A program made the translations under genes and the position numbers. A stretch of DNA of 64,000 nt from Bacteroidales bacterium (GTDB lineage: Bacteria > Bacteroidota > Bacteroidia > Bacteroidales > UBA3663), in assembly GCA_045600485.1 (NCBI GenBank), contig JAZRXX010000055.1, positions 7,293 to 71,292 on the forward strand. The letters run 5' to 3'. Positions 1 to 64,000 of this stretch are shown here, in pieces. The first letter of the stretch is position 1, and the number at the start of each line of letters is the position of its first letter. Under the pieces are notes generated by a model. That model did not search any database and was not told the origin of the DNA. It worked only from the letters and a program-made list of their open reading frames with translations.

Positions 1-1
1 A

Positions 2-1230
2 GTGGGACAGTGGGCAACCTTCCCGAAACTGAGCGACATCCCGAAGTTCTCGGGCTTCATGCAGTCGGGTCACTCTATCATCTGCCGCGATCTATTGGTC
101 AAGAGTGGCATGGCGCATTTGGCCGATTCCTTCCTGTTGGCATCGGGCCGCATGCAGGTTTTGGCTTACAAATTCGAACTTGAACGCATCCGCCGTACCG
201 GCAACTATGCAGGCTACAACCTGCAGGCTTTGACCGACTACACAGGACAGGGTACTGCCAACGAAGGCATCCTCAACGTCTTTGCCGAACCGAAGGGTTA
301 CATTGAGCCCAATGAATGGCTCCAGTGGGCTGGCGAGGTGGTGGTGCTGATGCGTACCAAGGTGTTCACCTACATGAATCGCGATACGTTGCGTTTCCAG
401 CTCGAACTCTCGAACATGAGTCGTGATGCATTGTCGCAGCAGCCATGTTCCTACACATTGTGTGATGCTGAGGGCAGGGTATTGGCCGAAAAGCATTTCC
501 CTGTGCGCGACTTCGCCTGGGGTGGCTGCCAGTCGTTTGCCGACGAGGCGATTGCCTTGCGTGACCTTGGTCTGACTGATGCCACACAGCTGCGACTCGA
601 AGCGCATGTGGGCGATTACCACAATGACTGGAACTTCTGGGTCTATCCGACCGTTGTTCCTATGGATAAGGGGGATATCTACGTGACGACTGTTCCCGAC
701 GAGAAAGCCCGACAGGTGCTGGCTGCTGGAGGTAAGGTGCTGATGCTGGCTCATAATCAGTAAACATGGGCCGCAACATCAAGCAGAATTTCCTGCCTGA
801 GTTCTGGAATCCACTCTTCATGTTCCGTTATTCGTCACGCACCACCGGACTCTTGATCCGTGATCAGCATCCGCTGTTCCGTCATTTCCCAACTTCGTTC
901 CACAGCGATCTGCCCTGGTGGGATTTGGTGAACCGTACTTATCCTGTCTGGCTGGAACAGTTGCCGGAGGTGACTCCGCTGGTGCAGACCATCGACGATG
1001 CCTACTGCAACCGTCGTCTGGGCTGTCTGTTTGAGGTTCGTGTCGGTCCGGGGCGTCTGGTTTTCTGCAGTTGCGATTTGCAGAATAAGCTGAACCAGCG
1101 TCTGCCTGCCCGCCAGCTTTATTCTTCGATTCTGCAGTATATGCAGACTCCGGAGTTTCAGCCTTCTGCCGCTGTGACGTTCGAGCAGATTTATTCGCTC
1201 TTTGCGAATTTCAAGCACATGCCACTCTAG
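2..1230 (+). pseudogene. C-terminal part of a large glycoside hydrolase (GH2-like sugar-binding family), split into two ORFs (2..763 and 766..1230) by a frame change
   Basis: The first ORF ends ...GGKVLMLAHNQ* at 763. The second starts 3 nt later in another frame (MGRNIKQNFLPEFWNPLFMF...HPLFRHFPTSFHSDLPWWDLV). Together they read like one continuous C-terminal region of Bacteroidales GH2-type enzymes as I recall them. The 5' end is cut by the window edge. Confidence 0.45.
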
Positions 1231-1260
1231 TGCATCATCTTGATGTGATTAAATAATAAC

Positions 1261-1424
1261 TCACACAAAGACACAAAGAAGACGAAGGCCTGCGGCATAT
1301 TGCCTTTGAGAACTTAATACCCTTTGTAATAAATCGAGACCACACAAAGATGACTAAGGGGGAAAGACTTTTTATCTTCGTGCCTTCGTGTGAGTTTATA
1401 TACAAGTCATTGAGACGCTACACT
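1261..1424. repeat. Dispersed hairpin element of the 'tcacacaaagaagac...cttcgtgccttcgtgtgag' type, copy 1, with an internal insertion
   Basis: The arms tcacacaaag...gacgaagg and cttcgtgccttcgtgtga are inverted repeats. The tail gagtttatatacaagtcattgagacgctacact matches the copy at 55393..55476. Confidence 0.7.
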
Positions 1425-1507
1425 ACTTACTACTTTTAAGTTGAACTTTCGATCCTTGAATTTATTTATTGTATCGAACGCTAAAAGAGCGAAAATAACG
1501 AATTATA

Positions 1508-1580
1508 TTCTCAAGAAGAATTGAAGAATAGAAGTTATCTGCTAAAGAAGAATCTTCTTCTCTTCTCCTCTTCTTTGAGT
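1508..1580. repeat. Single copy of the ~75-83 bp 'ttctcaagaagaattgaagaa-agaag ... cttctcctcttctttgag' hairpin element
   Basis: Same arms as the units of the array at 3540..4356 and the copies at 55072 and 56309. It lies between convergent gene ends. Confidence 0.8.
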
Positions 1581-1656
1581 TTTATATACAAGTCCATGTG
1601 GCGGAACAGTAGTTATTCCCTCAAATTATTCGGACATTCAGGATAATGATGCCAGA

Positions 1657-3489
1657 TTATTTGAGATCCTTCAGACCTTCGTATTCGTTGATGAACTGTT
1701 CCTTCTCGCCTTGCTGCAACAGGCCGTAAGCTTTGAGCGCTGCGTCGCGATAGAGGGTCATCTTCTCCTGATTGCCCTTCTGCTTATACAGTCGGGCTCC
1801 GGTTTCGTAGAGTGAGAATTGGTCGTAATTGTAGATGATAGGATCTTTCTTTATTAGTTGTTTTAAAAATCCTTCTGATTTGAGGAAGGATTGTTCCGAC
1901 GCTTCTAGCTCATTTAGTTCTAATTGAGCATTTGCCAAATTGGAATACGCAATATTTATAAAATATAAATAAGCTTCAGGGTTCTTTTTGTAAAGTTCTT
2001 CTGTTATATCAGCATACTCTTTTTGTGAATCTACAAAATCGAGCCAATTTTTGCTCATATAACAAATTTGACCCATACTTCCCAATGCGACAAAGATAGG
2101 AGAAGAGGTCTCTTCGTTATGCTCATATATAGTACGTGCAATTTCAACTGCTCGTTTGCCTGAAGTGAGTGCGTTTTCAGTCTCCCCTAAGAACTGGAGA
2201 ACACGACAGTTGGTGCTATGCAGATTGACTAACAACTCGGCATTTTCAGCAGGTTCGGCCTGATAACGAGTCTCACATTCCTGAACGGCAGTTGTCAGGA
2301 TTTCTTGGGCTTTTTCAATCTGGTTGGTCCAGATGTAATTGTTTGCCAGAATGTATTTGAGGTTCAGCAGGTGAGCGGCAAATCGTTCCGGCTCCTTCTC
2401 TGCCATAGGTTGCAGAATCTGGAACGCCTGCTGATAGGCTGCTTCTGCCTTCTCGGACTCATGCTTGAGCATATAACCCTGGCCCAATCGGGAATAGGCA
2501 CTTGCCTTCAGTTCTGGATGCTCCTTGCAACCACGGATATAGATGCCGAAATAGGTTTCGCTCTCAGTATAGAGATTCTGGGCGAGGGCGTGATCTGCAT
2601 ATTGATAGACAGCCTCCAGATTGGTGGTGTCTGCATCGGCAACGGATTTCATAAGGTCGGTAACCTTCTGGAAGTTCTCACGTCCACCTGCCAGACGATA
2701 GGTGGCAATCTGACGATGGATGGCCTGGAAGACCTTTTCGCGTTCGCTGCGTTTTTGGGCTTCGACAACTGCCAGCTGAGCTTGGGCGCGATCGATCTTG
2801 GAAATCTCTTCGCATTGTTTCTTGTACTGTGCCTGATAGTCGGCTGACTCGTACTTCTGGATGGCTTTGTCGATCTTGCCGTCTTGCACAAGTTTGATCA
2901 GTTCGTTCTGCTGACTGGTAAGTTCGGAGAGGTCGATGCGGGCAAACTGATCGACGTAGTTCTCAAGATCTTCCAATTGCTGCTGGTACTGGTTCTCAAG
3001 GTCGAGCATCTTCTGCTGATAGGTCTCTTCGAGCATCTTGGTCTTCTTGCGCTCGGCAGCCAAACGAGCCTGTTCTGCTTTGTACTGCTTGGCGTAGCTA
3101 TCGCTGGCAATGCGGCTGTACTGGTCGCGCAATGCCATGAACTTGTCGCTGCGGCACAGCACAATCTGGAACGGACGCTGTGGCGATACGCTCCATTGCT
3201 CGATGGCTTGGCTGTTGAAGATCTCGAAGCCTGCCTTCTCGATGCGGCGCACGGTGACGCGGTCGCCTGCATGTAACGTACGGAACTTGAGGATGGCCTC
3301 ACCTTTGTCGTCGGAGAAGGCTGCGCCAGCATTGAGTACGGTGACACTCACCTGCGCCAGAGGAGTCTTGCTCTCTTTGCCGTTGTATTCGAGTACGGTG
3401 ACGTGCTGCTCACTTTGCGCCAACAGTGTTTCTGTTCCACAAAGAGCCATGCCGATCATTGCTCCGAAGATGTATTTCTTTATTTCCAT
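1657..3489 (-). CDS. Secreted coiled-coil plus TPR-repeat protein. The N-terminal ~240 aa are paralogous to the product of 4358..5155.
   Basis: The ORF is open to 3522. Met at 3489 gives a signal peptide (MEIKKYIFGAMIGMALCGTETLLAQ). This is followed by a beta-sandwich-like segment (VTVLEYNGKESKTPLAQVSVTVLNAG...DKGEAILKF), a long Q/E/K-rich heptad region and TPR-like repeats (AYSRLGQGYMLK..., AYSNLANAQLEL...). Confidence 0.8.
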   Translation of the reverse strand: MEIKKYIFGAMIGMALCGTETLLAQSEQHVTVLEYNGKESKTPLAQVSVTVLNAGAAFSDDKGEAILKFRTLHAGDRVTVRRIEKAGFEIFNSQAIEQWSVSPQRPFQIVLCRSDKFMALRDQYSRIASDSYAKQYKAEQARLAAERKKTKMLEETYQQKMLDLENQYQQQLEDLENYVDQFARIDLSELTSQQNELIKLVQDGKIDKAIQKYESADYQAQYKKQCEEISKIDRAQAQLAVVEAQKRSEREKVFQAIHRQIATYRLAGGRENFQKVTDLMKSVADADTTNLEAVYQYADHALAQNLYTESETYFGIYIRGCKEHPELKASAYSRLGQGYMLKHESEKAEAAYQQAFQILQPMAEKEPERFAAHLLNLKYILANNYIWTNQIEKAQEILTTAVQECETRYQAEPAENAELLVNLHSTNCRVLQFLGETENALTSGKRAVEIARTIYEHNEETSSPIFVALGSMGQICYMSKNWLDFVDSQKEYADITEELYKKNPEAYLYFINIAYSNLANAQLELNELEASEQSFLKSEGFLKQLIKKDPIIYNYDQFSLYETGARLYKQKGNQEKMTLYRDAALKAYGLLQQGEKEQFINEYEGLKDLK

Positions 3490-3539
3490 AACCTTTTTGT
3501 TTATTTCCGATTGAATCGCCATGTGGATCCTTATAATAA

Positions 3540-4356
3540 TCTCAGGAAGAATTGAAGAAAAGAAGCTATCTGCCCAAGTGAAATCTTCCTATCTTCACCA
3601 CTTCTTAGAGGTTATAAATTATTCTCAAGAAGAATTGAAGAAAAGAAGCTATCTGCTAAAGTGAAATCTTCTTATCTTCACCTCTTCTTTGAGGTTATTT
3701 ATTATTCTCAAGAAGAATTGAAGAAAAGAAGCTATCTGCCCAAGTGAAATCTTCTTATCTTCACCACTTCTTTGAGGTTATTTATTATTCTCAAGAAGAA
3801 TTGAAGAAAAGAAGCTATCTGCCCAAGTGAAATCTTCTTATCTTCACCACTTCTTAGAGGTTATAAATTATTCTCATGAAGAATTGAAGAAAAGAAGCTA
3901 TCTGCCCAAGTGAAATCTTCTTATCTTCACCACTTCTTAGAGGTTATTTATTATTCTCAAGAAAATTGAAGAAAAGAAGCTATCTGCTAAAGTGAAATCT
4001 TCCTATCTTCACCACTTCTTAGAGGTTATAAATTATTCTCAAGAAGAATTGAAGAAAAGAAGCTATCTACTCAAGTGAAATCTTCTTATCTTCACCACTT
4101 CTTAGAGGTTATAAATTATTCTCAAGAAGAATTGAAGAAAAGAAGCTATCTGCTAAAGTGAAATCTTCTTATCTTCACCACTTCTTAGAGGTTATAAATT
4201 ATTCTCAAGAAGAATTGAAGAAAAGAAGCTATCTGCTAAAGTGAAATCTTCCTATCTTCACCACTTCTTTGAGGTTATTTATTATTCTCAAGAAGAATTG
4301 AAGAAAAGAAGCTATCTGCCAAAGTGAAATCTTCTTATCTTCACCACTTCTTTGAG
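3540..4356. repeat. Tandem array of 10 units of ~83 bp, each an imperfect ~26-bp-stem hairpin. It fills the entire spacer between the two paralogous genes.
   Basis: The unit is tctcaagaagaattgaagaaaagaag-ctatctgcccaagtgaaat-cttcttatcttcaccacttcttagaggttataaattat. Unit starts are near 3540, 3623, 3706, 3789, 3871, 3955, 4037, 4120, 4203 and 4286. Units differ only by a mosaic of SNPs (ccc/cta, tt/cc, tagagg..aaatt/ttgagg..tttatt). There are no unique spacers. Confidence 0.95.
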
Positions 4357-4357
4357 T

Positions 4358-5155
4358 TTAGTTTTGAGGTTGCTGCGCCTTGACACCCTCCATGAAGTCG
4401 ATGGTCGCCTTGAGGGAGTCGCGGGCAATAGCCTTTTCGTTGCGGATGACCGAGAGACTGTCTTGTGTGGTGCGGATAGTCTGAATCTGCTGACTGGCCT
4501 GCTGATACTTACCAAGCAGATCCATCTGCTCATAACGAGCGATAGCTGCATCAAGCTCACCCTTTTGCACGAGTTCGATAATTTCCTGCTCCTCTTTACT
4601 CAACTCCGAGAGGTCGAAATGGGCAAACTTCTCGACATAAAGGTCGAGGTTCTCCAACTGCTGTGCATAGAAATCTTCGGTCTTCTGGAGTTCTGCCTGA
4701 TATTCTGCCTCCTTGAGCTTGCCAGCTTTACGCTCTTCGGCCAAGCGAGCTTTCTCCTGTTGGAGCTGACGGCTATAGCTGTCGCTTGCAACCTGAGAGT
4801 ATTGGTCGCAAAGGGCACGGATCTTCTCGCTCTTGCAAATCACTAATTGGAACGGTACCTGGGGCGAGACAACCCACTGCTCTACAGCTTCGAGATTGAA
4901 GATTTCGTAGCCAGCCTTCTCCATGCGACGGATGACAATAGGATCACCTGCATGCAATGTGCGGAAGGTAAGCGTCAGGAATCCTTGAGCATCGCTCATG
5001 GTAGTTCCTGCATTGTTGACCGAGAGTCCGACTCCTTGTACCGGAGTCTTCTCTTCTTTGCCATTGTACTCGACAACCTGCACTCGCTGTTCGGACTGCG
5101 CCCATGCCGATATTGCAAAGATGGCAGAGATTGTAAATGATATGATTCTTTTCAT
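4358..5155 (-). CDS. Secreted coiled-coil protein, the short paralog of the N-terminal half of 1657..3489
   Basis: The ORF is open to 5194. Met at 5155 gives the signal peptide MKRIISFTISAIFAISAWAQ. By eye it is about 50% identical over ~240 aa to the longer paralog (SEQRVQVVEYNGKEEKTP.., FRTLHAGD, EKAGYEIFN, DLSELSKEEQEIIELVQKGELDAAI). Confidence 0.8.
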   Translation of the reverse strand: MKRIISFTISAIFAISAWAQSEQRVQVVEYNGKEEKTPVQGVGLSVNNAGTTMSDAQGFLTLTFRTLHAGDPIVIRRMEKAGYEIFNLEAVEQWVVSPQVPFQLVICKSEKIRALCDQYSQVASDSYSRQLQQEKARLAEERKAGKLKEAEYQAELQKTEDFYAQQLENLDLYVEKFAHFDLSELSKEEQEIIELVQKGELDAAIARYEQMDLLGKYQQASQQIQTIRTTQDSLSVIRNEKAIARDSLKATIDFMEGVKAQQPQN

Positions 5156-5170
5156 GATTCTTCCTTTACT

Positions 5171-5220
5171 TAAAACTCTAAACCTTAAACTCAAAACCCT
5201 AAACTCAAAACCTTAAACCC
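5171..5220. repeat. Short tandem 'taaaac/ctaaac' word repeat
   Basis: The sequence is taaaactctaaaccttaaactcaaaaccctaaactcaaaaccttaaaccc, between the TIR gene stop and the next gene start. Confidence 0.8.
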
Positions 5221-5254
5221 TTGTCCTCCTACCCCCAGGGGCAGAAGGACAAGG
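5219..5254 (-). terminator. GC-rich hairpin 5 nt downstream of the TIR gene stop. It may be an intrinsic terminator or an RNA-stabilising stem.
   Basis: ccttgtcctcct (5219-5230) pairs with agaaggacaagg (5243-5254) with one mismatch, and there is an inner cccc/gggg pairing. On the minus strand it is followed by gtttaaggttttgagttt. Confidence 0.4.
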
Positions 5255-5258
5255 CTAT

Positions 5259-6380
5259 TTACTTATGCAGCAAGAAGGTCAGCTCTTTGGCAACGGTCTC
5301 TTCCGGACTGTCGAAAAGCTCGTAGCCATCGCACGAGATAAGCACATTCTTGTATTCACGCTGACGCTCCTCCGGAATGTCGATCAGGAAGTTGCCATCG
5401 GCATCGGTAGTAGCGGTGAAATCTCCACCATCGATGCTGACTAAAGCACCTGCTACCGGCTGTGTGGTCTCGAAGTCCAGTACTCGTCCGCCAAAGTAAC
5501 GGAAGGTATCGTCGCGCTTCAGGTCAAGGGTCATCTCGGTACTCAAACCAGAACCCAACAGAATGCTGGTGGCAATAGAGTCATAGTAAGGAGCCTTGAA
5601 CGAAACTTCGATTGAACCCATGCGATGGAATCCGGCTACGCTGTGCAGTTGAATGGTGGTATCGAGCTTGGTGAGCAGATAGTCGTTGCCATTGACGGTA
5701 AGCGTTCCGCCGTAACCATCGTTGGTTGTGCCGTATGGCAACTGGTGCTTGGCATCGTTGATGGTCATGGTGAGCTGTACTGGCAATGCGAACCAGTAGA
5801 GCAGGAAGGTAGCAGCGATAACCGAGAGTGTATTGACGATGATGCGACGACGACGCTCACGCTCGTGGCGCTTCCAGAGGGTATCGAACGAAACGCCCAA
5901 CATCTTGGATACAACACGGATGAAGGCCTTCTGCTGACCGACTTCGGCAATACTGACACCGAGCAACTCGGCTTCAGGATGCGACTGGGTATATTCCTTC
6001 AGGTAGCGAGGGAAACACTCGAGGTCTGGATTGTAACAGTTTGGCTGACCATCGACGATAAGTGGGATGATGCAATCCAAACGTCCCCATTCGATGAAGG
6101 ACTGGACCTCTTTGCTCACCCATTCAGATTTGGCTGAATTAGGAGAACAGAGTACGATGAGATACTTGGAGGCTTCGAGATTGTCACGAAGCACATTGCC
6201 GAGCACACCGGTGTTCAAGTCGGTCTGGTCACGGAAGACCGGACGGATGAACTTGCTGTCCTCGAACTCGTTGTGAATCTCGGTAGGCAACTTGTAGCCT
6301 TCGAGGTTCTTCTGAAGCCATTTGGCCCACTTTACGTCCTTGTGGTTGTAACTGATGAACGCGAAATTTTTTCTTTCCAT
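5259..6380 (-). CDS. TIR-domain protein with a single transmembrane helix and a C-terminal CarboxypepD_reg-like beta-sandwich
   Basis: The N-terminus is FAFISYNHKDVKWAKWLQKNLEGY...PVFRDQTDL..G......LEASKYLIVLCSPNSAKSEWVSKEVQSFIE, which is the TIR_2-type pattern including the S.W...E glutamate. This is followed by RHERERRRRIIVNTLSVIAATFLLYWFALPV (positive-inside TM helix). The C-terminus is GGRVLDFETTQPVAGALVSIDGGDFTATTDADGNFLIDI. Confidence 0.85.
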   Translation of the reverse strand: MERKNFAFISYNHKDVKWAKWLQKNLEGYKLPTEIHNEFEDSKFIRPVFRDQTDLNTGVLGNVLRDNLEASKYLIVLCSPNSAKSEWVSKEVQSFIEWGRLDCIIPLIVDGQPNCYNPDLECFPRYLKEYTQSHPEAELLGVSIAEVGQQKAFIRVVSKMLGVSFDTLWKRHERERRRRIIVNTLSVIAATFLLYWFALPVQLTMTINDAKHQLPYGTTNDGYGGTLTVNGNDYLLTKLDTTIQLHSVAGFHRMGSIEVSFKAPYYDSIATSILLGSGLSTEMTLDLKRDDTFRYFGGRVLDFETTQPVAGALVSIDGGDFTATTDADGNFLIDIPEERQREYKNVLISCDGYELFDSPEETVAKELTFLLHK

Positions 6381-6411
6381 AGTCTCAATATATGTTTAGT
6401 TTTGTTGTTGT

Positions 6412-6492
6412 TTCTATAGTTTCTATAGTTTCTATAGCTTCTATAGCTACTATAGCCTCTATAGCCACTATAGCTTCTATAGCTTCTATAGC
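6412..6492. repeat. Nine tandem copies of a 9-bp unit (ttCTATAGy) carrying the palindromic hexamer CTATAG
   Basis: The sequence is ttctatagt ttctatagt ttctatagc ttctatagc tactatagc ctctatagc cactatagc ttctatagc ttctatagc. It occupies the gap between the patatin gene stop (6494) and the TIR gene start (6380). Confidence 0.95.
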
Positions 6493-6493
6493 C

Positions 6494-8680
6494 TTAAAAG
6501 CAATAGCCTACGTTTAGCATGAGCTTGAACTCTTTGGTGCGCTCGCTCCAATAGCCGAACAGGGAGATGGGACCAGCCATGCTGCTGTAGCTGTAGCCGA
6601 ACTGTGTGCCCCATGTGAAGCCATCGTGACTAAAGAAGCTGTCCCATTGGCTGCCGATGGCGGCAACATCGACGCCACCTTGCAGATAGTGGCTCTTGCC
6701 GAGACGCTGCTGTAGTGCCATGCCTGCCGAAGCATAGGCATTTTCGGTTATATACTCGAGTGTCGGCAAGCCTGCCATGGTGAGCTGGTGATCGACCTTC
6801 ATTCCCTCGGCAAAACCTCCGACCACATTGCGAAGCGAAACTGGAACCTCGCTGACGTCATCGTGGATGATGATGCGTCCGTTGGCATGCGGAATCATTG
6901 TGAAACGCTGACCGTAGGTGTAGGCAGAACTCCAGAAGAGGCTTGCGATCGGAATACCGGTCTTGCCGTTGAAATCGACCGTATTGTCGGTGATGATATC
7001 CAGGTTGCCGACCACGCGAGTGCCTTCGATCGGGAAGTATCGCGAATTCTGTGTGTTGAACTCCGCATGGGCGTAGTACGAGAAGTAGCGGATTCGTTCC
7101 CCCTCCAACTCCGGCGCCATGTCAGCCACCGAATTGCGTACCAGCATGTCGGAGTAGTAATGCCAGTCGTACTTGAGTCCGAACGTGTAGAGCACATTGT
7201 GCCAGGTCTGTCCGAAATAAACGGCCGTGCGCTGGTGATTACTTGTCACATCGGCAATACGGCTGCCATGATTGAAATACTGTATGTCGGTATGTTCGTA
7301 CATGTAGGACAATCCGATGCGGGCATTGTTGATGAAGTTGTGACTCACTTGTATGCCACCACGCAGGCGCTGTCCTAAACGGCCATAGATGCTTGCCGAG
7401 AAGTTCCGGTTGGTGGGCAGATTGACGTTGGCTCCAAAGTGAACCGAAGCATACTCGTCGTTGTCGAAGCGTGCACCCATGCTGACGGCACTGTTGAGAT
7501 AGTTGGTACGGATGCGCTTGAAGAAATGACCGCGTTCGCTCTCTTCCAGTTCGTGCTCGTGCCTCAGAAGTGCCTTTTCGGCCAATTGTTCCTGACGCAA
7601 AGCCTGAGCCTTCTTATAGGCTAACTCAATCGGCCCATATTGCTGTTGCAGACGGGTGCGCAGCGAGACAATCTGTGGCAGACGCTGACGGGCGCGTCGT
7701 TCTCCACGGACGATGAGGGAGTCGATGTCGGTAGCGCCAAAGCTGGCCGAACTATACTCGGTAACATCGATGTCGATGTAGATGTCACTCTGTCGGATGT
7801 TCTCCTCGTACTGATGTGTACTGCTCACATCGATCACATGGGTGACAAGTTCCATGAGGTTGTTGTAGCGTTCGGCAGGAGGGGTGTTGCTGACCAAATC
7901 GCAGCCAATGATGATGTCGGCGCCCATACGTTTGGCTACATCGACCGGGTAGTTGTTGGTCACGAAGCCATCGACGAAAATCATCGAGTCAATCTGCACA
8001 GGAGTGAAAACGCCCGGAATGGCCATCGAAGAACGCATGGCTTGTACCAGATTGCCACTGTGAAACTCATAGACCTGACCGGTTATTACTTCGGTTGCAT
8101 TGCAGGCAAAGGGCATCGGCAAGGTGTTGAAGTCTGCTGAATCGGGAGCTGTTTCGGTAAGCCGTTTCAGGAAATCCTCGATGTTTCGCCCCTGAATGAT
8201 GCCTCCTCTGCCAGTGCGGCTGAACTGACGTTCGGGGTTGAGGCCGACACGCAACTGATAGGCTTCGCTGAGCTTGCGCGCTGTGAGCAGGTTGTTGCCG
8301 AAGTCGGGCGTGTCGAGCAGAAGTTGTAGCCAGTCTGTGCTTCGGGCTACACTGTCCATCTCGTCGGGGGAATAGCCCAGGGCATAGAGACCACCGACAA
8401 TGGAACCCATCGAGTTGCCCACCACAATGTCAATCGGAACGCCTGCCTCTTCCAATACCTTCAGCGCTCCGATGTGTGCCAATCCTTTGGCTCCACCACC
8501 TGCCAGTACCACAGCCACTTTGGGCCGTTGTTGTGCGGCAAGGGGGGATGAAAAGGCAACGGAGAGGAACGTCATGACGGACAGCAGGAGGGCTGTCTGC
8601 AAGGTCCGGAGCGTTTGCGTTTTGTATTTATTGACTGATTTCAATGCAGAGAGTTTAAAAAGTCCTGAATGTGCTGGCAA
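6494..8680 (-). CDS. Patatin-like phospholipase fused to a C-terminal outer-membrane beta-barrel (PlpD / type Vd autotransporter-like architecture)
   Basis: It has GGGAKGLAHIG (oxyanion GGxK/R), the GNSMGS nucleophile elbow (GxSxG) and a DGF/DG dyad region. The C-terminal half has alternating beta-strand character and ends ...LMLNVGYCF (terminal Phe). The longest ORF overlaps the upstream gene by 40 bp, so the true start may lie further in. Confidence 0.85.
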   Translation of the reverse strand: MPAHSGLFKLSALKSVNKYKTQTLRTLQTALLLSVMTFLSVAFSSPLAAQQRPKVAVVLAGGGAKGLAHIGALKVLEEAGVPIDIVVGNSMGSIVGGLYALGYSPDEMDSVARSTDWLQLLLDTPDFGNNLLTARKLSEAYQLRVGLNPERQFSRTGRGGIIQGRNIEDFLKRLTETAPDSADFNTLPMPFACNATEVITGQVYEFHSGNLVQAMRSSMAIPGVFTPVQIDSMIFVDGFVTNNYPVDVAKRMGADIIIGCDLVSNTPPAERYNNLMELVTHVIDVSSTHQYEENIRQSDIYIDIDVTEYSSASFGATDIDSLIVRGERRARQRLPQIVSLRTRLQQQYGPIELAYKKAQALRQEQLAEKALLRHEHELEESERGHFFKRIRTNYLNSAVSMGARFDNDEYASVHFGANVNLPTNRNFSASIYGRLGQRLRGGIQVSHNFINNARIGLSYMYEHTDIQYFNHGSRIADVTSNHQRTAVYFGQTWHNVLYTFGLKYDWHYYSDMLVRNSVADMAPELEGERIRYFSYYAHAEFNTQNSRYFPIEGTRVVGNLDIITDNTVDFNGKTGIPIASLFWSSAYTYGQRFTMIPHANGRIIIHDDVSEVPVSLRNVVGGFAEGMKVDHQLTMAGLPTLEYITENAYASAGMALQQRLGKSHYLQGGVDVAAIGSQWDSFFSHDGFTWGTQFGYSYSSMAGPISLFGYWSERTKEFKLMLNVGYCF

Positions 8681-9597
8681 TAACCATCGAAGTCCTTGTG
8701 GATGGAACTGGCATGTCGTGCATGAGGTACCTCCCAGAGGTATTTCTGTCCGGGATGGGCATCATAGACCTGATGAACCATGTGGAATGGAACGTAGTCA
8801 TCCTCGACGCCATGGATGAACAGCATCGGCTTGCGGCATTTGGCAACCTGTGCGACCGCATCGCCGTCCGAGAACCACCAACCATGCCAGATCCTGTTGA
8901 TCAATGAGCCAAAATAAAGCATCGGGAAAGGGGGCAGACCGAACTGGTCGTTGAGCTTGTGGGCAAGCAGATCCCAGGTGGTGGAGTAGCCACAATCTTC
9001 GACAAAACCTTCGACTTGAAGGCTGTCGGCTATCTCGTCGCCCGACAGGAGCATGGTGGTAGTGGCGCCCATCGAGAGTCCGTGCACCACAATCGGCTGA
9101 TGCCAGGCCTGATGCATGAAGTCGAGCCAGAGGTGCATGTCCTGGCTGTCGAGCCAGCCGAAGGTGATGTGGTCGCCTTCGCTCTTGCCACACCAGCGAC
9201 GTTCGGGCAAGAAGACATTCTGGTGCAGAATCTCGTAGTCGCAATAGGTATAGCGCATCATGACAGGCGCATCGTCGCAATAACCATGTATCAGCATCAT
9301 CGAGCCACTGACAGGCACGGTGTCTGTGTCGGGGTGTTCGAGCATCAGTCCGTGCAGGGTGATGCCTTCGCTATTGGTGATATAGACATCACGGCAAAGG
9401 TTGTTATCGACCAGACTGTCAAACCACGGTTTCAGTTCTGGGTAGCGATTGTAAACCATTGAGAATGCGACATCGTAATTCTGTCCATAATTCTCGTCCG
9501 GAACGGTGGCAATACGTGCCACCTGATAGCCACCGGCAAAGCAGAAAGCTATCAGCAGAACGATGATGGCAAGGAGAGAATAATATATCTTTTTCAT
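8641..9597 (-). CDS. Alpha/beta-fold hydrolase with an N-terminal membrane anchor or signal
   Basis: It has MKKIYYSLLAIIVLLIAFCFAGG, then MLIHGY, the nucleophile elbow HGLSMG and FIHGVEDDYVP...H late in the sequence. This is a typical Ser-Asp-His hydrolase layout. Confidence 0.8.
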   Translation of the reverse strand: MKKIYYSLLAIIVLLIAFCFAGGYQVARIATVPDENYGQNYDVAFSMVYNRYPELKPWFDSLVDNNLCRDVYITNSEGITLHGLMLEHPDTDTVPVSGSMMLIHGYCDDAPVMMRYTYCDYEILHQNVFLPERRWCGKSEGDHITFGWLDSQDMHLWLDFMHQAWHQPIVVHGLSMGATTTMLLSGDEIADSLQVEGFVEDCGYSTTWDLLAHKLNDQFGLPPFPMLYFGSLINRIWHGWWFSDGDAVAQVAKCRKPMLFIHGVEDDYVPFHMVHQVYDAHPGQKYLWEVPHARHASSIHKDFDGYCQHIQDFLNSLH

Positions 9598-9619
9598 CTA
9601 TATAGTGCGTTTGTGGGCG

Positions 9620-9627
9620 CAAATATA
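9620..9627 (-). promoter_or_regulatory. Bacteroidetes-type -7 box (TATATTTG on the minus strand) upstream of the hydrolase gene
   Basis: Plus-strand caaatata is the reverse complement of TAnnTTTG. It is 23 nt upstream of the ATG at 9597. Confidence 0.5.
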
Positions 9628-9721
9628 ATCATTATATGTGAAACAAAGTAGAAAAAAGATGAATAATTATCAAAAAGGGCCGATTTTTGTTGAAAAGTTT
9701 GGCGTTTTGTGTAAAATTAGT

Positions 9722-9729
9722 TATCTTTG
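9722..9729 (+). promoter_or_regulatory. Bacteroidetes-type -7 box (TATCTTTG)
   Basis: It matches TAnnTTTG, has a TTTG at ~9706 in the -33 position, and is 78 nt upstream of the ATG at 9807. Confidence 0.5.
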
Positions 9730-9806
9730 TGCCCGTTTTTTATGTATTAGATGATTATATTTAAAAACCGTCCGAATCTATTTTTATTAGTATAAACTAT
9801 TATAAG

Positions 9807-10628
9807 ATGAACAAGATTGTAAGTAAGAAAATGTTCTCTGAGAAGGTAGCTTGCCTTGAGGTAGAGGCTCCTCTCATTGCCCGTAGCCGCAAGGCCGGAC
9901 ATTTCGTCATCGTCCGTCTGGATGAAAAGGGTGAGCGTATTCCATTGACCATCGCTGATGCTGATGTCGAGAAGGGTACCATCACACTTGTTGTTCAGGC
10001 TGTGGGTGCAAGCTCAACCCGTATCAATGCTCTCCAGCCAGGCGACATGCTTGCTGATGTGGTTGGTCCTCTTGGTCACGCTACAGAAATCGAGAAGTTC
10101 GGTACTGTTGTCTGCTGTGGTGGCGGTGTAGGTGTCGCTCCATTGCTCCCTATCGTCAAGGCTATGCACGAGGCTGGTAACCGCGTTATCGTTGTTCTTG
10201 CTGCCCGTACCAAGGATCTGATCATTCTTGAGGATGAGATGCGTGCTAACTCTGATGAGGTTATCATCATGACCGACGACGGTTCTGCCGGCAAGCAGGG
10301 TCTCGTTACTGCTGGTGTTGAGGAGGTAATCAACCGTGAGCAGGTGGACAAGTGCGTCTGCATCGGTCCTACCATCATGATGAAGTTCGTGAGCCAGTTG
10401 ACCCAGAAGTACAATGTGCCTACAATCGTCAGCCTCAATACTATCATGGTGGATGGTACCGGTATGTGTGGCGCTTGCCGTGTTACCGTCGGTGGCAAGA
10501 CCAAGTTCGTCTGCGTCGATGGTCCTGAGTTTGATGCTCACCAGGTTGACTTCAACGAGATGATGATGCGCATGAAGGCCTACAAGGCCGAGGAGACAGA
10601 GGCTCTCAATGCGCTCAATAGCAAGTAA
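9807..10628 (+). CDS. Sulfide/dihydroorotate dehydrogenase-like FAD/NAD-binding subunit (PyrK / NfnA-like)
   Basis: It has APLIARSRKAGHFVIVR, GERIPLTIAD, GPLGH and CCGGGVGVAP, plus a C-terminal Cys cluster (GTGMCGACRV). It is paired with a GltD-like subunit immediately downstream. Confidence 0.85.
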   Translation: MNKIVSKKMFSEKVACLEVEAPLIARSRKAGHFVIVRLDEKGERIPLTIADADVEKGTITLVVQAVGASSTRINALQPGDMLADVVGPLGHATEIEKFGTVVCCGGGVGVAPLLPIVKAMHEAGNRVIVVLAARTKDLIILEDEMRANSDEVIIMTDDGSAGKQGLVTAGVEEVINREQVDKCVCIGPTIMMKFVSQLTQKYNVPTIVSLNTIMVDGTGMCGACRVTVGGKTKFVCVDGPEFDAHQVDFNEMMMRMKAYKAEETEALNALNSK

Positions 10629-10656
10629 TATTACTCTCCATCATTATTATTTTTCT

Positions 10657-10725
10657 CCATCATTCTAAATCAGTGGTAAATCATTCTCTTCCCAACGGAC
10701 CAACGGAATGATTTTTAGAATGATT
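10657..10725. repeat. Intercistronic inverted-repeat element; its 37-bp left part recurs at 45407..45443
   Basis: ccatcattctaaatcagtggtaaatcattctcttccc compares with ccaccattctaaatcattcatgaaatcattctttccc at 45407. The internal inverted repeat is cattctaaatca / tgatttttagaatg. Confidence 0.55.
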
Positions 10726-10755
10726 TCAACTGGTGGAGTATATTTAGAAACAGTT

Positions 10756-12225
10756 ATGACTTTAGAAGAAATAAAGGCTCTTCGTAATGAGCCATGGCGC
10801 GAAGAATTGCGCAAAAAGATGAGTCCAAAGGATCGTGGCGCTATTGAGCGTGTCAAGATGCCAGAGTTGACTCCAGGATATCGTGTAACCACCTTCACTG
10901 AGGAGGTTCAGCAGGGTTTGACCAAGGAGCAGGCTGTGCTCGAGGCTCAGCGTTGTTTGGATTGCGCTGACCCATCTTGTATGAAGGGCTGTCCTGTTGG
11001 TATCAACATTCCAACCTTCATCAAGCATATTGAGAAGGAGGAGTTTGCTGAGGCTATCCAGACCATCAAGAAGACCTCTTCTTTGCCAGCTGTGTGTGGT
11101 CGCGTTTGTCCACAGGAGAAGCAGTGCGAGGGCAACTGTATCAAGCTCAAGATGAACCAGAAGGCTGTTGCTATCGGTTACTTGGAGCGTTTCGCTGCCG
11201 ACTACGAGCGTGAGTCGGGCAATATGGTTGCTCCTGAGTGTGCTCCAAAGAATGGCAAGAAGGTGTGCGTCGTTGGTTCTGGTCCTTCAGGCTTGGCTTT
11301 TGCTGCCGACATGATCAAGTTGGGCTACGACGTTACTGTTTACGAGGCATTGCACGAAATCGGTGGTGTATTGAAGTATGGTATTCCTGAGTTCCGTTTG
11401 CCAAACAACGTCGTTGAGGCTGAAATCAACACCCTCCGTCAGATGGGCGTGAACTTCCAGCCAGATGTAATCGTCGGCAAGACCGTAAGCTACGAGCAGT
11501 TGCACGAGATGGGCTTCGATGGTATCTTCGTCGGCTCAGGTGCAGGTCTTCCTCGCTTCATGAACATCCCTGGTGAGAACGCTATCGGTGTCATGAGTTC
11601 GAACGAGTACCTCACCCGTATCAACCTGATGGGTGCTGGTCGTGGCCAGGGCTTCGATACTCCAGTCCTCAAGGGCAAGAATGTTGTAGTCTGTGGTGGT
11701 GGTAATACCGCTATGGACTCTGCTCGTACAGCTAAGCGTATGGGTGCAGAGACCGTTACTCTCGTTTATCGTCGTGGCCTCGACGAACTTCCAGCTCGTG
11801 CAGAGGAGGTTCATCACGCTATGGAGGAGGGTATCGACTTCCACGTACTCCACAATCCAATCGAGTATCATGCCGACGAAAACGGTCGCGTTTGTGAGGC
11901 TGTTCTTCAGGTTATGGAACTTGGTGAGCCAGATGCTTCTGGCCGTCGTTCGCCTGTTGCTATCGAGGGTAAGACCGAGACCATTCCAGCTGATCTTGTT
12001 GTTGTCGCTATCGGTGTATCACCAAACCCAATCATTCCTTCTGCCTTCCAGGGTCTCGAGATCTCGAAGAAGGGTACTATCGTGGTAGGTGAGGAGACTA
12101 TGCAGTCGGCTGTCAAGGATGTATTTGCCGGTGGTGATATCGTTCGTGGCGGTGCTACTGTGATTCTGGCTATGGGTGACGGTCGTCGCGCTGCTGCCAA
12201 CATGCACGAGTATCTTAACAAGTAA
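10756..12225 (+). CDS. NADPH-dependent glutamate-synthase small-chain-like oxidoreductase (GltD / NfnB-like, 2x[4Fe-4S] plus FAD/NADPH)
   Basis: It has the Cys motifs CLDCADPSCMKGCP and CGRVCPQEKQCEGNC, and the dinucleotide folds VVGSGPSGLAFA and VCGGGNTAMD. The ORF is open from 10708; the Met at 10756 (MTLEEIKALRNE) is the more likely start. Confidence 0.88.
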   Translation: MTLEEIKALRNEPWREELRKKMSPKDRGAIERVKMPELTPGYRVTTFTEEVQQGLTKEQAVLEAQRCLDCADPSCMKGCPVGINIPTFIKHIEKEEFAEAIQTIKKTSSLPAVCGRVCPQEKQCEGNCIKLKMNQKAVAIGYLERFAADYERESGNMVAPECAPKNGKKVCVVGSGPSGLAFAADMIKLGYDVTVYEALHEIGGVLKYGIPEFRLPNNVVEAEINTLRQMGVNFQPDVIVGKTVSYEQLHEMGFDGIFVGSGAGLPRFMNIPGENAIGVMSSNEYLTRINLMGAGRGQGFDTPVLKGKNVVVCGGGNTAMDSARTAKRMGAETVTLVYRRGLDELPARAEEVHHAMEEGIDFHVLHNPIEYHADENGRVCEAVLQVMELGEPDASGRRSPVAIEGKTETIPADLVVVAIGVSPNPIIPSAFQGLEISKKGTIVVGEETMQSAVKDVFAGGDIVRGGATVILAMGDGRRAAANMHEYLNK

Positions 12226-12230
12226 TCGTT

Positions 12231-13220
12231 ATGGAAGAGGCTCTCGTCTGGATCCTCGACCGATTACATACTATTGGCCTGTCGCCGGACGCTGAAAGTC
12301 TGGCGGCAGGCCTTCTTTGTGGCGAGAAGTCGCTCTTCTCTGCCGAAACAATCCACGATATGCGCGAGGCTGGCATGAGCCATCTGCTGGCTGTGTCGGG
12401 CCTCCATATCGGGTTGCTTTGGACGGTGCTTTGGCTGGCGCTACGCCCGGTATTACTCGTTCCTTATCATTTGAATCTATATGAGATTCCCTGGAATCGA
12501 GGCTTGCGTTTGGCATCGGTTGCGATTCTCTGGCTTTATGTGTGGATGATCGGCTTTCCACCATCGGCAGTGCGTGCTGCGACGATGCTCTCGGTGGCAC
12601 AGATTTCTCCCTTGTTCGGTATCGACAGTTGGGGATGGCAGAACCTGGTGATTGCTGCCTTGCTGATGTTGTGCTGCGATCCGGCGCAGATGGGAGAGGT
12701 GGGCTTCCAGTTGAGTTTTGCTGCGACTGCCGGTATTCTTGCTTTTCATCCTCTGTTTGAGTCGGGTGATGATTATATACTTCATCGCCTCCGAAAGACT
12801 TTCTGGGATCGACTTCGTCCCTTGCGAAACCTTCTGCTACTGACCTTCTCTGCCCAACTCTTTACTTTACCCCTGACGGCCTACTATTTCCACCATCTGC
12901 CTCTGCTGGGCTGGGTGCAGGGTTTTCTGGTGGTGCCGGTCATTGCTTTCCTGATTTATGGACTTCTGCTTCTGCTCCTTTTCCCCGCATCATGGGGCAT
13001 GATCCAGCTGGGAACAGAAAACCTCTACCATTGGCTTTCGCTTCCGGTAGAGGCTCTGTCGTGGTGGGTGATCCATGTCGCCCATTGGGTGTCACAGTTG
13101 GAACTCTGGCTCGTGGGTGGTCGCGTGGAGTTCTATCCCTCGCTTGGGGAAACCGTGTTGCTCGAACTTATTCTCATTGGTCTAAGTTGGAGTTATCTGA
13201 AAATCAAAACTCCCACTTGA
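12231..13220 (+). CDS. ComEC/Rec2-family competence-domain membrane protein, short form
   Basis: It has the hallmark GMSHLLAVSGLHIGLL followed by multiple hydrophobic helices. At 329 aa it appears to lack the usual N-terminal region. Confidence 0.7.
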   Translation: MEEALVWILDRLHTIGLSPDAESLAAGLLCGEKSLFSAETIHDMREAGMSHLLAVSGLHIGLLWTVLWLALRPVLLVPYHLNLYEIPWNRGLRLASVAILWLYVWMIGFPPSAVRAATMLSVAQISPLFGIDSWGWQNLVIAALLMLCCDPAQMGEVGFQLSFAATAGILAFHPLFESGDDYILHRLRKTFWDRLRPLRNLLLLTFSAQLFTLPLTAYYFHHLPLLGWVQGFLVVPVIAFLIYGLLLLLLFPASWGMIQLGTENLYHWLSLPVEALSWWVIHVAHWVSQLELWLVGGRVEFYPSLGETVLLELILIGLSWSYLKIKTPT

Positions 13221-14835
13221 AGCCGGCGTGGACGTTGAATCCTTGAGCTGGAATGCCAGGCCAGAGTTCATATTGCTGGTTCAGGATATTTTTGGCAAAA
13301 GCAAAGACGCGGAGGTCTTTGTTGCATTGCCAGTCCAGACGGAAGTTGAGATCGGCGGTAGTGCCAAGATCATACATCTTGCCGAGATAGAGGACTTCGC
13401 GCATAGCACCAAGATCGAAGCCAAGATCCATCTTTACCTTGCCGGGGTTAGATAAAGCATGCAGCGAGAGTTTCATGTTGGCTGCTCCGGTGTTGATGTA
13501 GTCGCTCGAACTGGTCTCTAAGTCAAAACTTGCTTTGGCTCCAAAATACTTGTTGTATTCATAATCGACGTGAGCATTCACGCCGAAGTTGAAACTGTCG
13601 TCTTGTGAAAGTCGGAGGTAGAGACCATCGAATCCAGTTGAATCGGCAGGCATTGCCTCAGTTCCCAGATCATCTTCGACATAGGCCAACTTGAACTCAG
13701 CTCCCCAGCGCAGGTAACCCTGTTCGTTGTCTTCGTAGCCAAGGGTGAAATCGATACAATCTACCGAAGGTTTGTATTCGTTCTCCATATAGGCAATCGG
13801 CATCTGGTTCATCACGTTGTAGATTGATTCGCGACGACGGCCAAAGCCCAGGTCTGCATAGAAACGACGCCACTCCAGCGCATTGGGCATCACGCTGACA
13901 TGCAGGGTAGGGTGGATGATGAAGTAATTCTTCTTGCCGAACACACCGCCCAAGTCGAGATCCAAAGAAGCCTGCCAGTTGTCATGGTTGTAGATGCCAT
14001 AGGTGCTGGAGAGCATCAATGAATTGTTTCGCCAATTGCCTGGCAGGGAGTCGATGGTAGTTGAAATGGAATCTGCAGCTGAAAGCTTATTGAATTCGTA
14101 AGCAAACTTGATACGGAAGTTATCGTTCTCGTAGCTTGCATCGCCCAAGATTCTGCCCCAGCTCTGATGTCCGGGCTTCTCGGAAACCATCTGGAGGGTA
14201 TCGGACGAAAGTCCGTAGAACTGATAGTTGAAGGTCTTGACCGAAGAGCCAGCGGCACCGAGATGAGCCTCGAACTGTGCATCGTTGGCGAGTGTCACGC
14301 TATAGGTGCCCATGATGTCGCCATTCAAGAAGCGATTGTGCCACTTCTTGTTGCAGAGGCTGTCCTGCATTGGAAAATAGACAGGGAAGGGGAGCTTGGG
14401 TTGACTTTGAGTGAAGAAGCCCTTGGCGTCGATTGAGAAGTCATCAATTTGAATGCCTGCCTTGAGGTCGGTATTCCAATAGTTGCCAGCGCTCAATTCT
14501 ACATAACCCATGCGATCCTCTTTGTCGGTGGTGATGACTTCGCCCGAGGGTACGACTCCGATGGCAGAACTCTTGACAGGATCGACCTTCCAGTCGATGT
14601 AGGAGGCGTCGCTCTTGTTCTGTTTGATCTCCTGTTGTGCTGGCTGGCGATCAATCTTGGTCTTCTGTTGCACGACTGGAGAATAGTCGCGAGCCAGACG
14701 AACGGATTGGTTCATCGTGCTGTCGGCAGTCTCCTGTGCGTGCAAAAACAAAGGTAAGAGGAAAATGGAAAATGGAAAGATTACCTTTGCGCGTATATAT
14801 ATATTATTGAATGTATTCATTTTGCTAGAGATCAT
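13204..14835 (-). CDS. Outer-membrane beta-barrel protein (putative porin-like), function unknown
   Basis: It has a signal peptide (IFPFSIFLLPLFLHAQE), alternating aromatic/polar strands and a C-terminus ...HAGFKWEF. Its start overlaps the stop of the upstream TPR gene by ATGA. Confidence 0.75.
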   Translation of the reverse strand: MISSKMNTFNNIYIRAKVIFPFSIFLLPLFLHAQETADSTMNQSVRLARDYSPVVQQKTKIDRQPAQQEIKQNKSDASYIDWKVDPVKSSAIGVVPSGEVITTDKEDRMGYVELSAGNYWNTDLKAGIQIDDFSIDAKGFFTQSQPKLPFPVYFPMQDSLCNKKWHNRFLNGDIMGTYSVTLANDAQFEAHLGAAGSSVKTFNYQFYGLSSDTLQMVSEKPGHQSWGRILGDASYENDNFRIKFAYEFNKLSAADSISTTIDSLPGNWRNNSLMLSSTYGIYNHDNWQASLDLDLGGVFGKKNYFIIHPTLHVSVMPNALEWRRFYADLGFGRRRESIYNVMNQMPIAYMENEYKPSVDCIDFTLGYEDNEQGYLRWGAEFKLAYVEDDLGTEAMPADSTGFDGLYLRLSQDDSFNFGVNAHVDYEYNKYFGAKASFDLETSSSDYINTGAANMKLSLHALSNPGKVKMDLGFDLGAMREVLYLGKMYDLGTTADLNFRLDWQCNKDLRVFAFAKNILNQQYELWPGIPAQGFNVHAGFKWEF

Positions 14836-17288
14836 TTTTCTTCAGTTTCGACGGTCAGGCGCTGCTGTATGAGCGTTTGGATATCGTCAGGTGTTGTATA
14901 GTTCTGTTGCAGACTCTTCAAATACTCGTCGGCCGTGAAGGTCTCACCTTGACGACGCAGAATATCGCTCATCAGTATGATGCCACGGGCCAGCCAGTAC
15001 ATGTGAGGTGTGCCCGATTGGATCAGTTCGTTGTCGAGCGAGGTGGCTGCCTCTATATCATTGCCATCGAATGCAGCTTGTGCCAACAGATACTTGGCCT
15101 CGCTGCCAGATGCGGTACGCAACTCTTCGGAGGCTTCGTGCAGCAAGTTGACACCAATCTGAGTCTCACCCAACTTGAGGTGCGCCTTGGCTGCAAGTAC
15201 CTTCATGGTCTGAGCATCACGGAAATCTACATTCTCGGACTGCAGCTGCTGATAGGTGTCGAGCAACTGACGATATTCGCCAGCCTCGTAGAGGGCAGGA
15301 AGGCTCTGGATACGAGTGAGAATCTCGAGATTTTTGAGATCTTCGGCTGCAGTCTGCGCTTCCTCACTGTTGGGCCAGCGGTCTGCTACCATTTGGTAGA
15401 TCTTTTGGGCAGCTTCGGCCTGTCCCATATTGTTGTAGGTCATGGCCAGTTCGACGGCTGCTTGTGGAGCGATAGGACTCTCGGTATAGTTGTCGATTAC
15501 TTGCTGGAAACTATGAATGGCAGCAGGTGCGTCGTTCTGGAGCAAAGATGTGCGACCTTTATCCAACCAGGCATCGTCCAGCAAGGCAGACTCCGGACAA
15601 TTGCTGAGCATCTCGTCGAGTTTGGCCTGTTTTTCGGCATACTTTTTCTGCAGACCAAGCATGAGTCCCTCTTGATAGAGGGCATAATCCTTCTGCTTTG
15701 ATTCGAGGAGCGAGGCATTATGGTAAGTGCTCTCGCCCAAAACGAACTGACGTGTGTAATAGTAACAGTCAGCCAGTCGGAGCATACCGTCAACGTATGA
15801 CTCGGTGCCTTGTTCTGCAGGTTGTGAGATATAGCTTGAGAAGGCATCGATTGCGGAGTTGTAGTCTTCCAACTTCATTTGGGCATAGCCACAGTTGTAG
15901 AACGAAGCGGCGAACAATCCTGGCTGAATGCCTTTTTGGTTCAGTCGATTGAACATCTGATAGTCGCTTACAGCTCCTTTGTAATTGTTCAGATGATAGC
16001 GAGCTTCACCTCGCCAGAAGTAACTCTCGGCATAGCAGACCGGTTCAAGACTGCCCAACTTGACGCTCTGGTCAAACTGATGTACGGCTTCTGAATAGAG
16101 CGCGTTCAGATAGTTCTGTATGCCCCATTGATAATGCAGTCGCTGTTTGGCTTTGAGGATCGTCGCATTCGGTTTGTTGATCTTTCCGATAGACTTCAGC
16201 GCCTGATCGTAGTTGCGGGTAGTGGAATAGACCTCGACAAGATACTGGCTCACGCGATCTGCATACTGCGAGGTTGGGTAGGTGTTGAGGAAGGTCTCAA
16301 GCGTCTTCACTTCGTCGCCCCACAATGAGGTGGAGTTATGGGCAATGGCGCAGACGTTGTAGGCAGCAGCCTCCTGTACCGAGTTGTCGCCGTTCCCGAT
16401 GGCAGCAACCTGTTCGAATGCCATGCGTGCCTTCTGGTTTTCGGCTTGCTGCAACGACGATTGACCAACGAGCATATAGGCTAATTGCTTAAGTTGAGGA
16501 ACTTCGGTTTGAGTGGCAAGACCACCATCGGCAATGGCGGCATTGTACTGTCCGTTCTGAAATTCGAGCACACCAGCGTTGTAGGCACTCGAAGCAACCG
16601 GCTTTCCAGTTCGTTTCAGGTAACGACGGAAAGAGGAGAGGGCCTCGTTGGTCTTTCCGCTCTGCAACTGGCATTCAGCCTTGATGCGCAAAGCCTCAAT
16701 TTGGAACAGTTCGTCGCTTGGGGTGTAGATTTCTGCCTCACGAACAGCCTCGTCCCATTTGCCCTGCACATAGAGAATCAGCATGCGGTAAAAGGGGACA
16801 GTCTCCATGTATTTGTCGTCCAAAGGCAAAGCATTGAAATGTTTCAGAGCGCTGTTGTACTTGCCTTCTGCATAGTCCAGATAGCCCAGATAGTATTCAG
16901 CCTCGTGCTTGTAGGCAGGATCGCCCTGAGCATAGAGGTTCGTGTAGCGCTTGCGCAATGCCTTGATCTGTTCGCTTGTCAAGCCATTGTTGCCTAAGTC
17001 TGCATCGAAAGCTTTCTCCAACTCGTTTTGTCCGTCGAAGAAGTATTGCAGATATTCCTGACTTGAACGCAACTGGGTGAGTTGTGGCGCACGGAATGGA
17101 GTCACGTTGTATTTGCCGTCGATGGCAATCTGATCGTTCTCGAGCTGGAGCAGAACGTCACCACGCTCGGCACTGGTTGGATTCTGAAGCAACCAGCGAT
17201 GTACTTGCGGATCAATGTCCTGAGCCTTGAGCATATTGCCCAAGGTCAGCATCAGACCAGCACTCAAATATATGATTCGTTTATTCAT
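14832..17288 (-). CDS. Large secreted TPR-repeat protein
   Basis: It has the signal peptide MNKRIIYLSAGLMLTLGNMLKAQD and many TPR-like A/Y/L repeats (EAEYYLGYLDYAEGKYNSALKHF..., YFWRGEARYHLNNYKGAVSDY...). Confidence 0.8.
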   Translation of the reverse strand: MNKRIIYLSAGLMLTLGNMLKAQDIDPQVHRWLLQNPTSAERGDVLLQLENDQIAIDGKYNVTPFRAPQLTQLRSSQEYLQYFFDGQNELEKAFDADLGNNGLTSEQIKALRKRYTNLYAQGDPAYKHEAEYYLGYLDYAEGKYNSALKHFNALPLDDKYMETVPFYRMLILYVQGKWDEAVREAEIYTPSDELFQIEALRIKAECQLQSGKTNEALSSFRRYLKRTGKPVASSAYNAGVLEFQNGQYNAAIADGGLATQTEVPQLKQLAYMLVGQSSLQQAENQKARMAFEQVAAIGNGDNSVQEAAAYNVCAIAHNSTSLWGDEVKTLETFLNTYPTSQYADRVSQYLVEVYSTTRNYDQALKSIGKINKPNATILKAKQRLHYQWGIQNYLNALYSEAVHQFDQSVKLGSLEPVCYAESYFWRGEARYHLNNYKGAVSDYQMFNRLNQKGIQPGLFAASFYNCGYAQMKLEDYNSAIDAFSSYISQPAEQGTESYVDGMLRLADCYYYTRQFVLGESTYHNASLLESKQKDYALYQEGLMLGLQKKYAEKQAKLDEMLSNCPESALLDDAWLDKGRTSLLQNDAPAAIHSFQQVIDNYTESPIAPQAAVELAMTYNNMGQAEAAQKIYQMVADRWPNSEEAQTAAEDLKNLEILTRIQSLPALYEAGEYRQLLDTYQQLQSENVDFRDAQTMKVLAAKAHLKLGETQIGVNLLHEASEELRTASGSEAKYLLAQAAFDGNDIEAATSLDNELIQSGTPHMYWLARGIILMSDILRRQGETFTADEYLKSLQQNYTTPDDIQTLIQQRLTVETEEK

Positions 17289-17312
17289 TGTTCACTTTTC
17301 ATTATTCACTGT

Positions 17313-18152
17313 TCACTTACTTTCGCTTTTCGCCTTTAGGAACTGGATTTTCTTGCCAGCCACTTTGCTTTGCTGAGAATAAAGCAACTGGGCTGCAAGA
17401 AGCTGTCCAAGCTGATAGGTCATGGCAATGGCTGTGCGATCCTGATTCGAGATCTCGACCGAAACGCTTTTGGCTCCATCGTTGTAGAGCAATGCAGCGC
17501 GGAGTTTGGTGTCGTTGGAATGCATGTCAACATACGCCAGGATAGGGTCGTTGACGTAGGTGACCGATTCGTGGCACAGTCCTTGGTTCTTGAAGTGGTA
17601 GTTGGCCCCATCGTTTGAGAGTGGAACAACAGCACTTGTCATTTCGCTTTTGTCGAAACCGATCATTTTCATCTGCGTATGGTTGATGTAGGATCCACCG
17701 CGATATTCGCTGATCAGATGAGTGATGCCATAATCGTTGACTGTGGCATGGATATAGTTGCGATTGATGTTGTTCTGTGTGTCAGTTCCTTTTACATAGA
17801 AACGGCCCAGCTCATCGTATTCTCCCTTTTCGTACTGGAAGTTGCCTCTTTCGACCATTTCGTTGATCATGCGTGTTATGGCAACTAACATCGAATCGGC
17901 ACTTGCCAACGAGTCTTGCTGAATGGCCAACTGTACCTGGTAGCCGAACTGATGACCAGCCTTGCGCCATTCGATGGCCTGCTTGCAATTACTCTCGATG
18001 CTGTCAAGCAGAGCAATCGCCTTGAAGTGATTACCTTGAGCATAGGCTTGCTCAGCCTGTTTGTAGTACTGCTCGGCCTGCTTCTCTTCCTGACTTGTGC
18101 ACGAAGCAAGCATAACAACTGTCACAAGGATAATAAATATCTTTTTCATCAT
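17313..18152 (-). CDS. Lipoprotein of unknown function
   Basis: It has the lipobox MMKKIFIILVTVVMLASC-TSQ. The ORF is uninterrupted and on the same strand as its neighbours. Confidence 0.7.
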   Translation of the reverse strand: MMKKIFIILVTVVMLASCTSQEEKQAEQYYKQAEQAYAQGNHFKAIALLDSIESNCKQAIEWRKAGHQFGYQVQLAIQQDSLASADSMLVAITRMINEMVERGNFQYEKGEYDELGRFYVKGTDTQNNINRNYIHATVNDYGITHLISEYRGGSYINHTQMKMIGFDKSEMTSAVVPLSNDGANYHFKNQGLCHESVTYVNDPILAYVDMHSNDTKLRAALLYNDGAKSVSVEISNQDRTAIAMTYQLGQLLAAQLLYSQQSKVAGKKIQFLKAKSESK

Positions 18153-18154
18153 TC

Positions 18155-18195
18155 AACTCAAAACTGAAAACTTAAAACTTAAAACTCAAAACTAA
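18155..18195. repeat. AAAACT-type heptamer word repeat overlapping the RelA/SpoT stop codon
   Basis: The sequence is caactcaaaactgaaaacttaaaacttaaaactcaaaactaa. On the minus strand the last unit reads TAGTTTTG (18187-18194), a TAnnTTTG match 35 nt upstream of the lipoprotein ATG. Confidence 0.75.
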
Positions 18196-20441
18196 TTCAC
18201 TCTCTCCACCTGCTTGACTCCTTTTATCTGGTTGATCTTCCTGATCAGGGAAGTGAGAGAGGAGAGATCCTGCACGACGACCGTGAGGTGGCCTTGGAAG
18301 AGTCCGCCCTCGGTGTCGATGTTGATGGCACGGAGCAGGGTGTCTTTCTCTTTGTTGATGACCGAAGAGATGTTCGACACAATGCCGATATCGTCCTGTC
18401 CGATGACACGAAGCGTGATGCTGTACTGACTGCCACTTTTGCCACTCCATCGGGCATTGACAATGCGATACGGATATTGTTCTCGCAGATTTCGGACGTT
18501 GATGCAATCGGCACGATGGATGCGAATGCCGCCATTGATGCTCACGAAACCGACAACTTCATCGCCATAAATCGGATGACAGCATCCGGCAAGACTGTAG
18601 TCCAATCCTTTCAGGTCTTTGTCGATCACCAGTACATCACCGTTGCCGCCATGCTCTTTGTTGTTGGCTTGGGCCTGTGCGATGCGCAAATCAAACTCTC
18701 CGGCACTATGAGACTCGATTTCCCCCTGAATGGTTGGCGTCTGCATGGCGTCGTAAGTCTTCAGCACGTCGTCAACATCGATTTCGTTCAAGGCCAAAGC
18801 GTGGAAGAACTGTGTCTGCGTCTTGAATCCCAAGCGCAAGATGATTTTCGAGAGTTCTCCCTCTTCCATGTCAATCTTGCGGTTCTTGAAACGACGTTGA
18901 AGCAGCTCTTTGCCAGCCTCTGCCTCTCGGTTTTCGATTTCCTTCAATCCTTGACGGATACGGTTCTTGGCTTTGGTGGTCTGAACGATGTTCAACCAGT
19001 CAATCTTTGGAGTCTGCTGGGGCGAGGTCAAAATCTCAACCTGATCTCCACTATGCAGTTGGTAATTGATCTTGACGTTGCGGTTGCCGACTTTGGCTCC
19101 GACGCAGGAGTTGCCTAACTTCGAATGGATCTGGAATGCAAGGTCCAGTACTGTGGCACCTTTGGGCAACTTGAAGACATCGCCACGTGGGGTAAACACG
19201 AAAATTTCCTCCTGATAGAGTCCTAACGAGAGATCTTTCATCATCTCGTCGGGCGAGGTGTTGTGTTCGAGGATGTCACGGATCGAAGCCATCACCTGAT
19301 CCACAGCACCCTGGCTCTTGATGCCTTTGTATAGCCAGTGAGCAGCCAGACCACGTTCGGCAATGTCGTCCATTCGCTTGGTACGGATCTGTACCTCCAC
19401 CCATTTCTTGTCCGGACCGGCCACGGTGATGTGAAGCGACTCGTAACCGTTCGATTTCGGGATCGATAGCCAATCCTTCAGTCGTTTTGGGTTCGGCTGA
19501 TACATGTCGGTCACAATGCTGTATGCCTGCCAGCAGTCGGCTTTCTCTTTGCTTTGGTCTGGTTCGTCGATGATGATGCGGATGGCGAACAGATCATAGA
19601 TCTTATCGACCGAAGTCTGCTGTGCCTGGAGTTTGTGGTGGATGGAACTGATGCTCTTGGTACGTCCCTTCAGGTGGAAGTTCAGATGAGTAGATTCGCG
19701 CAGTCGTTTTTCCAATGGCTCGATGAATGCCTTCATGTAGGCATCGCGAGCAGCCTTGGTCTGTTGCAATTGTCGGGCAATGCTGTCGAACGACTCTCGG
19801 TCCTCGTATTTGAGCGTCATGTCTTCCAGTTCGCGCTTGATCGAATAGAGACCCAATCGGTGCGACATTGGAGTATAGAGCAGTCGGCAGGTTTCGGTGA
19901 CGCGATGACGATACTCTTTGTCCGGATTGTGATTCAGCAACTGCATCAGCACGTAACGGTTGGCAATCAGACAGATGACAACACGGATGTCTTCCGCCAT
20001 CGAGAGCAGGAGTTTGCGGAAGTTTTCGTCCTCCAGACTGTCGTGCTGGTCATACATCTGCATTACTCGGCTCATACATTCGATGAGGTGCGTCGTATCT
20101 TCGCCAAAGCAGGTGTGGACCTCATTCCTGGAGATGATGTCTTTGGCGGCAAGAGGATAAAGCAGCACGGTAAGCATAGAGGCCTGACGCAAGCCTGCAT
20201 CCTGGTTTACACTTCGGCAAGCCATGAGCGAGAGCAATAATTGGCTGACACCATGTTCGTCGCGACCGAAAGCTCCGGCACGTATGCCTTGATGCACAAA
20301 ACTTCGCAGGTCCTTCTGCTCTTGTGTCGAGAAGAGGGATCTGGCCTCGTGGTACAAATATGACACCACGCTTTGAAGCTGTTTTTGTTCTTCGAGAGTA
20401 AAGTTCTCTTTGTAGCCTGTCATTACGGATCTTTTTGCCAA
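18192..20441 (-). CDS. Bifunctional RelA/SpoT-family (p)ppGpp synthetase/hydrolase (RSH)
   Basis: It has an N-terminal HD region and a synthetase region (DLFAIRIIID..., YESLHITV, VEVQIRTKRMDDIAERGLAAHWLYK). It also has a TGS-like segment (IFVFTPRGDVFKLPKGATVLDLAFQIH) and a C-terminal ACT-like segment. Confidence 0.95.
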   Translation of the reverse strand: MAKRSVMTGYKENFTLEEQKQLQSVVSYLYHEARSLFSTQEQKDLRSFVHQGIRAGAFGRDEHGVSQLLLSLMACRSVNQDAGLRQASMLTVLLYPLAAKDIISRNEVHTCFGEDTTHLIECMSRVMQMYDQHDSLEDENFRKLLLSMAEDIRVVICLIANRYVLMQLLNHNPDKEYRHRVTETCRLLYTPMSHRLGLYSIKRELEDMTLKYEDRESFDSIARQLQQTKAARDAYMKAFIEPLEKRLRESTHLNFHLKGRTKSISSIHHKLQAQQTSVDKIYDLFAIRIIIDEPDQSKEKADCWQAYSIVTDMYQPNPKRLKDWLSIPKSNGYESLHITVAGPDKKWVEVQIRTKRMDDIAERGLAAHWLYKGIKSQGAVDQVMASIRDILEHNTSPDEMMKDLSLGLYQEEIFVFTPRGDVFKLPKGATVLDLAFQIHSKLGNSCVGAKVGNRNVKINYQLHSGDQVEILTSPQQTPKIDWLNIVQTTKAKNRIRQGLKEIENREAEAGKELLQRRFKNRKIDMEEGELSKIILRLGFKTQTQFFHALALNEIDVDDVLKTYDAMQTPTIQGEIESHSAGEFDLRIAQAQANNKEHGGNGDVLVIDKDLKGLDYSLAGCCHPIYGDEVVGFVSINGGIRIHRADCINVRNLREQYPYRIVNARWSGKSGSQYSITLRVIGQDDIGIVSNISSVINKEKDTLLRAINIDTEGGLFQGHLTVVVQDLSSLTSLIRKINQIKGVKQVERVN

Positions 20442-20481
20442 ATTTAGCCCAAGTTTTTGGGTTTCGCATCAAAAAACAGGG

Positions 20482-20489
20482 CAAAAGTA
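20482..20489 (-). promoter_or_regulatory. -7 box (TACTTTTG on the minus strand) for the RelA/SpoT gene
   Basis: Plus-strand caaaagta lies 41 nt upstream of the ATG at 20441. An upstream TTTTTGATGCG supplies a TTTG -33 candidate. Confidence 0.5.
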
Positions 20490-20532
20490 CAAAAAAAATA
20501 GATGCGATGGTACAACATATCGAAAAAAACTG

Positions 20533-20540
20533 TACTTTTG
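20533..20540 (+). promoter_or_regulatory. -7 box (TACTTTTG) for the DUF4301-like gene
   Basis: It matches TAnnTTTG and lies 66 nt upstream of the ATG at 20606, divergent from the relA promoter. Confidence 0.5.
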
Positions 20541-20605
20541 GGGCAAATTTTACAGTAATCTTGAAAAATTATACTTAATTCATACACATTTTTAAATTAT
20601 TTACT

Positions 20606-22129
20606 ATGTTCACACAAGAAGATCTTGAAGTGCTGGCAAAGCATGGTATCTCGGTCGAGAAAGCGCAAAGCCAGTTGGATTCGTTTGCGACAGGTTTTCC
20701 TTTTCTGACGCTTAAATGTGCTTCGTCCCTCTCGTATGGCATTATGGGAATCGATGAAGATAAGGCTGTTTATTATCGTGACCTCTGGAACAAGTACCTT
20801 GCAACCAATAAGACCATTTTGAAGTTTGTTCCTGCGTCTGGCGCTGCCAGCCGTATGTTCAAGAATATGTTTGAATTCCTCTCGGCTGATTATGATGTGC
20901 CTACAACCGATTTCGAGAAGAAGTTCTTTGAGGAGATCGGAAACTTCGCTTTTGTAAAGGAGTTGGATGCAGCTTGTCAGAAGAACGAGGGTGACGGTAT
21001 TGTTGCCTTGTTGAAGGCTGGTAAGTATAAGGCTATTGTTGAGAATCTCCTTTTGCCAAAGGGCTTGAACTATGGTCAGTTGCCAAAGGGCCTGCTTTCA
21101 TTCCATCGTTCGGGCGATGGTTCTGTCCGTAAGGCTTTCGAGGAGCATCTTGTTGAGGGTGCACTTTATGCTGCCAATGGCGAGGGTAAGGTAAATCTTC
21201 ATTTCACGGTCAGCCCTGAGCATCTGCCTTTGTTCGAATCGTTGGTCGAGGAGAAGACTCCAATCTACGAAAAGAAATATGGCGTCAAGTATAACATCTC
21301 ATTCTCTGTACAGAAGGCATCGACCGATACATTGGCCGCCAATGCCGATAATACACCATTCCGAGATGAGAAGGGACAGCTTTTGTTCCGTCCAGGAGGT
21401 CATGGCGCATTGATCGAGAACCTCAATGAACAGGAGGCTGATGTTATCTTCGTCAAGAACATCGATAATGTTGTGCCTGATTCGCTCAAGCCAACTACTG
21501 TCAAGTATAAACAGATTATCGGTGGTGTGCTTGTCAGCCTGCAGCAGAAGATCTTCAGCTATCTCCAGCTGCTCGAGTCGGGCAAGTATGGTCATGAGCA
21601 GTTGATCGATATGCTCTATTTCCTGCAGCAGAGTCTCTATATAAAGAATCCGGAGACCAAGCAGCTCGACGACACAGAGTTGGCCATCTATATCAAGACC
21701 AAATTGAACCGACCATTGCGTGTTTGCGGTATGGTAAAGAATGCAGGTGAGCCTGGTGGTGGTCCTTTCGTGGCACAGAGTCCAGATGGTACTTTCCAGG
21801 ATCAGATTCTCGAGTCTTCGCAGATTGATATGAACAATCCAGAGGCTGTGGCAATGTTCAAGCAAGGCAGCCACTTTAATCCGGTAGATCTGGTTTGTGC
21901 CGTGCGCGACAAGTCTGGTCATTCGTTCAACCTCCTCAAGCATGTTGATCCAATGACGGGCTTTATCTCTAGCAAATCAAAGAATGGCAAGGAGTTGAAG
22001 GCTCTCGAGCTTCCTGGTCTCTGGAACGGTGCTATGTCTGATTGGAATACAGTCTTTGTTGAGGTCCCTATGGAAACCTTCAATCCTGTCAAGACCGTCA
22101 ACGATCTCCTTCGTGCAAGTCATCAATAA
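20606..22129 (+). CDS. DUF4301-family protein (nucleotidyltransferase-like fold, function unknown)
   Basis: It has MFTQEDLEVLAKHGISVEKAQSQLDSFATGFPFLTL and FVPASGAASRMFK. The ~507-aa length and these motifs match my recollection of DUF4301 proteins of Bacteroidota. Confidence 0.7.
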   Translation: MFTQEDLEVLAKHGISVEKAQSQLDSFATGFPFLTLKCASSLSYGIMGIDEDKAVYYRDLWNKYLATNKTILKFVPASGAASRMFKNMFEFLSADYDVPTTDFEKKFFEEIGNFAFVKELDAACQKNEGDGIVALLKAGKYKAIVENLLLPKGLNYGQLPKGLLSFHRSGDGSVRKAFEEHLVEGALYAANGEGKVNLHFTVSPEHLPLFESLVEEKTPIYEKKYGVKYNISFSVQKASTDTLAANADNTPFRDEKGQLLFRPGGHGALIENLNEQEADVIFVKNIDNVVPDSLKPTTVKYKQIIGGVLVSLQQKIFSYLQLLESGKYGHEQLIDMLYFLQQSLYIKNPETKQLDDTELAIYIKTKLNRPLRVCGMVKNAGEPGGGPFVAQSPDGTFQDQILESSQIDMNNPEAVAMFKQGSHFNPVDLVCAVRDKSGHSFNLLKHVDPMTGFISSKSKNGKELKALELPGLWNGAMSDWNTVFVEVPMETFNPVKTVNDLLRASHQ

Positions 22130-22138
22130 CGGTTTTGT

Positions 22139-23410
22139 ATGAATATGAAATTCCGCCTCATCATCATGAACCTTCTGGAGTTCGCGGTGTGGGGATCTTA
22201 TTTGACTTCGATGGGTGCCTATCTGGCCAATTGCAATTTGGCGACAGATATCGGTAACTATTATGCCTTGCAGGGTATTGTCTCGATTTTTATGCCAGCA
22301 CTCATGGGTATCGTGGCAGACCGCTGGATTCCAGCACAGCGCCTCCTGTCCATGTGCCATTTCTTGGCTGCTGTTTTCATGTTGATTGCCTCCTATATCG
22401 GCTTGACTGCAGGCCCTGAAGGGGTAAATGGAGCTGCATTGTTCGGCGCTTATGCCATGAGTGTTGCCTTCTATATGCCAACTCTCGCCTTGAGCAATTC
22501 GGTTGCCTACAATGCTTTGGATAAGGCTGGATTGGATACGGTCAAGGCATTTCCTCCTATCCGAGTGTTCGGAACGGTCGGTTTCCTTTGTGCCATGTGG
22601 TTGGTCGATCTGGCTGGCTGGCAGAATACTCCAGTTCAGTTTGTCGAGTCTGGTGTCTTCGGATTGCTGATGGCTGCCTACTCTTGGTTCATGCCTGATT
22701 GTCCGTTGAACAAGGGTGAGGGCAAATCGTTGGTCGAGGCTTTGGGTCTCAAGGCCTTCGCGTTGTTCAAGCAGAAGCGTATGGCGTTGTTCTTCATTTT
22801 CTCGTTCATGCTGGGCGTTTCGTTGCAGATTACCAATGGCTATGCCAATCCGTACATTCAGTCGTTCGGTGATATGGAGGCTTACAAAGGACTCTTCTTT
22901 GTTGAGCATAGCAACTTGCTTGTTTCTTTGTCGCAGATCAGCGAGACACTCTGCATTCTTCTGATTCCATTCTTCCTGAAGCGTTATGGTATCAAGATTG
23001 TGATGCTGATTGCCATGTTGGCGTGGGTGGGCCGTTTCGGCTTCTTCGGTTGTGGCGATCCGGGCAATGGCGTATGGCTTTTTATCCTTTCGTGCATTGT
23101 CTATGGTGTGGCTTTCGACTTCTTCAACATTTCAGGCTCACTCTTTGTCGATAAGGAGACGGATCTTTCTATCCGTTCGTCGGCACAGGGACTGTTTATG
23201 CTGATGACCAACGGTCTGGGTGCTACAGCCGGTTCGTTTGCAGCTAAGGCTGTGTTCAACAGTTATGTCTTTGCCGATGGTCTTGATGCTATTCAGCAGA
23301 ATGAGGGTTGGCGTACCTCCTGGTATATCTTTGCTGGCTATGCATTGGCGGTCGCTGTTGCTTTTGCTGTCTTGTTCCAATACAAGCATCAAGAAACTGA
23401 TAATCGATAA
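22139..23410 (+). CDS. MFS transporter of the nucleoside:H+ symporter (NupG/XapB-like) type
   Basis: It has about 12 hydrophobic helices and an N-terminus (MKFRLIIMNLLEFAVWGSYLTSMGAYL) typical of NupG-like permeases. Confidence 0.7.
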   Translation: MNMKFRLIIMNLLEFAVWGSYLTSMGAYLANCNLATDIGNYYALQGIVSIFMPALMGIVADRWIPAQRLLSMCHFLAAVFMLIASYIGLTAGPEGVNGAALFGAYAMSVAFYMPTLALSNSVAYNALDKAGLDTVKAFPPIRVFGTVGFLCAMWLVDLAGWQNTPVQFVESGVFGLLMAAYSWFMPDCPLNKGEGKSLVEALGLKAFALFKQKRMALFFIFSFMLGVSLQITNGYANPYIQSFGDMEAYKGLFFVEHSNLLVSLSQISETLCILLIPFFLKRYGIKIVMLIAMLAWVGRFGFFGCGDPGNGVWLFILSCIVYGVAFDFFNISGSLFVDKETDLSIRSSAQGLFMLMTNGLGATAGSFAAKAVFNSYVFADGLDAIQQNEGWRTSWYIFAGYALAVAVAFAVLFQYKHQETDNR

Positions 23411-23527
23411 CCGATGGTCGATAGTCGATAACCGATAATCGATGGTCGATAATCGATAGTCGATAACCGTAAATCGTCAATCGGCAATCGTTAATCGTTA
23501 ATCGTTAACCGTAAATCGTTAACCGGA
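23396..23527. repeat. About 18 tandem heptamers, each starting with CG (cgataat, cgataac, cgatggt, cgatagt ... cgttaat, cgttaac)
   Basis: The strict 7-bp phasing is read directly from the sequence. The array starts inside the last codons of the permease gene (..ETDNR*) and ends 5 nt before the rsmE ATG. Confidence 0.9.
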
Positions 23528-23531
23528 CTTT

Positions 23532-24239
23532 ATGATAATATTCTATTGTGAAAATATCCAGTCGTGTCCTGAACTCTCGGAAGAGGATTCAGGACATGCT
23601 GTTCGTGTGCTTCGACACGTTGAGGGCGATCAGATCACCGTGGTCGATGGCCAGGGTACTTTCTATCGTTGTGCCATCACGGCAGCCCATCCTAAACATT
23701 GTGGGTTGCAGATTCTTTCGGTTGAGGAGGAGAAACATTGGCCCTATGGCGTCGAGTTGGCAGTAGCTCCTACCAAGAACCTGGACCGTATGGAATGGTG
23801 GCTTGAGAAGGCAACGGAGATGGGATTGGATCGCTTCGTTCCGCTCAAGTGTCGCTTTTCGGAACGAAAGGAACTCAAGACCGAACGAATGCGTAAGATT
23901 GCTGTTTCGGCCATGAAGCAGAGCTTGAAGGCAACGCTGCCTGTCATCGAAGAGATGACTGATATCAAGTCGTTCCTCAAGGAGCCGTTCGATGGACAGA
24001 AGTTCATTGCCCATTGTATGGACGATCAGCCCCGAAAGCTATTATCGCACGAAGTGAAACCCGGTTTGGCAGTTCGTGTGTTGATTGGACCAGAGGGAGA
24101 CTTCAGTCCCGAAGAGGTGGAGCTGGCATTGGCCAATGGCTACGTTCCTGTCAGCTTGGGCGACCAACGACTCCGTACAGAGACCGCTGCGCTCGCATCA
24201 GTTCATACAATTCACATAATTAATGAGTTGAAAATGTAA
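23532..24239 (+). CDS. rsmE: 16S rRNA (uracil1498-N3)-methyltransferase
   Basis: It is 235 aa, has a PUA-like N-terminus (HAVRVLRHVEGDQITVVDGQG) and the C-terminal motif LIGPEGDFSPEEVELA. Confidence 0.9.
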   Translation: MIIFYCENIQSCPELSEEDSGHAVRVLRHVEGDQITVVDGQGTFYRCAITAAHPKHCGLQILSVEEEKHWPYGVELAVAPTKNLDRMEWWLEKATEMGLDRFVPLKCRFSERKELKTERMRKIAVSAMKQSLKATLPVIEEMTDIKSFLKEPFDGQKFIAHCMDDQPRKLLSHEVKPGLAVRVLIGPEGDFSPEEVELALANGYVPVSLGDQRLRTETAALASVHTIHIINELKM

Positions 24240-24332
24240 GGTAGAGGTTGAAAATTAGTTCGATTCTTTCGAAAATAGGCAAGAATCTTAACTTTTAACT
24301 AATAACTTATAACTTTTAACTCAAAAAATATC

Positions 24333-24340
24333 TATCTTTG
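24333..24340 (+). promoter_or_regulatory. -7 box (TATCTTTG) upstream of rplU-rpmA
   Basis: It matches TAnnTTTG and leaves a ~90-nt leader before rplU. Confidence 0.5.
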
Positions 24341-24431
24341 CGCGCTGATTCCGAGTTGAGGCTCCATAAAGCAATACCCGATGTTTGGGGATTCGCCTCG
24401 CGGAGAAACTATTAAAAGTTTTATAGAACAA

Positions 24432-24749
24432 ATGTTCGCAATTGTAGAGATTCAGGGCCAGCAGTTCGCTGTTGAGCCAGATCAGAAGATCTGCGTTCTT
24501 AACATCGCAGATGCAAAGGTTGGTGACGAGCTCACTTTCGACAAGGTGCTCCTCGTAAACAACGACGGTGCTATCACCGTAGGTACTCCAGTTGTTGCTG
24601 GTGCTAAGGTAGTAGCAGAGGTATCTCAGGTAGAGGTACGCGGTAAGAAGATTAAGGTGTTCCACAAGATCCGTCGTAAGGGCTTCGACAAGCTCGTCGG
24701 TTCACGTCAGCACTTTACCGAGGTGTTAATTAAGTCTATTGTTGCATAA
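24432..24749 (+). CDS. rplU: 50S ribosomal protein L21
   Basis: It reads MFAIVEIQGQQFAVEPDQKI...KIKVFHKIRRKGFDKLVGSRQHFTEV. The ORF is open from 24381 but the L21 alignment starts at 24432. Confidence 0.95.
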   Translation: MFAIVEIQGQQFAVEPDQKICVLNIADAKVGDELTFDKVLLVNNDGAITVGTPVVAGAKVVAEVSQVEVRGKKIKVFHKIRRKGFDKLVGSRQHFTEVLIKSIVA

Positions 24750-24791
24750 CCAAGCGTTTTCGCTTAATTAAAAGAAAGGAAAGAAAGCACT

Positions 24792-25049
24792 ATGGCACAC
24801 AAGAAAGGTGTAGGTAGTTCTAAGAACGGCCGTGAGTCTCATTCAAAGCGACTCGGTGTTAAGAAGTTCGGTGGCGAAATCGTTAAGGCTGGCAACATCC
24901 TCGTTCGTCAGCGTGGTACCAAGCACAACCCAGGTCTCAACGTAGGTCTCGGTAAGGATGATACCCTTTTCGCTCTCATCGACGGTAAGGTTGTTTTCAC
25001 CCGCAAGCGTGAGAACAAGTCTTATGTTTCAGTTGAGCCATTGTCATAA
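24792..25049 (+). CDS. rpmA: 50S ribosomal protein L27
   Basis: It reads [28 protein letters not shown]...[13 protein letters not shown]. Confidence 0.97.
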
Positions 25050-25054
25050 ATAGA

Positions 25055-25088
25055 CCTTCCCCCGGCCCCTCCCGTAAAGGGCGGGGAG
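25055..25088. repeat. GC-rich CCCCTCCC/GGGnGGGG hairpin element, copy 1
   Basis: The sequence ccttcccccggcccctcccgtaaagggcggggag lies directly after the rpmA stop. It is related to the copies at 25227, 53551 and 63246. Confidence 0.65.
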
Positions 25089-25226
25089 TGTTTACTATTA
25101 TGACTCTTGATTGAAAGAGAATTTATAGGGACAATGGGCATCTGTTTTTCAGTTGTCTGTTGTCCTTTTAATTTTTTTCATACTTATTCCGTTACCATCT
25201 CGCGGGAAGTAATATCATTTGATATT

Positions 25227-25263
25227 TCTCCCTCCTTTTTAGGGGAGGGTTGGGGTGGGTCTC
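25227..25263. repeat. GC-rich hairpin element, copy 2 (cctccc-ttttta-ggggaggg plus ttggggtgggtc tail)
   Basis: The sequence is tctccctcctttttaggggagggttggggtgggtctc. It creates the spurious N-terminal extension MGWVS of the serS ORF. Confidence 0.7.
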
Positions 25264-25264
25264 T

Positions 25265-26593
25265 ATGTTAACATTGAAATTGATTACCGAGCAGTACGAT
25301 CGTGTTATTGCCGGTTTGAATAAGAAGCATTTCAAGGATGCAAAGGAGGCTATTGATGCCGTGATCGCTAAGGATCAGGAGCGCAAGGCTACTCAGCAGA
25401 AACTCGACGATACTTTGGCAAAGAGCAATCAGCTCGCTAAGGCTATCGGTGGTCTCATGAAAGAGGGCAAGAAGGAGGAGGCTGAGGTTGCTAAGGCTGA
25501 AGTTGCTGCCTTGAAGGCTGCCAGCAAGGAACTTGACGACAAGAAGGTTGCTCTTGAGGAAGAAATCGTCAAGATGCTTTGCCAGATTCCTAATATCCCT
25601 TACGATGAGGTACCTGAAGGTTCTTGTGCAGAGGATAACTGGGTTGTTAAGTCCAATCTCAAGGAGTGCGTGCTCGGCAAGGATACCGTTGGCAATTGGG
25701 ATGCAAATCCAGATGCACAGTACCCTGATGCCAAGCTTCCTCACTGGGAGTTGGCCAAGAATCTCAACTTGATTGATTTCGATCTTGGTGTCAAGATTAC
25801 TGGTGCAGGTTTCCCTGTATATCGTGGTTTGGGTGCTCGTCTGCAGCGTGCCCTCATCAACTTCTTCCTCGCCGAGGCAAGCAAGGCTGGCTACGAAGAG
25901 ATCATGCCACCTACAGTCGTAAATCAGGCTTCTGGTTATGGCACTGGTCAGTTGCCAGACAAGGAGGGACAGATGTACCACTGCGAGGTCGATGACTTCT
26001 ATCTCATCCCAACAGCCGAGGTACCTGTTACCAATATCTATCGTGATGTAATCATCGACGAGAAGGATCTGCCTATCAAGAACTGCGCCTACACCCAGTG
26101 TTTCCGTCGTGAGGCTGGTAGCTATGGCAAGGATGTTCGTGGCTTGAATCGTCTGCATGAGTTCTCGAAGATTGAGATCGTTCGTATCGATACTCCTGAG
26201 CATTCTGCCGAGAGCCACAAGGAGATGCTTGCTCATGTTGAGGGTCTTCTTCAGAAGCTTGGTCTTCCATATCGTATCCTCCGTCTCTGTGGTGGTGACC
26301 AGTCATTCACATCTGCTATCTGCTATGACTTCGAGGTTTATTCAGCAGCACAGAATCGTTGGTTGGAGGTTTCTTCAGTATCTAACTTCGATACCTATCA
26401 GGCTAACCGCTTGAAGTGCCGCTACCGCAAGGCTGCCGACAAGAAGATCGAACTCTGCCACACCCTCAATGGTTCTGCTCTTGCTTTGCCACGCATCGTT
26501 GCTTCTATTATGGAGAACTATCAGCAGGCAGATGGCAGCATCAAGGTTCCAGAGGCACTCGTTCCTTACATGGGCGTTGATGTCATCAAGTAA
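25265..26593 (+). CDS. serS: Seryl-tRNA synthetase
   Basis: It has an N-terminal coiled-coil arm (MLTLKLITEQYDRV...) and class II motifs (FRREAGSYGKDVRGLNRLHEFSKIE, TLNGSALALPR). Confidence 0.96.
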   Translation: MLTLKLITEQYDRVIAGLNKKHFKDAKEAIDAVIAKDQERKATQQKLDDTLAKSNQLAKAIGGLMKEGKKEEAEVAKAEVAALKAASKELDDKKVALEEEIVKMLCQIPNIPYDEVPEGSCAEDNWVVKSNLKECVLGKDTVGNWDANPDAQYPDAKLPHWELAKNLNLIDFDLGVKITGAGFPVYRGLGARLQRALINFFLAEASKAGYEEIMPPTVVNQASGYGTGQLPDKEGQMYHCEVDDFYLIPTAEVPVTNIYRDVIIDEKDLPIKNCAYTQCFRREAGSYGKDVRGLNRLHEFSKIEIVRIDTPEHSAESHKEMLAHVEGLLQKLGLPYRILRLCGGDQSFTSAICYDFEVYSAAQNRWLEVSSVSNFDTYQANRLKCRYRKAADKKIELCHTLNGSALALPRIVASIMENYQQADGSIKVPEALVPYMGVDVIK

Positions 26594-26623
26594 GTTTGTG
26601 CAATAGATATTCCCATTACGATT

Positions 26624-26818
26624 ATGGAACAGAAAAAGCTTACTCGTCCAGTTGCCGGCAGAACATTGTGCGGGGTATGTGCAGGTTTTGCCAAATATCT
26701 CAACGTTGACGTAACCATCGTTCGTTTGCTTTTCGCTATTGGTTCCTTATTGACAGCTATTGTCACAGGACTTATCATTTATCTGTTATGTGTCTTGATT
26801 ATGCCAGAAGAGGCATAA
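26624..26818 (+). CDS. PspC-domain small membrane protein
   Basis: It has LTRPVAGRTLCGVCAGFAKYLNVDVTIVRLLF followed by one TM helix. Confidence 0.8.
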   Translation: MEQKKLTRPVAGRTLCGVCAGFAKYLNVDVTIVRLLFAIGSLLTAIVTGLIIYLLCVLIMPEEA

Positions 26819-26860
26819 CGTGATAACTGTTTGCGTATAGAGAATAATATATTATAAAGA

Positions 26861-26903
26861 AAAAGAGAATTGCTGGATTGTCCAGCAATTCTCTTTTTCT
26901 TTG
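26861..26903. terminator. Bidirectional intrinsic terminator between convergent genes
   Basis: The perfect stem aaaaagagaattgctgga / tccagcaattctcttttt has a 3-nt loop and is flanked by an A-run and a T-run. Confidence 0.85.
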
Positions 26904-26923
26904 GTTTGTATTGTGATTGCGCC

Positions 26924-28672
26924 TTATTTCACGATGGCATCCAACCAGCCAATGAACGAGAAGAGACCAGCCTGCCAGTTGATGGCAATCTCGTTCGAGG
27001 CATAAGACTCAGTCTTGTCGAGATATGACTCGTCGGGCAAGTTCGATGGATAACCTTCGCAATGATCCTGCTGCCCGGCATTTGGTCCACCAGCCAGGAA
27101 GCCAGGAATCGGATCTTCGATACCGTCGGCGGCAGAGATACGGTGATGAGGGTTCATGACAGGTTTCTGTCCGAAGCTGGTAACATAGCAATAACCGGTA
27201 GCATTACGTCCGAGGAGATAATCTGCCACCTTGAGCGCACTCTTCAGATACTTGTCCTCGCTGGTCATGCGATAAGCGAAGAGGAGGGAGAGTCCCTTGC
27301 CACATCCAGACTCAGCCAGACAACCCCAACCGAAATCCTGAGGGATATTTCCGTAAGGAGAATCATAGCAAGAGGTCTCCTGCATAGCAACAAGTGAGTC
27401 GCAGTAGGCGAGAATCTTGTTGGTGAAACGGTTGCCCAGACGGTCAGCATCCTGCGAGAATCCGTAAGTCTGCTGTACGAGCCATCCCATCATGCCAAGG
27501 CCATAGACGTTGCCCCAGGTCGGAAGCGTATATTCTTTGGGAGCATAGCTGGCAGCCGCATTGAGGTATAGCGTCTTGCCAGTGGTGAAATAGAGTTCGG
27601 AAGCCGCCCAGAAGAATTCATCCTTGAAGAAGCCGTCGCCATACTCACCGGTGCTGACTTTGGGAGAGAACTTTTCGTTCATGTCTTGCTGTCGATAGGC
27701 CACTTCTGGGTGTCTTTGTGCCCATTTGTAGGCATCGATGGCTGCCTTCTGTGCCTGTTCTGCAAAATCGGCATATTCCTCATATTCTTTATATATACGC
27801 GAGGCGAGAGCCATTGTTGCTGCAAAATCGAGAGAAGCGGCAGTTCCTTTTGCGACAACGTAGCGTGGCTGATGGCATTCTGCCGGCATTACAAAGGCTT
27901 CGAAGTTGGGGGTTGTCAGCTTGTGATAGACACCTCCATCCGAAGGATCCTGCATTGTCAGCATCCACTTCAGGTTACAGTATATTTCGTCCAATACATC
28001 GGGAGTTGCATTGTTGCTCTCGGGGATGTTGAGGTTAAGGGACTTGAAATAGTCAGGGCACAACTGGTACACGGTCAGCATCTCACCGATTGTGAAGCCG
28101 GAATTGACGATATACTTGTTGAAATCGCCGGCGTCGTACCAACCACCAGCCGAAGAGATGACTGTTCCTTCTGGACGCTCTTTGGTGGCAGCACTTGCAT
28201 GTACCAACACTTCAGTGTCTGGATGAGCTGCCGGACGAGTCCACTTGCCGGCATACTGTCCTTCGATCGCTTCACCTGTACGTTGGTAGTAGAACGACTT
28301 GATGGCAGCAATGGCAAGATTGTGCAACGGACGTTCAGCAATTACAAATTCCTTGCTATATGGCTTGGCATCGATGATATACCTGCCAGGTTGGGTAATA
28401 GAACTGAAGTCGATAATCTGACGAGGATTCGGGTTCCAGATACCGGTGCTGGTACGGATAGCTTCGCCTTCCCAAACCACCTCTTTGGTATCGGCATTCA
28501 GGATGCGGTAACTGGAGCGAGACGCTTCGTCTTCGATGGTCGCGGTTTTAGACTGGGTGGCATAGTAACCCACCTGATTGATGCGGATTGGATCTGCATC
28601 TGGATTGAACGGCTTGTCCGTAGAGCATGCTGTAAGCAGCACAGCGCTCAAGGTAATTGATAAATTTTTCAT
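26924..28672 (-). CDS. Glycoside hydrolase family 9 endoglucanase-like lipoprotein
   Basis: Met at 28672 gives MKNLSITLSAVLLTAC-STD (lipobox). The GH9 motifs are GGWYDAGDFNKY, ...HHRIS.., and a C-terminal YASNEIAINWQA. The ORF extension up to 28987 runs through repeat DNA and is not credible. Confidence 0.88.
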   Translation of the reverse strand: MKNLSITLSAVLLTACSTDKPFNPDADPIRINQVGYYATQSKTATIEDEASRSSYRILNADTKEVVWEGEAIRTSTGIWNPNPRQIIDFSSITQPGRYIIDAKPYSKEFVIAERPLHNLAIAAIKSFYYQRTGEAIEGQYAGKWTRPAAHPDTEVLVHASAATKERPEGTVISSAGGWYDAGDFNKYIVNSGFTIGEMLTVYQLCPDYFKSLNLNIPESNNATPDVLDEIYCNLKWMLTMQDPSDGGVYHKLTTPNFEAFVMPAECHQPRYVVAKGTAASLDFAATMALASRIYKEYEEYADFAEQAQKAAIDAYKWAQRHPEVAYRQQDMNEKFSPKVSTGEYGDGFFKDEFFWAASELYFTTGKTLYLNAAASYAPKEYTLPTWGNVYGLGMMGWLVQQTYGFSQDADRLGNRFTNKILAYCDSLVAMQETSCYDSPYGNIPQDFGWGCLAESGCGKGLSLLFAYRMTSEDKYLKSALKVADYLLGRNATGYCYVTSFGQKPVMNPHHRISAADGIEDPIPGFLAGGPNAGQQDHCEGYPSNLPDESYLDKTESYASNEIAINWQAGLFSFIGWLDAIVK

Positions 28673-28709
28673 GTTTAATATGATTAAATTTTGTAACCCT
28701 AGCGATAAG

Positions 28710-28812
28710 CCCTCGGGTGACCCCTCGGGAACGGTGGCGATAGACAATAAACGATAATCGCTAAATCGAGCATCGCTAAATCGAGCATCGCTAAATCGTG
28801 CATCGCTAATCG
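28710..28812. repeat. Intergenic word repeats: ccctcgggtgacccctcgggaacggtggcga, then 3.5 copies of a 14-bp unit catcgctaaatcga
   Basis: Read directly from the sequence. The right end overlaps the stop codon of the 972-aa TPR gene. The left part is 29/30 identical to 29931..29960 inside that gene. Confidence 0.9.
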
Positions 28813-31724
28813 CCATAGGTCTCTTGCACCCATTGGAAATAGTCTTCGAAAGTGCGGCCACCCAAGAGGGCGCGGAAGTTTGGTTCGTTGATGTCAATCT
28901 GAATGATACCATCCGGCAGATCCAGCGTCTGTGAACGGTCCATGCGGTCATGATAATTGAGTAGCTCATCCAAGTTGTTGAATCCACGGATCACGAGTAC
29001 CGATAGACCACCACCCGTATCGATGATTTCGAGGTCGAAGTCTCGTACCAGATAGTTTTCGAAATTGAATTTGGCGATTTCGAAGAGCAGATCGTTCTGG
29101 TTGAGACTATCGGTCGGGAAGGTGAGCAACAGCAGGTGAGGGGCATTGTCATCATCCACAAACATCTGTGTTGTGTCGATGGCAGAACTGTCGCTGGCCA
29201 GATGGAGAGAGGCACCCCACATCATACCACGTGTCACTTCGCCCGATTGTACGTTTCGGCCTTCGTGAAGACCTTTGACCATCAGGCTGGCCAATGGTGA
29301 AACATCGCTTTCCGGATAGGTAGCGGTGAGTTGTTCCAACGTCTCCTGAAATGCCTTTGTGTCACCCTCTTGTACGTAGCTGAGAGCATGCAGGAAAATG
29401 AACTTCGGCATCAGGTTCGAAAGTGGCCATTTGTCGTGTACAAAGAAGTAGGAGTTGTGGACCTGCTCTGCCTCTCCTTGCAGATAAGAGGCGTATGTCC
29501 GGATGTAGAGAGAGTCCTGTCCCTTGACCATATCACGCATGTTCTGCAGGTAGTTAGGATCGGCCAACGCAATACCGTAGGCAGACTCCGGGAAGGTATC
29601 GATAAGCTTCTTCTTGTAGATTTCGGCATTGGCCAGATCGTTCATGCGCATATACATCAAGAAGATGGCGTAGTAGCTCTCTAATCTGTAAACGGACTCC
29701 GGATAGCGTTTCTCCATGTCGAGGAAGGTTCGGATCGAGAGAGGGAAGTTTTCCAGCTTTTCGTCGATGATTTTTGCCTCGTTATACAATCCCTCTTCGA
29801 TGAGTTGGTTGGCATTGGCAACCTCCTCTTCGGTGCGAGGAATCTGGCTCAGGTAGTATGCGCGTTTGTGCGGGTCTTTGGCCTCCTCCTCGTTGTAGGC
29901 AGGGGAGGCCTCGGTCATGGAGGTGCTTTGACCCTCGGGTAACCCCTCGGGAACGGTGGCATTCAGACCCTCGGGAACGGTGGCGATTGTCGATTCGCGA
30001 TTAGAGTTGTTCCCGTTGGTCACGTCCCCTTCGGGGTTAGGGTTATCGTTAGGGTTATCGTTATCGTCTTCATTGTCGTCATTGAAGGCAATGGTTTCCG
30101 TCTTGTTTCGACGACGCCAGTTGTCTTCCGGTTTACGCGAGCCCCACTTGCGCTGGAACTCAGATTTGCCCTGACTGATGACGCTTGGGTTGTAGAAATA
30201 CCACGATTTGTCGGTTTGTCCGACGGTTGGAGCAGTCTCCTTTTGTGCCAATGGATCCACATTTTGTGACTTCCGGTCCTCATAGGCAGCGAGAGCCTCC
30301 TTTTCGGCTTCCTCCTTTTCCTTTTTAATCAGTTCCTTGATGATATTATCAATCACCTTGTTCAATTCCGTTTCGGACAAGGTTGCCAGGTGGAGCAGGC
30401 TGTCTTGCAACTGTACCGTTTCGGCATGTGTCTGCAGTTCGTCCAATACAGCCGAAAGTTGTTTGATCTCTTCGTAGCCCTTGAAGTCATCTTTGATGAT
30501 TCCCATGGCAACCGAATAGGCTTTTTGCGCACGGACATAGTCACCACGACCGAAAGTGAGTTCGCCCAATGCCAGCGCGGCAGTAGCCTTCTCCATTCCA
30601 TTGCGGGTGCTCTTTTCGATTGCCTGTTCGTATCGTTCGATGGCTTTGGCAGTGTCTTTGCGCATCAGCGATACTTCGGCCAAAGCGGTGTAGATCTGGT
30701 CCTGATACTCTTCGTTGCGCGCCTGATGACGCAGGAAGTTCAGCTTTCGCTCTACCTGGCTGAGTTGCTTGGGCGAGATGCTTTTCCCCTCTTGCTGGTG
30801 AGTCAGGACACGGATGCGTGCCAGTCGGGCATTGAATTGGGTCTTGTAGTCGCGAGCCTGACGGACAATACGGTTATAAGTCTTGGCAGCATCTGTATAA
30901 TGGCCGTATTCTTCGTTCAATTGAGCAACGAAGAAATCGGCGCGTATGCGCTGTACTTTGGTTTGGAATCCTCGGCGAGCCTTGTTCAAGTAGGGGATAG
31001 CCTCTGCTTCGCGACTTTCGTCGAGCAAGATAATCTCGGCCAAAGCCAGGCTGAAGAGTCTTTGCAAGCGCAAAGGCAACTGGTAGTAATAATCCACTCT
31101 TGAGAGTTCTTCCTGATTCTTGTATTTTTTGCTGGCGATGACCTGTTCCAGTTCCGTTTCGGCAGCAAAGCGATTGCCTTGTACCGCCTGGATTCTGGCC
31201 ATCCAGATATGGCTTTCGTCTATTGCCAACTGTTTCCACCAGAAGTGGCGGACAATATAGTTGAATGTAGATTGGGCTCCGTCGAAGTCACCATTGTAGA
31301 ACTGGGCACGTCCTGACAGGAGCCAGGCATTGTGCATGTAGGGATTATATTCCTCACGTTTGAGCCATAGTTTGTACTCAGGAGTAGCCTCTTTGTGTCG
31401 TTTGGGTTTGGCATTGATGCTTTTCGTCTGGACACACTTCTTGCATTTCTCGATGGCAGCGTCGAATGACGAAGTCGGTTGTTTGCCGACCAGATCATAA
31501 ACAGGATGGAGTTCGAGCCGATGCGAATAATCATCTTTCGTGGTGTTTTCCTCCATGCTCTTCAGGCTTTGCTTGTAGGCCTCCTCTCCATTGAAGTGGA
31601 TGTTGTACTTGGTCGTCAGACCAGCAATGCCACGATTCAGTTTTGTGTTCGACTTGCATGCCGAAAGCAGTCCTACCGTTAGCAGGACAGCTCCAATCAT
31701 ATATGCAAGTCGGAATTGTTTCAT
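28806..31724 (-). CDS. Large TPR-repeat lipoprotein (972 aa) with an internal low-complexity insert. A PorW/SprE-like T9SS role is possible but unproven.
   Basis: It has the lipobox MKQFRLAYMIGAVLLTVGLLSAC-KS and multiple TPR-like repeats. The central D/N/P-rich stretch is DDNEDDNDNPNDNPNPEGDVTNGNNSNRESTIATVPEGLNATVPEGLPEG. The T9SS link is only inferred from size, architecture and the T9SS cargo in this window. Confidence 0.8.
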   Translation of the reverse strand: MKQFRLAYMIGAVLLTVGLLSACKSNTKLNRGIAGLTTKYNIHFNGEEAYKQSLKSMEENTTKDDYSHRLELHPVYDLVGKQPTSSFDAAIEKCKKCVQTKSINAKPKRHKEATPEYKLWLKREEYNPYMHNAWLLSGRAQFYNGDFDGAQSTFNYIVRHFWWKQLAIDESHIWMARIQAVQGNRFAAETELEQVIASKKYKNQEELSRVDYYYQLPLRLQRLFSLALAEIILLDESREAEAIPYLNKARRGFQTKVQRIRADFFVAQLNEEYGHYTDAAKTYNRIVRQARDYKTQFNARLARIRVLTHQQEGKSISPKQLSQVERKLNFLRHQARNEEYQDQIYTALAEVSLMRKDTAKAIERYEQAIEKSTRNGMEKATAALALGELTFGRGDYVRAQKAYSVAMGIIKDDFKGYEEIKQLSAVLDELQTHAETVQLQDSLLHLATLSETELNKVIDNIIKELIKKEKEEAEKEALAAYEDRKSQNVDPLAQKETAPTVGQTDKSWYFYNPSVISQGKSEFQRKWGSRKPEDNWRRRNKTETIAFNDDNEDDNDNPNDNPNPEGDVTNGNNSNRESTIATVPEGLNATVPEGLPEGQSTSMTEASPAYNEEEAKDPHKRAYYLSQIPRTEEEVANANQLIEEGLYNEAKIIDEKLENFPLSIRTFLDMEKRYPESVYRLESYYAIFLMYMRMNDLANAEIYKKKLIDTFPESAYGIALADPNYLQNMRDMVKGQDSLYIRTYASYLQGEAEQVHNSYFFVHDKWPLSNLMPKFIFLHALSYVQEGDTKAFQETLEQLTATYPESDVSPLASLMVKGLHEGRNVQSGEVTRGMMWGASLHLASDSSAIDTTQMFVDDDNAPHLLLLTFPTDSLNQNDLLFEIAKFNFENYLVRDFDLEIIDTGGGLSVLVIRGFNNLDELLNYHDRMDRSQTLDLPDGIIQIDINEPNFRALLGGRTFEDYFQWVQETYGD

Positions 31725-31732
31725 ATTTTTTT

Positions 31733-31800
31733 CGATAACCCTAACGATAACCCTAACCCTAACGAAAATCCTAATCGCTCATCACTCATCGAGCATTGCT
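31733..31800. repeat. Intergenic word repeat (cgataaccctaac x2, ccctaacgaaaatcctaatcgc...)
   Basis: The 25-mer cgataaccctaacgataaccctaac (31733-31757) is exactly repeated, inverted, at 30036-30060 inside the adjacent gene. Confidence 0.9.
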
Positions 31801-32287
31801 AACCTCTTACCTTGTCATTTGAGTGATCTCCTTCCGAAGTGACACTTTGGAATCTGCGTTCACGAACCACCAGCAGCACCTCGTCCTTGAGGTCCTCCGG
31901 AAGTTCAAGTCCACGAAGTTGCAGCGAACGGCACCAGCCTGCCACTTCCACCTCTTTCAGTTCGTAGAAGATTTGTGCGAACTGTTCTGTCTGTTCAGGA
32001 GTATATTCATCGGATGCAATTCCCTTGAAGGCATCCAGCTCTTCGTCGTCGTAATAGATAATATCTTTCGATACAGCTGCCAGGAGCGAATCTCGTTCGC
32101 AGGTGGCATGTTGTCCGCAGCATTCTTCAGGCACCTCTTTGGTCACTTCGAACGGCGAGGTTTCGTCGGGTTTGGCAGTTCCCTCTTCCACGCGTTTTTC
32201 GTAGCGTTTGTGTCCGATGAGAGAGAGGCCGAACACAAGCAAAGCCAGTCCTCCAAGAAGCACCAACAGATAAAGCACGATAACCAT
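31799..32287 (-). CDS. Small membrane-anchored protein with a Cys motif (CCGQHATCE), function unknown
   Basis: It has the N-terminal TM helix MVIVLYLLVLLGGLALLVFGLSLI followed by an acidic soluble domain. It is on the same strand and tightly packed after aroA. Confidence 0.65.
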   Translation of the reverse strand: MVIVLYLLVLLGGLALLVFGLSLIGHKRYEKRVEEGTAKPDETSPFEVTKEVPEECCGQHATCERDSLLAAVSKDIIYYDDEELDAFKGIASDEYTPEQTEQFAQIFYELKEVEVAGWCRSLQLRGLELPEDLKDEVLLVVRERRFQSVTSEGDHSNDKVRG

Positions 32288-32296
32288 AAGCGTTGA

Positions 32297-33787
32297 TTAG
32301 AAATAGTGTATGAATGCCAGGATGACGAGTATGATCAAAGAGGCAAAAATGATTAACAATGTATTGAGTATGATCTTGGCCTTGTGTCGGGTGTAGGCTG
32401 CGCGGGCAATCGACTGCTGTCTGCTCGTACGGAACTCGGCTGGCTCCTTGTCGATTTGAGAAATGTCCATTAGGGCCAGTTGCATATCTTTCCAGAAGGT
32501 AGGGTATGACTTGCTCACAACCTCTGGGCGGTTGATGTAGAGCACATCGCAGTCGGCTACACCACCTTCCAGTTCCATGCCGTAGGTCTTGAACATTGTG
32601 ATGGCAAGAGGAGCAAAGGCCATGGCCATGCGATGGTCCTCGTAGGTGTCGATGATGGCAGCATCCTCCTTCTCGCACCTTTCTCCCTCCCAGTACATCT
32701 CGTCGTCTCCCTTGGCTTGTACAATGAAGCCACACTTCTTCAGCTCGTTCTGTAGCGCCGATATACGGTCGGTTTCCTTGATGCGTAGCGTGTGCAGTCC
32801 TTTGATGCGGAATGGGATTTCGAGAGCACATAAGGTGACAACGAGAGTTTGTGCCAGGTCCGGTTGGCTGGCCAGATTCCATTCGATGCGTTTCGGTATC
32901 TCTTTATCGACCAGAGTCAGTACAGCCCCTTCGCTGTTGAATGTGGTGCAGACGCCCAGTTCTTCGAAATACTTGGCAATGGCACAATCGCCTTGCAGAG
33001 AATTGGGTTGCAGTCCCAATAGGGTAATCTTGCGCAGCGTGTTGTCGTCCGTTTCTGTCTTGGTACGGTTGAGGGCTATCATCTCGTACCAATACGACGA
33101 GGCGCTCCAGTCACTCTCGACAGCATAGGATTGAGCGCGATAGCTCTGTGGTTCTACTTCGATGAAACTGTCTTTGAAACTGCTCTTCACACCAAACTGC
33201 TCCATCATGGCAAGTGTCATTTCGATATACGGACGGCTGGTGACCTGTCCGGCCAGGAACAGCTGCAGACCTTGGTTCAGAGTTGGTGCCACCATCAGCA
33301 AAGCCGAAATATATTGGCTCGAAGTGCTGCCGTCGATGGTCAGTTTTCCACCCTCTAACTTCTTGCCTCTGATGCGTAGTGGTGGATAACCTTCGTTTTC
33401 GGCATATTCGATATCTGCACCCAACGACTGCAGTGCCTCGACCAGGATCTTGATCGGGCGTTGTTTCATGCGTTCGCTTCCGGTCAGGAGGATATCAGCG
33501 CCCGGACGGGTGGCATAGTAGGCCGTCAGGAATCGCATCGAGGTTCCGGCTGCGCCGATGTTCACCTCGCGGGGGGCTTCGGCGGACGCCGAAGGAACGG
33601 TGGCTGGAGCGAAGGCATTGAGCATCACGCGGGTGTCATCACAATCGCTGAGATGCGATAGCTCACAATTCTCCTCGCATAGTGCCTTGAGGATCAAAGC
33701 GCGGTTCGATAGACTCTTGGAGGCTGGTAGGTCAATACGCACCTCTTCTGCCAGATTGCCTGCAAATAACTGATAGATCATTTTCAA
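32297..33787 (-). CDS. aroA: 3-phosphoshikimate 1-carboxyvinyltransferase (EPSP synthase) with an unusual ~65-aa C-terminal extension ending in a TM helix
   Basis: It has LPASKSLSNRALIL, AAGTSMRFLTAY, LRIKETDRISAL and DHRMAMAF. The extension begins after ...SYPTFWKDM and ends IILNTLLIIFASLIILVILAFIHYF. Confidence 0.9.
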   Translation of the reverse strand: MKMIYQLFAGNLAEEVRIDLPASKSLSNRALILKALCEENCELSHLSDCDDTRVMLNAFAPATVPSASAEAPREVNIGAAGTSMRFLTAYYATRPGADILLTGSERMKQRPIKILVEALQSLGADIEYAENEGYPPLRIRGKKLEGGKLTIDGSTSSQYISALLMVAPTLNQGLQLFLAGQVTSRPYIEMTLAMMEQFGVKSSFKDSFIEVEPQSYRAQSYAVESDWSASSYWYEMIALNRTKTETDDNTLRKITLLGLQPNSLQGDCAIAKYFEELGVCTTFNSEGAVLTLVDKEIPKRIEWNLASQPDLAQTLVVTLCALEIPFRIKGLHTLRIKETDRISALQNELKKCGFIVQAKGDDEMYWEGERCEKEDAAIIDTYEDHRMAMAFAPLAITMFKTYGMELEGGVADCDVLYINRPEVVSKSYPTFWKDMQLALMDISQIDKEPAEFRTSRQQSIARAAYTRHKAKIILNTLLIIFASLIILVILAFIHYF

Positions 33788-33789
33788 GT

Positions 33790-34030
33790 GAAAAATGAAA
33801 AGTGAACAATTTAATAGAAAAGTGAAAAGTGAACAATGAACTCACTCAACAGAAAACTTCATCAATCAAGAGAAAAGAGCAAAGTGAACAATGAACCCAC
33901 TCTGCAGAAAACTTCACTAATCAAGAGAAAAGTGAACAATGAACTCACTCTGCAGAAAACTTCACCAATCAACTCAAAACTAAAAACTAAAAACTCAAAA
34001 CTAAAAACTGCAAACTAAAAACTGCAAACC
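33790..34030. repeat. Composite repeat: three ~48-57-bp units (gtgaacaatgaac.cactc.gcagaaaacttca..aatcaa...) followed by AAAACT-type heptamers
   Basis: Units start at 33829, 33884 and 33932. The tail caactcaaaactaaaaactaaaaactcaaaactaaaaactgcaaactaaaaactgcaaacc overlaps the pepT stop codon. Confidence 0.9.
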
Positions 34031-35262
34031 ACCAACTTGCAGATATTTACCACGGTCATCATGGCCTTCTCCATGCTCTGGATAGGTACATACTCAAAAC
34101 GACCGTGCATGTTCATGCCACCGGCAAAGATGTTCGGGCAAGGCAGTCCCTTGAACGAAAGCTGAGCGCCGTCGGTGCCACCACGAATCGGCTGGACTTT
34201 CGGAGCAACGCCAGCCTCAAGTATTGCCTGCTTGGCGAGTTCAATGATGCCCGGCAAGTTCTTCTGCTTGTTGGCCTCGTCTGCCTCCTGTACCTTTTCG
34301 AGCATGTTGTAGTATTGATCTTTCAATACCACTTCGCAGCAACCGGGGTGTTGTGAGTTGATGTTCTCGGCAATGGCAAGGATGTTCTGTTTGCGAGCCT
34401 CAAAGAGTTCACGGTTGTGGTCGCGGATGATGTACGACAACTGGGCCGACACAACGCTGCCCGACATGCCGATCAGGTGGTAGAAACCTTCGTAGCCTTC
34501 GGTGTGCTCCGGACGTTCCTCTTCTGGCAACTGCTTGGCAAACTCCATGGCCAACAGAGCTGCATTGACCATCTTGTCCTTGGCTGTGCCTGGGTGTACG
34601 TTGGTTCCCTTGAACGTAATCTTGGCCGATGCGGCATTGAAGTTCTCGAACTCCAGTTCACCCACTTCGCCGCCATCCATGGTGTAGGCCCAGTCGCAAC
34701 CGAACAGTTCGACGTTGAAGTGATGTGCACCCATACCGATCTCTTCGTCAGGATTGAAAGCGATACGCACCTTGCCATGTTTGATTTCTGGATGTTCGCG
34801 CAGATAGAGCATTGCAGAGATGATTTCGGCAATGCCAGCCTTGTCGTCGGCACCGAGCAGTGTAGTTCCGTCGGTTACGATCAAATCTTCGCCTACGTGG
34901 TTCAGCAGTTCAGGGAAGTAGCTGGTCTGCATAACGGTGTCTGCATTCAGCTGGATGTCCTTGCCGTCATAGTTCTTGACAATGCGAGGCTTGACATTCT
35001 TGCCCGATGCATCAGGGGCAGTGTCCATGTGGGCAATGAAGCCGATGGTTGGTACCTGTTCGCAACCAGGGGTGGCAGGCAGAGTGGCATACAGATAGCC
35101 CAGTTCGTCGAGGACTACCTCTTCGAAGTTCAAGCTGACCAGTTCCTCTTTCAATTGTTGGGCAAAGAGCATCTGGGTTGGGGTACTTGGGGTGACCTCA
35201 GTTGTTTCGTTGCTGGTAGTTTCTACCTGCACATATCGCATAAATCTTTCGACTAAATCCAT
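34015..35262 (-). CDS. pepT: Peptidase T (tripeptide aminopeptidase, M20B)
   Basis: It has [26 protein letters not shown] and [12 protein letters not shown]. The ORF is open to 35328 but the alignment-like start is at 35262. Confidence 0.92.
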
Positions 35263-35301
35263 ATTTTTAGAGAATTGTTTGTTTAATTCGTTTTTTTTAT
35301 C

Positions 35302-35309
35302 TACTTTTG
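35302..35309 (+). promoter_or_regulatory. -7 box (TACTTTTG) upstream of the endonuclease gene
   Basis: It matches TAnnTTTG and lies 57 nt upstream of the ATG at 35366. Confidence 0.45.
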
Positions 35310-35357
35310 CGCCGTGATTATTCTTCACGTGCGCATATCATTTTTAAGAATAACGCG

Positions 35358-35365
35358 CAAATTTA
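35358..35365 (-). promoter_or_regulatory. -7 box (TAAATTTG on the minus strand) upstream of pepT
   Basis: Plus-strand caaattta, in a divergent arrangement with the 35302 box. Confidence 0.4.
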
Positions 35366-36427
35366 ATGATTATTTCTCATTTAAGCAAGTTTAACGTGAC
35401 AAAAATCAAGAATTCTCCCGCAAAAAAGACATCGAAAGGTCGAAAAGGTGGTAAAACTGGGCAAGTCAGTGGTGCTGTTTTGCTCATTGTATTGGTTTTG
35501 TTCGTTGTTGCCTACATCTCGAAGAATATGATGGACAACGAGGTCACACAACCGGAAACTTCGGCAAATAAAGAAATTCCGACTAGTCCGGAACCTTCGG
35601 AAATTCCTGAAAAAAAGGCTCCTTCGATAAAATCAGAAACCCCGGTCAAACAGACAAAATCAACAAAATCGACCACTCCAACCGCTAAGGGCGAATTTCC
35701 TTATGTGCCCGAGCAGGATCTGTTGCCCAAGCTGGAATTCAAATACACCTCGCAGCTCATCAGGCATCTGGGTTATGTGGTTTCGTACAATGCCGACTAT
35801 AAGGTTCCGAATTGGGTGCTTTACGAGTTGAACTATGCCGAGACCTTGGGCAATATCCCACGCAACAATGCCTTTGCAGTCGATCCTGAGGTGCCGGAGA
35901 AGGAGATGGCACAGCTGACCGATTACCGCAACTCCGGCTATGACCGTGGACACATGGCCCCGAATGCCGACCTGAACTGGTCTGTCCAGGCGCAGAACGA
36001 GAGTTTCTATCTCAGCAATATGACACCACAGGGCCATGACTTCAATTCCGGCATCTGGTTGGATCTGGAGAATCAGGTACGCAAGTGGGCCGAACGTGAT
36101 AGTGCCATCACGATTGTGTGCGGACCTGTATTGCCTAAGTCCAAAGCCGAAGCCGACAAGATGAAGAAGATCGGCAAAGGTCGTGTTCTGGTGCCGGAGC
36201 AGTTCTATAAGGTGATATTGGCTCCTTTCCATGGCAAAGTCCGTGCCATCGCCTTCCTGATGCCGAACCACAACGAAAAGGTGGGACGAAAGAATCGTCC
36301 GTTGCAGGAATATGTTGTTACGGTCGATAGTATCGAGTCCCTTACAGGCATCGATTTCTTCCCTGCTTTGCCCGACAAGATCGAAAAGAAGATCGAGTCC
36401 TCCTATAACCTCAAGGATTGGTTCTAA
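35366..36427 (+). CDS. DNA/RNA non-specific endonuclease (NucA/EndoG family), membrane-anchored
   Basis: It has the TM helix GAVLLIVLVLFVVAYI, the catalytic DRGHMAPNAD motif and a downstream N...E region. Confidence 0.88.
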   Translation: MIISHLSKFNVTKIKNSPAKKTSKGRKGGKTGQVSGAVLLIVLVLFVVAYISKNMMDNEVTQPETSANKEIPTSPEPSEIPEKKAPSIKSETPVKQTKSTKSTTPTAKGEFPYVPEQDLLPKLEFKYTSQLIRHLGYVVSYNADYKVPNWVLYELNYAETLGNIPRNNAFAVDPEVPEKEMAQLTDYRNSGYDRGHMAPNADLNWSVQAQNESFYLSNMTPQGHDFNSGIWLDLENQVRKWAERDSAITIVCGPVLPKSKAEADKMKKIGKGRVLVPEQFYKVILAPFHGKVRAIAFLMPNHNEKVGRKNRPLQEYVVTVDSIESLTGIDFFPALPDKIEKKIESSYNLKDWF

Positions 36428-36466
36428 TGTTTAACTTGAATATAGATTATTTTCATCATCATAACT

Positions 36467-39271
36467 ATGAACAAATTATTTCTCTCTCTCTCATTATTTA
36501 TGCTCACAGCATCTGCCATGGCACAAAGCACCAAGACAGAGCGTCAGTATTTGAGCGGTCACGGATGTGACGATATGGTACAATGGGATTTCTTCTGTAC
36601 CGACGGAGCCAATAGCGGCCAGTGGACCAAGATCGGAGTACCATCCTGCTGGGAACTTCAGGGCTTTGGTACCTATCAATATGGCATGCGATTCTATGGC
36701 AAAGAAACCCCAGCCGGCATTGCCGACGAAGAGGGCAAATACCGCTACGAATTCAAACTTCCGAAGGAGTGGACCGGTCGTCATATCGAACTGGTCTTTG
36801 AGGCAGCCATGACCGAATGTGTCGCCTATATCAATGGCCGAAAGGCAGGTAATGCCCATCAGGGCGGATTCTCTGCATTCCGTCTGGATGTGAGCGACCG
36901 TATCCTTTGTGGCGATAAAGTCAATAAGTTGGAGGTGACTGTCAGCAAAGAGAGCAAGACCAATACCAAGACCAACATGGCAGAACGTCGTGCCGACTAT
37001 TGGAACTTCGGTGGATTGATCCGTCCTGTCTATGTGGAATCTCGTCCCGCATTCAGCATCCAGCGTGTGGCTGTCGATGCCCAGATGGATGGCACCTTCA
37101 AGGCCGACCTCTATCTGACACACAGTTTGTCGGGTGCCAAGGTGATTACCACCATCGTCGATGAAAAGGGCAAGACTGTAGCCAAGGGGGAGACTGCTGT
37201 GTCCAGCGACATTGCCAAGGTAAACCTCAAGGTCGAGAAGATCCAGACCTGGAGTGCTGAGACTCCGGTACGATATACCGCTCGATTCGTGCTCCAAAAC
37301 AAAGAGGGCAAGATTATGCACGAGGAGGAGCAGAAGTTTGGCTTCCGTACCATCGAGTTGCGTGAGAACGATGGCCTCTACGTCAATGGCAACCGTATCA
37401 ACGTCCGTGGTGCCAACCGTCACAGCTTCCGTCCAGAGTCAGGTCGTACGTTGAGCTACCAGAAGAACCTCGAGGATGTGCAGTTGATGAAGTCGATGAA
37501 CATGAATGCCTGCCGATTGTCGCACTATCCTGCCGATCCGGAGTTCCTCGATATCTGCGATAGTTTGGGCCTCTATGTGATGGAAGAGTTGTCGGGCTGG
37601 CATTGGGCTCACGATACCATGAACGGTAAGAAACTGGTCAAGGAGATGGTGACTCGCGATGTCAATCACCCATCCATCCTCTGGTGGAGCAACGGCAACG
37701 AAGGTGGCTTCAACTACGAGCTCGAAGATTCCTTCTACGAGTTCGATCCACAGCATCGTTCCGTACTCTATCCTTGGTCCAATAAGAATGGCTACGAGAC
37801 CAAACATTATCGCTCGTATGGTGAGAGTCAGGATTATATGCGTCTGCCAGAACTCTTCATGCCAACCGAATTCCTGCACGGCCTCTACGATGGCGGTCAC
37901 GGTGCTGGCCTTTATGACTATTGGCAGATGATGTACCCTCATCCACGTTGTGTGGGTGGCTTCCTCTGGTGTCTTGCCGACGAGGGTGTCTTGCGTGTCG
38001 ATCGCGATGGCTTCATCGATAATGTCGGTAACTTCGGTGCCGATGGCATTGTGGGTCCTCATCACGAGAAGGAGGGTAGCTACTATACCATCCGTCAGTT
38101 GTGGTCGCCTGTCTATGTGGAGAGCGACAAGAAGGGCAATCTGACGGGTTTCAAGACCACAGACAAGGGATATGAACTGGAGATTGAGAACCGTTACGAT
38201 TTCCTGAATCTCAATACCGTTCAGTTCAAGTATGAATATCTCGCTTTGCCTCATTGTTCGGCAACCGCCAGCCAGAACGAAGTCAAGGTCCTGAAGTCAG
38301 GCAGCCTCAAGGGTCCCGATGCTGCTCCTCGTAGCAAAGCTACGTTGTCCATACCTGCCTTCTCAGGCGAGGCAAGCATGTTGCGTATCACAGCCACCGA
38401 TAAGTTCGGACAGGAGTTGATGCAATGGGGCGTTGCTGTTCCATACAAGCATGGCATCAACTTCAAGGTTAATAAGTTCCAGGCACATATCGATGCCAAG
38501 TCTGGTCTTCTGGAGGGTGTTGATGTCAATGGTAAACATATCTCCCTCACCCATGGTCCTCGTTTCGTGGCAGCTCGTCGTAGTGACCGATCTCTGGATC
38601 AGTTCTATAACCATGATGACAATCAGGCAGAGAAGAAAAAGACACTCTACACTTCGTTCGACGATGCCGGAGTGTTCGTCAAACTCGATACCGTGGCCGA
38701 CAACCAGCTTGTTGCCCGTTATAAGTTAGGTTGTATGGATTCGATCCGCTATACCATCGATCCTGCCAAGGGTTGCATCTTCGTCAACGCCTACTATAAC
38801 TTCCAGGGCGTAGTGGATCTGATGGGCGTGATGTTCGACTATCCGGAGGAGAAGGTTGAACACAAACAGTGGGTAGGACAGGGTCCCTATCGCGTATGGC
38901 AGAACCGTATGCATGGTCCACAGTATGGCTTCTGGGAGAATGATTACAATGACCCTGTGCCAGGTGAATCGTTCGAGTATCCGGAGTTCAAGGGATATTT
39001 CGCCAATACCAGCTGGATGTCGCTTCGTACAGCTGAGGGTCATATCATGATTGCCAACTTGCAGCCACAGGAGGATTATGTCGGTATCTACGAGCCACGC
39101 GATGGCCGCGACCAGTTGCTCTACACCCTTCCGAAGACCGGCATCTCTTTGATGCGTGTCATCCCTGCTGTCCGCAACAAGGTGAACACGACCGACCTCA
39201 ACGGCCCTTCGGCTCAGCCTTATTGGGCGATGGGAAGCTATCACTCGAAGTTCATCTTGCACTTCGAGTAA
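36467..39271 (+). CDS. Glycoside hydrolase family 2 (beta-galactosidase-like)
   Basis: It has a signal peptide and GH2 blocks: VNGNRINVRGANRHSF, NMNACRLSHYPADPEFLDICDSLGLYVMEEL and SILWWSNGNEG. Confidence 0.9.
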   Translation: MNKLFLSLSLFMLTASAMAQSTKTERQYLSGHGCDDMVQWDFFCTDGANSGQWTKIGVPSCWELQGFGTYQYGMRFYGKETPAGIADEEGKYRYEFKLPKEWTGRHIELVFEAAMTECVAYINGRKAGNAHQGGFSAFRLDVSDRILCGDKVNKLEVTVSKESKTNTKTNMAERRADYWNFGGLIRPVYVESRPAFSIQRVAVDAQMDGTFKADLYLTHSLSGAKVITTIVDEKGKTVAKGETAVSSDIAKVNLKVEKIQTWSAETPVRYTARFVLQNKEGKIMHEEEQKFGFRTIELRENDGLYVNGNRINVRGANRHSFRPESGRTLSYQKNLEDVQLMKSMNMNACRLSHYPADPEFLDICDSLGLYVMEELSGWHWAHDTMNGKKLVKEMVTRDVNHPSILWWSNGNEGGFNYELEDSFYEFDPQHRSVLYPWSNKNGYETKHYRSYGESQDYMRLPELFMPTEFLHGLYDGGHGAGLYDYWQMMYPHPRCVGGFLWCLADEGVLRVDRDGFIDNVGNFGADGIVGPHHEKEGSYYTIRQLWSPVYVESDKKGNLTGFKTTDKGYELEIENRYDFLNLNTVQFKYEYLALPHCSATASQNEVKVLKSGSLKGPDAAPRSKATLSIPAFSGEASMLRITATDKFGQELMQWGVAVPYKHGINFKVNKFQAHIDAKSGLLEGVDVNGKHISLTHGPRFVAARRSDRSLDQFYNHDDNQAEKKKTLYTSFDDAGVFVKLDTVADNQLVARYKLGCMDSIRYTIDPAKGCIFVNAYYNFQGVVDLMGVMFDYPEEKVEHKQWVGQGPYRVWQNRMHGPQYGFWENDYNDPVPGESFEYPEFKGYFANTSWMSLRTAEGHIMIANLQPQEDYVGIYEPRDGRDQLLYTLPKTGISLMRVIPAVRNKVNTTDLNGPSAQPYWAMGSYHSKFILHFE

Positions 39272-39356
39272 GTGTATCCATTGATGCCAACAGAACACGG
39301 ACTTGCTTTGTTAAGTACCCCTACAAGGAATTTATTGCTGTCCGGGGAATAATTTA

Positions 39357-39553
39357 CTCCATGAATCGAAATCAAAAGAATTCAATCTATTGCTAACGCA
39401 CCATTTTGCATGGCAAATCCAGCTGTGACGCGAATCTAAATCAATAAAAATATGGTGATGGCAACTAAGATTAATTTCCATTCGTGTCACAGCTGGATTT
39501 GCCATGCCTTCCGACAAGTTGGAAATTTGATTTTTATTGATTTCCATTCATGG
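39357..39553. repeat. ~200-bp compound palindromic element in a non-coding gap
   Basis: The outer inverted repeat is ctccatgaatcgaaatcaa (39357-39375) / ttgatttccattcatggag (39535-39553), with 1 mismatch. The inner 28-bp inverted repeat is gcatggcaaatccagctgtgacgcgaat (39408-39435) / attcgtgtcacagctggatttgccatgc (39480-39507), with 1 mismatch. There is an extra aatcaataaaaat / atttttattgatt pair. Confidence 0.85.
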
Positions 39554-39570
39554 AGAAAAAAGATAGGGGT

Positions 39571-39619
39571 TGTTTTGAAAAACGAGAGGGCTGTCAGCAT
39601 CACTGCTGTCAGCCCTCTC
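39571..39619 (-). terminator. Intrinsic terminator for the minus-strand transcript (small ORF and possibly the giant adhesin gene)
   Basis: The stem gagagggctgtcagc / gctgtcagccctctc has 15 bp with one central mismatch and a 6-nt loop. On the minus strand it is followed by GTTTTTC. Confidence 0.6.
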
Positions 39620-39657
39620 TTCTTCATTAAATCATAACCTTATTTCCGTTTTTCATT

Positions 39658-39819
39658 TTAATTCCAAAGCGTAGATCGATAACTGCCGGATTCGAACTCT
39701 ACATCATCGACATCATCGATCTGAGAAAGTTGAACACGATATGCACCACTGGTGCAGATTGTTTCTGTTGCGTCAATATCTATGACTGTTATTTCTGGAC
39801 AAATATATTTCTTTTTCAT
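39658..39819 (-). CDS. Small unannotated ORF (53 aa): MKKKYICPEITVIDIDATETICTSGAYRVQLSQIDDVDDVEFESGSYRSTLWN
   Basis: I translated it by hand because it is below the ORF-track cutoff. It has an A-rich leader and a terminator about 40 nt downstream. No canonical -7 box lies directly upstream. Confidence 0.35.
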   Translation of the reverse strand: MKKKYICPEITVIDIDATETICTSGAYRVQLSQIDDVDDVEFESGSYRSTLWN

Positions 39820-39881
39820 ATTTCTTTCTTTTTTTTAGTTCCCTGCTGATCTCACAGAGAAACACAGATTAGAATTTACTC

Positions 39882-39982
39882 CACGCAGATCTTGCAGATT
39901 CAGCGGATTATCTTCCATATTCGTTTATTTCGTTAGTTTCGTGTTCGTGAAACAAATCTGCTTCATCTGCGAGATCTGCGTG
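39882..39982. repeat. ~28-bp imperfect inverted repeat downstream of the giant gene stop
   Basis: cacgcagatcttgcagattcagcggatt (39882-39909) pairs with aatctgcttcatctgcgagatctgcgtg (39955-39982). The core cacgcagatct/agatctgcgtg pairing is perfect. Confidence 0.7.
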
Positions 39983-40010
39983 ACACAGTACTTTTCAGTG
40001 GAAGTCACAG

Positions 40011-40057
40011 CAAACAACTGAAAACTGTAAACTCAAAACTGAAAACTCAAAACTGAA
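40011..40057. repeat. AAAACT-type heptamer repeat overlapping the stop codon of the giant surface-protein gene
   Basis: The sequence is caaacaactgaaaactgtaaactcaaaactgaaaactcaaaactgaa. The last codons (...RVQF*) are encoded within it. Confidence 0.8.
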
Positions 40058-43000
40058 CCCGTTGACCATCGATGATGTAGGTGCCCTTAGGCAGACCCTT
40101 CAGACAGGTGGTAGGATCCACCTGCGAACGAATCAGTTTGCCATCGAGCGAATAGACATTGACTGGTCGTTCATTCAACTCCGGATCGGAGAGTGAGATG
40201 ACACCAGTGGTCTCCTCGTCAAAGGATAGTGTCAGTCGGGCAGCTGAAGCCAGGGCATCCCCCGTTACCTCGATCCACGCACGGAATGGATTGATCGTTG
40301 CACCCTTGGTGGCACCCTCGTCTTGGCTCTTCTGACGTACAAACTGTCCGTTTGAGTAGCCATAGATACTCCTGTCTGCGTCCGAGAAGAGTGTCTGCTT
40401 GGTGTAGGTTCCTACCATCGAGGCTTTGCCTGCTTCTGAGGTGTAAATGCTATCTGTGATGGGTTCAAATTCATAGAAGTTACTGTAGCTAGAGATAGCC
40501 TCCTTGAGCAGATTCCCCTCCTTGGTATTGGTCAGCAGATAAGGAGTGTTGGCGAGAGCTGTTCCTTCGACTGCCGTGAAACTGAGTGTCTGGCCATCGA
40601 ATCCGCTCAGCTCATACACCTTACCATTGATATTCTCTACTGGCACATCGAATGGCAACATGAATGTCACGGTCTTATTGGCTGCCAGCTCTCGCTTATA
40701 GTTGACCGAGCTTGCACGAGGCAAGTTGTTATCTTCACCTATGTAGATTGCCGAATTGTCGTCGAGGAAGAGGTTTACCACCTTGCCATCGCCTGAGAAC
40801 TGGGTGTCGAAAGAACCTTCTGCCAGATAGGGTAATGACTTCATCGTGAGGGTGTCAAGGGCATCGCAATTATCAAACATCCAGCGAATATTTTTAACAC
40901 TCTGCATATCGAAGTTGCCAATGGTAAGTTTTTTGAGTTTTTCGCAAGAGTAGAACATCCAATACATATCCGTTACACTCTTCGTATTGAAACTGCTGAG
41001 GTCAAGGGAGGTGAGTCTATCGCAAAGCTCGAACATGCTGTTCATGTTCGTCACCTCCTCTGTATTTAGATATTCGAGTCCAGAGATGCTTGTTAGGTTC
41101 CTGAAACCTTCAAACCAATAGCAGCAAGATGTAGGACGTGCTGCGGCAAAGCTGGCGTCGAACACTACAGAGGTTATTGATTCAAGATCTGCATTCCAAT
41201 ACCAATCAGGGGCGTTGTAGCCTGTATTCAACGAATAGGTTTCGCCATCATGTTCCAATTTATCGAAGTAGAAGGTGAGGGTGTTATCTGCCAATACAGC
41301 TTTCGCGATTAGACGACCAAATTCACATACGGTGCAGGCACCATCTTCATCCAACTGGTGCTCCGCCAATTCACCATAGGCGAAAGTGTGATTATCGTCG
41401 TGCTCGTTTTCGTCACATCTTGAACAACTGAAGTAGTAGCGTGCCTGTTGGGTACATGTGGCAGCTGAACATAGGAACTCATTCTCTGCCTTCTCTTGGG
41501 TGAAGTCATGACAGGCAGCGATGGTTGGGTATGAAGCCCATTTCTCTGTACCATCTTCGTCCTTGAAGTATTTGTCAGCACAGCAAGGCTTAGAGCAAGT
41601 CCAATACTCTTTGTTACCATCTGTGGTGCAGGTTTCTGCAACGGCAGGGTGGTGAGTCATTTCGTGCTCACACCAAGTGCTTGGGTCAACACCTGTGATG
41701 GAGATTTCAGAGAGCTGCATGAGGCCGCTGTGGGTGAACTCCATACGGAAACGCTGGTAGGTAACTTTACCAGGCTCTGCCAACTCGAAGCTGTATTCCG
41801 TTTCGTTCATTGCCTGAAGGGTGTTGTCGTTGGATTTGGTGTCGAGAACGCTCCATGCCTGCTTTTCCTCAGACCATCCCTTCAGTACCCAATTCTTGGG
41901 GTTGCGGCTCGGATCTGACTCTGTATCGTTGGCAGTAGAGAGCTTATAGCCTGTCACGATGACAGACCATGCTGTCTGGAATTCTACCCAAGGATTGGTG
42001 GTGTTATGACACCACTTCGTAGAGGTTTTGCCATCGAAGGCTTTGTCATAGGTCTCATTAGTGAATCCATTAGAAACATTCGTGGCAGTGCATGGGATAG
42101 TTTCGCCCACCATACCATGATAACATACGGAACAAATACCATTGGCATCCAAGTGGTGTCCCAATGCTGATACTATATTTGTTTTGTCGAATAAAGAGTT
42201 GCAATACGAACAGATGTAGCCATCGTAACTCTCTTTGGTGCAGGTGGCATCGACATGCACTATCGTTGGATTGTAATGGTTACAGTTAGTGATGGCAGGC
42301 AGATGGTTGTCGTCGCCTTCGTAGATGATAGAATTCTCGTCAAGAATGAGGTTTACCACCTTGCCATCGCCAGAGAACTGGGTGTCGAAAGTACCTTTTG
42401 CCAGATAGGGTAGTGACTTCATCGTGAGCGTGTCAAGGGCATTGCAATTACTGAACGTAGCCGCAATAGTATTAACACTCTGCATATCGAAGTTGCCAAT
42501 GGTGAGCTTTTTGAGCTTCTCGCAAGAGAGGAATATGTATCTCATATCCATTGCACTCTTCGTATTGAAACTGCTGAGGTCAAGGGAGGTGAGTCTATCG
42601 CAATGCTCAAACATGCTGTTCATGTTCTTCACTTTAGACGTATTGAAGCCACTCAAATCGAGCGAAGTCAATTTGTTGCAATATGAGAACATGTAGTACA
42701 TAGACGTTACCTCCTCTGTATTCAGATATTCGAGTCCAAAGATGCTTGTTAGGTTTTTGCCGCCAGAAAACCAACTGTGGCAAGATGTAGGACGTGCTGC
42801 GGAAAAGCTTTGATCAAAAACTACAGTGGTTATTGATGCAATTTTTGATTTCCAATCAGGGTCGACCTCTCTTGTATTCAACGAATAGGTTGTTCCAGTG
42901 TGGCTTTTGTCATCAAAATAGAAGGTTAAGGTCCCATTATTGTACACTGCTTTTGCCTGGTGATTACATCCTGATCTTGTACATTGGCTTTGGTCATTAA

Positions 43001-45320
43001 GAATATGGCCCCCTAGCATAGTGCCAGTTTCAGACCAGAAGGTTTCTGCCTTCTCTGCACATCGGCTGCACTTGTAGAAATAGACAGCATCCTCAGTACA
43101 GGTAGCTGCGGACTTCAGATAAGTATTTGTTGCTGTCTGGCTGGTAAAGTCGTGACCGAGGGCAGGGATCGTGCCTGTCTTGTTAAAGTGGCTGTTGCAG
43201 TATGAGCATACCTTTGCGTCATAACCTCCTTCGGTGCAGGTGGCAGCGACATGCACGGGTGTTGTCTGATTGTAATGGTTACAGCTGGTGATGGTAGGCA
43301 GATAGTTCGTGCCCTTGTAGATTACCGACGATGCACTGAGAGTGAGGTTCACATTCTTGCCAGTGCCAGAGAACTTGGTGTTGAACGTTCTGTCTGCAAG
43401 GTATGGCAGGGACTTGAGGTTGAGTGTCGTTAGCTTGGTGCATCCGAGGAACATATCGGATTTATCCGTTACATTCTGCATATCGAAATTGTTCACCGTC
43501 AGCGATGTGAGACCTGCGCAATCATAGAACATCAGGTACATATCTGTCACCTTTGCGGTATTGAAGCTGCTCAAGTCGAGCGAGGTGAGACCTGCACAAC
43601 CACGGAACATACTACTCATATCCGTCACATTCGCAGTATTGAAGCTACTCAGGTTAAGCGAAGTTAGTTTTGAGCAGCCATTAAACATGTATCTCATATC
43701 TGTCACCTTGCTTGTATTCAGATACTGTAAGCCCGTAATATTGCTCAAACTAGTACAGTTGCTAAACCAATCATAGCAAGTTGCAGGGCGAACAGCAGCA
43801 AAACTGGCATCGAACACCACGGTGGTAAGTGCTTCGCCTCCTGCCCAACCAGGAGAACCCGTAACCTTGTATGTAGTGCCAACATGAGTATCTGCATCGC
43901 AGTAGAATGTGAGGGTGTTGCCACTGAGCACCGCCTTAGGCTCACCGAAAATGGCTGTGAGGGTCTGGTCTTTATTTACAGTCACAGTGCGTGATGCATT
44001 GGTGTTATCGTCACTCCACTTCACGAAGTAGTAACCGCTTTTTGGTGTGGCGGTGATGGTAGCCTTGTCGCCATAGGCATACGACCCGCTGCCGCTGACT
44101 GTGCCGAAGTTAGCGTTGTTGGCAGTGACAGTGAGGGTGTAATGGTTATCGAAGTTGGCTGTGAGCGTGATGTTGCCAGTAAGAGCCTCGGTGCGAGTCA
44201 AGTCTGTGACGTTGTCGCCCCACTTGGTGAAATAATAGCCTGTAGTAGTGGCAGCAGCTTCCAACTTCAGCTGTGTAGCAGTGGTGCTGGTTGGGTTGAC
44301 GTAGGTCTGGTTTACCTTACCGCCTGTGCCAGCGGTCACGCTGATGGTGATGGCTTTGTTGCTTGCTGGGATGCTTGGGCCATCGGTGTTGCAGGCACGG
44401 GTTGCTATGCCAGAGAGGTAGGTGTTGTTGATTGTAGTGGTTGCTCTGGCACGGATACGACCTACGATGGCATTGACATACTTGTAATCACTTGTGCCGA
44501 AACTGAGTGTACCGCAGCTGTAGCAGTTCTGCACGCCGCCGAAGTTGTTGCTTTCGTCATTGGTATAACCCAAGATTCCGCCCATCGTTGGGCCTGAAGC
44601 TGATGATGAGAGAGTACCATTGAAGAAACAGTTGGTGATAGAACCCGAGCAACTTGCAGGAGCAAAGCCAACGATGCCACCAATACAGTCTGTAGTTGGA
44701 CCTGCACTGAGCGTACCTGCATAGGTACAACCCTTAACAATGGTAGAGACTTCTATCGCACCAACTACACCGCCCAGATGCTTCTGCGCCTTGGTGAGCG
44801 TTATGTTGACGTTGCTGACGATGTCCTGAATGGTAGAACTGCCCCCTGCACGGCCTACGACAGCACCAGAGCAGTCGTTTTCTCCACCGGTAATCTGTGT
44901 GGATGAAGTCATCGTGCCACTCAGGGTGAAGTTCTTGATGGTAGCATCCTTGACATAGCCGAAGAAACCAGCATTAACAGTGGTGTAGGTCATGCTCATG
45001 CCCGAGATCTTGTGACCCTGACCATCGAAGGTGCCGGTGTAGATCTTGCTACTGTTGCCGATAGGAGTCCAGGCACTGGTGAGGGTGATGTCGGCAGTAA
45101 GCTTGGCGCAGATGCTGACGCCTGTGCCTGTACCGGTGTTAGTACCATTGACTGCATCGCGAAACCAGATGAGGTTCGCTTCGTTGGCAATCTGATAAGG
45201 ACTACTGGAGGTACCACTGCCCGAAGAAGGCTTGGTTCCTGCTGCCCATGCCCCTTGCGGCACAAGCATGGTGATCATGGCTATGACAGCCAAGAGGAGA
45301 AGATGTTTTGTTTTGCCCAT
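40047..45320 (-). CDS. 1757-aa cell-surface protein: signal peptide, GLUG-type repeats, Listeria-Bacteroides repeats, three BspA/DUF285-type LRR modules with Cys-rich linkers, a discoidin (F5/8 type C)-like domain and a T9SS C-terminal sorting domain
   Basis: The GLUG-like segment is FDGQGHKISG...AGFFGY...GGVVG. The Listeria-Bacteroides-like repeat is YTLTVTANNANFGTVSGSGSYAYGDKATITATPKSGYYFVKWSDD. The LRR pattern is MF.GC..LTSLDLSSFNT..VTDM repeated. The discoidin-like segment is AFDGKTSTKWC...NPKNWVLKGWS. The C-terminus VYSLDGKLIRSQV...LPKGTYIIDGQRVQF resembles a T9SS CTD. Confidence 0.9.
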   Translation of the reverse strand: MGKTKHLLLLAVIAMITMLVPQGAWAAGTKPSSGSGTSSSPYQIANEANLIWFRDAVNGTNTGTGTGVSICAKLTADITLTSAWTPIGNSSKIYTGTFDGQGHKISGMSMTYTTVNAGFFGYVKDATIKNFTLSGTMTSSTQITGGENDCSGAVVGRAGGSSTIQDIVSNVNITLTKAQKHLGGVVGAIEVSTIVKGCTYAGTLSAGPTTDCIGGIVGFAPASCSGSITNCFFNGTLSSSASGPTMGGILGYTNDESNNFGGVQNCYSCGTLSFGTSDYKYVNAIVGRIRARATTTINNTYLSGIATRACNTDGPSIPASNKAITISVTAGTGGKVNQTYVNPTSTTATQLKLEAAATTTGYYFTKWGDNVTDLTRTEALTGNITLTANFDNHYTLTVTANNANFGTVSGSGSYAYGDKATITATPKSGYYFVKWSDDNTNASRTVTVNKDQTLTAIFGEPKAVLSGNTLTFYCDADTHVGTTYKVTGSPGWAGGEALTTVVFDASFAAVRPATCYDWFSNCTSLSNITGLQYLNTSKVTDMRYMFNGCSKLTSLNLSSFNTANVTDMSSMFRGCAGLTSLDLSSFNTAKVTDMYLMFYDCAGLTSLTVNNFDMQNVTDKSDMFLGCTKLTTLNLKSLPYLADRTFNTKFSGTGKNVNLTLSASSVIYKGTNYLPTITSCNHYNQTTPVHVAATCTEGGYDAKVCSYCNSHFNKTGTIPALGHDFTSQTATNTYLKSAATCTEDAVYFYKCSRCAEKAETFWSETGTMLGGHILNDQSQCTRSGCNHQAKAVYNNGTLTFYFDDKSHTGTTYSLNTREVDPDWKSKIASITTVVFDQSFSAARPTSCHSWFSGGKNLTSIFGLEYLNTEEVTSMYYMFSYCNKLTSLDLSGFNTSKVKNMNSMFEHCDRLTSLDLSSFNTKSAMDMRYIFLSCEKLKKLTIGNFDMQSVNTIAATFSNCNALDTLTMKSLPYLAKGTFDTQFSGDGKVVNLILDENSIIYEGDDNHLPAITNCNHYNPTIVHVDATCTKESYDGYICSYCNSLFDKTNIVSALGHHLDANGICSVCYHGMVGETIPCTATNVSNGFTNETYDKAFDGKTSTKWCHNTTNPWVEFQTAWSVIVTGYKLSTANDTESDPSRNPKNWVLKGWSEEKQAWSVLDTKSNDNTLQAMNETEYSFELAEPGKVTYQRFRMEFTHSGLMQLSEISITGVDPSTWCEHEMTHHPAVAETCTTDGNKEYWTCSKPCCADKYFKDEDGTEKWASYPTIAACHDFTQEKAENEFLCSAATCTQQARYYFSCSRCDENEHDDNHTFAYGELAEHQLDEDGACTVCEFGRLIAKAVLADNTLTFYFDKLEHDGETYSLNTGYNAPDWYWNADLESITSVVFDASFAAARPTSCCYWFEGFRNLTSISGLEYLNTEEVTNMNSMFELCDRLTSLDLSSFNTKSVTDMYWMFYSCEKLKKLTIGNFDMQSVKNIRWMFDNCDALDTLTMKSLPYLAEGSFDTQFSGDGKVVNLFLDDNSAIYIGEDNNLPRASSVNYKRELAANKTVTFMLPFDVPVENINGKVYELSGFDGQTLSFTAVEGTALANTPYLLTNTKEGNLLKEAISSYSNFYEFEPITDSIYTSEAGKASMVGTYTKQTLFSDADRSIYGYSNGQFVRQKSQDEGATKGATINPFRAWIEVTGDALASAARLTLSFDEETTGVISLSDPELNERPVNVYSLDGKLIRSQVDPTTCLKGLPKGTYIIDGQRVQF

Positions 45321-45470
45321 GTGTGTATAGTTTATGAATTTAATTTATCCTTTGCGAGGCCACCTTTGCGTCCATAGCGTCCTTTGCGAGAGTGCCCAAA
45401 TACCCTCCACCATTCTAAATCATTCATGAAATCATTCTTTCCCTTTGCGAGGCCTCTCGCCGCGATATAC

Positions 45471-45638
45471 TCAATCTTCCTTATTTGCTGCGAGGTCCTT
45501 TGCGTGGGTGCCTAATTTCTTCTGGCGAAACAGATCATTCCAGATGATGAGTCCGCAGAATGCCAGCAGCACGACGATGATGCCCAATATGAGCAGGACC
45601 GTTGCCAGATCGGAAAGTGGAAGTGTATTCTGATTCAT
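45471..45638 (-). CDS. Small unannotated ORF (55 aa) encoding a single-pass membrane peptide: MNQNTLPLSDLATVLLILGIIVVLLAFCGLIIWNDLFRQKKLGTHAKDLAANKED
   Basis: I translated it by hand. It lies 32 nt downstream of a TAnnTTTG box (45670-45677), has a hydrophobic core followed by a basic tail, and sits immediately upstream of the giant adhesin gene on the same strand. Confidence 0.45.
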   Translation of the reverse strand: MNQNTLPLSDLATVLLILGIIVVLLAFCGLIIWNDLFRQKKLGTHAKDLAANKED

Positions 45639-45669
45639 ATAGCCTTTTGTTTTTTCGATTTTGTGGGTG

Positions 45670-45677
45670 CAAAGATA
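45670..45677 (-). promoter_or_regulatory. -7 box (TATCTTTG on the minus strand) upstream of the small TM ORF and giant adhesin gene
   Basis: Plus-strand caaagata. It is the only canonical box between the AraC-type gene and the adhesin. Confidence 0.5.
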
Positions 45678-45796
45678 CAGAAAAGGAACCGTACGGGGTG
45701 TACGATTCCTATCGGTAGGTGTAAGATTCCGTCTGTTTGGGTGTAAGATTCGTGGGGAATCTTACACATAAAAGGAAAATGCCTGCCTAAAACAGT

Positions 45797-46160
45797 AAGC
45801 AAAGCTTTGGAAAGCAACTCCACCTATAGTGAAGTTCGAAAACAAAGCTTTGGAAAGCAATTCTACCTATGGTGAAGTTCGAAAACAAAGATTCGGAAAG
45901 CAATTTTCGTATGGTGAAGTTCGAAAACAAAGATTCGGAAAGCAATTTTCGTATGGTGAAGTTCGAAAACAAAGATTCGGAAAGCAATTTTCGTATGGTG
46001 AAGTTCAAAAGCAAAGCTTTGGAAAGCAATTTCCGTATGGTGAAGTTCAAAAGCAAAGCTTTGGAAAGCAATTTCCGTATGGTGAAGTTCGAAAACAAAG
46101 CTTTGGAAAGCAATTTCCGTATGGTGAAAGCCGAAAGCAAGGCTTTGGATAGTATTTTCC
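45797..46160. repeat. Tandem array of about 8.7 copies of a 42-bp unit (tatggtgaagttcgaaaacaaagattcggaaagcaattttcg)
   Basis: The period of 42 is read directly. There are two variant classes (..gaaaacaaagattcgg..ttttcg vs ..caaaagcaaagctttgg..tttccg). Each unit holds the CGAAAA/TTTTCG inverted pair, and the palindrome caaagctttg occurs in the variant units. The array is open in several frames on both strands, which produces artefactual ORFs. Confidence 0.95.
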
Positions 46161-46196
46161 CTTATCCTTTCTCTCCTTCTATTTGTGTTTCTCGAT

Positions 46197-47321
46197 CTAC
46201 TCTGACGGAGTGACGCCTGTGGCGTCCTTGAACTTGTTCTGGAGATAATTGCGTGATGAGAAGCCGCAGGCCTCGGCGATGTTCTCGTTGCTGTAATCCG
46301 GATGTTCGAGGAGCATGCGCTTCACCTCCTCGATGCGGAGGTTGGAGAGCCACACACGGAAAGTGGTGCCCAACTGTTGAGCCAGATACTGCGAGAGGAT
46401 ACGTTTGGGAATGCCGATGCACTGCGCCATGGAGGTGGAGGTCAGGTTCTGGACATTATAGCCACGATCGGCACGCCAGCGTTCGATGGCGGCATCGACC
46501 TGCTGGATCTGTTCGGGAGTAAGCGGGTCCTTGGTCAGTTCTGGAGTCGAGGCAACAGGTGTCGCGAGGACAGGTTCCTCCTCAGTCGTCTCGTCATCGA
46601 TCAGTTCCTCGTCGTCGATGACTTCGCTGATGGTCGTCACATTGGCACCCAAAGAGATGAAGCTCACAACATAGAAGATAAGCGCCAGGAAGACAAAGAT
46701 ACCCAGCAGAACGATAGCACGAGTCGAGATGATCGAGACCACGGTTAGCAGGCTGGTGCCATAGAGGACCATGGTGCCGGTACTCATGTAGAGATCATAG
46801 CCCTCGATATCGCCCGAAGTCTCGTTCTCGACCTTGCGGCGCACACGACGCAACTCGCGGTAGGTGTGGAACACGAAGAAGACGCGCGTCAGGGCATGCA
46901 GCGTCATCATCGTATAGAGCGCCCAAGGCATGTGGAGGCTCCGGTAATGCCAATAACCCGCCACAAAGACTATCATGATCAGTACCATACTGCCAATGCC
47001 GATGACCGAATACTCGCGCAGATAGCGCTTGCCACTCGCCATACGGACCGTAGAATAGACGATCAGATATGCCACGGGTGAATAGAAGAGGATGTTGACG
47101 ACTGCACCGACATCAGCCCCTTGCGCACGGAAGCCGAAGATCATCTGCAACAGATAGTGAACGGCAAAGAGGAGCATGGCGGCAAAGAGAATCCAACGGG
47201 CAGTCTCGTAGCTGCGACAGATGGTCCTGACATGTGCTCGCGACATGAGCAATATCAGAGCCAGCATCAAGGTGATGGTAAAGCAGCCTACTTGTACTAA
47301 TAATAAACCTGTATTGGACAT
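46197..47321 (-). CDS. Membrane-embedded AraC-family transcriptional regulator (about 7 TM helices plus a C-terminal HTH_AraC domain)
   Basis: The N-terminal ~230 aa are hydrophobic helices. The C-terminus reads LTSTSMAQCIGIPKRILSQYLAQQLGTTFRVWLSNLRIEEVKRMLLEHPDYSNENIAEACGFSSRNYLQNKFKDATGVTPSE, the AraC double-HTH pattern. Confidence 0.85.
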   Translation of the reverse strand: MSNTGLLLVQVGCFTITLMLALILLMSRAHVRTICRSYETARWILFAAMLLFAVHYLLQMIFGFRAQGADVGAVVNILFYSPVAYLIVYSTVRMASGKRYLREYSVIGIGSMVLIMIVFVAGYWHYRSLHMPWALYTMMTLHALTRVFFVFHTYRELRRVRRKVENETSGDIEGYDLYMSTGTMVLYGTSLLTVVSIISTRAIVLLGIFVFLALIFYVVSFISLGANVTTISEVIDDEELIDDETTEEEPVLATPVASTPELTKDPLTPEQIQQVDAAIERWRADRGYNVQNLTSTSMAQCIGIPKRILSQYLAQQLGTTFRVWLSNLRIEEVKRMLLEHPDYSNENIAEACGFSSRNYLQNKFKDATGVTPSE

Positions 47322-47333
47322 ATTGTGGGGGAA

Positions 47334-48674
47334 TTATCTTCGTCCGGCACACAGCATGATAATTGTAGTGATGCCTTCGGCCAATGGTAAGGCAAGCCAC
47401 AATCCCGGAGTGTCCAGATATATGGGTAGGAATATAAAGCAGGGGATCGAGAAAATAAAGCCGCGAAGCAAGGTGTACACCATGGCCGATGTGGCTCGTT
47501 CGGTGCTCTGCAGAATGCCGATCAGGACAATGTTGATGGCAACGAAAAGACAGGCCACCGAGAAAAAGGGGAGACCTTCGCAACAAAGTTGGTAGGCATG
47601 GCAGTCAATGGGCAGGAAAGTGGCAGAGATCCATCTGGCACCCAACCACAGCAACAGCAAACTGACCACACCCGATGTGCCGGCTGTGCGTAGTGCTATG
47701 CGACGAGCTTCGCGCAGTCGTGTCGCATTGCCGGCACCATGTGCATAACTGATGATCGGCTGAACACTCTGCACGATGGCATTTCCCATCATGAAAACAA
47801 TCGGCAGACAATAGCAACCGACCGAATAGGCAGCGACACCATCTTCGCCCAAATAACGGATAAAGACATAATTGCCCAGGATGACTACGGCAGAGATGGC
47901 AATCTCGCCCAAGAAGGCCGAGATTCCGATGCGTGCCTGGTAGGTGAGGTTGCGGAGCGAAAGCTTGAGGCTTGTCATCGACGCCTTGAGCCAATAGAGA
48001 TGAACCTGTCGGGAACGCTTGAGCAGGTAATAGAGTACCGGAACATTGCCGATGCTGAAACTGAAGGCTGTAGCGATACCGGCACCCTCAAGTCCCATCT
48101 GGCAAGGGAAGATCAGGATATAATCGAGCAGAATGTTCAGGAGAGCCATGCTGCAATTGATGATCATGGCGAATTTGGGTGCTCCATCCAGTCGGACCAT
48201 GAACATGGCTGTCATGCCGAACAGGTTGAAGGGCGTCATCAGCGAGATCCACTTCATGTAGGAGCAAGCCAATGGAATCAGGGCGTCCGAACACCCGAAC
48301 AGACGACAAACGGCTGGCTGGTTAAAGTATATGATTGCTCCCATGACGAAGCCACTGATCACACTGGCCATGATGCCTTGTGTCAGGTTGATGTTGGCCG
48401 CCTTCTGGTTCTCTTTGGCCAAGTGGATGCTGGCCACCACACTGCTGCCAATACCGAACAGAAGACCGATGCCACCCATCAGCATAAAGAGGGGGGCTAC
48501 GATGTTGACCGCAGCCAAGGCATCGCTGCCAGCGCCATGTCCGACGAAGGCTCCATCGGAAATGTTCAGGATAACCATCGATACCATGCTGACCAATGTG
48601 GGCAGGAACATCTTGCGGAAAAGTTGCCCAATCGGTTCGTTGGCAAAGTCTATCGAATCTCTATTGTCGTACAT
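47334..48674 (-). CDS. MATE-family efflux transporter
   Basis: It is 446 aa with about 12 TM helices and an N-terminus (IGQLFRKMFLPTLVSMVSMVILNISDGAFVGHG) typical of MATE/NorM-like proteins. Confidence 0.88.
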   Translation of the reverse strand: MYDNRDSIDFANEPIGQLFRKMFLPTLVSMVSMVILNISDGAFVGHGAGSDALAAVNIVAPLFMLMGGIGLLFGIGSSVVASIHLAKENQKAANINLTQGIMASVISGFVMGAIIYFNQPAVCRLFGCSDALIPLACSYMKWISLMTPFNLFGMTAMFMVRLDGAPKFAMIINCSMALLNILLDYILIFPCQMGLEGAGIATAFSFSIGNVPVLYYLLKRSRQVHLYWLKASMTSLKLSLRNLTYQARIGISAFLGEIAISAVVILGNYVFIRYLGEDGVAAYSVGCYCLPIVFMMGNAIVQSVQPIISYAHGAGNATRLREARRIALRTAGTSGVVSLLLLWLGARWISATFLPIDCHAYQLCCEGLPFFSVACLFVAINIVLIGILQSTERATSAMVYTLLRGFIFSIPCFIFLPIYLDTPGLWLALPLAEGITTIIMLCAGRR

Positions 48675-48694
48675 AATCAGCTTATTAAATGATT

Positions 48695-48875
48695 TTAAAG
48701 GGAATAAAAAGGGATTTTAAAGGGATTTTAAAGGGAGTAAAAGGGGAGTAAAAGGGGAGTAAAAAGGACGTTTGATTCAGTTGTTACAACCTTTCACCTC
48801 CTAATCTCTCACCTCTAATCTCTAATCTCTCATCTCTAAGCTTTCACCTCTCACCTCTAAGCTTTCCCAAATCAC
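48695..48875. repeat. Low-complexity word repeats (gggattttaaag / gggagtaaaag units, then tctctaa / cacctc units), including a partial left half of the 49008 element
   Basis: The sequence is ...aagggattttaaagggattttaaagggagtaaaaggggagtaaaaggggagtaaaaaggacgtttgattc... followed by ...cacctcctaatctctcacctctaatctctaatctctcatctctaagc... Confidence 0.85.
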
Positions 48876-48929
48876 ATTTTTTTGACAAATTATGATGCCT
48901 ACTGTTGCAGGTTCGCATCAAAAACGGTG

Positions 48930-48937
48930 CAAAGATA
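48930..48937 (-). promoter_or_regulatory. -7 box (TATCTTTG on the minus strand) upstream of the MATE/AraC-type genes
   Basis: Plus-strand caaagata, preceded on the minus strand by TTTTTGATGCGAAC, the same context as the relA promoter. It is about 256 nt from the MATE ATG. Confidence 0.4.
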
Positions 48938-48980
48938 ATCATTATTTTCGAATTTTATTGTCATTTTATTATTTTTTTAT

Positions 48981-48988
48981 TATATTTG
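48981..48988 (+). promoter_or_regulatory. -7 box (TATATTTG) upstream of the GH28 gene
   Basis: It matches TAnnTTTG. The transcript would run through the 205-bp element before GH28. Confidence 0.4.
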
Positions 48989-49007
48989 CGCCGCATTTTT
49001 ATATTCA

Positions 49008-49212
49008 AGTTTCGCAAGTTCAACTTGAAAGTAGTAAAAAGGCTTTTAAGAGGAGTAAAAGTGGAGTAAAAATGACGTTTGAACCATACATTAAAACGTT
49101 TTTATCCCAGAAAAGACGCGACAATCATTTGTGTTGTCCCTTTTACTACTTTTTAACTACCTTTTTACTCCCTTTAACTACAAAGAGTAAGCAAGTAACT
49201 ACTTGCGAAACT
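49008..49212 (+). repeat. 205-bp MITE-like element with 12-bp terminal inverted repeats and long internal 'gtaaaag / cttttac' inverted symmetry, copy 1
   Basis: The terminal inverted repeats are agtttcgcaagt (49008-49019) and acttgcgaaact (49201-49212). The left half is ..gtagtaaaaaggcttttaagaggagtaaaagtggagtaaaaatgacgtttgaac and the right half is cccttttactactttttaactacctttttactccc. A homologous copy lies at 53292. Confidence 0.75.
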
Positions 49213-49238
49213 CGAGTTTAATTTTATATATTGAAACA

Positions 49239-50723
49239 ATGAAGAAATTGTTCGCTTGGATATCTCTGTTTATCCTCTCTCTCTCATTTGTCGAAGCAAA
49301 GCCAAAGAAAGCCTCTGTAGCTGCCACGCCGTGGGAGCGCGCAGACTCTATCGTCAATGCCATCCAGAAAACCAATTTCCCCGATCGTGTGTATTGTATT
49401 ACCGACTATGGTGCACGTGCCTATCGTCCGGATGCTCCTATCGATCTGGCTCATGATGCCATCAATCTGGCAATCACAATCTGTAGCCAGGAGGGTGGTG
49501 GAACTGTGCTTGTTCCGGACTCTATCTATCTGACAGGTCCGATCACCTTGATGAGCAATGTCAATCTGCACTTGGAGGATGGCGCCATCCTGCGTTTCTC
49601 GACCAATCCGGAGTTATACTATCCCGCTGTCCGTACCTTTTGGGAGGGCATCGAGTGTTTCAATACCCATCCGCTCATCTATGCTTATGGCGCTACCAAC
49701 ATTGCCGTAACGGGCAAAGGTGTGCTCGATGCTCAAGGTAGCAACGACACCTGGTGGAGTTGGTGTGGTGCCAGCCGTTTCGGTTGGTTGCCGGGCATGA
49801 TCAGTCAGAGCGGCCGTCATGGCGACAAGACCCGAGGACCTCGTGCCCAGCTCCTGCAATGGGGCGAGAAACAGGTTCCGGTGCACGAACGAATCTTTAC
49901 GATGGAGGATGGTATGCGTCCGCAGTTCCTCAACGTGTTCCGCTGCAATTCGGTATTGATCGAAGATGTCACCTTTCTGGATTCTCCCTTCTGGAGTCTG
50001 CATCCATTGTTCTGCAACGATGTCATTGTGCGTGGTGTGACGGTCAATAACCAAGGTCCTAATGGCGATGGCTGTGATCCGGAATGCTGTAACCGTGTAT
50101 TGATCGAGAACTGTGTCTTCCATACTGGCGATGACTGCATTGCCATCAAGTCGGGCCGAAACATGGATGGTCGCAAGTGGAAGACACCCAGCCAGAATAT
50201 CGTGATCCGCAAGTGCAAGATGGAGGATGGACATGGCGGTGTCGTGATCGGTTCCGAGATTTCGGGTGGCTACCGCAACCTCTATGTCGAGGACTGCGAG
50301 ATGGACTCTCCACATCTGGACCGTGTGATCAGAATCAAGACCAACAACTGCCGTTCGGGCATTATCGAGAATGTCTATGTACGCAACATCAAGGTCGGCG
50401 TCTGCAAGGAGACGGTGCTTCGCATCAATCTGAACTACGAACCGGGAGAACAATGTGTGCGTGGCAACAATCCGATTGTGCGCAACATCAATCTCGAAAA
50501 CATCACTTGCCAGAAGTCGCAGTTCGGCGTTATCTTCAATGGTCTGGAGGATGCCTGCAACATCCGAAACATAAGTCTGAAGAACTGTACATTCAATGGC
50601 GTGAATCCGTCGAAGCGTTATGGCGGAACGGTGGTTGGTGTGACGGGTAAGTTCCAGAACATAAAATTCGAAAACGTCATAATCAATGGTAAAGCTGTTG
50701 AAGCTCCAGCCGATCAATTGTAA
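49239..50723 (+). CDS. Glycoside hydrolase family 28 (polygalacturonase / exo-galacturonosidase-like)
   Basis: It has the signal peptide MKKLFAWISLFILSLSFVEA and the GH28 blocks NGDGCDPE, GDDCIAIKSG, GHGGVVIGSE and RIKTN. The ORF-track start at 49203 lies inside the repeat element. Confidence 0.9.
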   Translation: MKKLFAWISLFILSLSFVEAKPKKASVAATPWERADSIVNAIQKTNFPDRVYCITDYGARAYRPDAPIDLAHDAINLAITICSQEGGGTVLVPDSIYLTGPITLMSNVNLHLEDGAILRFSTNPELYYPAVRTFWEGIECFNTHPLIYAYGATNIAVTGKGVLDAQGSNDTWWSWCGASRFGWLPGMISQSGRHGDKTRGPRAQLLQWGEKQVPVHERIFTMEDGMRPQFLNVFRCNSVLIEDVTFLDSPFWSLHPLFCNDVIVRGVTVNNQGPNGDGCDPECCNRVLIENCVFHTGDDCIAIKSGRNMDGRKWKTPSQNIVIRKCKMEDGHGGVVIGSEISGGYRNLYVEDCEMDSPHLDRVIRIKTNNCRSGIIENVYVRNIKVGVCKETVLRINLNYEPGEQCVRGNNPIVRNINLENITCQKSQFGVIFNGLEDACNIRNISLKNCTFNGVNPSKRYGGTVVGVTGKFQNIKFENVIINGKAVEAPADQL

Positions 50724-50736
50724 CAATTCAACATAA

Positions 50737-53292
50737 ATGAGAACATTTCTATTAGGTTTTAACTTATTCATCTTGGCCTGCTCTTCGGTTATGGCAGGCG
50801 TTATCAAAGGAAAAGTCGTTGATGACTTGAAGGAGCCACTGGAGTTTGTCAATGTGGCACTTTATCAGCAGGGTTCTGCTACACCGTTCAAGGGTACAAT
50901 CTCGGATGAAACCGGTCGCTACGAGATCGAAGATGTAAAGGATGGTACTTATGTTGTCAAACTCACCTTCATGGGCTACGAGGAGCAGCAGCGTACCGTC
51001 ACCCTGAATGCATCGAACGGTCATGTCGTCAACATGCACACCATTACCCTCAAGGAGGATCGTGCTGTGTTGCAGGAGGTAAGTGTTGCCACTCAGAAGG
51101 CAGCCATGAAACTGGACATCGACAAAAAGGTGTTCGACGTATCGCAGAACATTGCAACTGCTGGTCTGAGCGCCTCGGAGGCTTTGGAGAACATCCCATC
51201 GGTCGAGGTCGATCAGGAGGGAAACATCTCGCTGCGTGGTTCGGAGAGTGTGACAGTCTGGATCAACGGCAAGGCGCAGGGCATGACTTCGGACAACCGT
51301 GGTGATATTCTGCAGCAGCTCCCTGCCGAGAGCATCGAACGTATCGAGGTTATTACCAACCCATCGTCGAAGTATAGTCCTGAGGGTTCGGCAGGTATCA
51401 TCAACATCATCCTGAAACGTGACCGCAAGGCTGGCTACTATGGTGGCGTACAGCTCAATGCAGGCAAGCAGGAAGGTGAAGACTGGGGTGGCCGTTTCGG
51501 TGCCAACATCAACTATTCGAGCGGTATTTTGGAGGCATACGCCAATGTGGGTGTCGGTCGTCGTGTGCATGGCAACGGTAACTGGACCGATCGCGAATAT
51601 ATTGATGAGGAGTCGGGCAATGTGTATGGTTTCATGAACAGCCGTACGCGAGGTCATTCGAAGGGCTTGAACATGTTTGGTCGTACAGGTCTGACCTGGC
51701 ACATCACCGAGAAGGATGAGATCTCGGCTGGCTTCATGGGTATGTTCGGCTTGCAGCAGGGCAAACGCAAGAACTTTGTGAACGAGACAAGTGGTGTGTA
51801 TGAGGACTATGTGGATTGGGCTAAACTCAATGGCTTTTTCTTCGATGACTTCACCCGTAGCCGTAACAGCTACACCAACGATAAGCCACAGATGGTGAAT
51901 GTGAATGCCGGCTACAAGCATGAGTGGAAGAGCGAACACTACCTCGATATTCAGGCAAGTTACGGTACATGGAACGGTGAGAATGAAACCGGTTATGACC
52001 AGACCCGTACGACACAAGGTGTGGATCAGGTAGCCTACCAGCGTCAGGAGGTAACCTTTGGCAATGAACATTATGAACTCCAGATCGACTACACCCAGCC
52101 TTTGGGTGGATCGGCCAAGATGGAGGCAGGTTATAAAGGTAACCGTTCGCACGAAAACAGTCCGACTCAGACCTGGAAGCGTTTTGATTCTTCGGCCGAC
52201 TGGGCAAACGATGAGGGGCTCTTCAATCGTTTCATCTACGATAGTTACCAGCATGCAGCCTATATGAACTATCAGAATCGTATCGGCAAGAAGTTCGGTT
52301 ATCAGTTGGGCTTGCGCGGTGAGTATTGGCGCACAGAGTCTGAGTCTTATACCTATGCCCAGGAGCAAGGCACATCGCCTAAGGACCCCGTTTATAAAAA
52401 GGATTTCTTCAAGGTCTTCCCAACGGTCTTCCTGAGCTATCAGTTGCCCAAGAACCAGGAGTTGCAGCTGAACTATACCCGTCGTCTGCAACGTCCGTGG
52501 GGCGGTCAGCTGAATTCGTTCAAGAACATCAATGACTCTACCTCCATTTCGTTCGGTAATCCAGAGTTGACTCCTGCCTACACCAACAGCTTCGAACTCA
52601 ACTACCTCAAGAACTGGGAGGATCACACCTTGTCGCTTTCGGCCTATTACCGTCCGACAACCGATGTGATGCAGCGAGTGTCGTATATGGAGAACAATAT
52701 CCGATATCAGACAAGCGAGAATGTTTCGCAGGAACTCTCGTCTGGTCTCGAAGCGATTCTCAAAAACAAGTTCTTCAAGGTCATCGACCTCACGACTACC
52801 GTTAACCTCTATTATTATGAACTGGAGGGTGGTCACTTCCATATCAGTGGTCATGATGTGAACGTTGAGGGTTCGGACGACTTCTCGTGGAATGCCTCGA
52901 TGATGGCTCAGGTGATGTTGCCTTGGCAGTTGTCGTTCCAGGCTACGGGCCGTTATCATGCTGGTCATGTCATTACCCAAGGTAAGCGCGATCCTGCCGG
53001 TAGCTTGGATGCCGGTTTCCGTCGCTCGTTCTTCGACAAGAAACTGTCGGTCAGCCTTAACGGTCGTGACCTGTTGAATTCCCGTCGCTTCCATGCTACA
53101 ACCTGGGCTCCTGGCTATCGTCAGGAGAGCGAAGGTTGGCGCGGTGGTCGTCGCTTTATGATCCAGATATCGTACTCGTTCGGTAACATGGGCAAGGGCA
53201 AGAAGTCTGGCAAACCTGGTGAACGTGGTGGCGACGATGAAGATGGCGGCATGCAGGGCGGCGGCATGGAAGGCGGCGGCTTTGATATGTAA
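50737..53292 (+). CDS. TonB-dependent-receptor-like outer-membrane beta-barrel protein (CarboxypepD_reg plus plug plus barrel) with a Gly-rich tail
   Basis: It has GVIKGKVVDD..PLEFVNVAL.....TGRYEIEDVKDGTYVVKLTFMGY and the plug segment SEALENIPSVEVDQEGNISLRGSESVTVWINGK. It also has a long barrel and the tail GKGKKSGKPGERGGDDEDGGMQGGGMEGGGFDM. Confidence 0.88.
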   Translation: MRTFLLGFNLFILACSSVMAGVIKGKVVDDLKEPLEFVNVALYQQGSATPFKGTISDETGRYEIEDVKDGTYVVKLTFMGYEEQQRTVTLNASNGHVVNMHTITLKEDRAVLQEVSVATQKAAMKLDIDKKVFDVSQNIATAGLSASEALENIPSVEVDQEGNISLRGSESVTVWINGKAQGMTSDNRGDILQQLPAESIERIEVITNPSSKYSPEGSAGIINIILKRDRKAGYYGGVQLNAGKQEGEDWGGRFGANINYSSGILEAYANVGVGRRVHGNGNWTDREYIDEESGNVYGFMNSRTRGHSKGLNMFGRTGLTWHITEKDEISAGFMGMFGLQQGKRKNFVNETSGVYEDYVDWAKLNGFFFDDFTRSRNSYTNDKPQMVNVNAGYKHEWKSEHYLDIQASYGTWNGENETGYDQTRTTQGVDQVAYQRQEVTFGNEHYELQIDYTQPLGGSAKMEAGYKGNRSHENSPTQTWKRFDSSADWANDEGLFNRFIYDSYQHAAYMNYQNRIGKKFGYQLGLRGEYWRTESESYTYAQEQGTSPKDPVYKKDFFKVFPTVFLSYQLPKNQELQLNYTRRLQRPWGGQLNSFKNINDSTSISFGNPELTPAYTNSFELNYLKNWEDHTLSLSAYYRPTTDVMQRVSYMENNIRYQTSENVSQELSSGLEAILKNKFFKVIDLTTTVNLYYYELEGGHFHISGHDVNVEGSDDFSWNASMMAQVMLPWQLSFQATGRYHAGHVITQGKRDPAGSLDAGFRRSFFDKKLSVSLNGRDLLNSRRFHATTWAPGYRQESEGWRGGRRFMIQISYSFGNMGKGKKSGKPGERGGDDEDGGMQGGGMEGGGFDM

Positions 53293-53490
53293 TTCAAGTT
53301 TCACAAGTTCAACTTAAGGGAAGTAAAAGGGATTTTAAGGGGAGTAAAAATGACGTTTGAACTAGATGCTAAAATTTCTTTTCATTCCCCAAAAACACGG
53401 CAGCTATTTGTATCGTCTCTTTTACTACCCTTTTACTACTTTTTTACTACCCTTTTACTACTTTTAACTACCGAGAGTATGTAATTTTTC
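53292..53490 (+). repeat. MITE-like element, copy 2, in the same orientation as 49008..49212
   Basis: It has attcaagtttcacaagttcaactt..., gagtaaaaatgacgtttgaac and ...cttttactacccttttactacttttttactacccttttactacttttaactac. No right terminal inverted repeat was recognised. Confidence 0.7.
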
Positions 53491-53550
53491 TGAGAGATAA
53501 TAATTTGGTTAAATTGCTACGGTCATAACAATGCCCACTCTTTCAAAATG

Positions 53551-53590
53551 CGCCCCTCCCTCGACACGGGAGGGGATAGGGGGTGGGTCC
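53551..53590. repeat. GC-rich hairpin element, copy 3
   Basis: The sequence is cgcccctccctcgacacgggaggggatagggggtgggtcc, 12 nt upstream of the ffh ATG. Confidence 0.7.
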
Positions 53591-53602
53591 AAAATTTAAC
53601 TT

Positions 53603-54955
53603 ATGTTTGAAAATCTTTCCGAGCGTCTTGAACGCTCATTCAAAATCCTGAAAGGTGAGGGAAAAATCACCGAAATCAATGTAGCAGAAACCCTGAAGGA
53701 TGTACGTCGTGCCCTGTTGGACGCCGATGTCAACTACAAGGTTGCTAAAACCTTTACCGATACTGTCAAGCAGAAGGCTTTGGGTATGGATGTACTCACA
53801 GCTGTAAAGCCTGGTCAGTTGATGGTCAAGCTTGTGCACGACGAGTTGGCACTCCTCATGGGAGGTCAAGCCGTTGAACTGAACCTGAAGGGCGATCCTA
53901 CCATCATCCTGATGGCTGGTCTCAATGGTGCAGGTAAGACAACCCATACCGGAAAACTGGCTTTGATGCTTAAGGACAAGAAGGGCAAGAAGCCTCTGTT
54001 GGCTGCGTGCGACGTTTATCGTCCTGCGGCTATCGATCAGCTCGAAGTGGTGGCTGGTCAGGTGGGTTGTCCTGTCTATAAGGATCTGGATTGCAAGGAT
54101 CCGGTCAAGATTGCTAAGGATGCCATCGCTCACGCCCGTGCCAATGGCAACGATGTGGTATTGCTCGATACCGCTGGTCGTTTGGCTATCGACGAGGCTC
54201 TGATGCAGGAGATCGAGAACATCAAGAAGGCTGTCAATCCAACGGAGATCCTCTTTGTTGTTGATTCTATGACTGGTCAGGATGCAGTCAATACGGCCAA
54301 GGAGTTCAATGATCGTTTGGACTTCACGGGTGTTATCCTCACCAAACTTGATGGCGATACCCGTGGTGGTGCTGCCCTCACTATCCGTACCGTGGTCAAC
54401 AAACCTATCAAGTTTGTGGGTATGGGCGAGAAGATGGATGCGCTCGATGTCTTCTACCCAGAACGTATGGCTGGCCGTATCCTCGGCATGGGTGACGTTG
54501 TCTCGCTCGTTGAACGTGCTCAGCAGCAGTATGACGAGAACGAGGCCAAGAAGCTTCAGAAGAAGATCTCGCAGAATAAGTTTGACTTCAACGACTTCTA
54601 TGCACAGCTCCAGCAGATCAAGAAGATGGGTAACATCAAGGATCTGGCTGCTATGATTCCAGGTGTAGGCAAGGCCCTCAAGGATGTGGAGATTGGCGAC
54701 GATGCCTTCAAGGGCGTTGAGGCGATCATCAACTCGATGACTCCATATGAGCGCGAGCATCCGGAGTGCCTGAATCCTTCGCGACGCAACCGTATTGCCA
54801 AGGGCTCCGGTACCAACATCCAGGATGTGAACCGTCTGGTCAAGCAGTTCGACGATATGCGCAAGATGATGAAGAAGATGACTGACTTCAAGCGCGATCC
54901 TCGTGCCATGATGCGTGGTCTGCCTAAGATGCCAGGCGGTATGCCGAGATTCTGA
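53603..54955 (+). CDS. ffh: Signal recognition particle protein
   Basis: It has MFENLSERL...L.G...ITE.N, GLNGAGKTT, DTAGR and a Met-rich M domain. Confidence 0.97.
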   Translation: MFENLSERLERSFKILKGEGKITEINVAETLKDVRRALLDADVNYKVAKTFTDTVKQKALGMDVLTAVKPGQLMVKLVHDELALLMGGQAVELNLKGDPTIILMAGLNGAGKTTHTGKLALMLKDKKGKKPLLAACDVYRPAAIDQLEVVAGQVGCPVYKDLDCKDPVKIAKDAIAHARANGNDVVLLDTAGRLAIDEALMQEIENIKKAVNPTEILFVVDSMTGQDAVNTAKEFNDRLDFTGVILTKLDGDTRGGAALTIRTVVNKPIKFVGMGEKMDALDVFYPERMAGRILGMGDVVSLVERAQQQYDENEAKKLQKKISQNKFDFNDFYAQLQQIKKMGNIKDLAAMIPGVGKALKDVEIGDDAFKGVEAIINSMTPYEREHPECLNPSRRNRIAKGSGTNIQDVNRLVKQFDDMRKMMKKMTDFKRDPRAMMRGLPKMPGGMPRF

Positions 54956-55071
54956 TCGGATGGGGATTCTCCATCATACTAACTTGCATGTCAGACATGC
55001 ATAGTTATTAGTTAAATCGGAGTAGAATGGAGTTCCTTCTTTCCTCTTCTTTCCACTCTGCGAGTATTTTA

Positions 55072-55143
55072 TTCTCAAGAAGAGTTGAAGAATAGAAGCG
55101 TCTGCAAACCACAGATTTTCTGGTCTTCTCCTCTTCTTTGAGT
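55072..55143. repeat. Single copy of the hairpin element (ttctcaagaagagttgaagaatagaag ... cttctcctcttctttgag)
   Basis: It is the same family as 1508, 3540-4356 and 56309. Its 3' flank gttttatagtcaatcaac is shared with 56309. Confidence 0.8.
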
Positions 55144-55392
55144 TTTATAGTCAATCAACATAAGTAGTTGTTCAAAATTAGTTATAAGTATCAGTAGATT
55201 TCTTCGTTTTACATCTTTAATTCATCTTGAGTGCATCTTCGAACTTTTGCTTCGGTTACAATGTCACATTGCTCAACCTTCGTATCGCGCGAGCAAAGCT
55301 CGGAGGCGCCTCAGTAAAAGCCCAAATCTGCCTCTCAATCTGAACAAAATATGTTAAACTAATTCTGAACACCTACTTAGCGTCCTAATAAT

Positions 55393-55476
55393 TCACACAA
55401 AGAAGACAAAGGGGGAAAGACTTTTTGTCTTCGTGCCTTCGTGTGAGTTTACGCAAGTCTTTTGAGACGCTACACT
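55393..55476. repeat. Dispersed 'tcacacaaagaagac...cttcgtgccttcgtgtgag' hairpin element, copy 2
   Basis: It has tcacacaaagaagacaaagggggaaagactttttgtcttcgtgccttcgtgtgag plus the tail tttacgcaagtcttttgagacgctacact, which matches 1261..1424. Confidence 0.75.
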
Positions 55477-55592
55477 AGGATTAAATATCTTATTTTTCTT
55501 GTATTATAGAATCGGAGATGAGAATACTTGAACATTTGGGATAAATCAAGAGAATTTCGGCAGAAATATTTGGAAGATCCATGAAAAGTCGC

Positions 55593-55600
55593 TATCTTTG
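55593..55600 (+). promoter_or_regulatory. -7 box (TATCTTTG) for the MNT/HEPN pair
   Basis: It matches TAnnTTTG and lies 22 nt upstream of the ATG at 55622. Confidence 0.5.
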
Positions 55601-55621
55601 CACCGTCCAAAGAATACAACG

Positions 55622-55921
55622 ATGAAACTAATAGAACTCAACTTGCAGAAGATTTTTGACTTATGCCGCCGGTATAAGGTGAACAAGTTGTTTGTCTTTG
55701 GTTCCATTTTGACCCCTCGATTTAATAGCAATAGCGATGTCGATATGGTGGTCAACTTCCAAGATATTCCTTTGGAGGATTATGCCGACAATTATCTGAA
55801 TTTTAAGGACGCACTTGTTCAACTGCTCGGCAGAGAGGTAGATCTGTTAGAGGAAACAGGAATTCGTAACAAGGTTCTACAAGCGAATATTGACCGAACA
55901 AAACAATTGATTTATGGATGA
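55622..55921 (+). CDS. Minimal nucleotidyltransferase (MNT) antitoxin of a HepT/MntA-type (type VII) TA pair
   Basis: It has LFVFGSILTPRFNSNSDVDMVVNF, the GS...DxD nucleotidyltransferase motif. It is about 99 aa and overlaps the downstream HEPN gene by 8 nt. Confidence 0.85.
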   Translation: MKLIELNLQKIFDLCRRYKVNKLFVFGSILTPRFNSNSDVDMVVNFQDIPLEDYADNYLNFKDALVQLLGREVDLLEETGIRNKVLQANIDRTKQLIYG

Positions 55922-56264
55922 ATATATCAAAACTTGTCTGGTTGACGTTCTGAATGCTTGCAATGAGGTTGAGTCGTTTTTTGCTGATCAACCAAAGTTC
56001 TTTGAGCAATTCAAGTCTGATATGCTCCGAATAAGGGCAGTTGAGCGTAATGTTGAGATTATGGGAGAGGCCATCAATCGTATCTTAAAACAAGATCCGA
56101 CCTTTGAATTACCTAATGCTAGAGCCATTATCTCGACACGAAATCGTGTTATTCATGGGTACGATTCTGTAACGCCAGAGTTTCTTTGGAGTTTGGTCAT
56201 TAACCATATACCTGCCTTAAAGAAAGATATTGAATTGATTTGCGCCACAAATGGGAATCAATAG
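55914..56264 (+). CDS. HEPN-domain (DUF86 / HepT-like) toxin
   Basis: It is 116 aa and has the R-x4-H motif in RNRVIHGYD near the C-terminal third. It is translationally coupled to the MNT gene. Confidence 0.85.
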   Translation: MDEYIKTCLVDVLNACNEVESFFADQPKFFEQFKSDMLRIRAVERNVEIMGEAINRILKQDPTFELPNARAIISTRNRVIHGYDSVTPEFLWSLVINHIPALKKDIELICATNGNQ

Positions 56265-56308
56265 AAATTTATAAACTCGTGTGTTGTCGCAATGTTTTTT
56301 TTATATCA

Positions 56309-56381
56309 TTCTCAAAGAAGAGGAGAAGGATAGAAGTATTTAGCTAACCACTAATCTTCTTATCTTCTCCTCTTCTTTGAG
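56309..56381. repeat. Single copy of the hairpin element (ttctcaaagaagaggagaaggatagaag ... cttctcctcttctttgag)
   Basis: It is in the same family and orientation as 55072..55143. The shared 3' block is cttctcctcttctttgagtKttatagtcaatcaac. Confidence 0.8.
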
Positions 56382-56543
56382 TGTTATAGTCAATCAACGG
56401 AAAACACATTATCGAATCATTCGGCTTAGAAAATTTCAGGGATTTTGTACAAAAGAAAGTTTGATATTGTAACGCAATTGTTTCATGTATCATAATTGAA
56501 AGTATATGTTACTATTTGATTTGCGCGTTTAAGGAATAAACTG

Positions 56544-56551
56544 TACCTTTG
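56544..56551 (+). promoter_or_regulatory. -7 box (TACCTTTG) upstream of the GH43-GH8 gene
   Basis: It matches TAnnTTTG and lies 62 nt upstream of the ATG at 56613. Confidence 0.45.
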
Positions 56552-56612
56552 CGCCCGAATAATAAAGCATTTGGTTTATCACCATGTAAAAATCGAATAG
56601 CACTAAAAGCCG

Positions 56613-59600
56613 ATGAAAACAAAAATTCTATTACCCATGGCGTTTATCGCCACAGCCTTGAATGCGCAGAATCCGTTGATCATGTCGCAGTTCACGGCCG
56701 ATCCAACAGCTCGTGTCTTCGATGGAAAGATTTATCTCTATCCGTCGCACGACATTCATCCATCGTCTAATCCGAATCCATCGCAACCCGATTGGTTCTG
56801 CATGGCCGACTACCATGTCTTTTCGTCCGACAATCTGACCGATTGGACAGACCATGGCGTGATTCTCGACCAGAAAGATGTGCCTTGGGGCGATCCCGCC
56901 GGTTTCTCGATGTGGGCTCCTGACTGTGTGAAGGGAAAGGATGGCCGTTACTATTTCTATTTCCCCGATAAACCGAAGGAGGGTCGAGGTTTCGGTGTAG
57001 GCGTAGCCATCTCCGATACTCCTTATGGCCCATTCAAGCCAGAAGAAAAGAACATACAGGGACTTTCGGGCATTGATCCATGTGTGCTCCAGGCTTCGAA
57101 TGGCAAGAACTATATCTTCTGGGGCGGTGGCGGCCTGCGCGGCGCCGAATTGAAGGACAATATGCTCGAATTGGCCGATGACACGCCGAGCGAGACCATC
57201 AAGCGTGGAAACTTCGAGATGAAGATAACGGGTGTCGATGTGGCCAAGCCGTTGCCAGAGGGATTCAAGGAGGGGCCTTTCGCCTTCGAACGTCAGGGCA
57301 AGTTCTATCTGACATTCCCTTGGGTACGATACAAGAAGGGCGACAAGGATAAGAATGGCAATGTGATCGATAATGCCACCGAGACTTTGGCTTATGCTAT
57401 GAGCGATAAGCCTCTGGGCCCATACGAGTTCAAGGGAATCATCATGGAGGAGTGGGAGAACCACTGCTGGACCAACCACCACAGTATCGTGGAGTGGAAG
57501 GGACAGTGGTACATCTTCTATCATCATAATGACCTGTCGCCTCGTTTCGACAAGAACCGTTCGGCCTGTTGCGATTCGTTGCAGTTCAATGCTGATGGTA
57601 CCATCCAACAGGTTATCCCAACCCGTCGAGGTGTAGGGATTACCGACGGTCGAGGTCATGTGGAAATGGATCGTGCCAATGTGCTGGGTGGTGGTGCAAC
57701 CATCGCTTACAACGACACTACCAACTGTGCTTTGGGTTGGAGATTGGCTCTCCCAGCCGGAGGTTATGCCGAATATGGCAACGTGCGCATCGAGAATCCC
57801 GAAAACTATACCGTTTGGGTAAACCAGCCGGGTTGGTTCGGCCGTATGAGCCTCAAGAAGATTGAGGAGGTGGCTGGATTGGCGCTCGAGATGAAGAAAC
57901 TTGACAACGGTTTGTACCAGCTTCGTCTGGAGAACAAGGGAGAACGTGCCTTGGAGGTTGATTGGATTTCTGTTCAGCCGGGTAGCAGTAAGCCTTTGGC
58001 TCCACTCAGCCGAGGCGGACTTGAAACGGGTGTGTACCGCAATCTCTTTGTTGAAGTAGGACATACTGAGGCAGAGGTTGAGGCAAAGTTGCAGCAGGTG
58101 TGGTACGATGTCTTCGAGGGACCCAATAAGGTCTATTTCGAGGTAGGAGATACCATGGGTTATGTGTCGGACGTCAAGAACAACGATGTGCGGACCGAAG
58201 GACAGTCTTACGGCCTGATGGCATCGGTCCAGATGGGAAAGAAGGATGTCTTTGACCGTATCTGGCGTTGGAGCAAGAAATATATGCAGAACCAGGATGG
58301 CCCGATGAAGGGCTACTTCCGCTGGAGTTGCAAGACCGATGGAACACCGAATGCCATGGGTCCAGCCAGCGATGGTGAACTCTATTATATTACTGCTTTG
58401 ATCTTCGCTTCGAACCGTTGGGGCAACGATACCGGCATCAACTACCTGAAGGAGGCTCAGTACCTGCTCGATATCATCCAGCCAAAGACTACTGTGTTTG
58501 AGCAGACTTTCGACTGGAAGACCAAGAAAAAGCTCAAGAAACCGATCCGTATGGAGCGTCAGATCTCATTGATTGATCCTGAGACGCAACTCATCACTTT
58601 CGTGCCAGGTGCCAAATACACCGATCCGTCGTACCACTTGCCAGCCTTTTACGAGGTTTGGGCTCGCTATGCACAGGATGGTCGTGCTTCGTACTGGCGT
58701 GAATGTGCCCGCAAGAGCCGTGAATATCTGCATCGCAGCATTCACCCGATGACCGGACTGAATCCGGATTACAACAACTACGACGGATCGCTCTTGAACA
58801 ACGGTCATCTGTTGGGCGACTGCTTCCGTTACGACTCATGGCGTGTACCTATGAACATTGCGCTCGACTACTCGTGGAGTTGTGCAGATCGAGAGTGGCA
58901 GCATAACTATGGCCACACGATCCAGAACTTCCTCTACAATGAAGGTATCGACAAGTTCGTAGATCAATACAATGTGGATGGTACCCGACCAGAGAAGATA
59001 CTGCGTGCTGGCAATTATCCGGAGGCTTTGCGTCACAGTATCGGATTCGTCGCCACTTCGGCTGCAGTTTCGCTTGTCTGTACACATCCGAAATCGTATG
59101 AGTTCATCGAGGCGTTGTGGAATGCCAAGCATGAACCGGATCAGGCAGGCTACTTCGATGGCTACTACGATGGTCTATTGCGTCTGTTCGCCTTTATGCA
59201 CCTGTCGGGCCGTTATCGCGTCATTGAGCGCGAGATGCAGTTCTCGTCTTACTTCCAGGAGGCTGGTGCACAGGCTGCTCAGCCCGATGATATGGGTTTC
59301 CTGTTGCGTTGGAAACTGGCAGAACCAATTGCCAAGCCTAATGCAAGCAACACGATGTTTGTGGATAGCTATCTGCGTGAGAATCTGAACTGGTCGGATG
59401 ACACTTCGATCCAGTGGAAGAAGGTCGATTCGAAACGTACGAACGTGAAACTGTTCCGTTTTGCATCGTGCCAGAATCTGCGCTACTATGGCGTCATCTT
59501 CCAGGCCGAAACTGTGATTGTGTGCGATGAGGAGATACGCGATGTGCGTCTGTCGGTCGGTTCGAACTCCGCCTCTCGCTGGTGGCTGGACGGTCAGGAA

Positions 59601-59783
59601 ATCCTGTTGATGAGTGGCGACCGCCGTATGGTACAGGACGATGCCATGTCGCGTCGCATTACTCTGCACAAAGGTCGCAATGTGTTGCGTGGCGCTGTCA
59701 TCAACGGTCCTGGTATGAGTGATTTCTGTGTGCGTCTGTTGGATGCTAATGGTCAACCTGTCAAAAACTATACAATAGAATGA
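56613..59783 (+). CDS. Multidomain glycoside hydrolase: N-terminal GH43 (beta-xylosidase/arabinofuranosidase-like), central GH8-like domain (reducing-end xylose-releasing exo-oligoxylanase type) and a C-terminal beta-sandwich
   Basis: The GH43 part is NPLIMSQFTADPTARVFDGKIYLYPSHD, FSMWAPD and EGPFAF. The GH8-like part is RTEGQSYGLMASVQMGKKDVFDRIWRW plus the aromatic-rich (alpha/alpha)6 region. It has a signal peptide. Confidence 0.85.
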   Translation: MKTKILLPMAFIATALNAQNPLIMSQFTADPTARVFDGKIYLYPSHDIHPSSNPNPSQPDWFCMADYHVFSSDNLTDWTDHGVILDQKDVPWGDPAGFSMWAPDCVKGKDGRYYFYFPDKPKEGRGFGVGVAISDTPYGPFKPEEKNIQGLSGIDPCVLQASNGKNYIFWGGGGLRGAELKDNMLELADDTPSETIKRGNFEMKITGVDVAKPLPEGFKEGPFAFERQGKFYLTFPWVRYKKGDKDKNGNVIDNATETLAYAMSDKPLGPYEFKGIIMEEWENHCWTNHHSIVEWKGQWYIFYHHNDLSPRFDKNRSACCDSLQFNADGTIQQVIPTRRGVGITDGRGHVEMDRANVLGGGATIAYNDTTNCALGWRLALPAGGYAEYGNVRIENPENYTVWVNQPGWFGRMSLKKIEEVAGLALEMKKLDNGLYQLRLENKGERALEVDWISVQPGSSKPLAPLSRGGLETGVYRNLFVEVGHTEAEVEAKLQQVWYDVFEGPNKVYFEVGDTMGYVSDVKNNDVRTEGQSYGLMASVQMGKKDVFDRIWRWSKKYMQNQDGPMKGYFRWSCKTDGTPNAMGPASDGELYYITALIFASNRWGNDTGINYLKEAQYLLDIIQPKTTVFEQTFDWKTKKKLKKPIRMERQISLIDPETQLITFVPGAKYTDPSYHLPAFYEVWARYAQDGRASYWRECARKSREYLHRSIHPMTGLNPDYNNYDGSLLNNGHLLGDCFRYDSWRVPMNIALDYSWSCADREWQHNYGHTIQNFLYNEGIDKFVDQYNVDGTRPEKILRAGNYPEALRHSIGFVATSAAVSLVCTHPKSYEFIEALWNAKHEPDQAGYFDGYYDGLLRLFAFMHLSGRYRVIEREMQFSSYFQEAGAQAAQPDDMGFLLRWKLAEPIAKPNASNTMFVDSYLRENLNWSDDTSIQWKKVDSKRTNVKLFRFASCQNLRYYGVIFQAETVIVCDEEIRDVRLSVGSNSASRWWLDGQEILLMSGDRRMVQDDAMSRRITLHKGRNVLRGAVINGPGMSDFCVRLLDANGQPVKNYTIE

Positions 59784-61237
59784 AAAGACATTTGATATAT
59801 CTCGTGGCATTCGCCCTGTGTGGCGTAAGTGAAGTCAAGGCACAATCGGGTGCCCCTTATATCCACGATCCTTCGACCCTTGCTGAATGCGATGGCAAGT
59901 GGTACACTTTCGGCACCGGTGGTGGTGGCTTGATTTCGGACGATGGCTGGAGCTGGCACGGTGGCGCTGTGCGTCCTGGTGGCGGTGCTGCCCCTGATGT
60001 CCTGAAGATCGGCAACCGTTATCTGATCGTGTATGGAACTACCGGTGGTGGCCTGGGTGGCAAGCACAATGGCCGAATATTGACCATGTGGAACAAGACG
60101 CTCGATCCGCAGAGTCCAGACTTTAAGTTTTCGGAGCCTATTGAGGTGGCTCAGAGTGATGGACTGGAGGACAATGATGCCATCGATCCAGGTCTGCTGC
60201 TTGATCCAAGCACCGGACGTCTGTGGATGTCGTATGGAACCTACTTCGGCGCTATCCGTATCGTTGAACTCGATCCAAAGACGGGTGCTCGTGTGGATGG
60301 CAACGAACCTCAGGATATTGCCATCGACTGCGAGGCTACCGACCTGATTTATCGTGATGGCTGGTATTACCTGCTGGGTACTCATGGTACCTGTTGCGAT
60401 GGAGTCAATTCTACCTATAACATCGTAGTGGGTCGAAGCAAGAGTCCAACTGGCCCTTATCTTGATAATGTGGGCAGAGATATGCGCAATGGTGGTGGAC
60501 GTATGTGCTGCGGTGTCGAGCCAAGACATGTGGGTGCTGGCCACTTTGGACGCACGATTGTTGCTGATGGCGTCGAAGCCTGTTCTTACCACTGGGAGGC
60601 AGACTACGACCGTAGCGGACGTTCTGTTCTGACTGTTCATCCGCTGGTGTGGCGCAATGGTTGGCCTGAGTCTGCTCCACAATTCCAGGGTGGCGACTAT
60701 TCGATCATCTCTGAGCGCCGAGGCTATGCTCTGGAACTCTCTGTCGATTTCGTGCGCCAGAATCAGGCTCGCCGTATGCATTGGAACCTGGATCCGAACG
60801 AGAAACTCGAGGCTTTGCCAGAACAGACTCTTGCCGAAGTGCAGGCAGGTTGGCCTGCCGGTGCCTTGGATGTTCGTGTGGGCGACAATATGTTCCGTCC
60901 ACATCAGCGTTGGTCGATTGTGGCTGTGCCTGAAGCCGGAGGTTACCTGACCGCCCCTTATTTCAAGATCTGCATCGAGGGTACAGAGCGTACGCTGGCT
61001 GTGACTGCCGACTGTGAACTGACGGTTGTGCCTCAGTACACAGGTGCACAGGAGCAGCTGTGGCGCATTGAGATGTGTACCGATGGTACTTATCGTATCA
61101 TGCCAAAGCGTCTGCCTGGCAGTCCAGTGGATAATACCACCTATGTGCTCTATTCCATTGCCGACAGTACTCCGACTTTGGCCCCTTGGGACAATAACTC
61201 GGACAATGCCAAATGGCGTCTTTATAAAAGTAAATAA
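59780..61237 (+). CDS. GH43 family glycoside hydrolase (arabinanase-like) with a C-terminal ricin-type (QxW) lectin-like region
   Basis: It has PYIHDPSTLAECDGKWYTFGTG, DAIDPGLLLD and GRLWMSYGTYFGAIRIVELDP. The C-terminal QRWSIV and EQLWRIE are QxW-like. It has a 4-nt ATGA overlap with the upstream gene. Confidence 0.85.
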   Translation: MKRHLIYLVAFALCGVSEVKAQSGAPYIHDPSTLAECDGKWYTFGTGGGGLISDDGWSWHGGAVRPGGGAAPDVLKIGNRYLIVYGTTGGGLGGKHNGRILTMWNKTLDPQSPDFKFSEPIEVAQSDGLEDNDAIDPGLLLDPSTGRLWMSYGTYFGAIRIVELDPKTGARVDGNEPQDIAIDCEATDLIYRDGWYYLLGTHGTCCDGVNSTYNIVVGRSKSPTGPYLDNVGRDMRNGGGRMCCGVEPRHVGAGHFGRTIVADGVEACSYHWEADYDRSGRSVLTVHPLVWRNGWPESAPQFQGGDYSIISERRGYALELSVDFVRQNQARRMHWNLDPNEKLEALPEQTLAEVQAGWPAGALDVRVGDNMFRPHQRWSIVAVPEAGGYLTAPYFKICIEGTERTLAVTADCELTVVPQYTGAQEQLWRIEMCTDGTYRIMPKRLPGSPVDNTTYVLYSIADSTPTLAPWDNNSDNAKWRLYKSK

Positions 61238-61257
61238 CACATTTATTATATAATATA

Positions 61258-63246
61258 ATGAGAACCGTAATTCTTACTACCTTATTGACAAGTTCATTCA
61301 GCTTGTTGTCGGCTTACACGCTGACAAGTCCCGACCAAAAACTGCAAGTCAATGTTGACTGCAAGGATGGTCAGGCTCAGTACTCTGTTTTTTTGAACCA
61401 GAAGGCTGTCATTCTCGATTCGCCTTTGGGTATTGTTGCCAATGTTGGCAACTATGCTGAAGGTATGCAACTGACGAAGGCTTCGGACGTGGTCGAGGTG
61501 AAGGATGACTATACCTTGGCCAATATCAAGCGTTATGACAACCACTATGTGGCCAATCGCCAGATCTTTTCATTCAGCAAGGGCGATGCCCAGGTCATGA
61601 ATATCGAATTTGAGGTTAGCGACAATAATGTAGCCTTCCGCTATCAGTTGTTGCCAGCTAAGCGAGATACCAAGTGCTGCGTAATCGACAAGGAGGTCAC
61701 TTCGTTCAAGATACCTGAGCAGTCAACAACCTTCCTCTGTCCTCAGATGGGAGAGATGACGGGCTTTGCCCGTACTGCACCAAGCTATGAAACTCACTAT
61801 GACGCTGATGCACCTATGGGAAAGAATGGATGGGGTAGAGGTTATACCTTCCCTTGTCTGTTCCATGTGAAGGCTAACCCTAACGATAACCTTAACCCTA
61901 ACGATAACCTTTGGGTCTTGATTTCTGAAACTGGTGTGGATGGTAACTATGTTGCGTCGAAACTCGAGAACCGTGGTGCCAATCACTATGAACTCTCGTT
62001 CCCTTCGCCTAAGGAGAACAATGGCTTTGGTACTGCATCTGCTCAGGTTGCTTTGCCAAGCTACACCCCATGGCGTACCATCACCGTTGGCGAGACGTTG
62101 AAGCCTATCGTTGAAAGTACCGTCACTTGGGATGTGCTGCATGGTCTGCAGCCTGTACAGCCTAAGGAGAAGTATGGTCGTGGTGCCTGGTCTTGGATCA
62201 TTGCAGGCGACGGCAGCTGCAAATACGATGTCCAGAAGAACTATATCGACTTTGCTGCTGAGATGGGGTGGGAATCACTCCTGATTGATGCTTTCTGGGA
62301 TGCTCAGATCGGTCGTGACAAGATCGCAGAGTTGGCAGCTTATGGCAAGACCAAGGGTGTGAACCTTTATCTGTGGTATAATTCGAATGGCGTGTGGAAC
62401 GATGCTCCTCAGTCTCCGCTGAATTGCATGGACCGTTCGTACCGTCGCCGTGCCGAGATGAAGTGGATGCAGAGTGTTGGCATCCGAGGCATCAAGGTTG
62501 ACTTCTTCGGTGGCGACAAACAGTGCACGATGCAGCTCTACGAGGACATCCTGCGCGATGCCGAAGAGTTCGGTCTGATGGTTATCTTCCATGGTTGTAC
62601 TCTGCCACGTGGTTGGGAACGTATGTATAGCAATTTCGCTGCTTGCGAAGCTGTACGTGCCAGCGAGAATCTCCACTTCAGCCAGGGCGAGTGTGATCGT
62701 GAGGCTATGGATGCCACTTTCCTGCCATTTATCCGCAATGCTGTGGGTAGCATGGACTTCGGCGGAAGTACACTTAACTGGTACTACAATGCCGGTAACA
62801 ACCGTGGTAGCCATCGTGTGACTTCGAATGTATTTGCGTTGGCAACGGCTATCCTCTTCCAGAGCCCTGTACAGCATTTTGCCATGGCTCCAAACAATCT
62901 GACCGATGCTCCTGATTGGTGCCTTGACTTCATGAAGAAGGTTCCAACCTCATGGGACGAGGTCCGTTTCATTGATGGTTACCCTGGCAAGTATGTTGTT
63001 CTGGCCCGTCGTACTGGCGATAAGTGGTACATTACCGGTATCAATGCCCAGGCAGAGCCTCTTCAGCTCAAGCTCGACCTTTCGATGTTTGGCGTAGGCG
63101 CTGACCTGAAGGTTTACAGCGAAGATATGAAGCTCTCGAAGGGTAAGGTTACACCTGAGGGTGGTGTCAAGACGATCAAGAACAACAAGAAACAGTCGCT
63201 TGCTGTAACCATTCCTAACAATGGCGGTTTGGTGATCTGTCAATAG
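61258..63246 (+). CDS. Glycoside hydrolase family 97 (alpha-glucosidase/alpha-galactosidase type)
   Basis: Its N-terminus is LTSPDQKLQVNVDCKDGQAQYSVF.. and it has IKVDFFGGDKQ and FHGCTLPRGWERMYSN. It contains a repeat-encoded insert ANPNDNLNPNDN. Confidence 0.85.
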   Translation: MRTVILTTLLTSSFSLLSAYTLTSPDQKLQVNVDCKDGQAQYSVFLNQKAVILDSPLGIVANVGNYAEGMQLTKASDVVEVKDDYTLANIKRYDNHYVANRQIFSFSKGDAQVMNIEFEVSDNNVAFRYQLLPAKRDTKCCVIDKEVTSFKIPEQSTTFLCPQMGEMTGFARTAPSYETHYDADAPMGKNGWGRGYTFPCLFHVKANPNDNLNPNDNLWVLISETGVDGNYVASKLENRGANHYELSFPSPKENNGFGTASAQVALPSYTPWRTITVGETLKPIVESTVTWDVLHGLQPVQPKEKYGRGAWSWIIAGDGSCKYDVQKNYIDFAAEMGWESLLIDAFWDAQIGRDKIAELAAYGKTKGVNLYLWYNSNGVWNDAPQSPLNCMDRSYRRRAEMKWMQSVGIRGIKVDFFGGDKQCTMQLYEDILRDAEEFGLMVIFHGCTLPRGWERMYSNFAACEAVRASENLHFSQGECDREAMDATFLPFIRNAVGSMDFGGSTLNWYYNAGNNRGSHRVTSNVFALATAILFQSPVQHFAMAPNNLTDAPDWCLDFMKKVPTSWDEVRFIDGYPGKYVVLARRTGDKWYITGINAQAEPLQLKLDLSMFGVGADLKVYSEDMKLSKGKVTPEGGVKTIKNNKKQSLAVTIPNNGGLVICQ

Positions 63247-63283
63247 ACCCACCCCCTAACCCCTCCCGTCATAGGGAGGGGAG
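63246..63283. repeat. GC-rich hairpin element, copy 4 (inverted orientation)
   Basis: The sequence gacccaccccctaacccctcccgtcatagggaggggag starts at the last base of the GH97 stop codon. Confidence 0.7.
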
Positions 63284-63310
63284 TATATACAATAATATGA
63301 TTAATTCGAA

Positions 63311-64000
63311 ATGAAAAACAATTTGATATTTTGCTTAGCCATGACCGCATCATCGGCCTTGGCTCAGGATCCGGTTATCCAGACTAAGTTTACGGCCGAT
63401 CCGGCTCCAATGGTCTGGAATGATACCTGCTACCTGTACGTAACCCATGATGAGGATTATGCTCGTGGCTACAACTTCGAGATGCAGGACTGGTTGCTCT
63501 ATACTTCGACCGATATGGTCAACTGGAAAGAGTATGGTGCTGTGGCACAAGTCAAGGACTTCAAGTGGCGTAGCCGTGACGTAGGCGCTTGGGCAATGCA
63601 TGTTGTGCCTCGCAACGGAAAGTTCTATATGTACTGTCCGCTGCATGGTCACGGCATCGGTGTATTGGTCGCTGATTCTCCTTATGGTCCATTCAAGGAT
63701 CCTATCGACAAACCTCTTGTCTGGCAGAAGGAACATTGGGATGATATTGATCCGGCTGTATGGATTGACGATGATGGTCAGGCTTACATGTACTGGGGCA
63801 ACCCTCATACCTATTGCGTCAAGTTGAACGAAGACATGATCAGCACTTCGGGCGATATCATGGTACTGGATCCTCGTGATGGTGTGATGCGTCCGGTGGA
63901 TGCTCCTGGCGCTCGCATTGACCTGAAGGCCTACAAGATGGAGGATCGCAAGGATTGGGCTTTCCAGAATTATCAGGAGGGACCTTGGTTCTGGGCACGC
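63311..64000 (+). CDS. GH43 family glycoside hydrolase, 5' part (runs off the window end)
   Basis: I translated it by hand: MKNNLIFCLAMTASSALAQDPVIQTKFTADPAPMVWNDTCYLYVTHDED...DSPYGPFKD...DDIDPAVWIDDDGQAYMYWGN. It is open to position 64000. Confidence 0.85.
   Translation, partial: MKNNLIFCLAMTASSALAQDPVIQTKFTADPAPMVWNDTCYLYVTHDEDYARGYNFEMQDWLLYTSTDMVNWKEYGAVAQVKDFKWRSRDVGAWAMHVVPRNGKFYMYCPLHGHGIGVLVADSPYGPFKDPIDKPLVWQKEHWDDIDPAVWIDDDGQAYMYWGNPHTYCVKLNEDMISTSGDIMVLDPRDGVMRPVDAPGARIDLKAYKMEDRKDWAFQNYQEGPWFWAR

Follow-up and report, generated by a model that had tools for sequence, protein, structure and literature searches.

Why is the spacer between two neighbouring paralogous genes filled by ten hairpins in a row, where did these come from, and what would they mean for the gene that lies behind them? 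The question is raised by a minus-strand gene cluster in the 64-kb stretch of Bacteroidales DNA analysed here (the window), in which Tandem Repeats Finder reports positions 3540-4360 as a single array with a period of 83, 9.9 copies, 94% matches, no indels and a score of 1425. Matches to the unit core number 10 in the array versus 0 in 100 shuffles, and together with an alignment of the units these results establish as real the 10-unit, 83-bp array that the initial annotation had described as filling the spacer between the paralogs (Table 1). The units start at 3540, 3623, 3706, 3789, 3872, 3954, 4037, 4120, 4203 and 4286, and each is composed of a 71-nt imperfect hairpin and a 12-nt A/T linker; when the ten units are aligned column by column, unit 6 is one base short and unit 10 is devoid of the linker, ending at the hairpin foot.

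The array is adjoined directly by the stop codon of the upstream paralog, and the ATG of the downstream paralog at 3489 is found 51 nt away from it, with an alternative ATG at 3522 at a distance of 18 nt, which bears out the proposed extent of the spacer from the upstream stop codon to 18-51 nt before the next start. The 610-aa protein that begins with ATG 3489 corresponds with 100% identity to the database gene call P0001, and the exact 265-aa upstream protein is likewise on record as a called gene. Both proteins are paralogous, with 51% identity over 230 aa (E = 2e-78), the similarity comprising the N-terminal part of the downstream gene product. At the boundary between array and upstream gene the sequence TTTAGTTTTGAGGT resembles the unit end TTTGAGGTT, and on the minus strand it encodes the last codons of the upstream paralog, Q-P-Q-N, and the stop; the C-terminus of this protein is unlike that of the sister species, which ends in EDIKNQKQ as compared to EGVKAQQPQN in the window.

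Table 1. Positions of the hairpin element, termed A, and of the surrounding features in the window.
Feature	Position	Strand	Remarks
Single A copy between convergent genes	1509..1579	+	279 nt past a plus-strand stop; 78 nt separate its end from the TPR gene stop
Downstream paralog, 610 aa, C-terminal TPR region	1657..3489	-	Fifth and last gene of the predicted operon; Pfam TPR matches
Leader, 50 nt, A-rich	3490..3539	-	Between last unit and downstream ATG; no TAnnTTTG; same in L008
Array of element A, ten head-to-tail units	3540..4356	+	Tandem Repeats Finder, alignment, folds
Array boundary, TTTAGTTTTGAGGT	4357..4370	+	Resembles unit end TTTGAGGTT; Tandem Repeats Finder runs the array to 4360
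Upstream paralog, 265 aa	4358..5155	-	Fourth gene of the predicted operon; signal peptide, beta-sandwich-like N-terminus and coiled coil, no TPR part
TIR and CarboxypepD_reg-like protein	5259-6380	-	Predicted operon gene; Pfam
Patatin-Omp85	6494-8680	-	Predicted operon gene; Pfam
Alpha/beta hydrolase	8641-9597	-	First gene of the predicted operon; Pfam
Bacteroidetes-type -7 box TATATTTG	9620..9627	-	Regex scan; precedes the hydrolase gene
Single A copy downstream of ffh	55073..55142	+	117 nt downstream; preceded by a decayed copy, i.e. degenerate dimer
Single A copy downstream of the HepT gene	56311..56381	+	46 nt downstream; best-preserved stem, -35.8 kcal/mol

All ten units are distinct from each other, although the variation is confined to nine columns and the 12-nt linkers between the units come in just two variant forms. 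Twelve pairs of informative sites display all four gametes, and adjacent units differ on average by as many positions as distant ones (3.78 in both cases). As neighbours are no closer than distant units and four-gamete pairs occur, the units of the array have been rearranged through unequal exchange or conversion, and a single recent burst does not account for them; the SNP mosaic that had been noticed initially, and ascribed to recent expansion or gene conversion, is confirmed. The same pattern bears on the possibility that the array is a repeat mis-expanded during assembly and that its true state is one unit, the state found in the sole other readable conspecific assembly (locus L008, discussed below). 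Assemblers collapse repeats and do not invent distinct variants, though, and here ten mutually distinct units in a structured mosaic, one of them with a 1-bp deletion, would have to be explained, the uniqueness of which lets moderately long k-mers resolve the array; with related tandems present in an independent metagenome-assembled genome (MAG), an assembly artefact is considered very unlikely.

Folding of a unit gives the hairpin described initially, with an imperfect stem of ~26 bp in which about 22 positions per 26-nt arm are paired and a total hairpin length of 70-72 nt. One unit folds at -21.9 kcal/mol on the plus strand and -24.4 kcal/mol on the minus strand, and 0 of 200 shuffles are equally stable. 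The whole transcribed stretch of the array folds at -267 kcal/mol (z = -6.4), with a global optimum in which arms from different units may pair with each other. The idea that a strand-specific stability follows the transcribed strand was dropped, the pattern being inconsistent from copy to copy. Among the copies of element A the arms are nearly invariant and the loops wholly different, each slightly lengthening the hairpin, and neither RNAalifold nor pair counts detected a compensatory change in the main-stem pairs, which provides no covariation support for a selected structure. The EELKK-coding segment in the upstream paralog was rejected as a source of the element, since the nhmmer match between the two, with E about 1e-3, is weak and probably due to composition.

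Besides the array, the window contains dispersed copies of the same element. Those noticed before near 1508, 55072 and 56309 are indeed positioned just downstream of genes, each 46-279 nt after a plus-strand stop codon. A full copy consists of an A/T-rich leader of ~10 nt (TTATATTAT-like), the 71-nt hairpin with one purine and one pyrimidine arm, and a tail of the TTTTAT type. The flanks of nearly all copies are TTTTAT(AT)-like, which can represent a duplicated A/T-rich target or a part of the element, the sister sites being too diverged for a pair of filled and empty sites.

The history of the array becomes visible by comparison with relatives. All five genes, in unchanged order, are present in four of four sister loci, three from Logan assemblies (L006, L007, L009) and one from a MAG (L010), at 75-81% nucleotide identity to the window. 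The junction of the paralogs carries no element in any of these loci: in L006 and L007 it is formed by a 4-nt spacer, TAATCACATG, and in L009 and L010 by a 4-nt overlap (ATGA). Exactly one unit, on the other hand, is found at this junction in L008, a 2.1-kb Logan short-read contig (SRR17543911) which within the first ~1000 nt of the TPR gene has an identity to the window of 97-100% per 100-nt stretch, in most stretches 99-100%, and whose upstream-gene 3' end and 50-nt leader match the window except for one base in the upstream-gene end. This contig breaks within the dispersed copy past the TPR gene, yet passes straight through the junction unit; a collapsed array would create branch points in a k=31 graph and break the contig, so that the one-unit state is taken as real. 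It is argued from this single short-read contig that the dominant strain of the sample would carry one unit. The suspected variation in copy number accordingly appears to exist, with ten units in the window, one in the conspecific L008 and none in the four sister-lineage loci. Among other genomes, GCA_024500545.1 also encodes both the 265-aa protein and the TIR protein of the window; among the members of the TIR cluster no further conspecific strain was found, as all are 89-92% identical.

All array units and the L008 unit have in common CACCAC arm variants that are absent from the dispersed copies, and the 12-13-nt linker is similar to the sequence that flanks the last unit; these two points favour duplication in situ over repeated insertion. 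It is largely shown that the array arose in situ, by tandem amplification of a single copy of the dispersed repeat A. The most parsimonious history would be the insertion of one copy into the coupled junction in the species of the window and subsequent growth to ten: a copy of A would have landed in the 4-nt junction between the translationally coupled paralogs, the last two of the five genes, in an orientation opposite to its terminator-like polarity (see below), and unequal recombination or slippage between units would have expanded it to ten and shuffled the variants. An origin of the junction element together with the gene duplication was discarded, given paralogs that are just 51% identical and the absence of the element in the sister species.

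How widespread is element A? A scan for the two-arm pattern in one genome per species for 185,579 species (GTDB representatives) matched one MAG only, in five stretches, namely Bacteroidales bacterium SGB_5586 (GCA_045627865.1), a count which represents a lower bound due to the strictness of the pattern. This MAG belongs to a sister species and is syntenic with the window at 75-81% nucleotide identity. Pattern scans of JGI metagenomes gave 0 matches, and no match was obtained in viral contigs and plasmid and phage collections, where the BLAST low-complexity filter may mask the purine arms. Rfam provided no family for the element, neither at gathering thresholds over the whole window nor at E <= 10 for positions 3400-4500, where only weak miRNA/snoRNA hairpin noise appeared. 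The family is thus largely shown to be confined, as far as these collections indicate, to a genus-level lineage of uncultured Bacteroidales, and it appears to have expanded in the species of the window, as 0 copies are present in 38 kb of syntenic MAG DNA versus four loci in the 64 kb of the window. The sister MAG, too, contains members of the family in degenerate dimers and, at an unrelated locus, in at least one other tandem (at least two units, at a contig end). Amplification of the element at many unrelated loci had been put forward as an observation that would lower the interest of the array, and to this extent it has occurred; tandem growth is a habit of the family and the genome and not particular to the junction of the paralogs.

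The window is rich in tandem repeats of other kinds, too. About 20 others are intergenic, among them a 9-mer repeated nine times, located in the operon in the spacer next to that of the array and present in another copy number in L006 and not at all in L010, and a hairpin-containing array of 8.5 copies of 42 bp with a relative in the sister MAG. Tandem amplification of intergenic repeats is a general trait of this genome.

The dispersed copies also reveal a polarity. In plus orientation they are followed by T-rich tails such as TTTTATAT, TTTTATAG, TTTTATTTTC and TTTTTCTTTC, and in 6 of 8 distinct dispersed copies (s1508, s55072, L001, L002, L004a and L005a) four or all five of the bases that open the tail are T, the exceptions being s56309 with 3 and L003 with 2, whereas the opposite strand shows just 1-2 T at these positions. 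Read in this direction, the dispersed copies possess the form of an intrinsic terminator, in which a stable hairpin with a U-rich tract right behind it lies 3' of a transcription unit. Hairpin and subsequent T-rich tail also define the orientation of the array units, which are consequently antisense to the flanking genes. The strand that is transcribed through the array does not have the terminator form, as its tails, AUAAU(A/U)(A/U)AUA, have 2 U among the first five bases. A simple terminator scan returned no terminators on the minus strand within the array, but such a scan is uninformative for long A/U-rich stems with large loops.

At corresponding sites the sister lineages have terminator sequences of a different make. 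The ffh 3' site of the sister MAG contains a canonical terminator, a GC-rich 18-bp hairpin followed by TTTCTTTTT, and GC-rich hairpins with T-run are found at the 3' site of the TPR gene in 4 of 4 sister loci, while the species of the window carries A copies and no comparable GC-rich terminator at both the post-ffh and the post-TPR site. The presence of A copies at terminator sites of the sister species supports, without proving, that dispersed copies do the terminators' job; position and sequence polarity alike support the view that they may have taken the place of intrinsic terminators. The copy at 1509 is in terminator-like polarity for the convergent plus-strand gene and not for the operon, but nevertheless occupies the terminator position of the operon, and given this copy the antisense polarity of the element may also halt the polymerase somewhat.

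The small census of orientations is in agreement with a directional effect. Three copies of the MAG (L002, L003, L004a) follow right after a stop codon in sense orientation, and among them L003, situated 34 nt before the start of the next gene, is the one without a T-rich tail. The array, L001 and L005 lie between co-directional genes with no stop codon immediately upstream, and all three are in non-terminator orientation. The L004 tandem is antisense ~90 nt upstream of a gene, with one neighbour seen because the contig ends there. These few sites hint that within transcription units copies in the non-terminating direction may have survived.

Does the array reside within a transcription unit? 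The five genes look like one operon, because they share a strand and the lone minus-strand -7 box stands in front of the first gene: between 9627 and 2098 the sole minus-strand TAnnTTTG box is the one at 9627. Motifs of the same form precede other genes in the window (TATCTTTG, TACCTTTG), and none is present between the array and the downstream ATG. A regex scan for TAnnTTTG or TTTG boxes (-7, -33) found none inside the array units on either strand, in agreement with the initial annotation, which had seen no canonical promoter box in the array. The co-transcription it had considered probable is also sustained, as the paralogs of the sister loci are 4 nt apart or overlap and the only upstream minus-strand box is at 9627. 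A scan for sigma-70 promoters was set aside, as it yielded no more hits than shuffles and is irrelevant for Bacteroidetes. From this arrangement we infer that the last gene of the operon would depend on transcription through the array.

In comparison of the ten-unit with the one-unit strain, codons 1-306 of the TPR gene differ by 11 synonymous and 1 non-synonymous changes (dN/dS 0.02). The downstream gene is intact and, with this ratio, clearly maintained under strong purifying selection. The TPR half, in turn, represents a divergent recombinant allele (dS 0.96, dN/dS 0.20), and the protein has its nearest named relative, at 54% identity, in Candidatus Liminaster caballi, which belongs to the Bacteroidales of the horse gut. 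The notion that the A copies around the TPR gene drive its allele exchange was abandoned, as the mosaic boundary is located inside the gene and not at the elements.

With the transcription unit in place, the reading to which we give somewhat more credence than doubt is that the array represents a REP/MITE-like, terminator-derived hairpin repeat that has been amplified in situ, breaks the coupling of the paralogs and probably subjects the transcript to attenuation or processing, with the downstream gene not being silenced. Having started at the promoter near 9627, polymerase would have to pass through the array, and the mRNA would then carry ten hairpins of about -24 kcal/mol, each with an A-rich, U-poor tail. 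The translational coupling of the paralogs would be expected to be lost, the upstream four-cistron segment would be shielded from 3' exonucleases and/or the long stems would be cleaved, and a modest loss per unit by termination or pausing would multiply with copy number. As a net outcome, the expression of the TPR paralog would be lowered, not abolished, relative to its upstream partner. Such an effect on the transcript level, be it attenuation, processing or stability, is plausible.

A more drastic effect would be exerted if the array were a strong multi-terminator or insulator which fully uncouples the TPR paralog, the gene then being effectively silent or transcribed from a promoter that has escaped recognition within the last unit or the leader. 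The copy at 1509 sits in the terminator position of the operon in the same relative orientation as the array units, the hairpins on the operon mRNA strand are somewhat stabler (-24 versus -20 kcal/mol), and already at 30% termination per unit arithmetic leaves ~3% read-through after ten units; should termination in the antisense orientation be more efficient than expected from its U-poor tail, polarity would be almost complete with ten units. However, a TAnnTTTG box is missing from the array to the ATG, the tails on the mRNA strand are poor in U, and the dN/dS of 0.02 in the N-terminal half argues for expression in both allelic states. Since the array units run opposite to the direction in which the element resembles a terminator, a row of ten terminators is not the description that suits the array best, and we regard full uncoupling as quite unlikely.

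Still less can be said for the array as a source of small RNAs, a role that had been proposed initially and finds no backing in the absence of a promoter per unit, of an Rfam match and of compensatory stem changes. Uniform units with a stable hairpin, each followed by the U-rich stretch GUUAUUUAUU on the plus strand, would suit a tandem array whose units act as individual small-RNA genes or give rise to small RNAs by processing, as for NsiR1 or LhrC. No unit, though, has a -7/-33 promoter box on either strand, no Rfam family comes near its gathering score with miRNA-hairpin noise as the best hit, the loop, the likely seed, is the most variable part and unrelated in the dispersed copies, and the element is missing at the locus in all sister species, which makes such a function hardly credible.

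The rival that has to be taken most seriously, a possible though not a probable one, attributes to the array no function at all: a neutral or selfish minisatellite would be a by-product of the frequent formation of intergenic tandem repeats in this genome and have an extra 0.8 kb of transcribed spacer as its only effect. The about 20 other intergenic repeats, inclusive of the 9-mer in the same operon and the hairpin-containing 42-bp array, speak in its favour, as do the lack of compensatory stem changes, the persisting purifying selection on the downstream gene and the tandems that the A family forms elsewhere. Yet ten stable hairpins together with the loss of a coupled junction are unlikely to be neutral to expression, and the element orientations in the small census hint at selection on direction.

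Attenuation or processing of the transcript without silencing of the downstream gene, the preferred reading, can be extended to a more specific role. The number of units (0, 1, ... 10), changed by recombination, might serve as a multiplicative rheostat for the amount of transcript that reaches the fast-evolving, allele-swapping TPR paralog of this TIR/patatin operon. If this were true, strains could tune or switch the dose of the TPR protein without a change in promoter, and a minisatellite made of terminator-derived hairpins would act as an analogue intercistronic attenuator; we consider this extension unlikely.

Whatever its precise effect, the array of element A is a lineage-specific case of a well-known kind of bacterial repeat which follows ordinary repeat dynamics and is not a new system. 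Post-transcriptional control in Bacteroidales is poorly known. If the proposed effect is true, the locus would offer a natural allelic series of 0, 1 and 10 hairpins between the same two cistrons within one genus, which could serve to gauge the effects of hairpins on termination, mRNA decay and translational coupling in this order. The locus is also an example of the spread of terminator-like hairpins as repeats, which can take over from canonical terminators and grow into minisatellites that break the short-read assemblies of gut MAGs.

Which of the known repeat systems does the element resemble? The REP/BIME sequences of Enterobacteria and Pseudomonas are, like A, short extragenic palindromes near gene 3' ends that often occur in tandem clusters. 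When transcribed within operons, REPs block 3' exonucleases or act as attenuators, and in this way determine how strongly adjoining cistrons, for instance malE-malF, are expressed relative to each other. All copies of A found are intergenic, and the 10-unit array, the degenerate dimers and the second tandem display the clustered arrangement of REP/BIME. REP singletons and dimers can be 'reiterated in tandem', and their stem is marked at one of its feet by a conserved tetranucleotide, GTAG or CGTC (PMC3733652). Element A, in contrast, possesses neither GTAG nor CGTC, its feet being TTAT|TCTCAAG and CTTTGAG|TTTTAT in all copies, and its hairpin of 71 nt is longer than the 20-40 nt of a REP. The stem is moreover A/U-rich with a purine and a pyrimidine arm, the units are arranged strictly head-to-tail and not alternating, and the host belongs to the Bacteroidales. 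Neither a transposase or integrase nor a RAYT gene was seen among the ~35 window ORFs scanned, and tRNA and tmRNA genes are absent from the window.

MITE-like repeats are a further comparison. The Correia elements of Neisseria, ERIC and the pneumococcal BOX/RUP are co-transcribed and known to create terminators, processing sites or promoters. Like A, they are non-coding, shorter than 200 bp, lineage-restricted and intergenic with long terminal inverted repeats; in A the hairpin arms constitute such repeats, with 19 perfect base pairs at the stem base of the copy at 56311. To our knowledge, the Correia, ERIC and BOX/RUP families rarely form 10-unit perfect head-to-tail arrays. A parent insertion sequence or transposase for element A was detected neither in the window nor in the fetched loci. 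A tandem within the same order is provided by BrickBuilt, a MITE of Porphyromonas gingivalis with an internal minisatellite and promoter activity (PMC4596501). It is, like the A array, a species-restricted, intergenic, spacerless and strain-variable tandem of the Bacteroidales which has been proposed to modulate transcription (PMC4596501). BrickBuilt differs in a unit of 23 nt with leader and tail subunits, whereas here the whole 83-bp hairpin element is repeated and no promoter motif is present.

Other arrays share less with the one described here. The units of CRISPR arrays are also regularly spaced palindromic repeats in a non-coding stretch, but A units abut without unique spacers, are far longer and have no cas genes. 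Tandem small-RNA gene arrays have a promoter and terminator per unit, which A units do not possess. Unlike in an integron attC array, there are no cassettes, no GTTRRRY core at the feet and no integrase in the window, and copies lie among core genes (ffh, GH43).

In terms of function, the cip-cel operon of Clostridium cellulolyticum, in which intercistronic stem-loops take part in selective RNA processing and set the stoichiometry of subunits post-transcriptionally, would come closest (PMC4423207). Those stem-loops are single, conserved and locus-specific, whereas the array is a recent, strain-variable amplification of a dispersed repeat. By this analogy the array would most likely work like the intercistronic stem-loops of selective RNA processing and stabilisation, and, in the best reading of its structure, polarity and distribution, element A is filed as a new lineage-restricted family of REP/MITE-like, terminator-type hairpin repeats.

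The two halves of the downstream TPR paralog, the last gene of the minus-strand operon, differ in their conservation: the conspecific contig L008 is approximately 99% identical over the N-terminal half and the flanks, but shows only 65-80% nucleotide identity, with a dS of 0.96, over the TPR half. Such high divergence of a C-terminal half inside one species points to allele replacement by recombination. Several more variants (75-83% amino acid identity) are present in the protein collection. The nine tandem 9-mers that take up the patatin/TIR spacer constitute a second tandem repeat in this operon which differs between lineages, with four to five copies in the sister-lineage locus L006 and none in L010 of the sister-species MAG. 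In the sister species, the model of the dispersed 71-nt hairpin repeat A gave a weak match (E about 1e-3) within the coding region, for EELKKTEDFF, of the upstream paralog, the array's own neighbour; this match is probably compositional.

Beyond the operon, the sister MAG has an ffh-GH43 spacer of 0.25 kb, against 1.66 kb in the window. The additional sequence, which harbours an MNT/HepT toxin-antitoxin pair with its own TATCTTTG box, is flanked by two direct A copies (55073 and 56311) and includes one copy of another hairpin repeat family, B. The two B copies of the window, of the form CACACAAAGAAGAC...GTCTTCGTGCCTTCGTGTGAG, are 95% identical and both lie near an A copy, and the B tail (GAGTTTATATACAAGTC) almost matches that of the A copy at 1509. 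Between its GH2 and GH28 genes the sister MAG lacks approximately 10 kb of the window, which makes this region a variable island; several tandem arrays lie there, together with the genes for a MatE transporter, an AraC-type regulator and a 1757-aa LRR/DUF285 protein, the last of which has internal 78-bp coding repeats.

Features of the window and of related loci, with their positions
Feature	Position	Unit or sequence
Weak A-model match	L010 9632-9701; L009 4829-4898	AAGAGTTGAAGAAAACAGAAGACTTCTTTG
TPR half	window 1657-2570; L008 1100-1900	
9-mer array	window 6412-6492	GCTATAGAA, minus strand
ffh-GH43 spacer	window 54956-56612; L011 11354-11605	
MNT/HepT pair	window 55598-56264	
Family B	window 1341-1398, 55394-55451	
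Variable island	window 39272-49236	
42-bp array	window 45797-46160	42 bp x 8.5; hairpin in unit GGAAAGCAATTTCC
Related array	L005 5804-5959	43 bp x 3.6
Conserved 30-nt motif	window 45405-45440 (-); L004 145-174; L001 6157-6193	GATTTCATGAATGATTYAGAATGRTGGAG
11-mer repeat	window 48676-48776, 53305-53361	AAGGGAGTAAA
7-mer repeat	window 23399-23531	GATAATC
Telomere-like (CCCTAA motif) short repeats	window 31724-31768, 61875-61911	TAACCCTAACGATAAC
Heptamer runs	window 5157-5226, 18145-18193, 24280-24328, 33961-34037, 39992-40068	AACTSAA (opposite strand TTSAGTT)

The 42-bp array, with a small hairpin inside each unit, has the gene for the AraC-type regulator on one side and the LRR/DUF285 gene's promoter region on the other, and a related array is found in the sister MAG. 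The conserved 30-nt motif, found in both species 70-90 nt 5' of secreted-protein genes, may represent a regulatory site or else a motif of the 5' UTR. Periodic 11-mer and 7-mer repeats are equally intergenic, and the telomere-like short repeats occur at two far-apart sites, one directly 5' of the start of a gene, the second within a GH97 gene. The heptamer runs are intergenic, most of them immediately 5' of minus-strand genes, and in some of their phases TAGTTTTG arises, which fits the Bacteroidetes -7 box.
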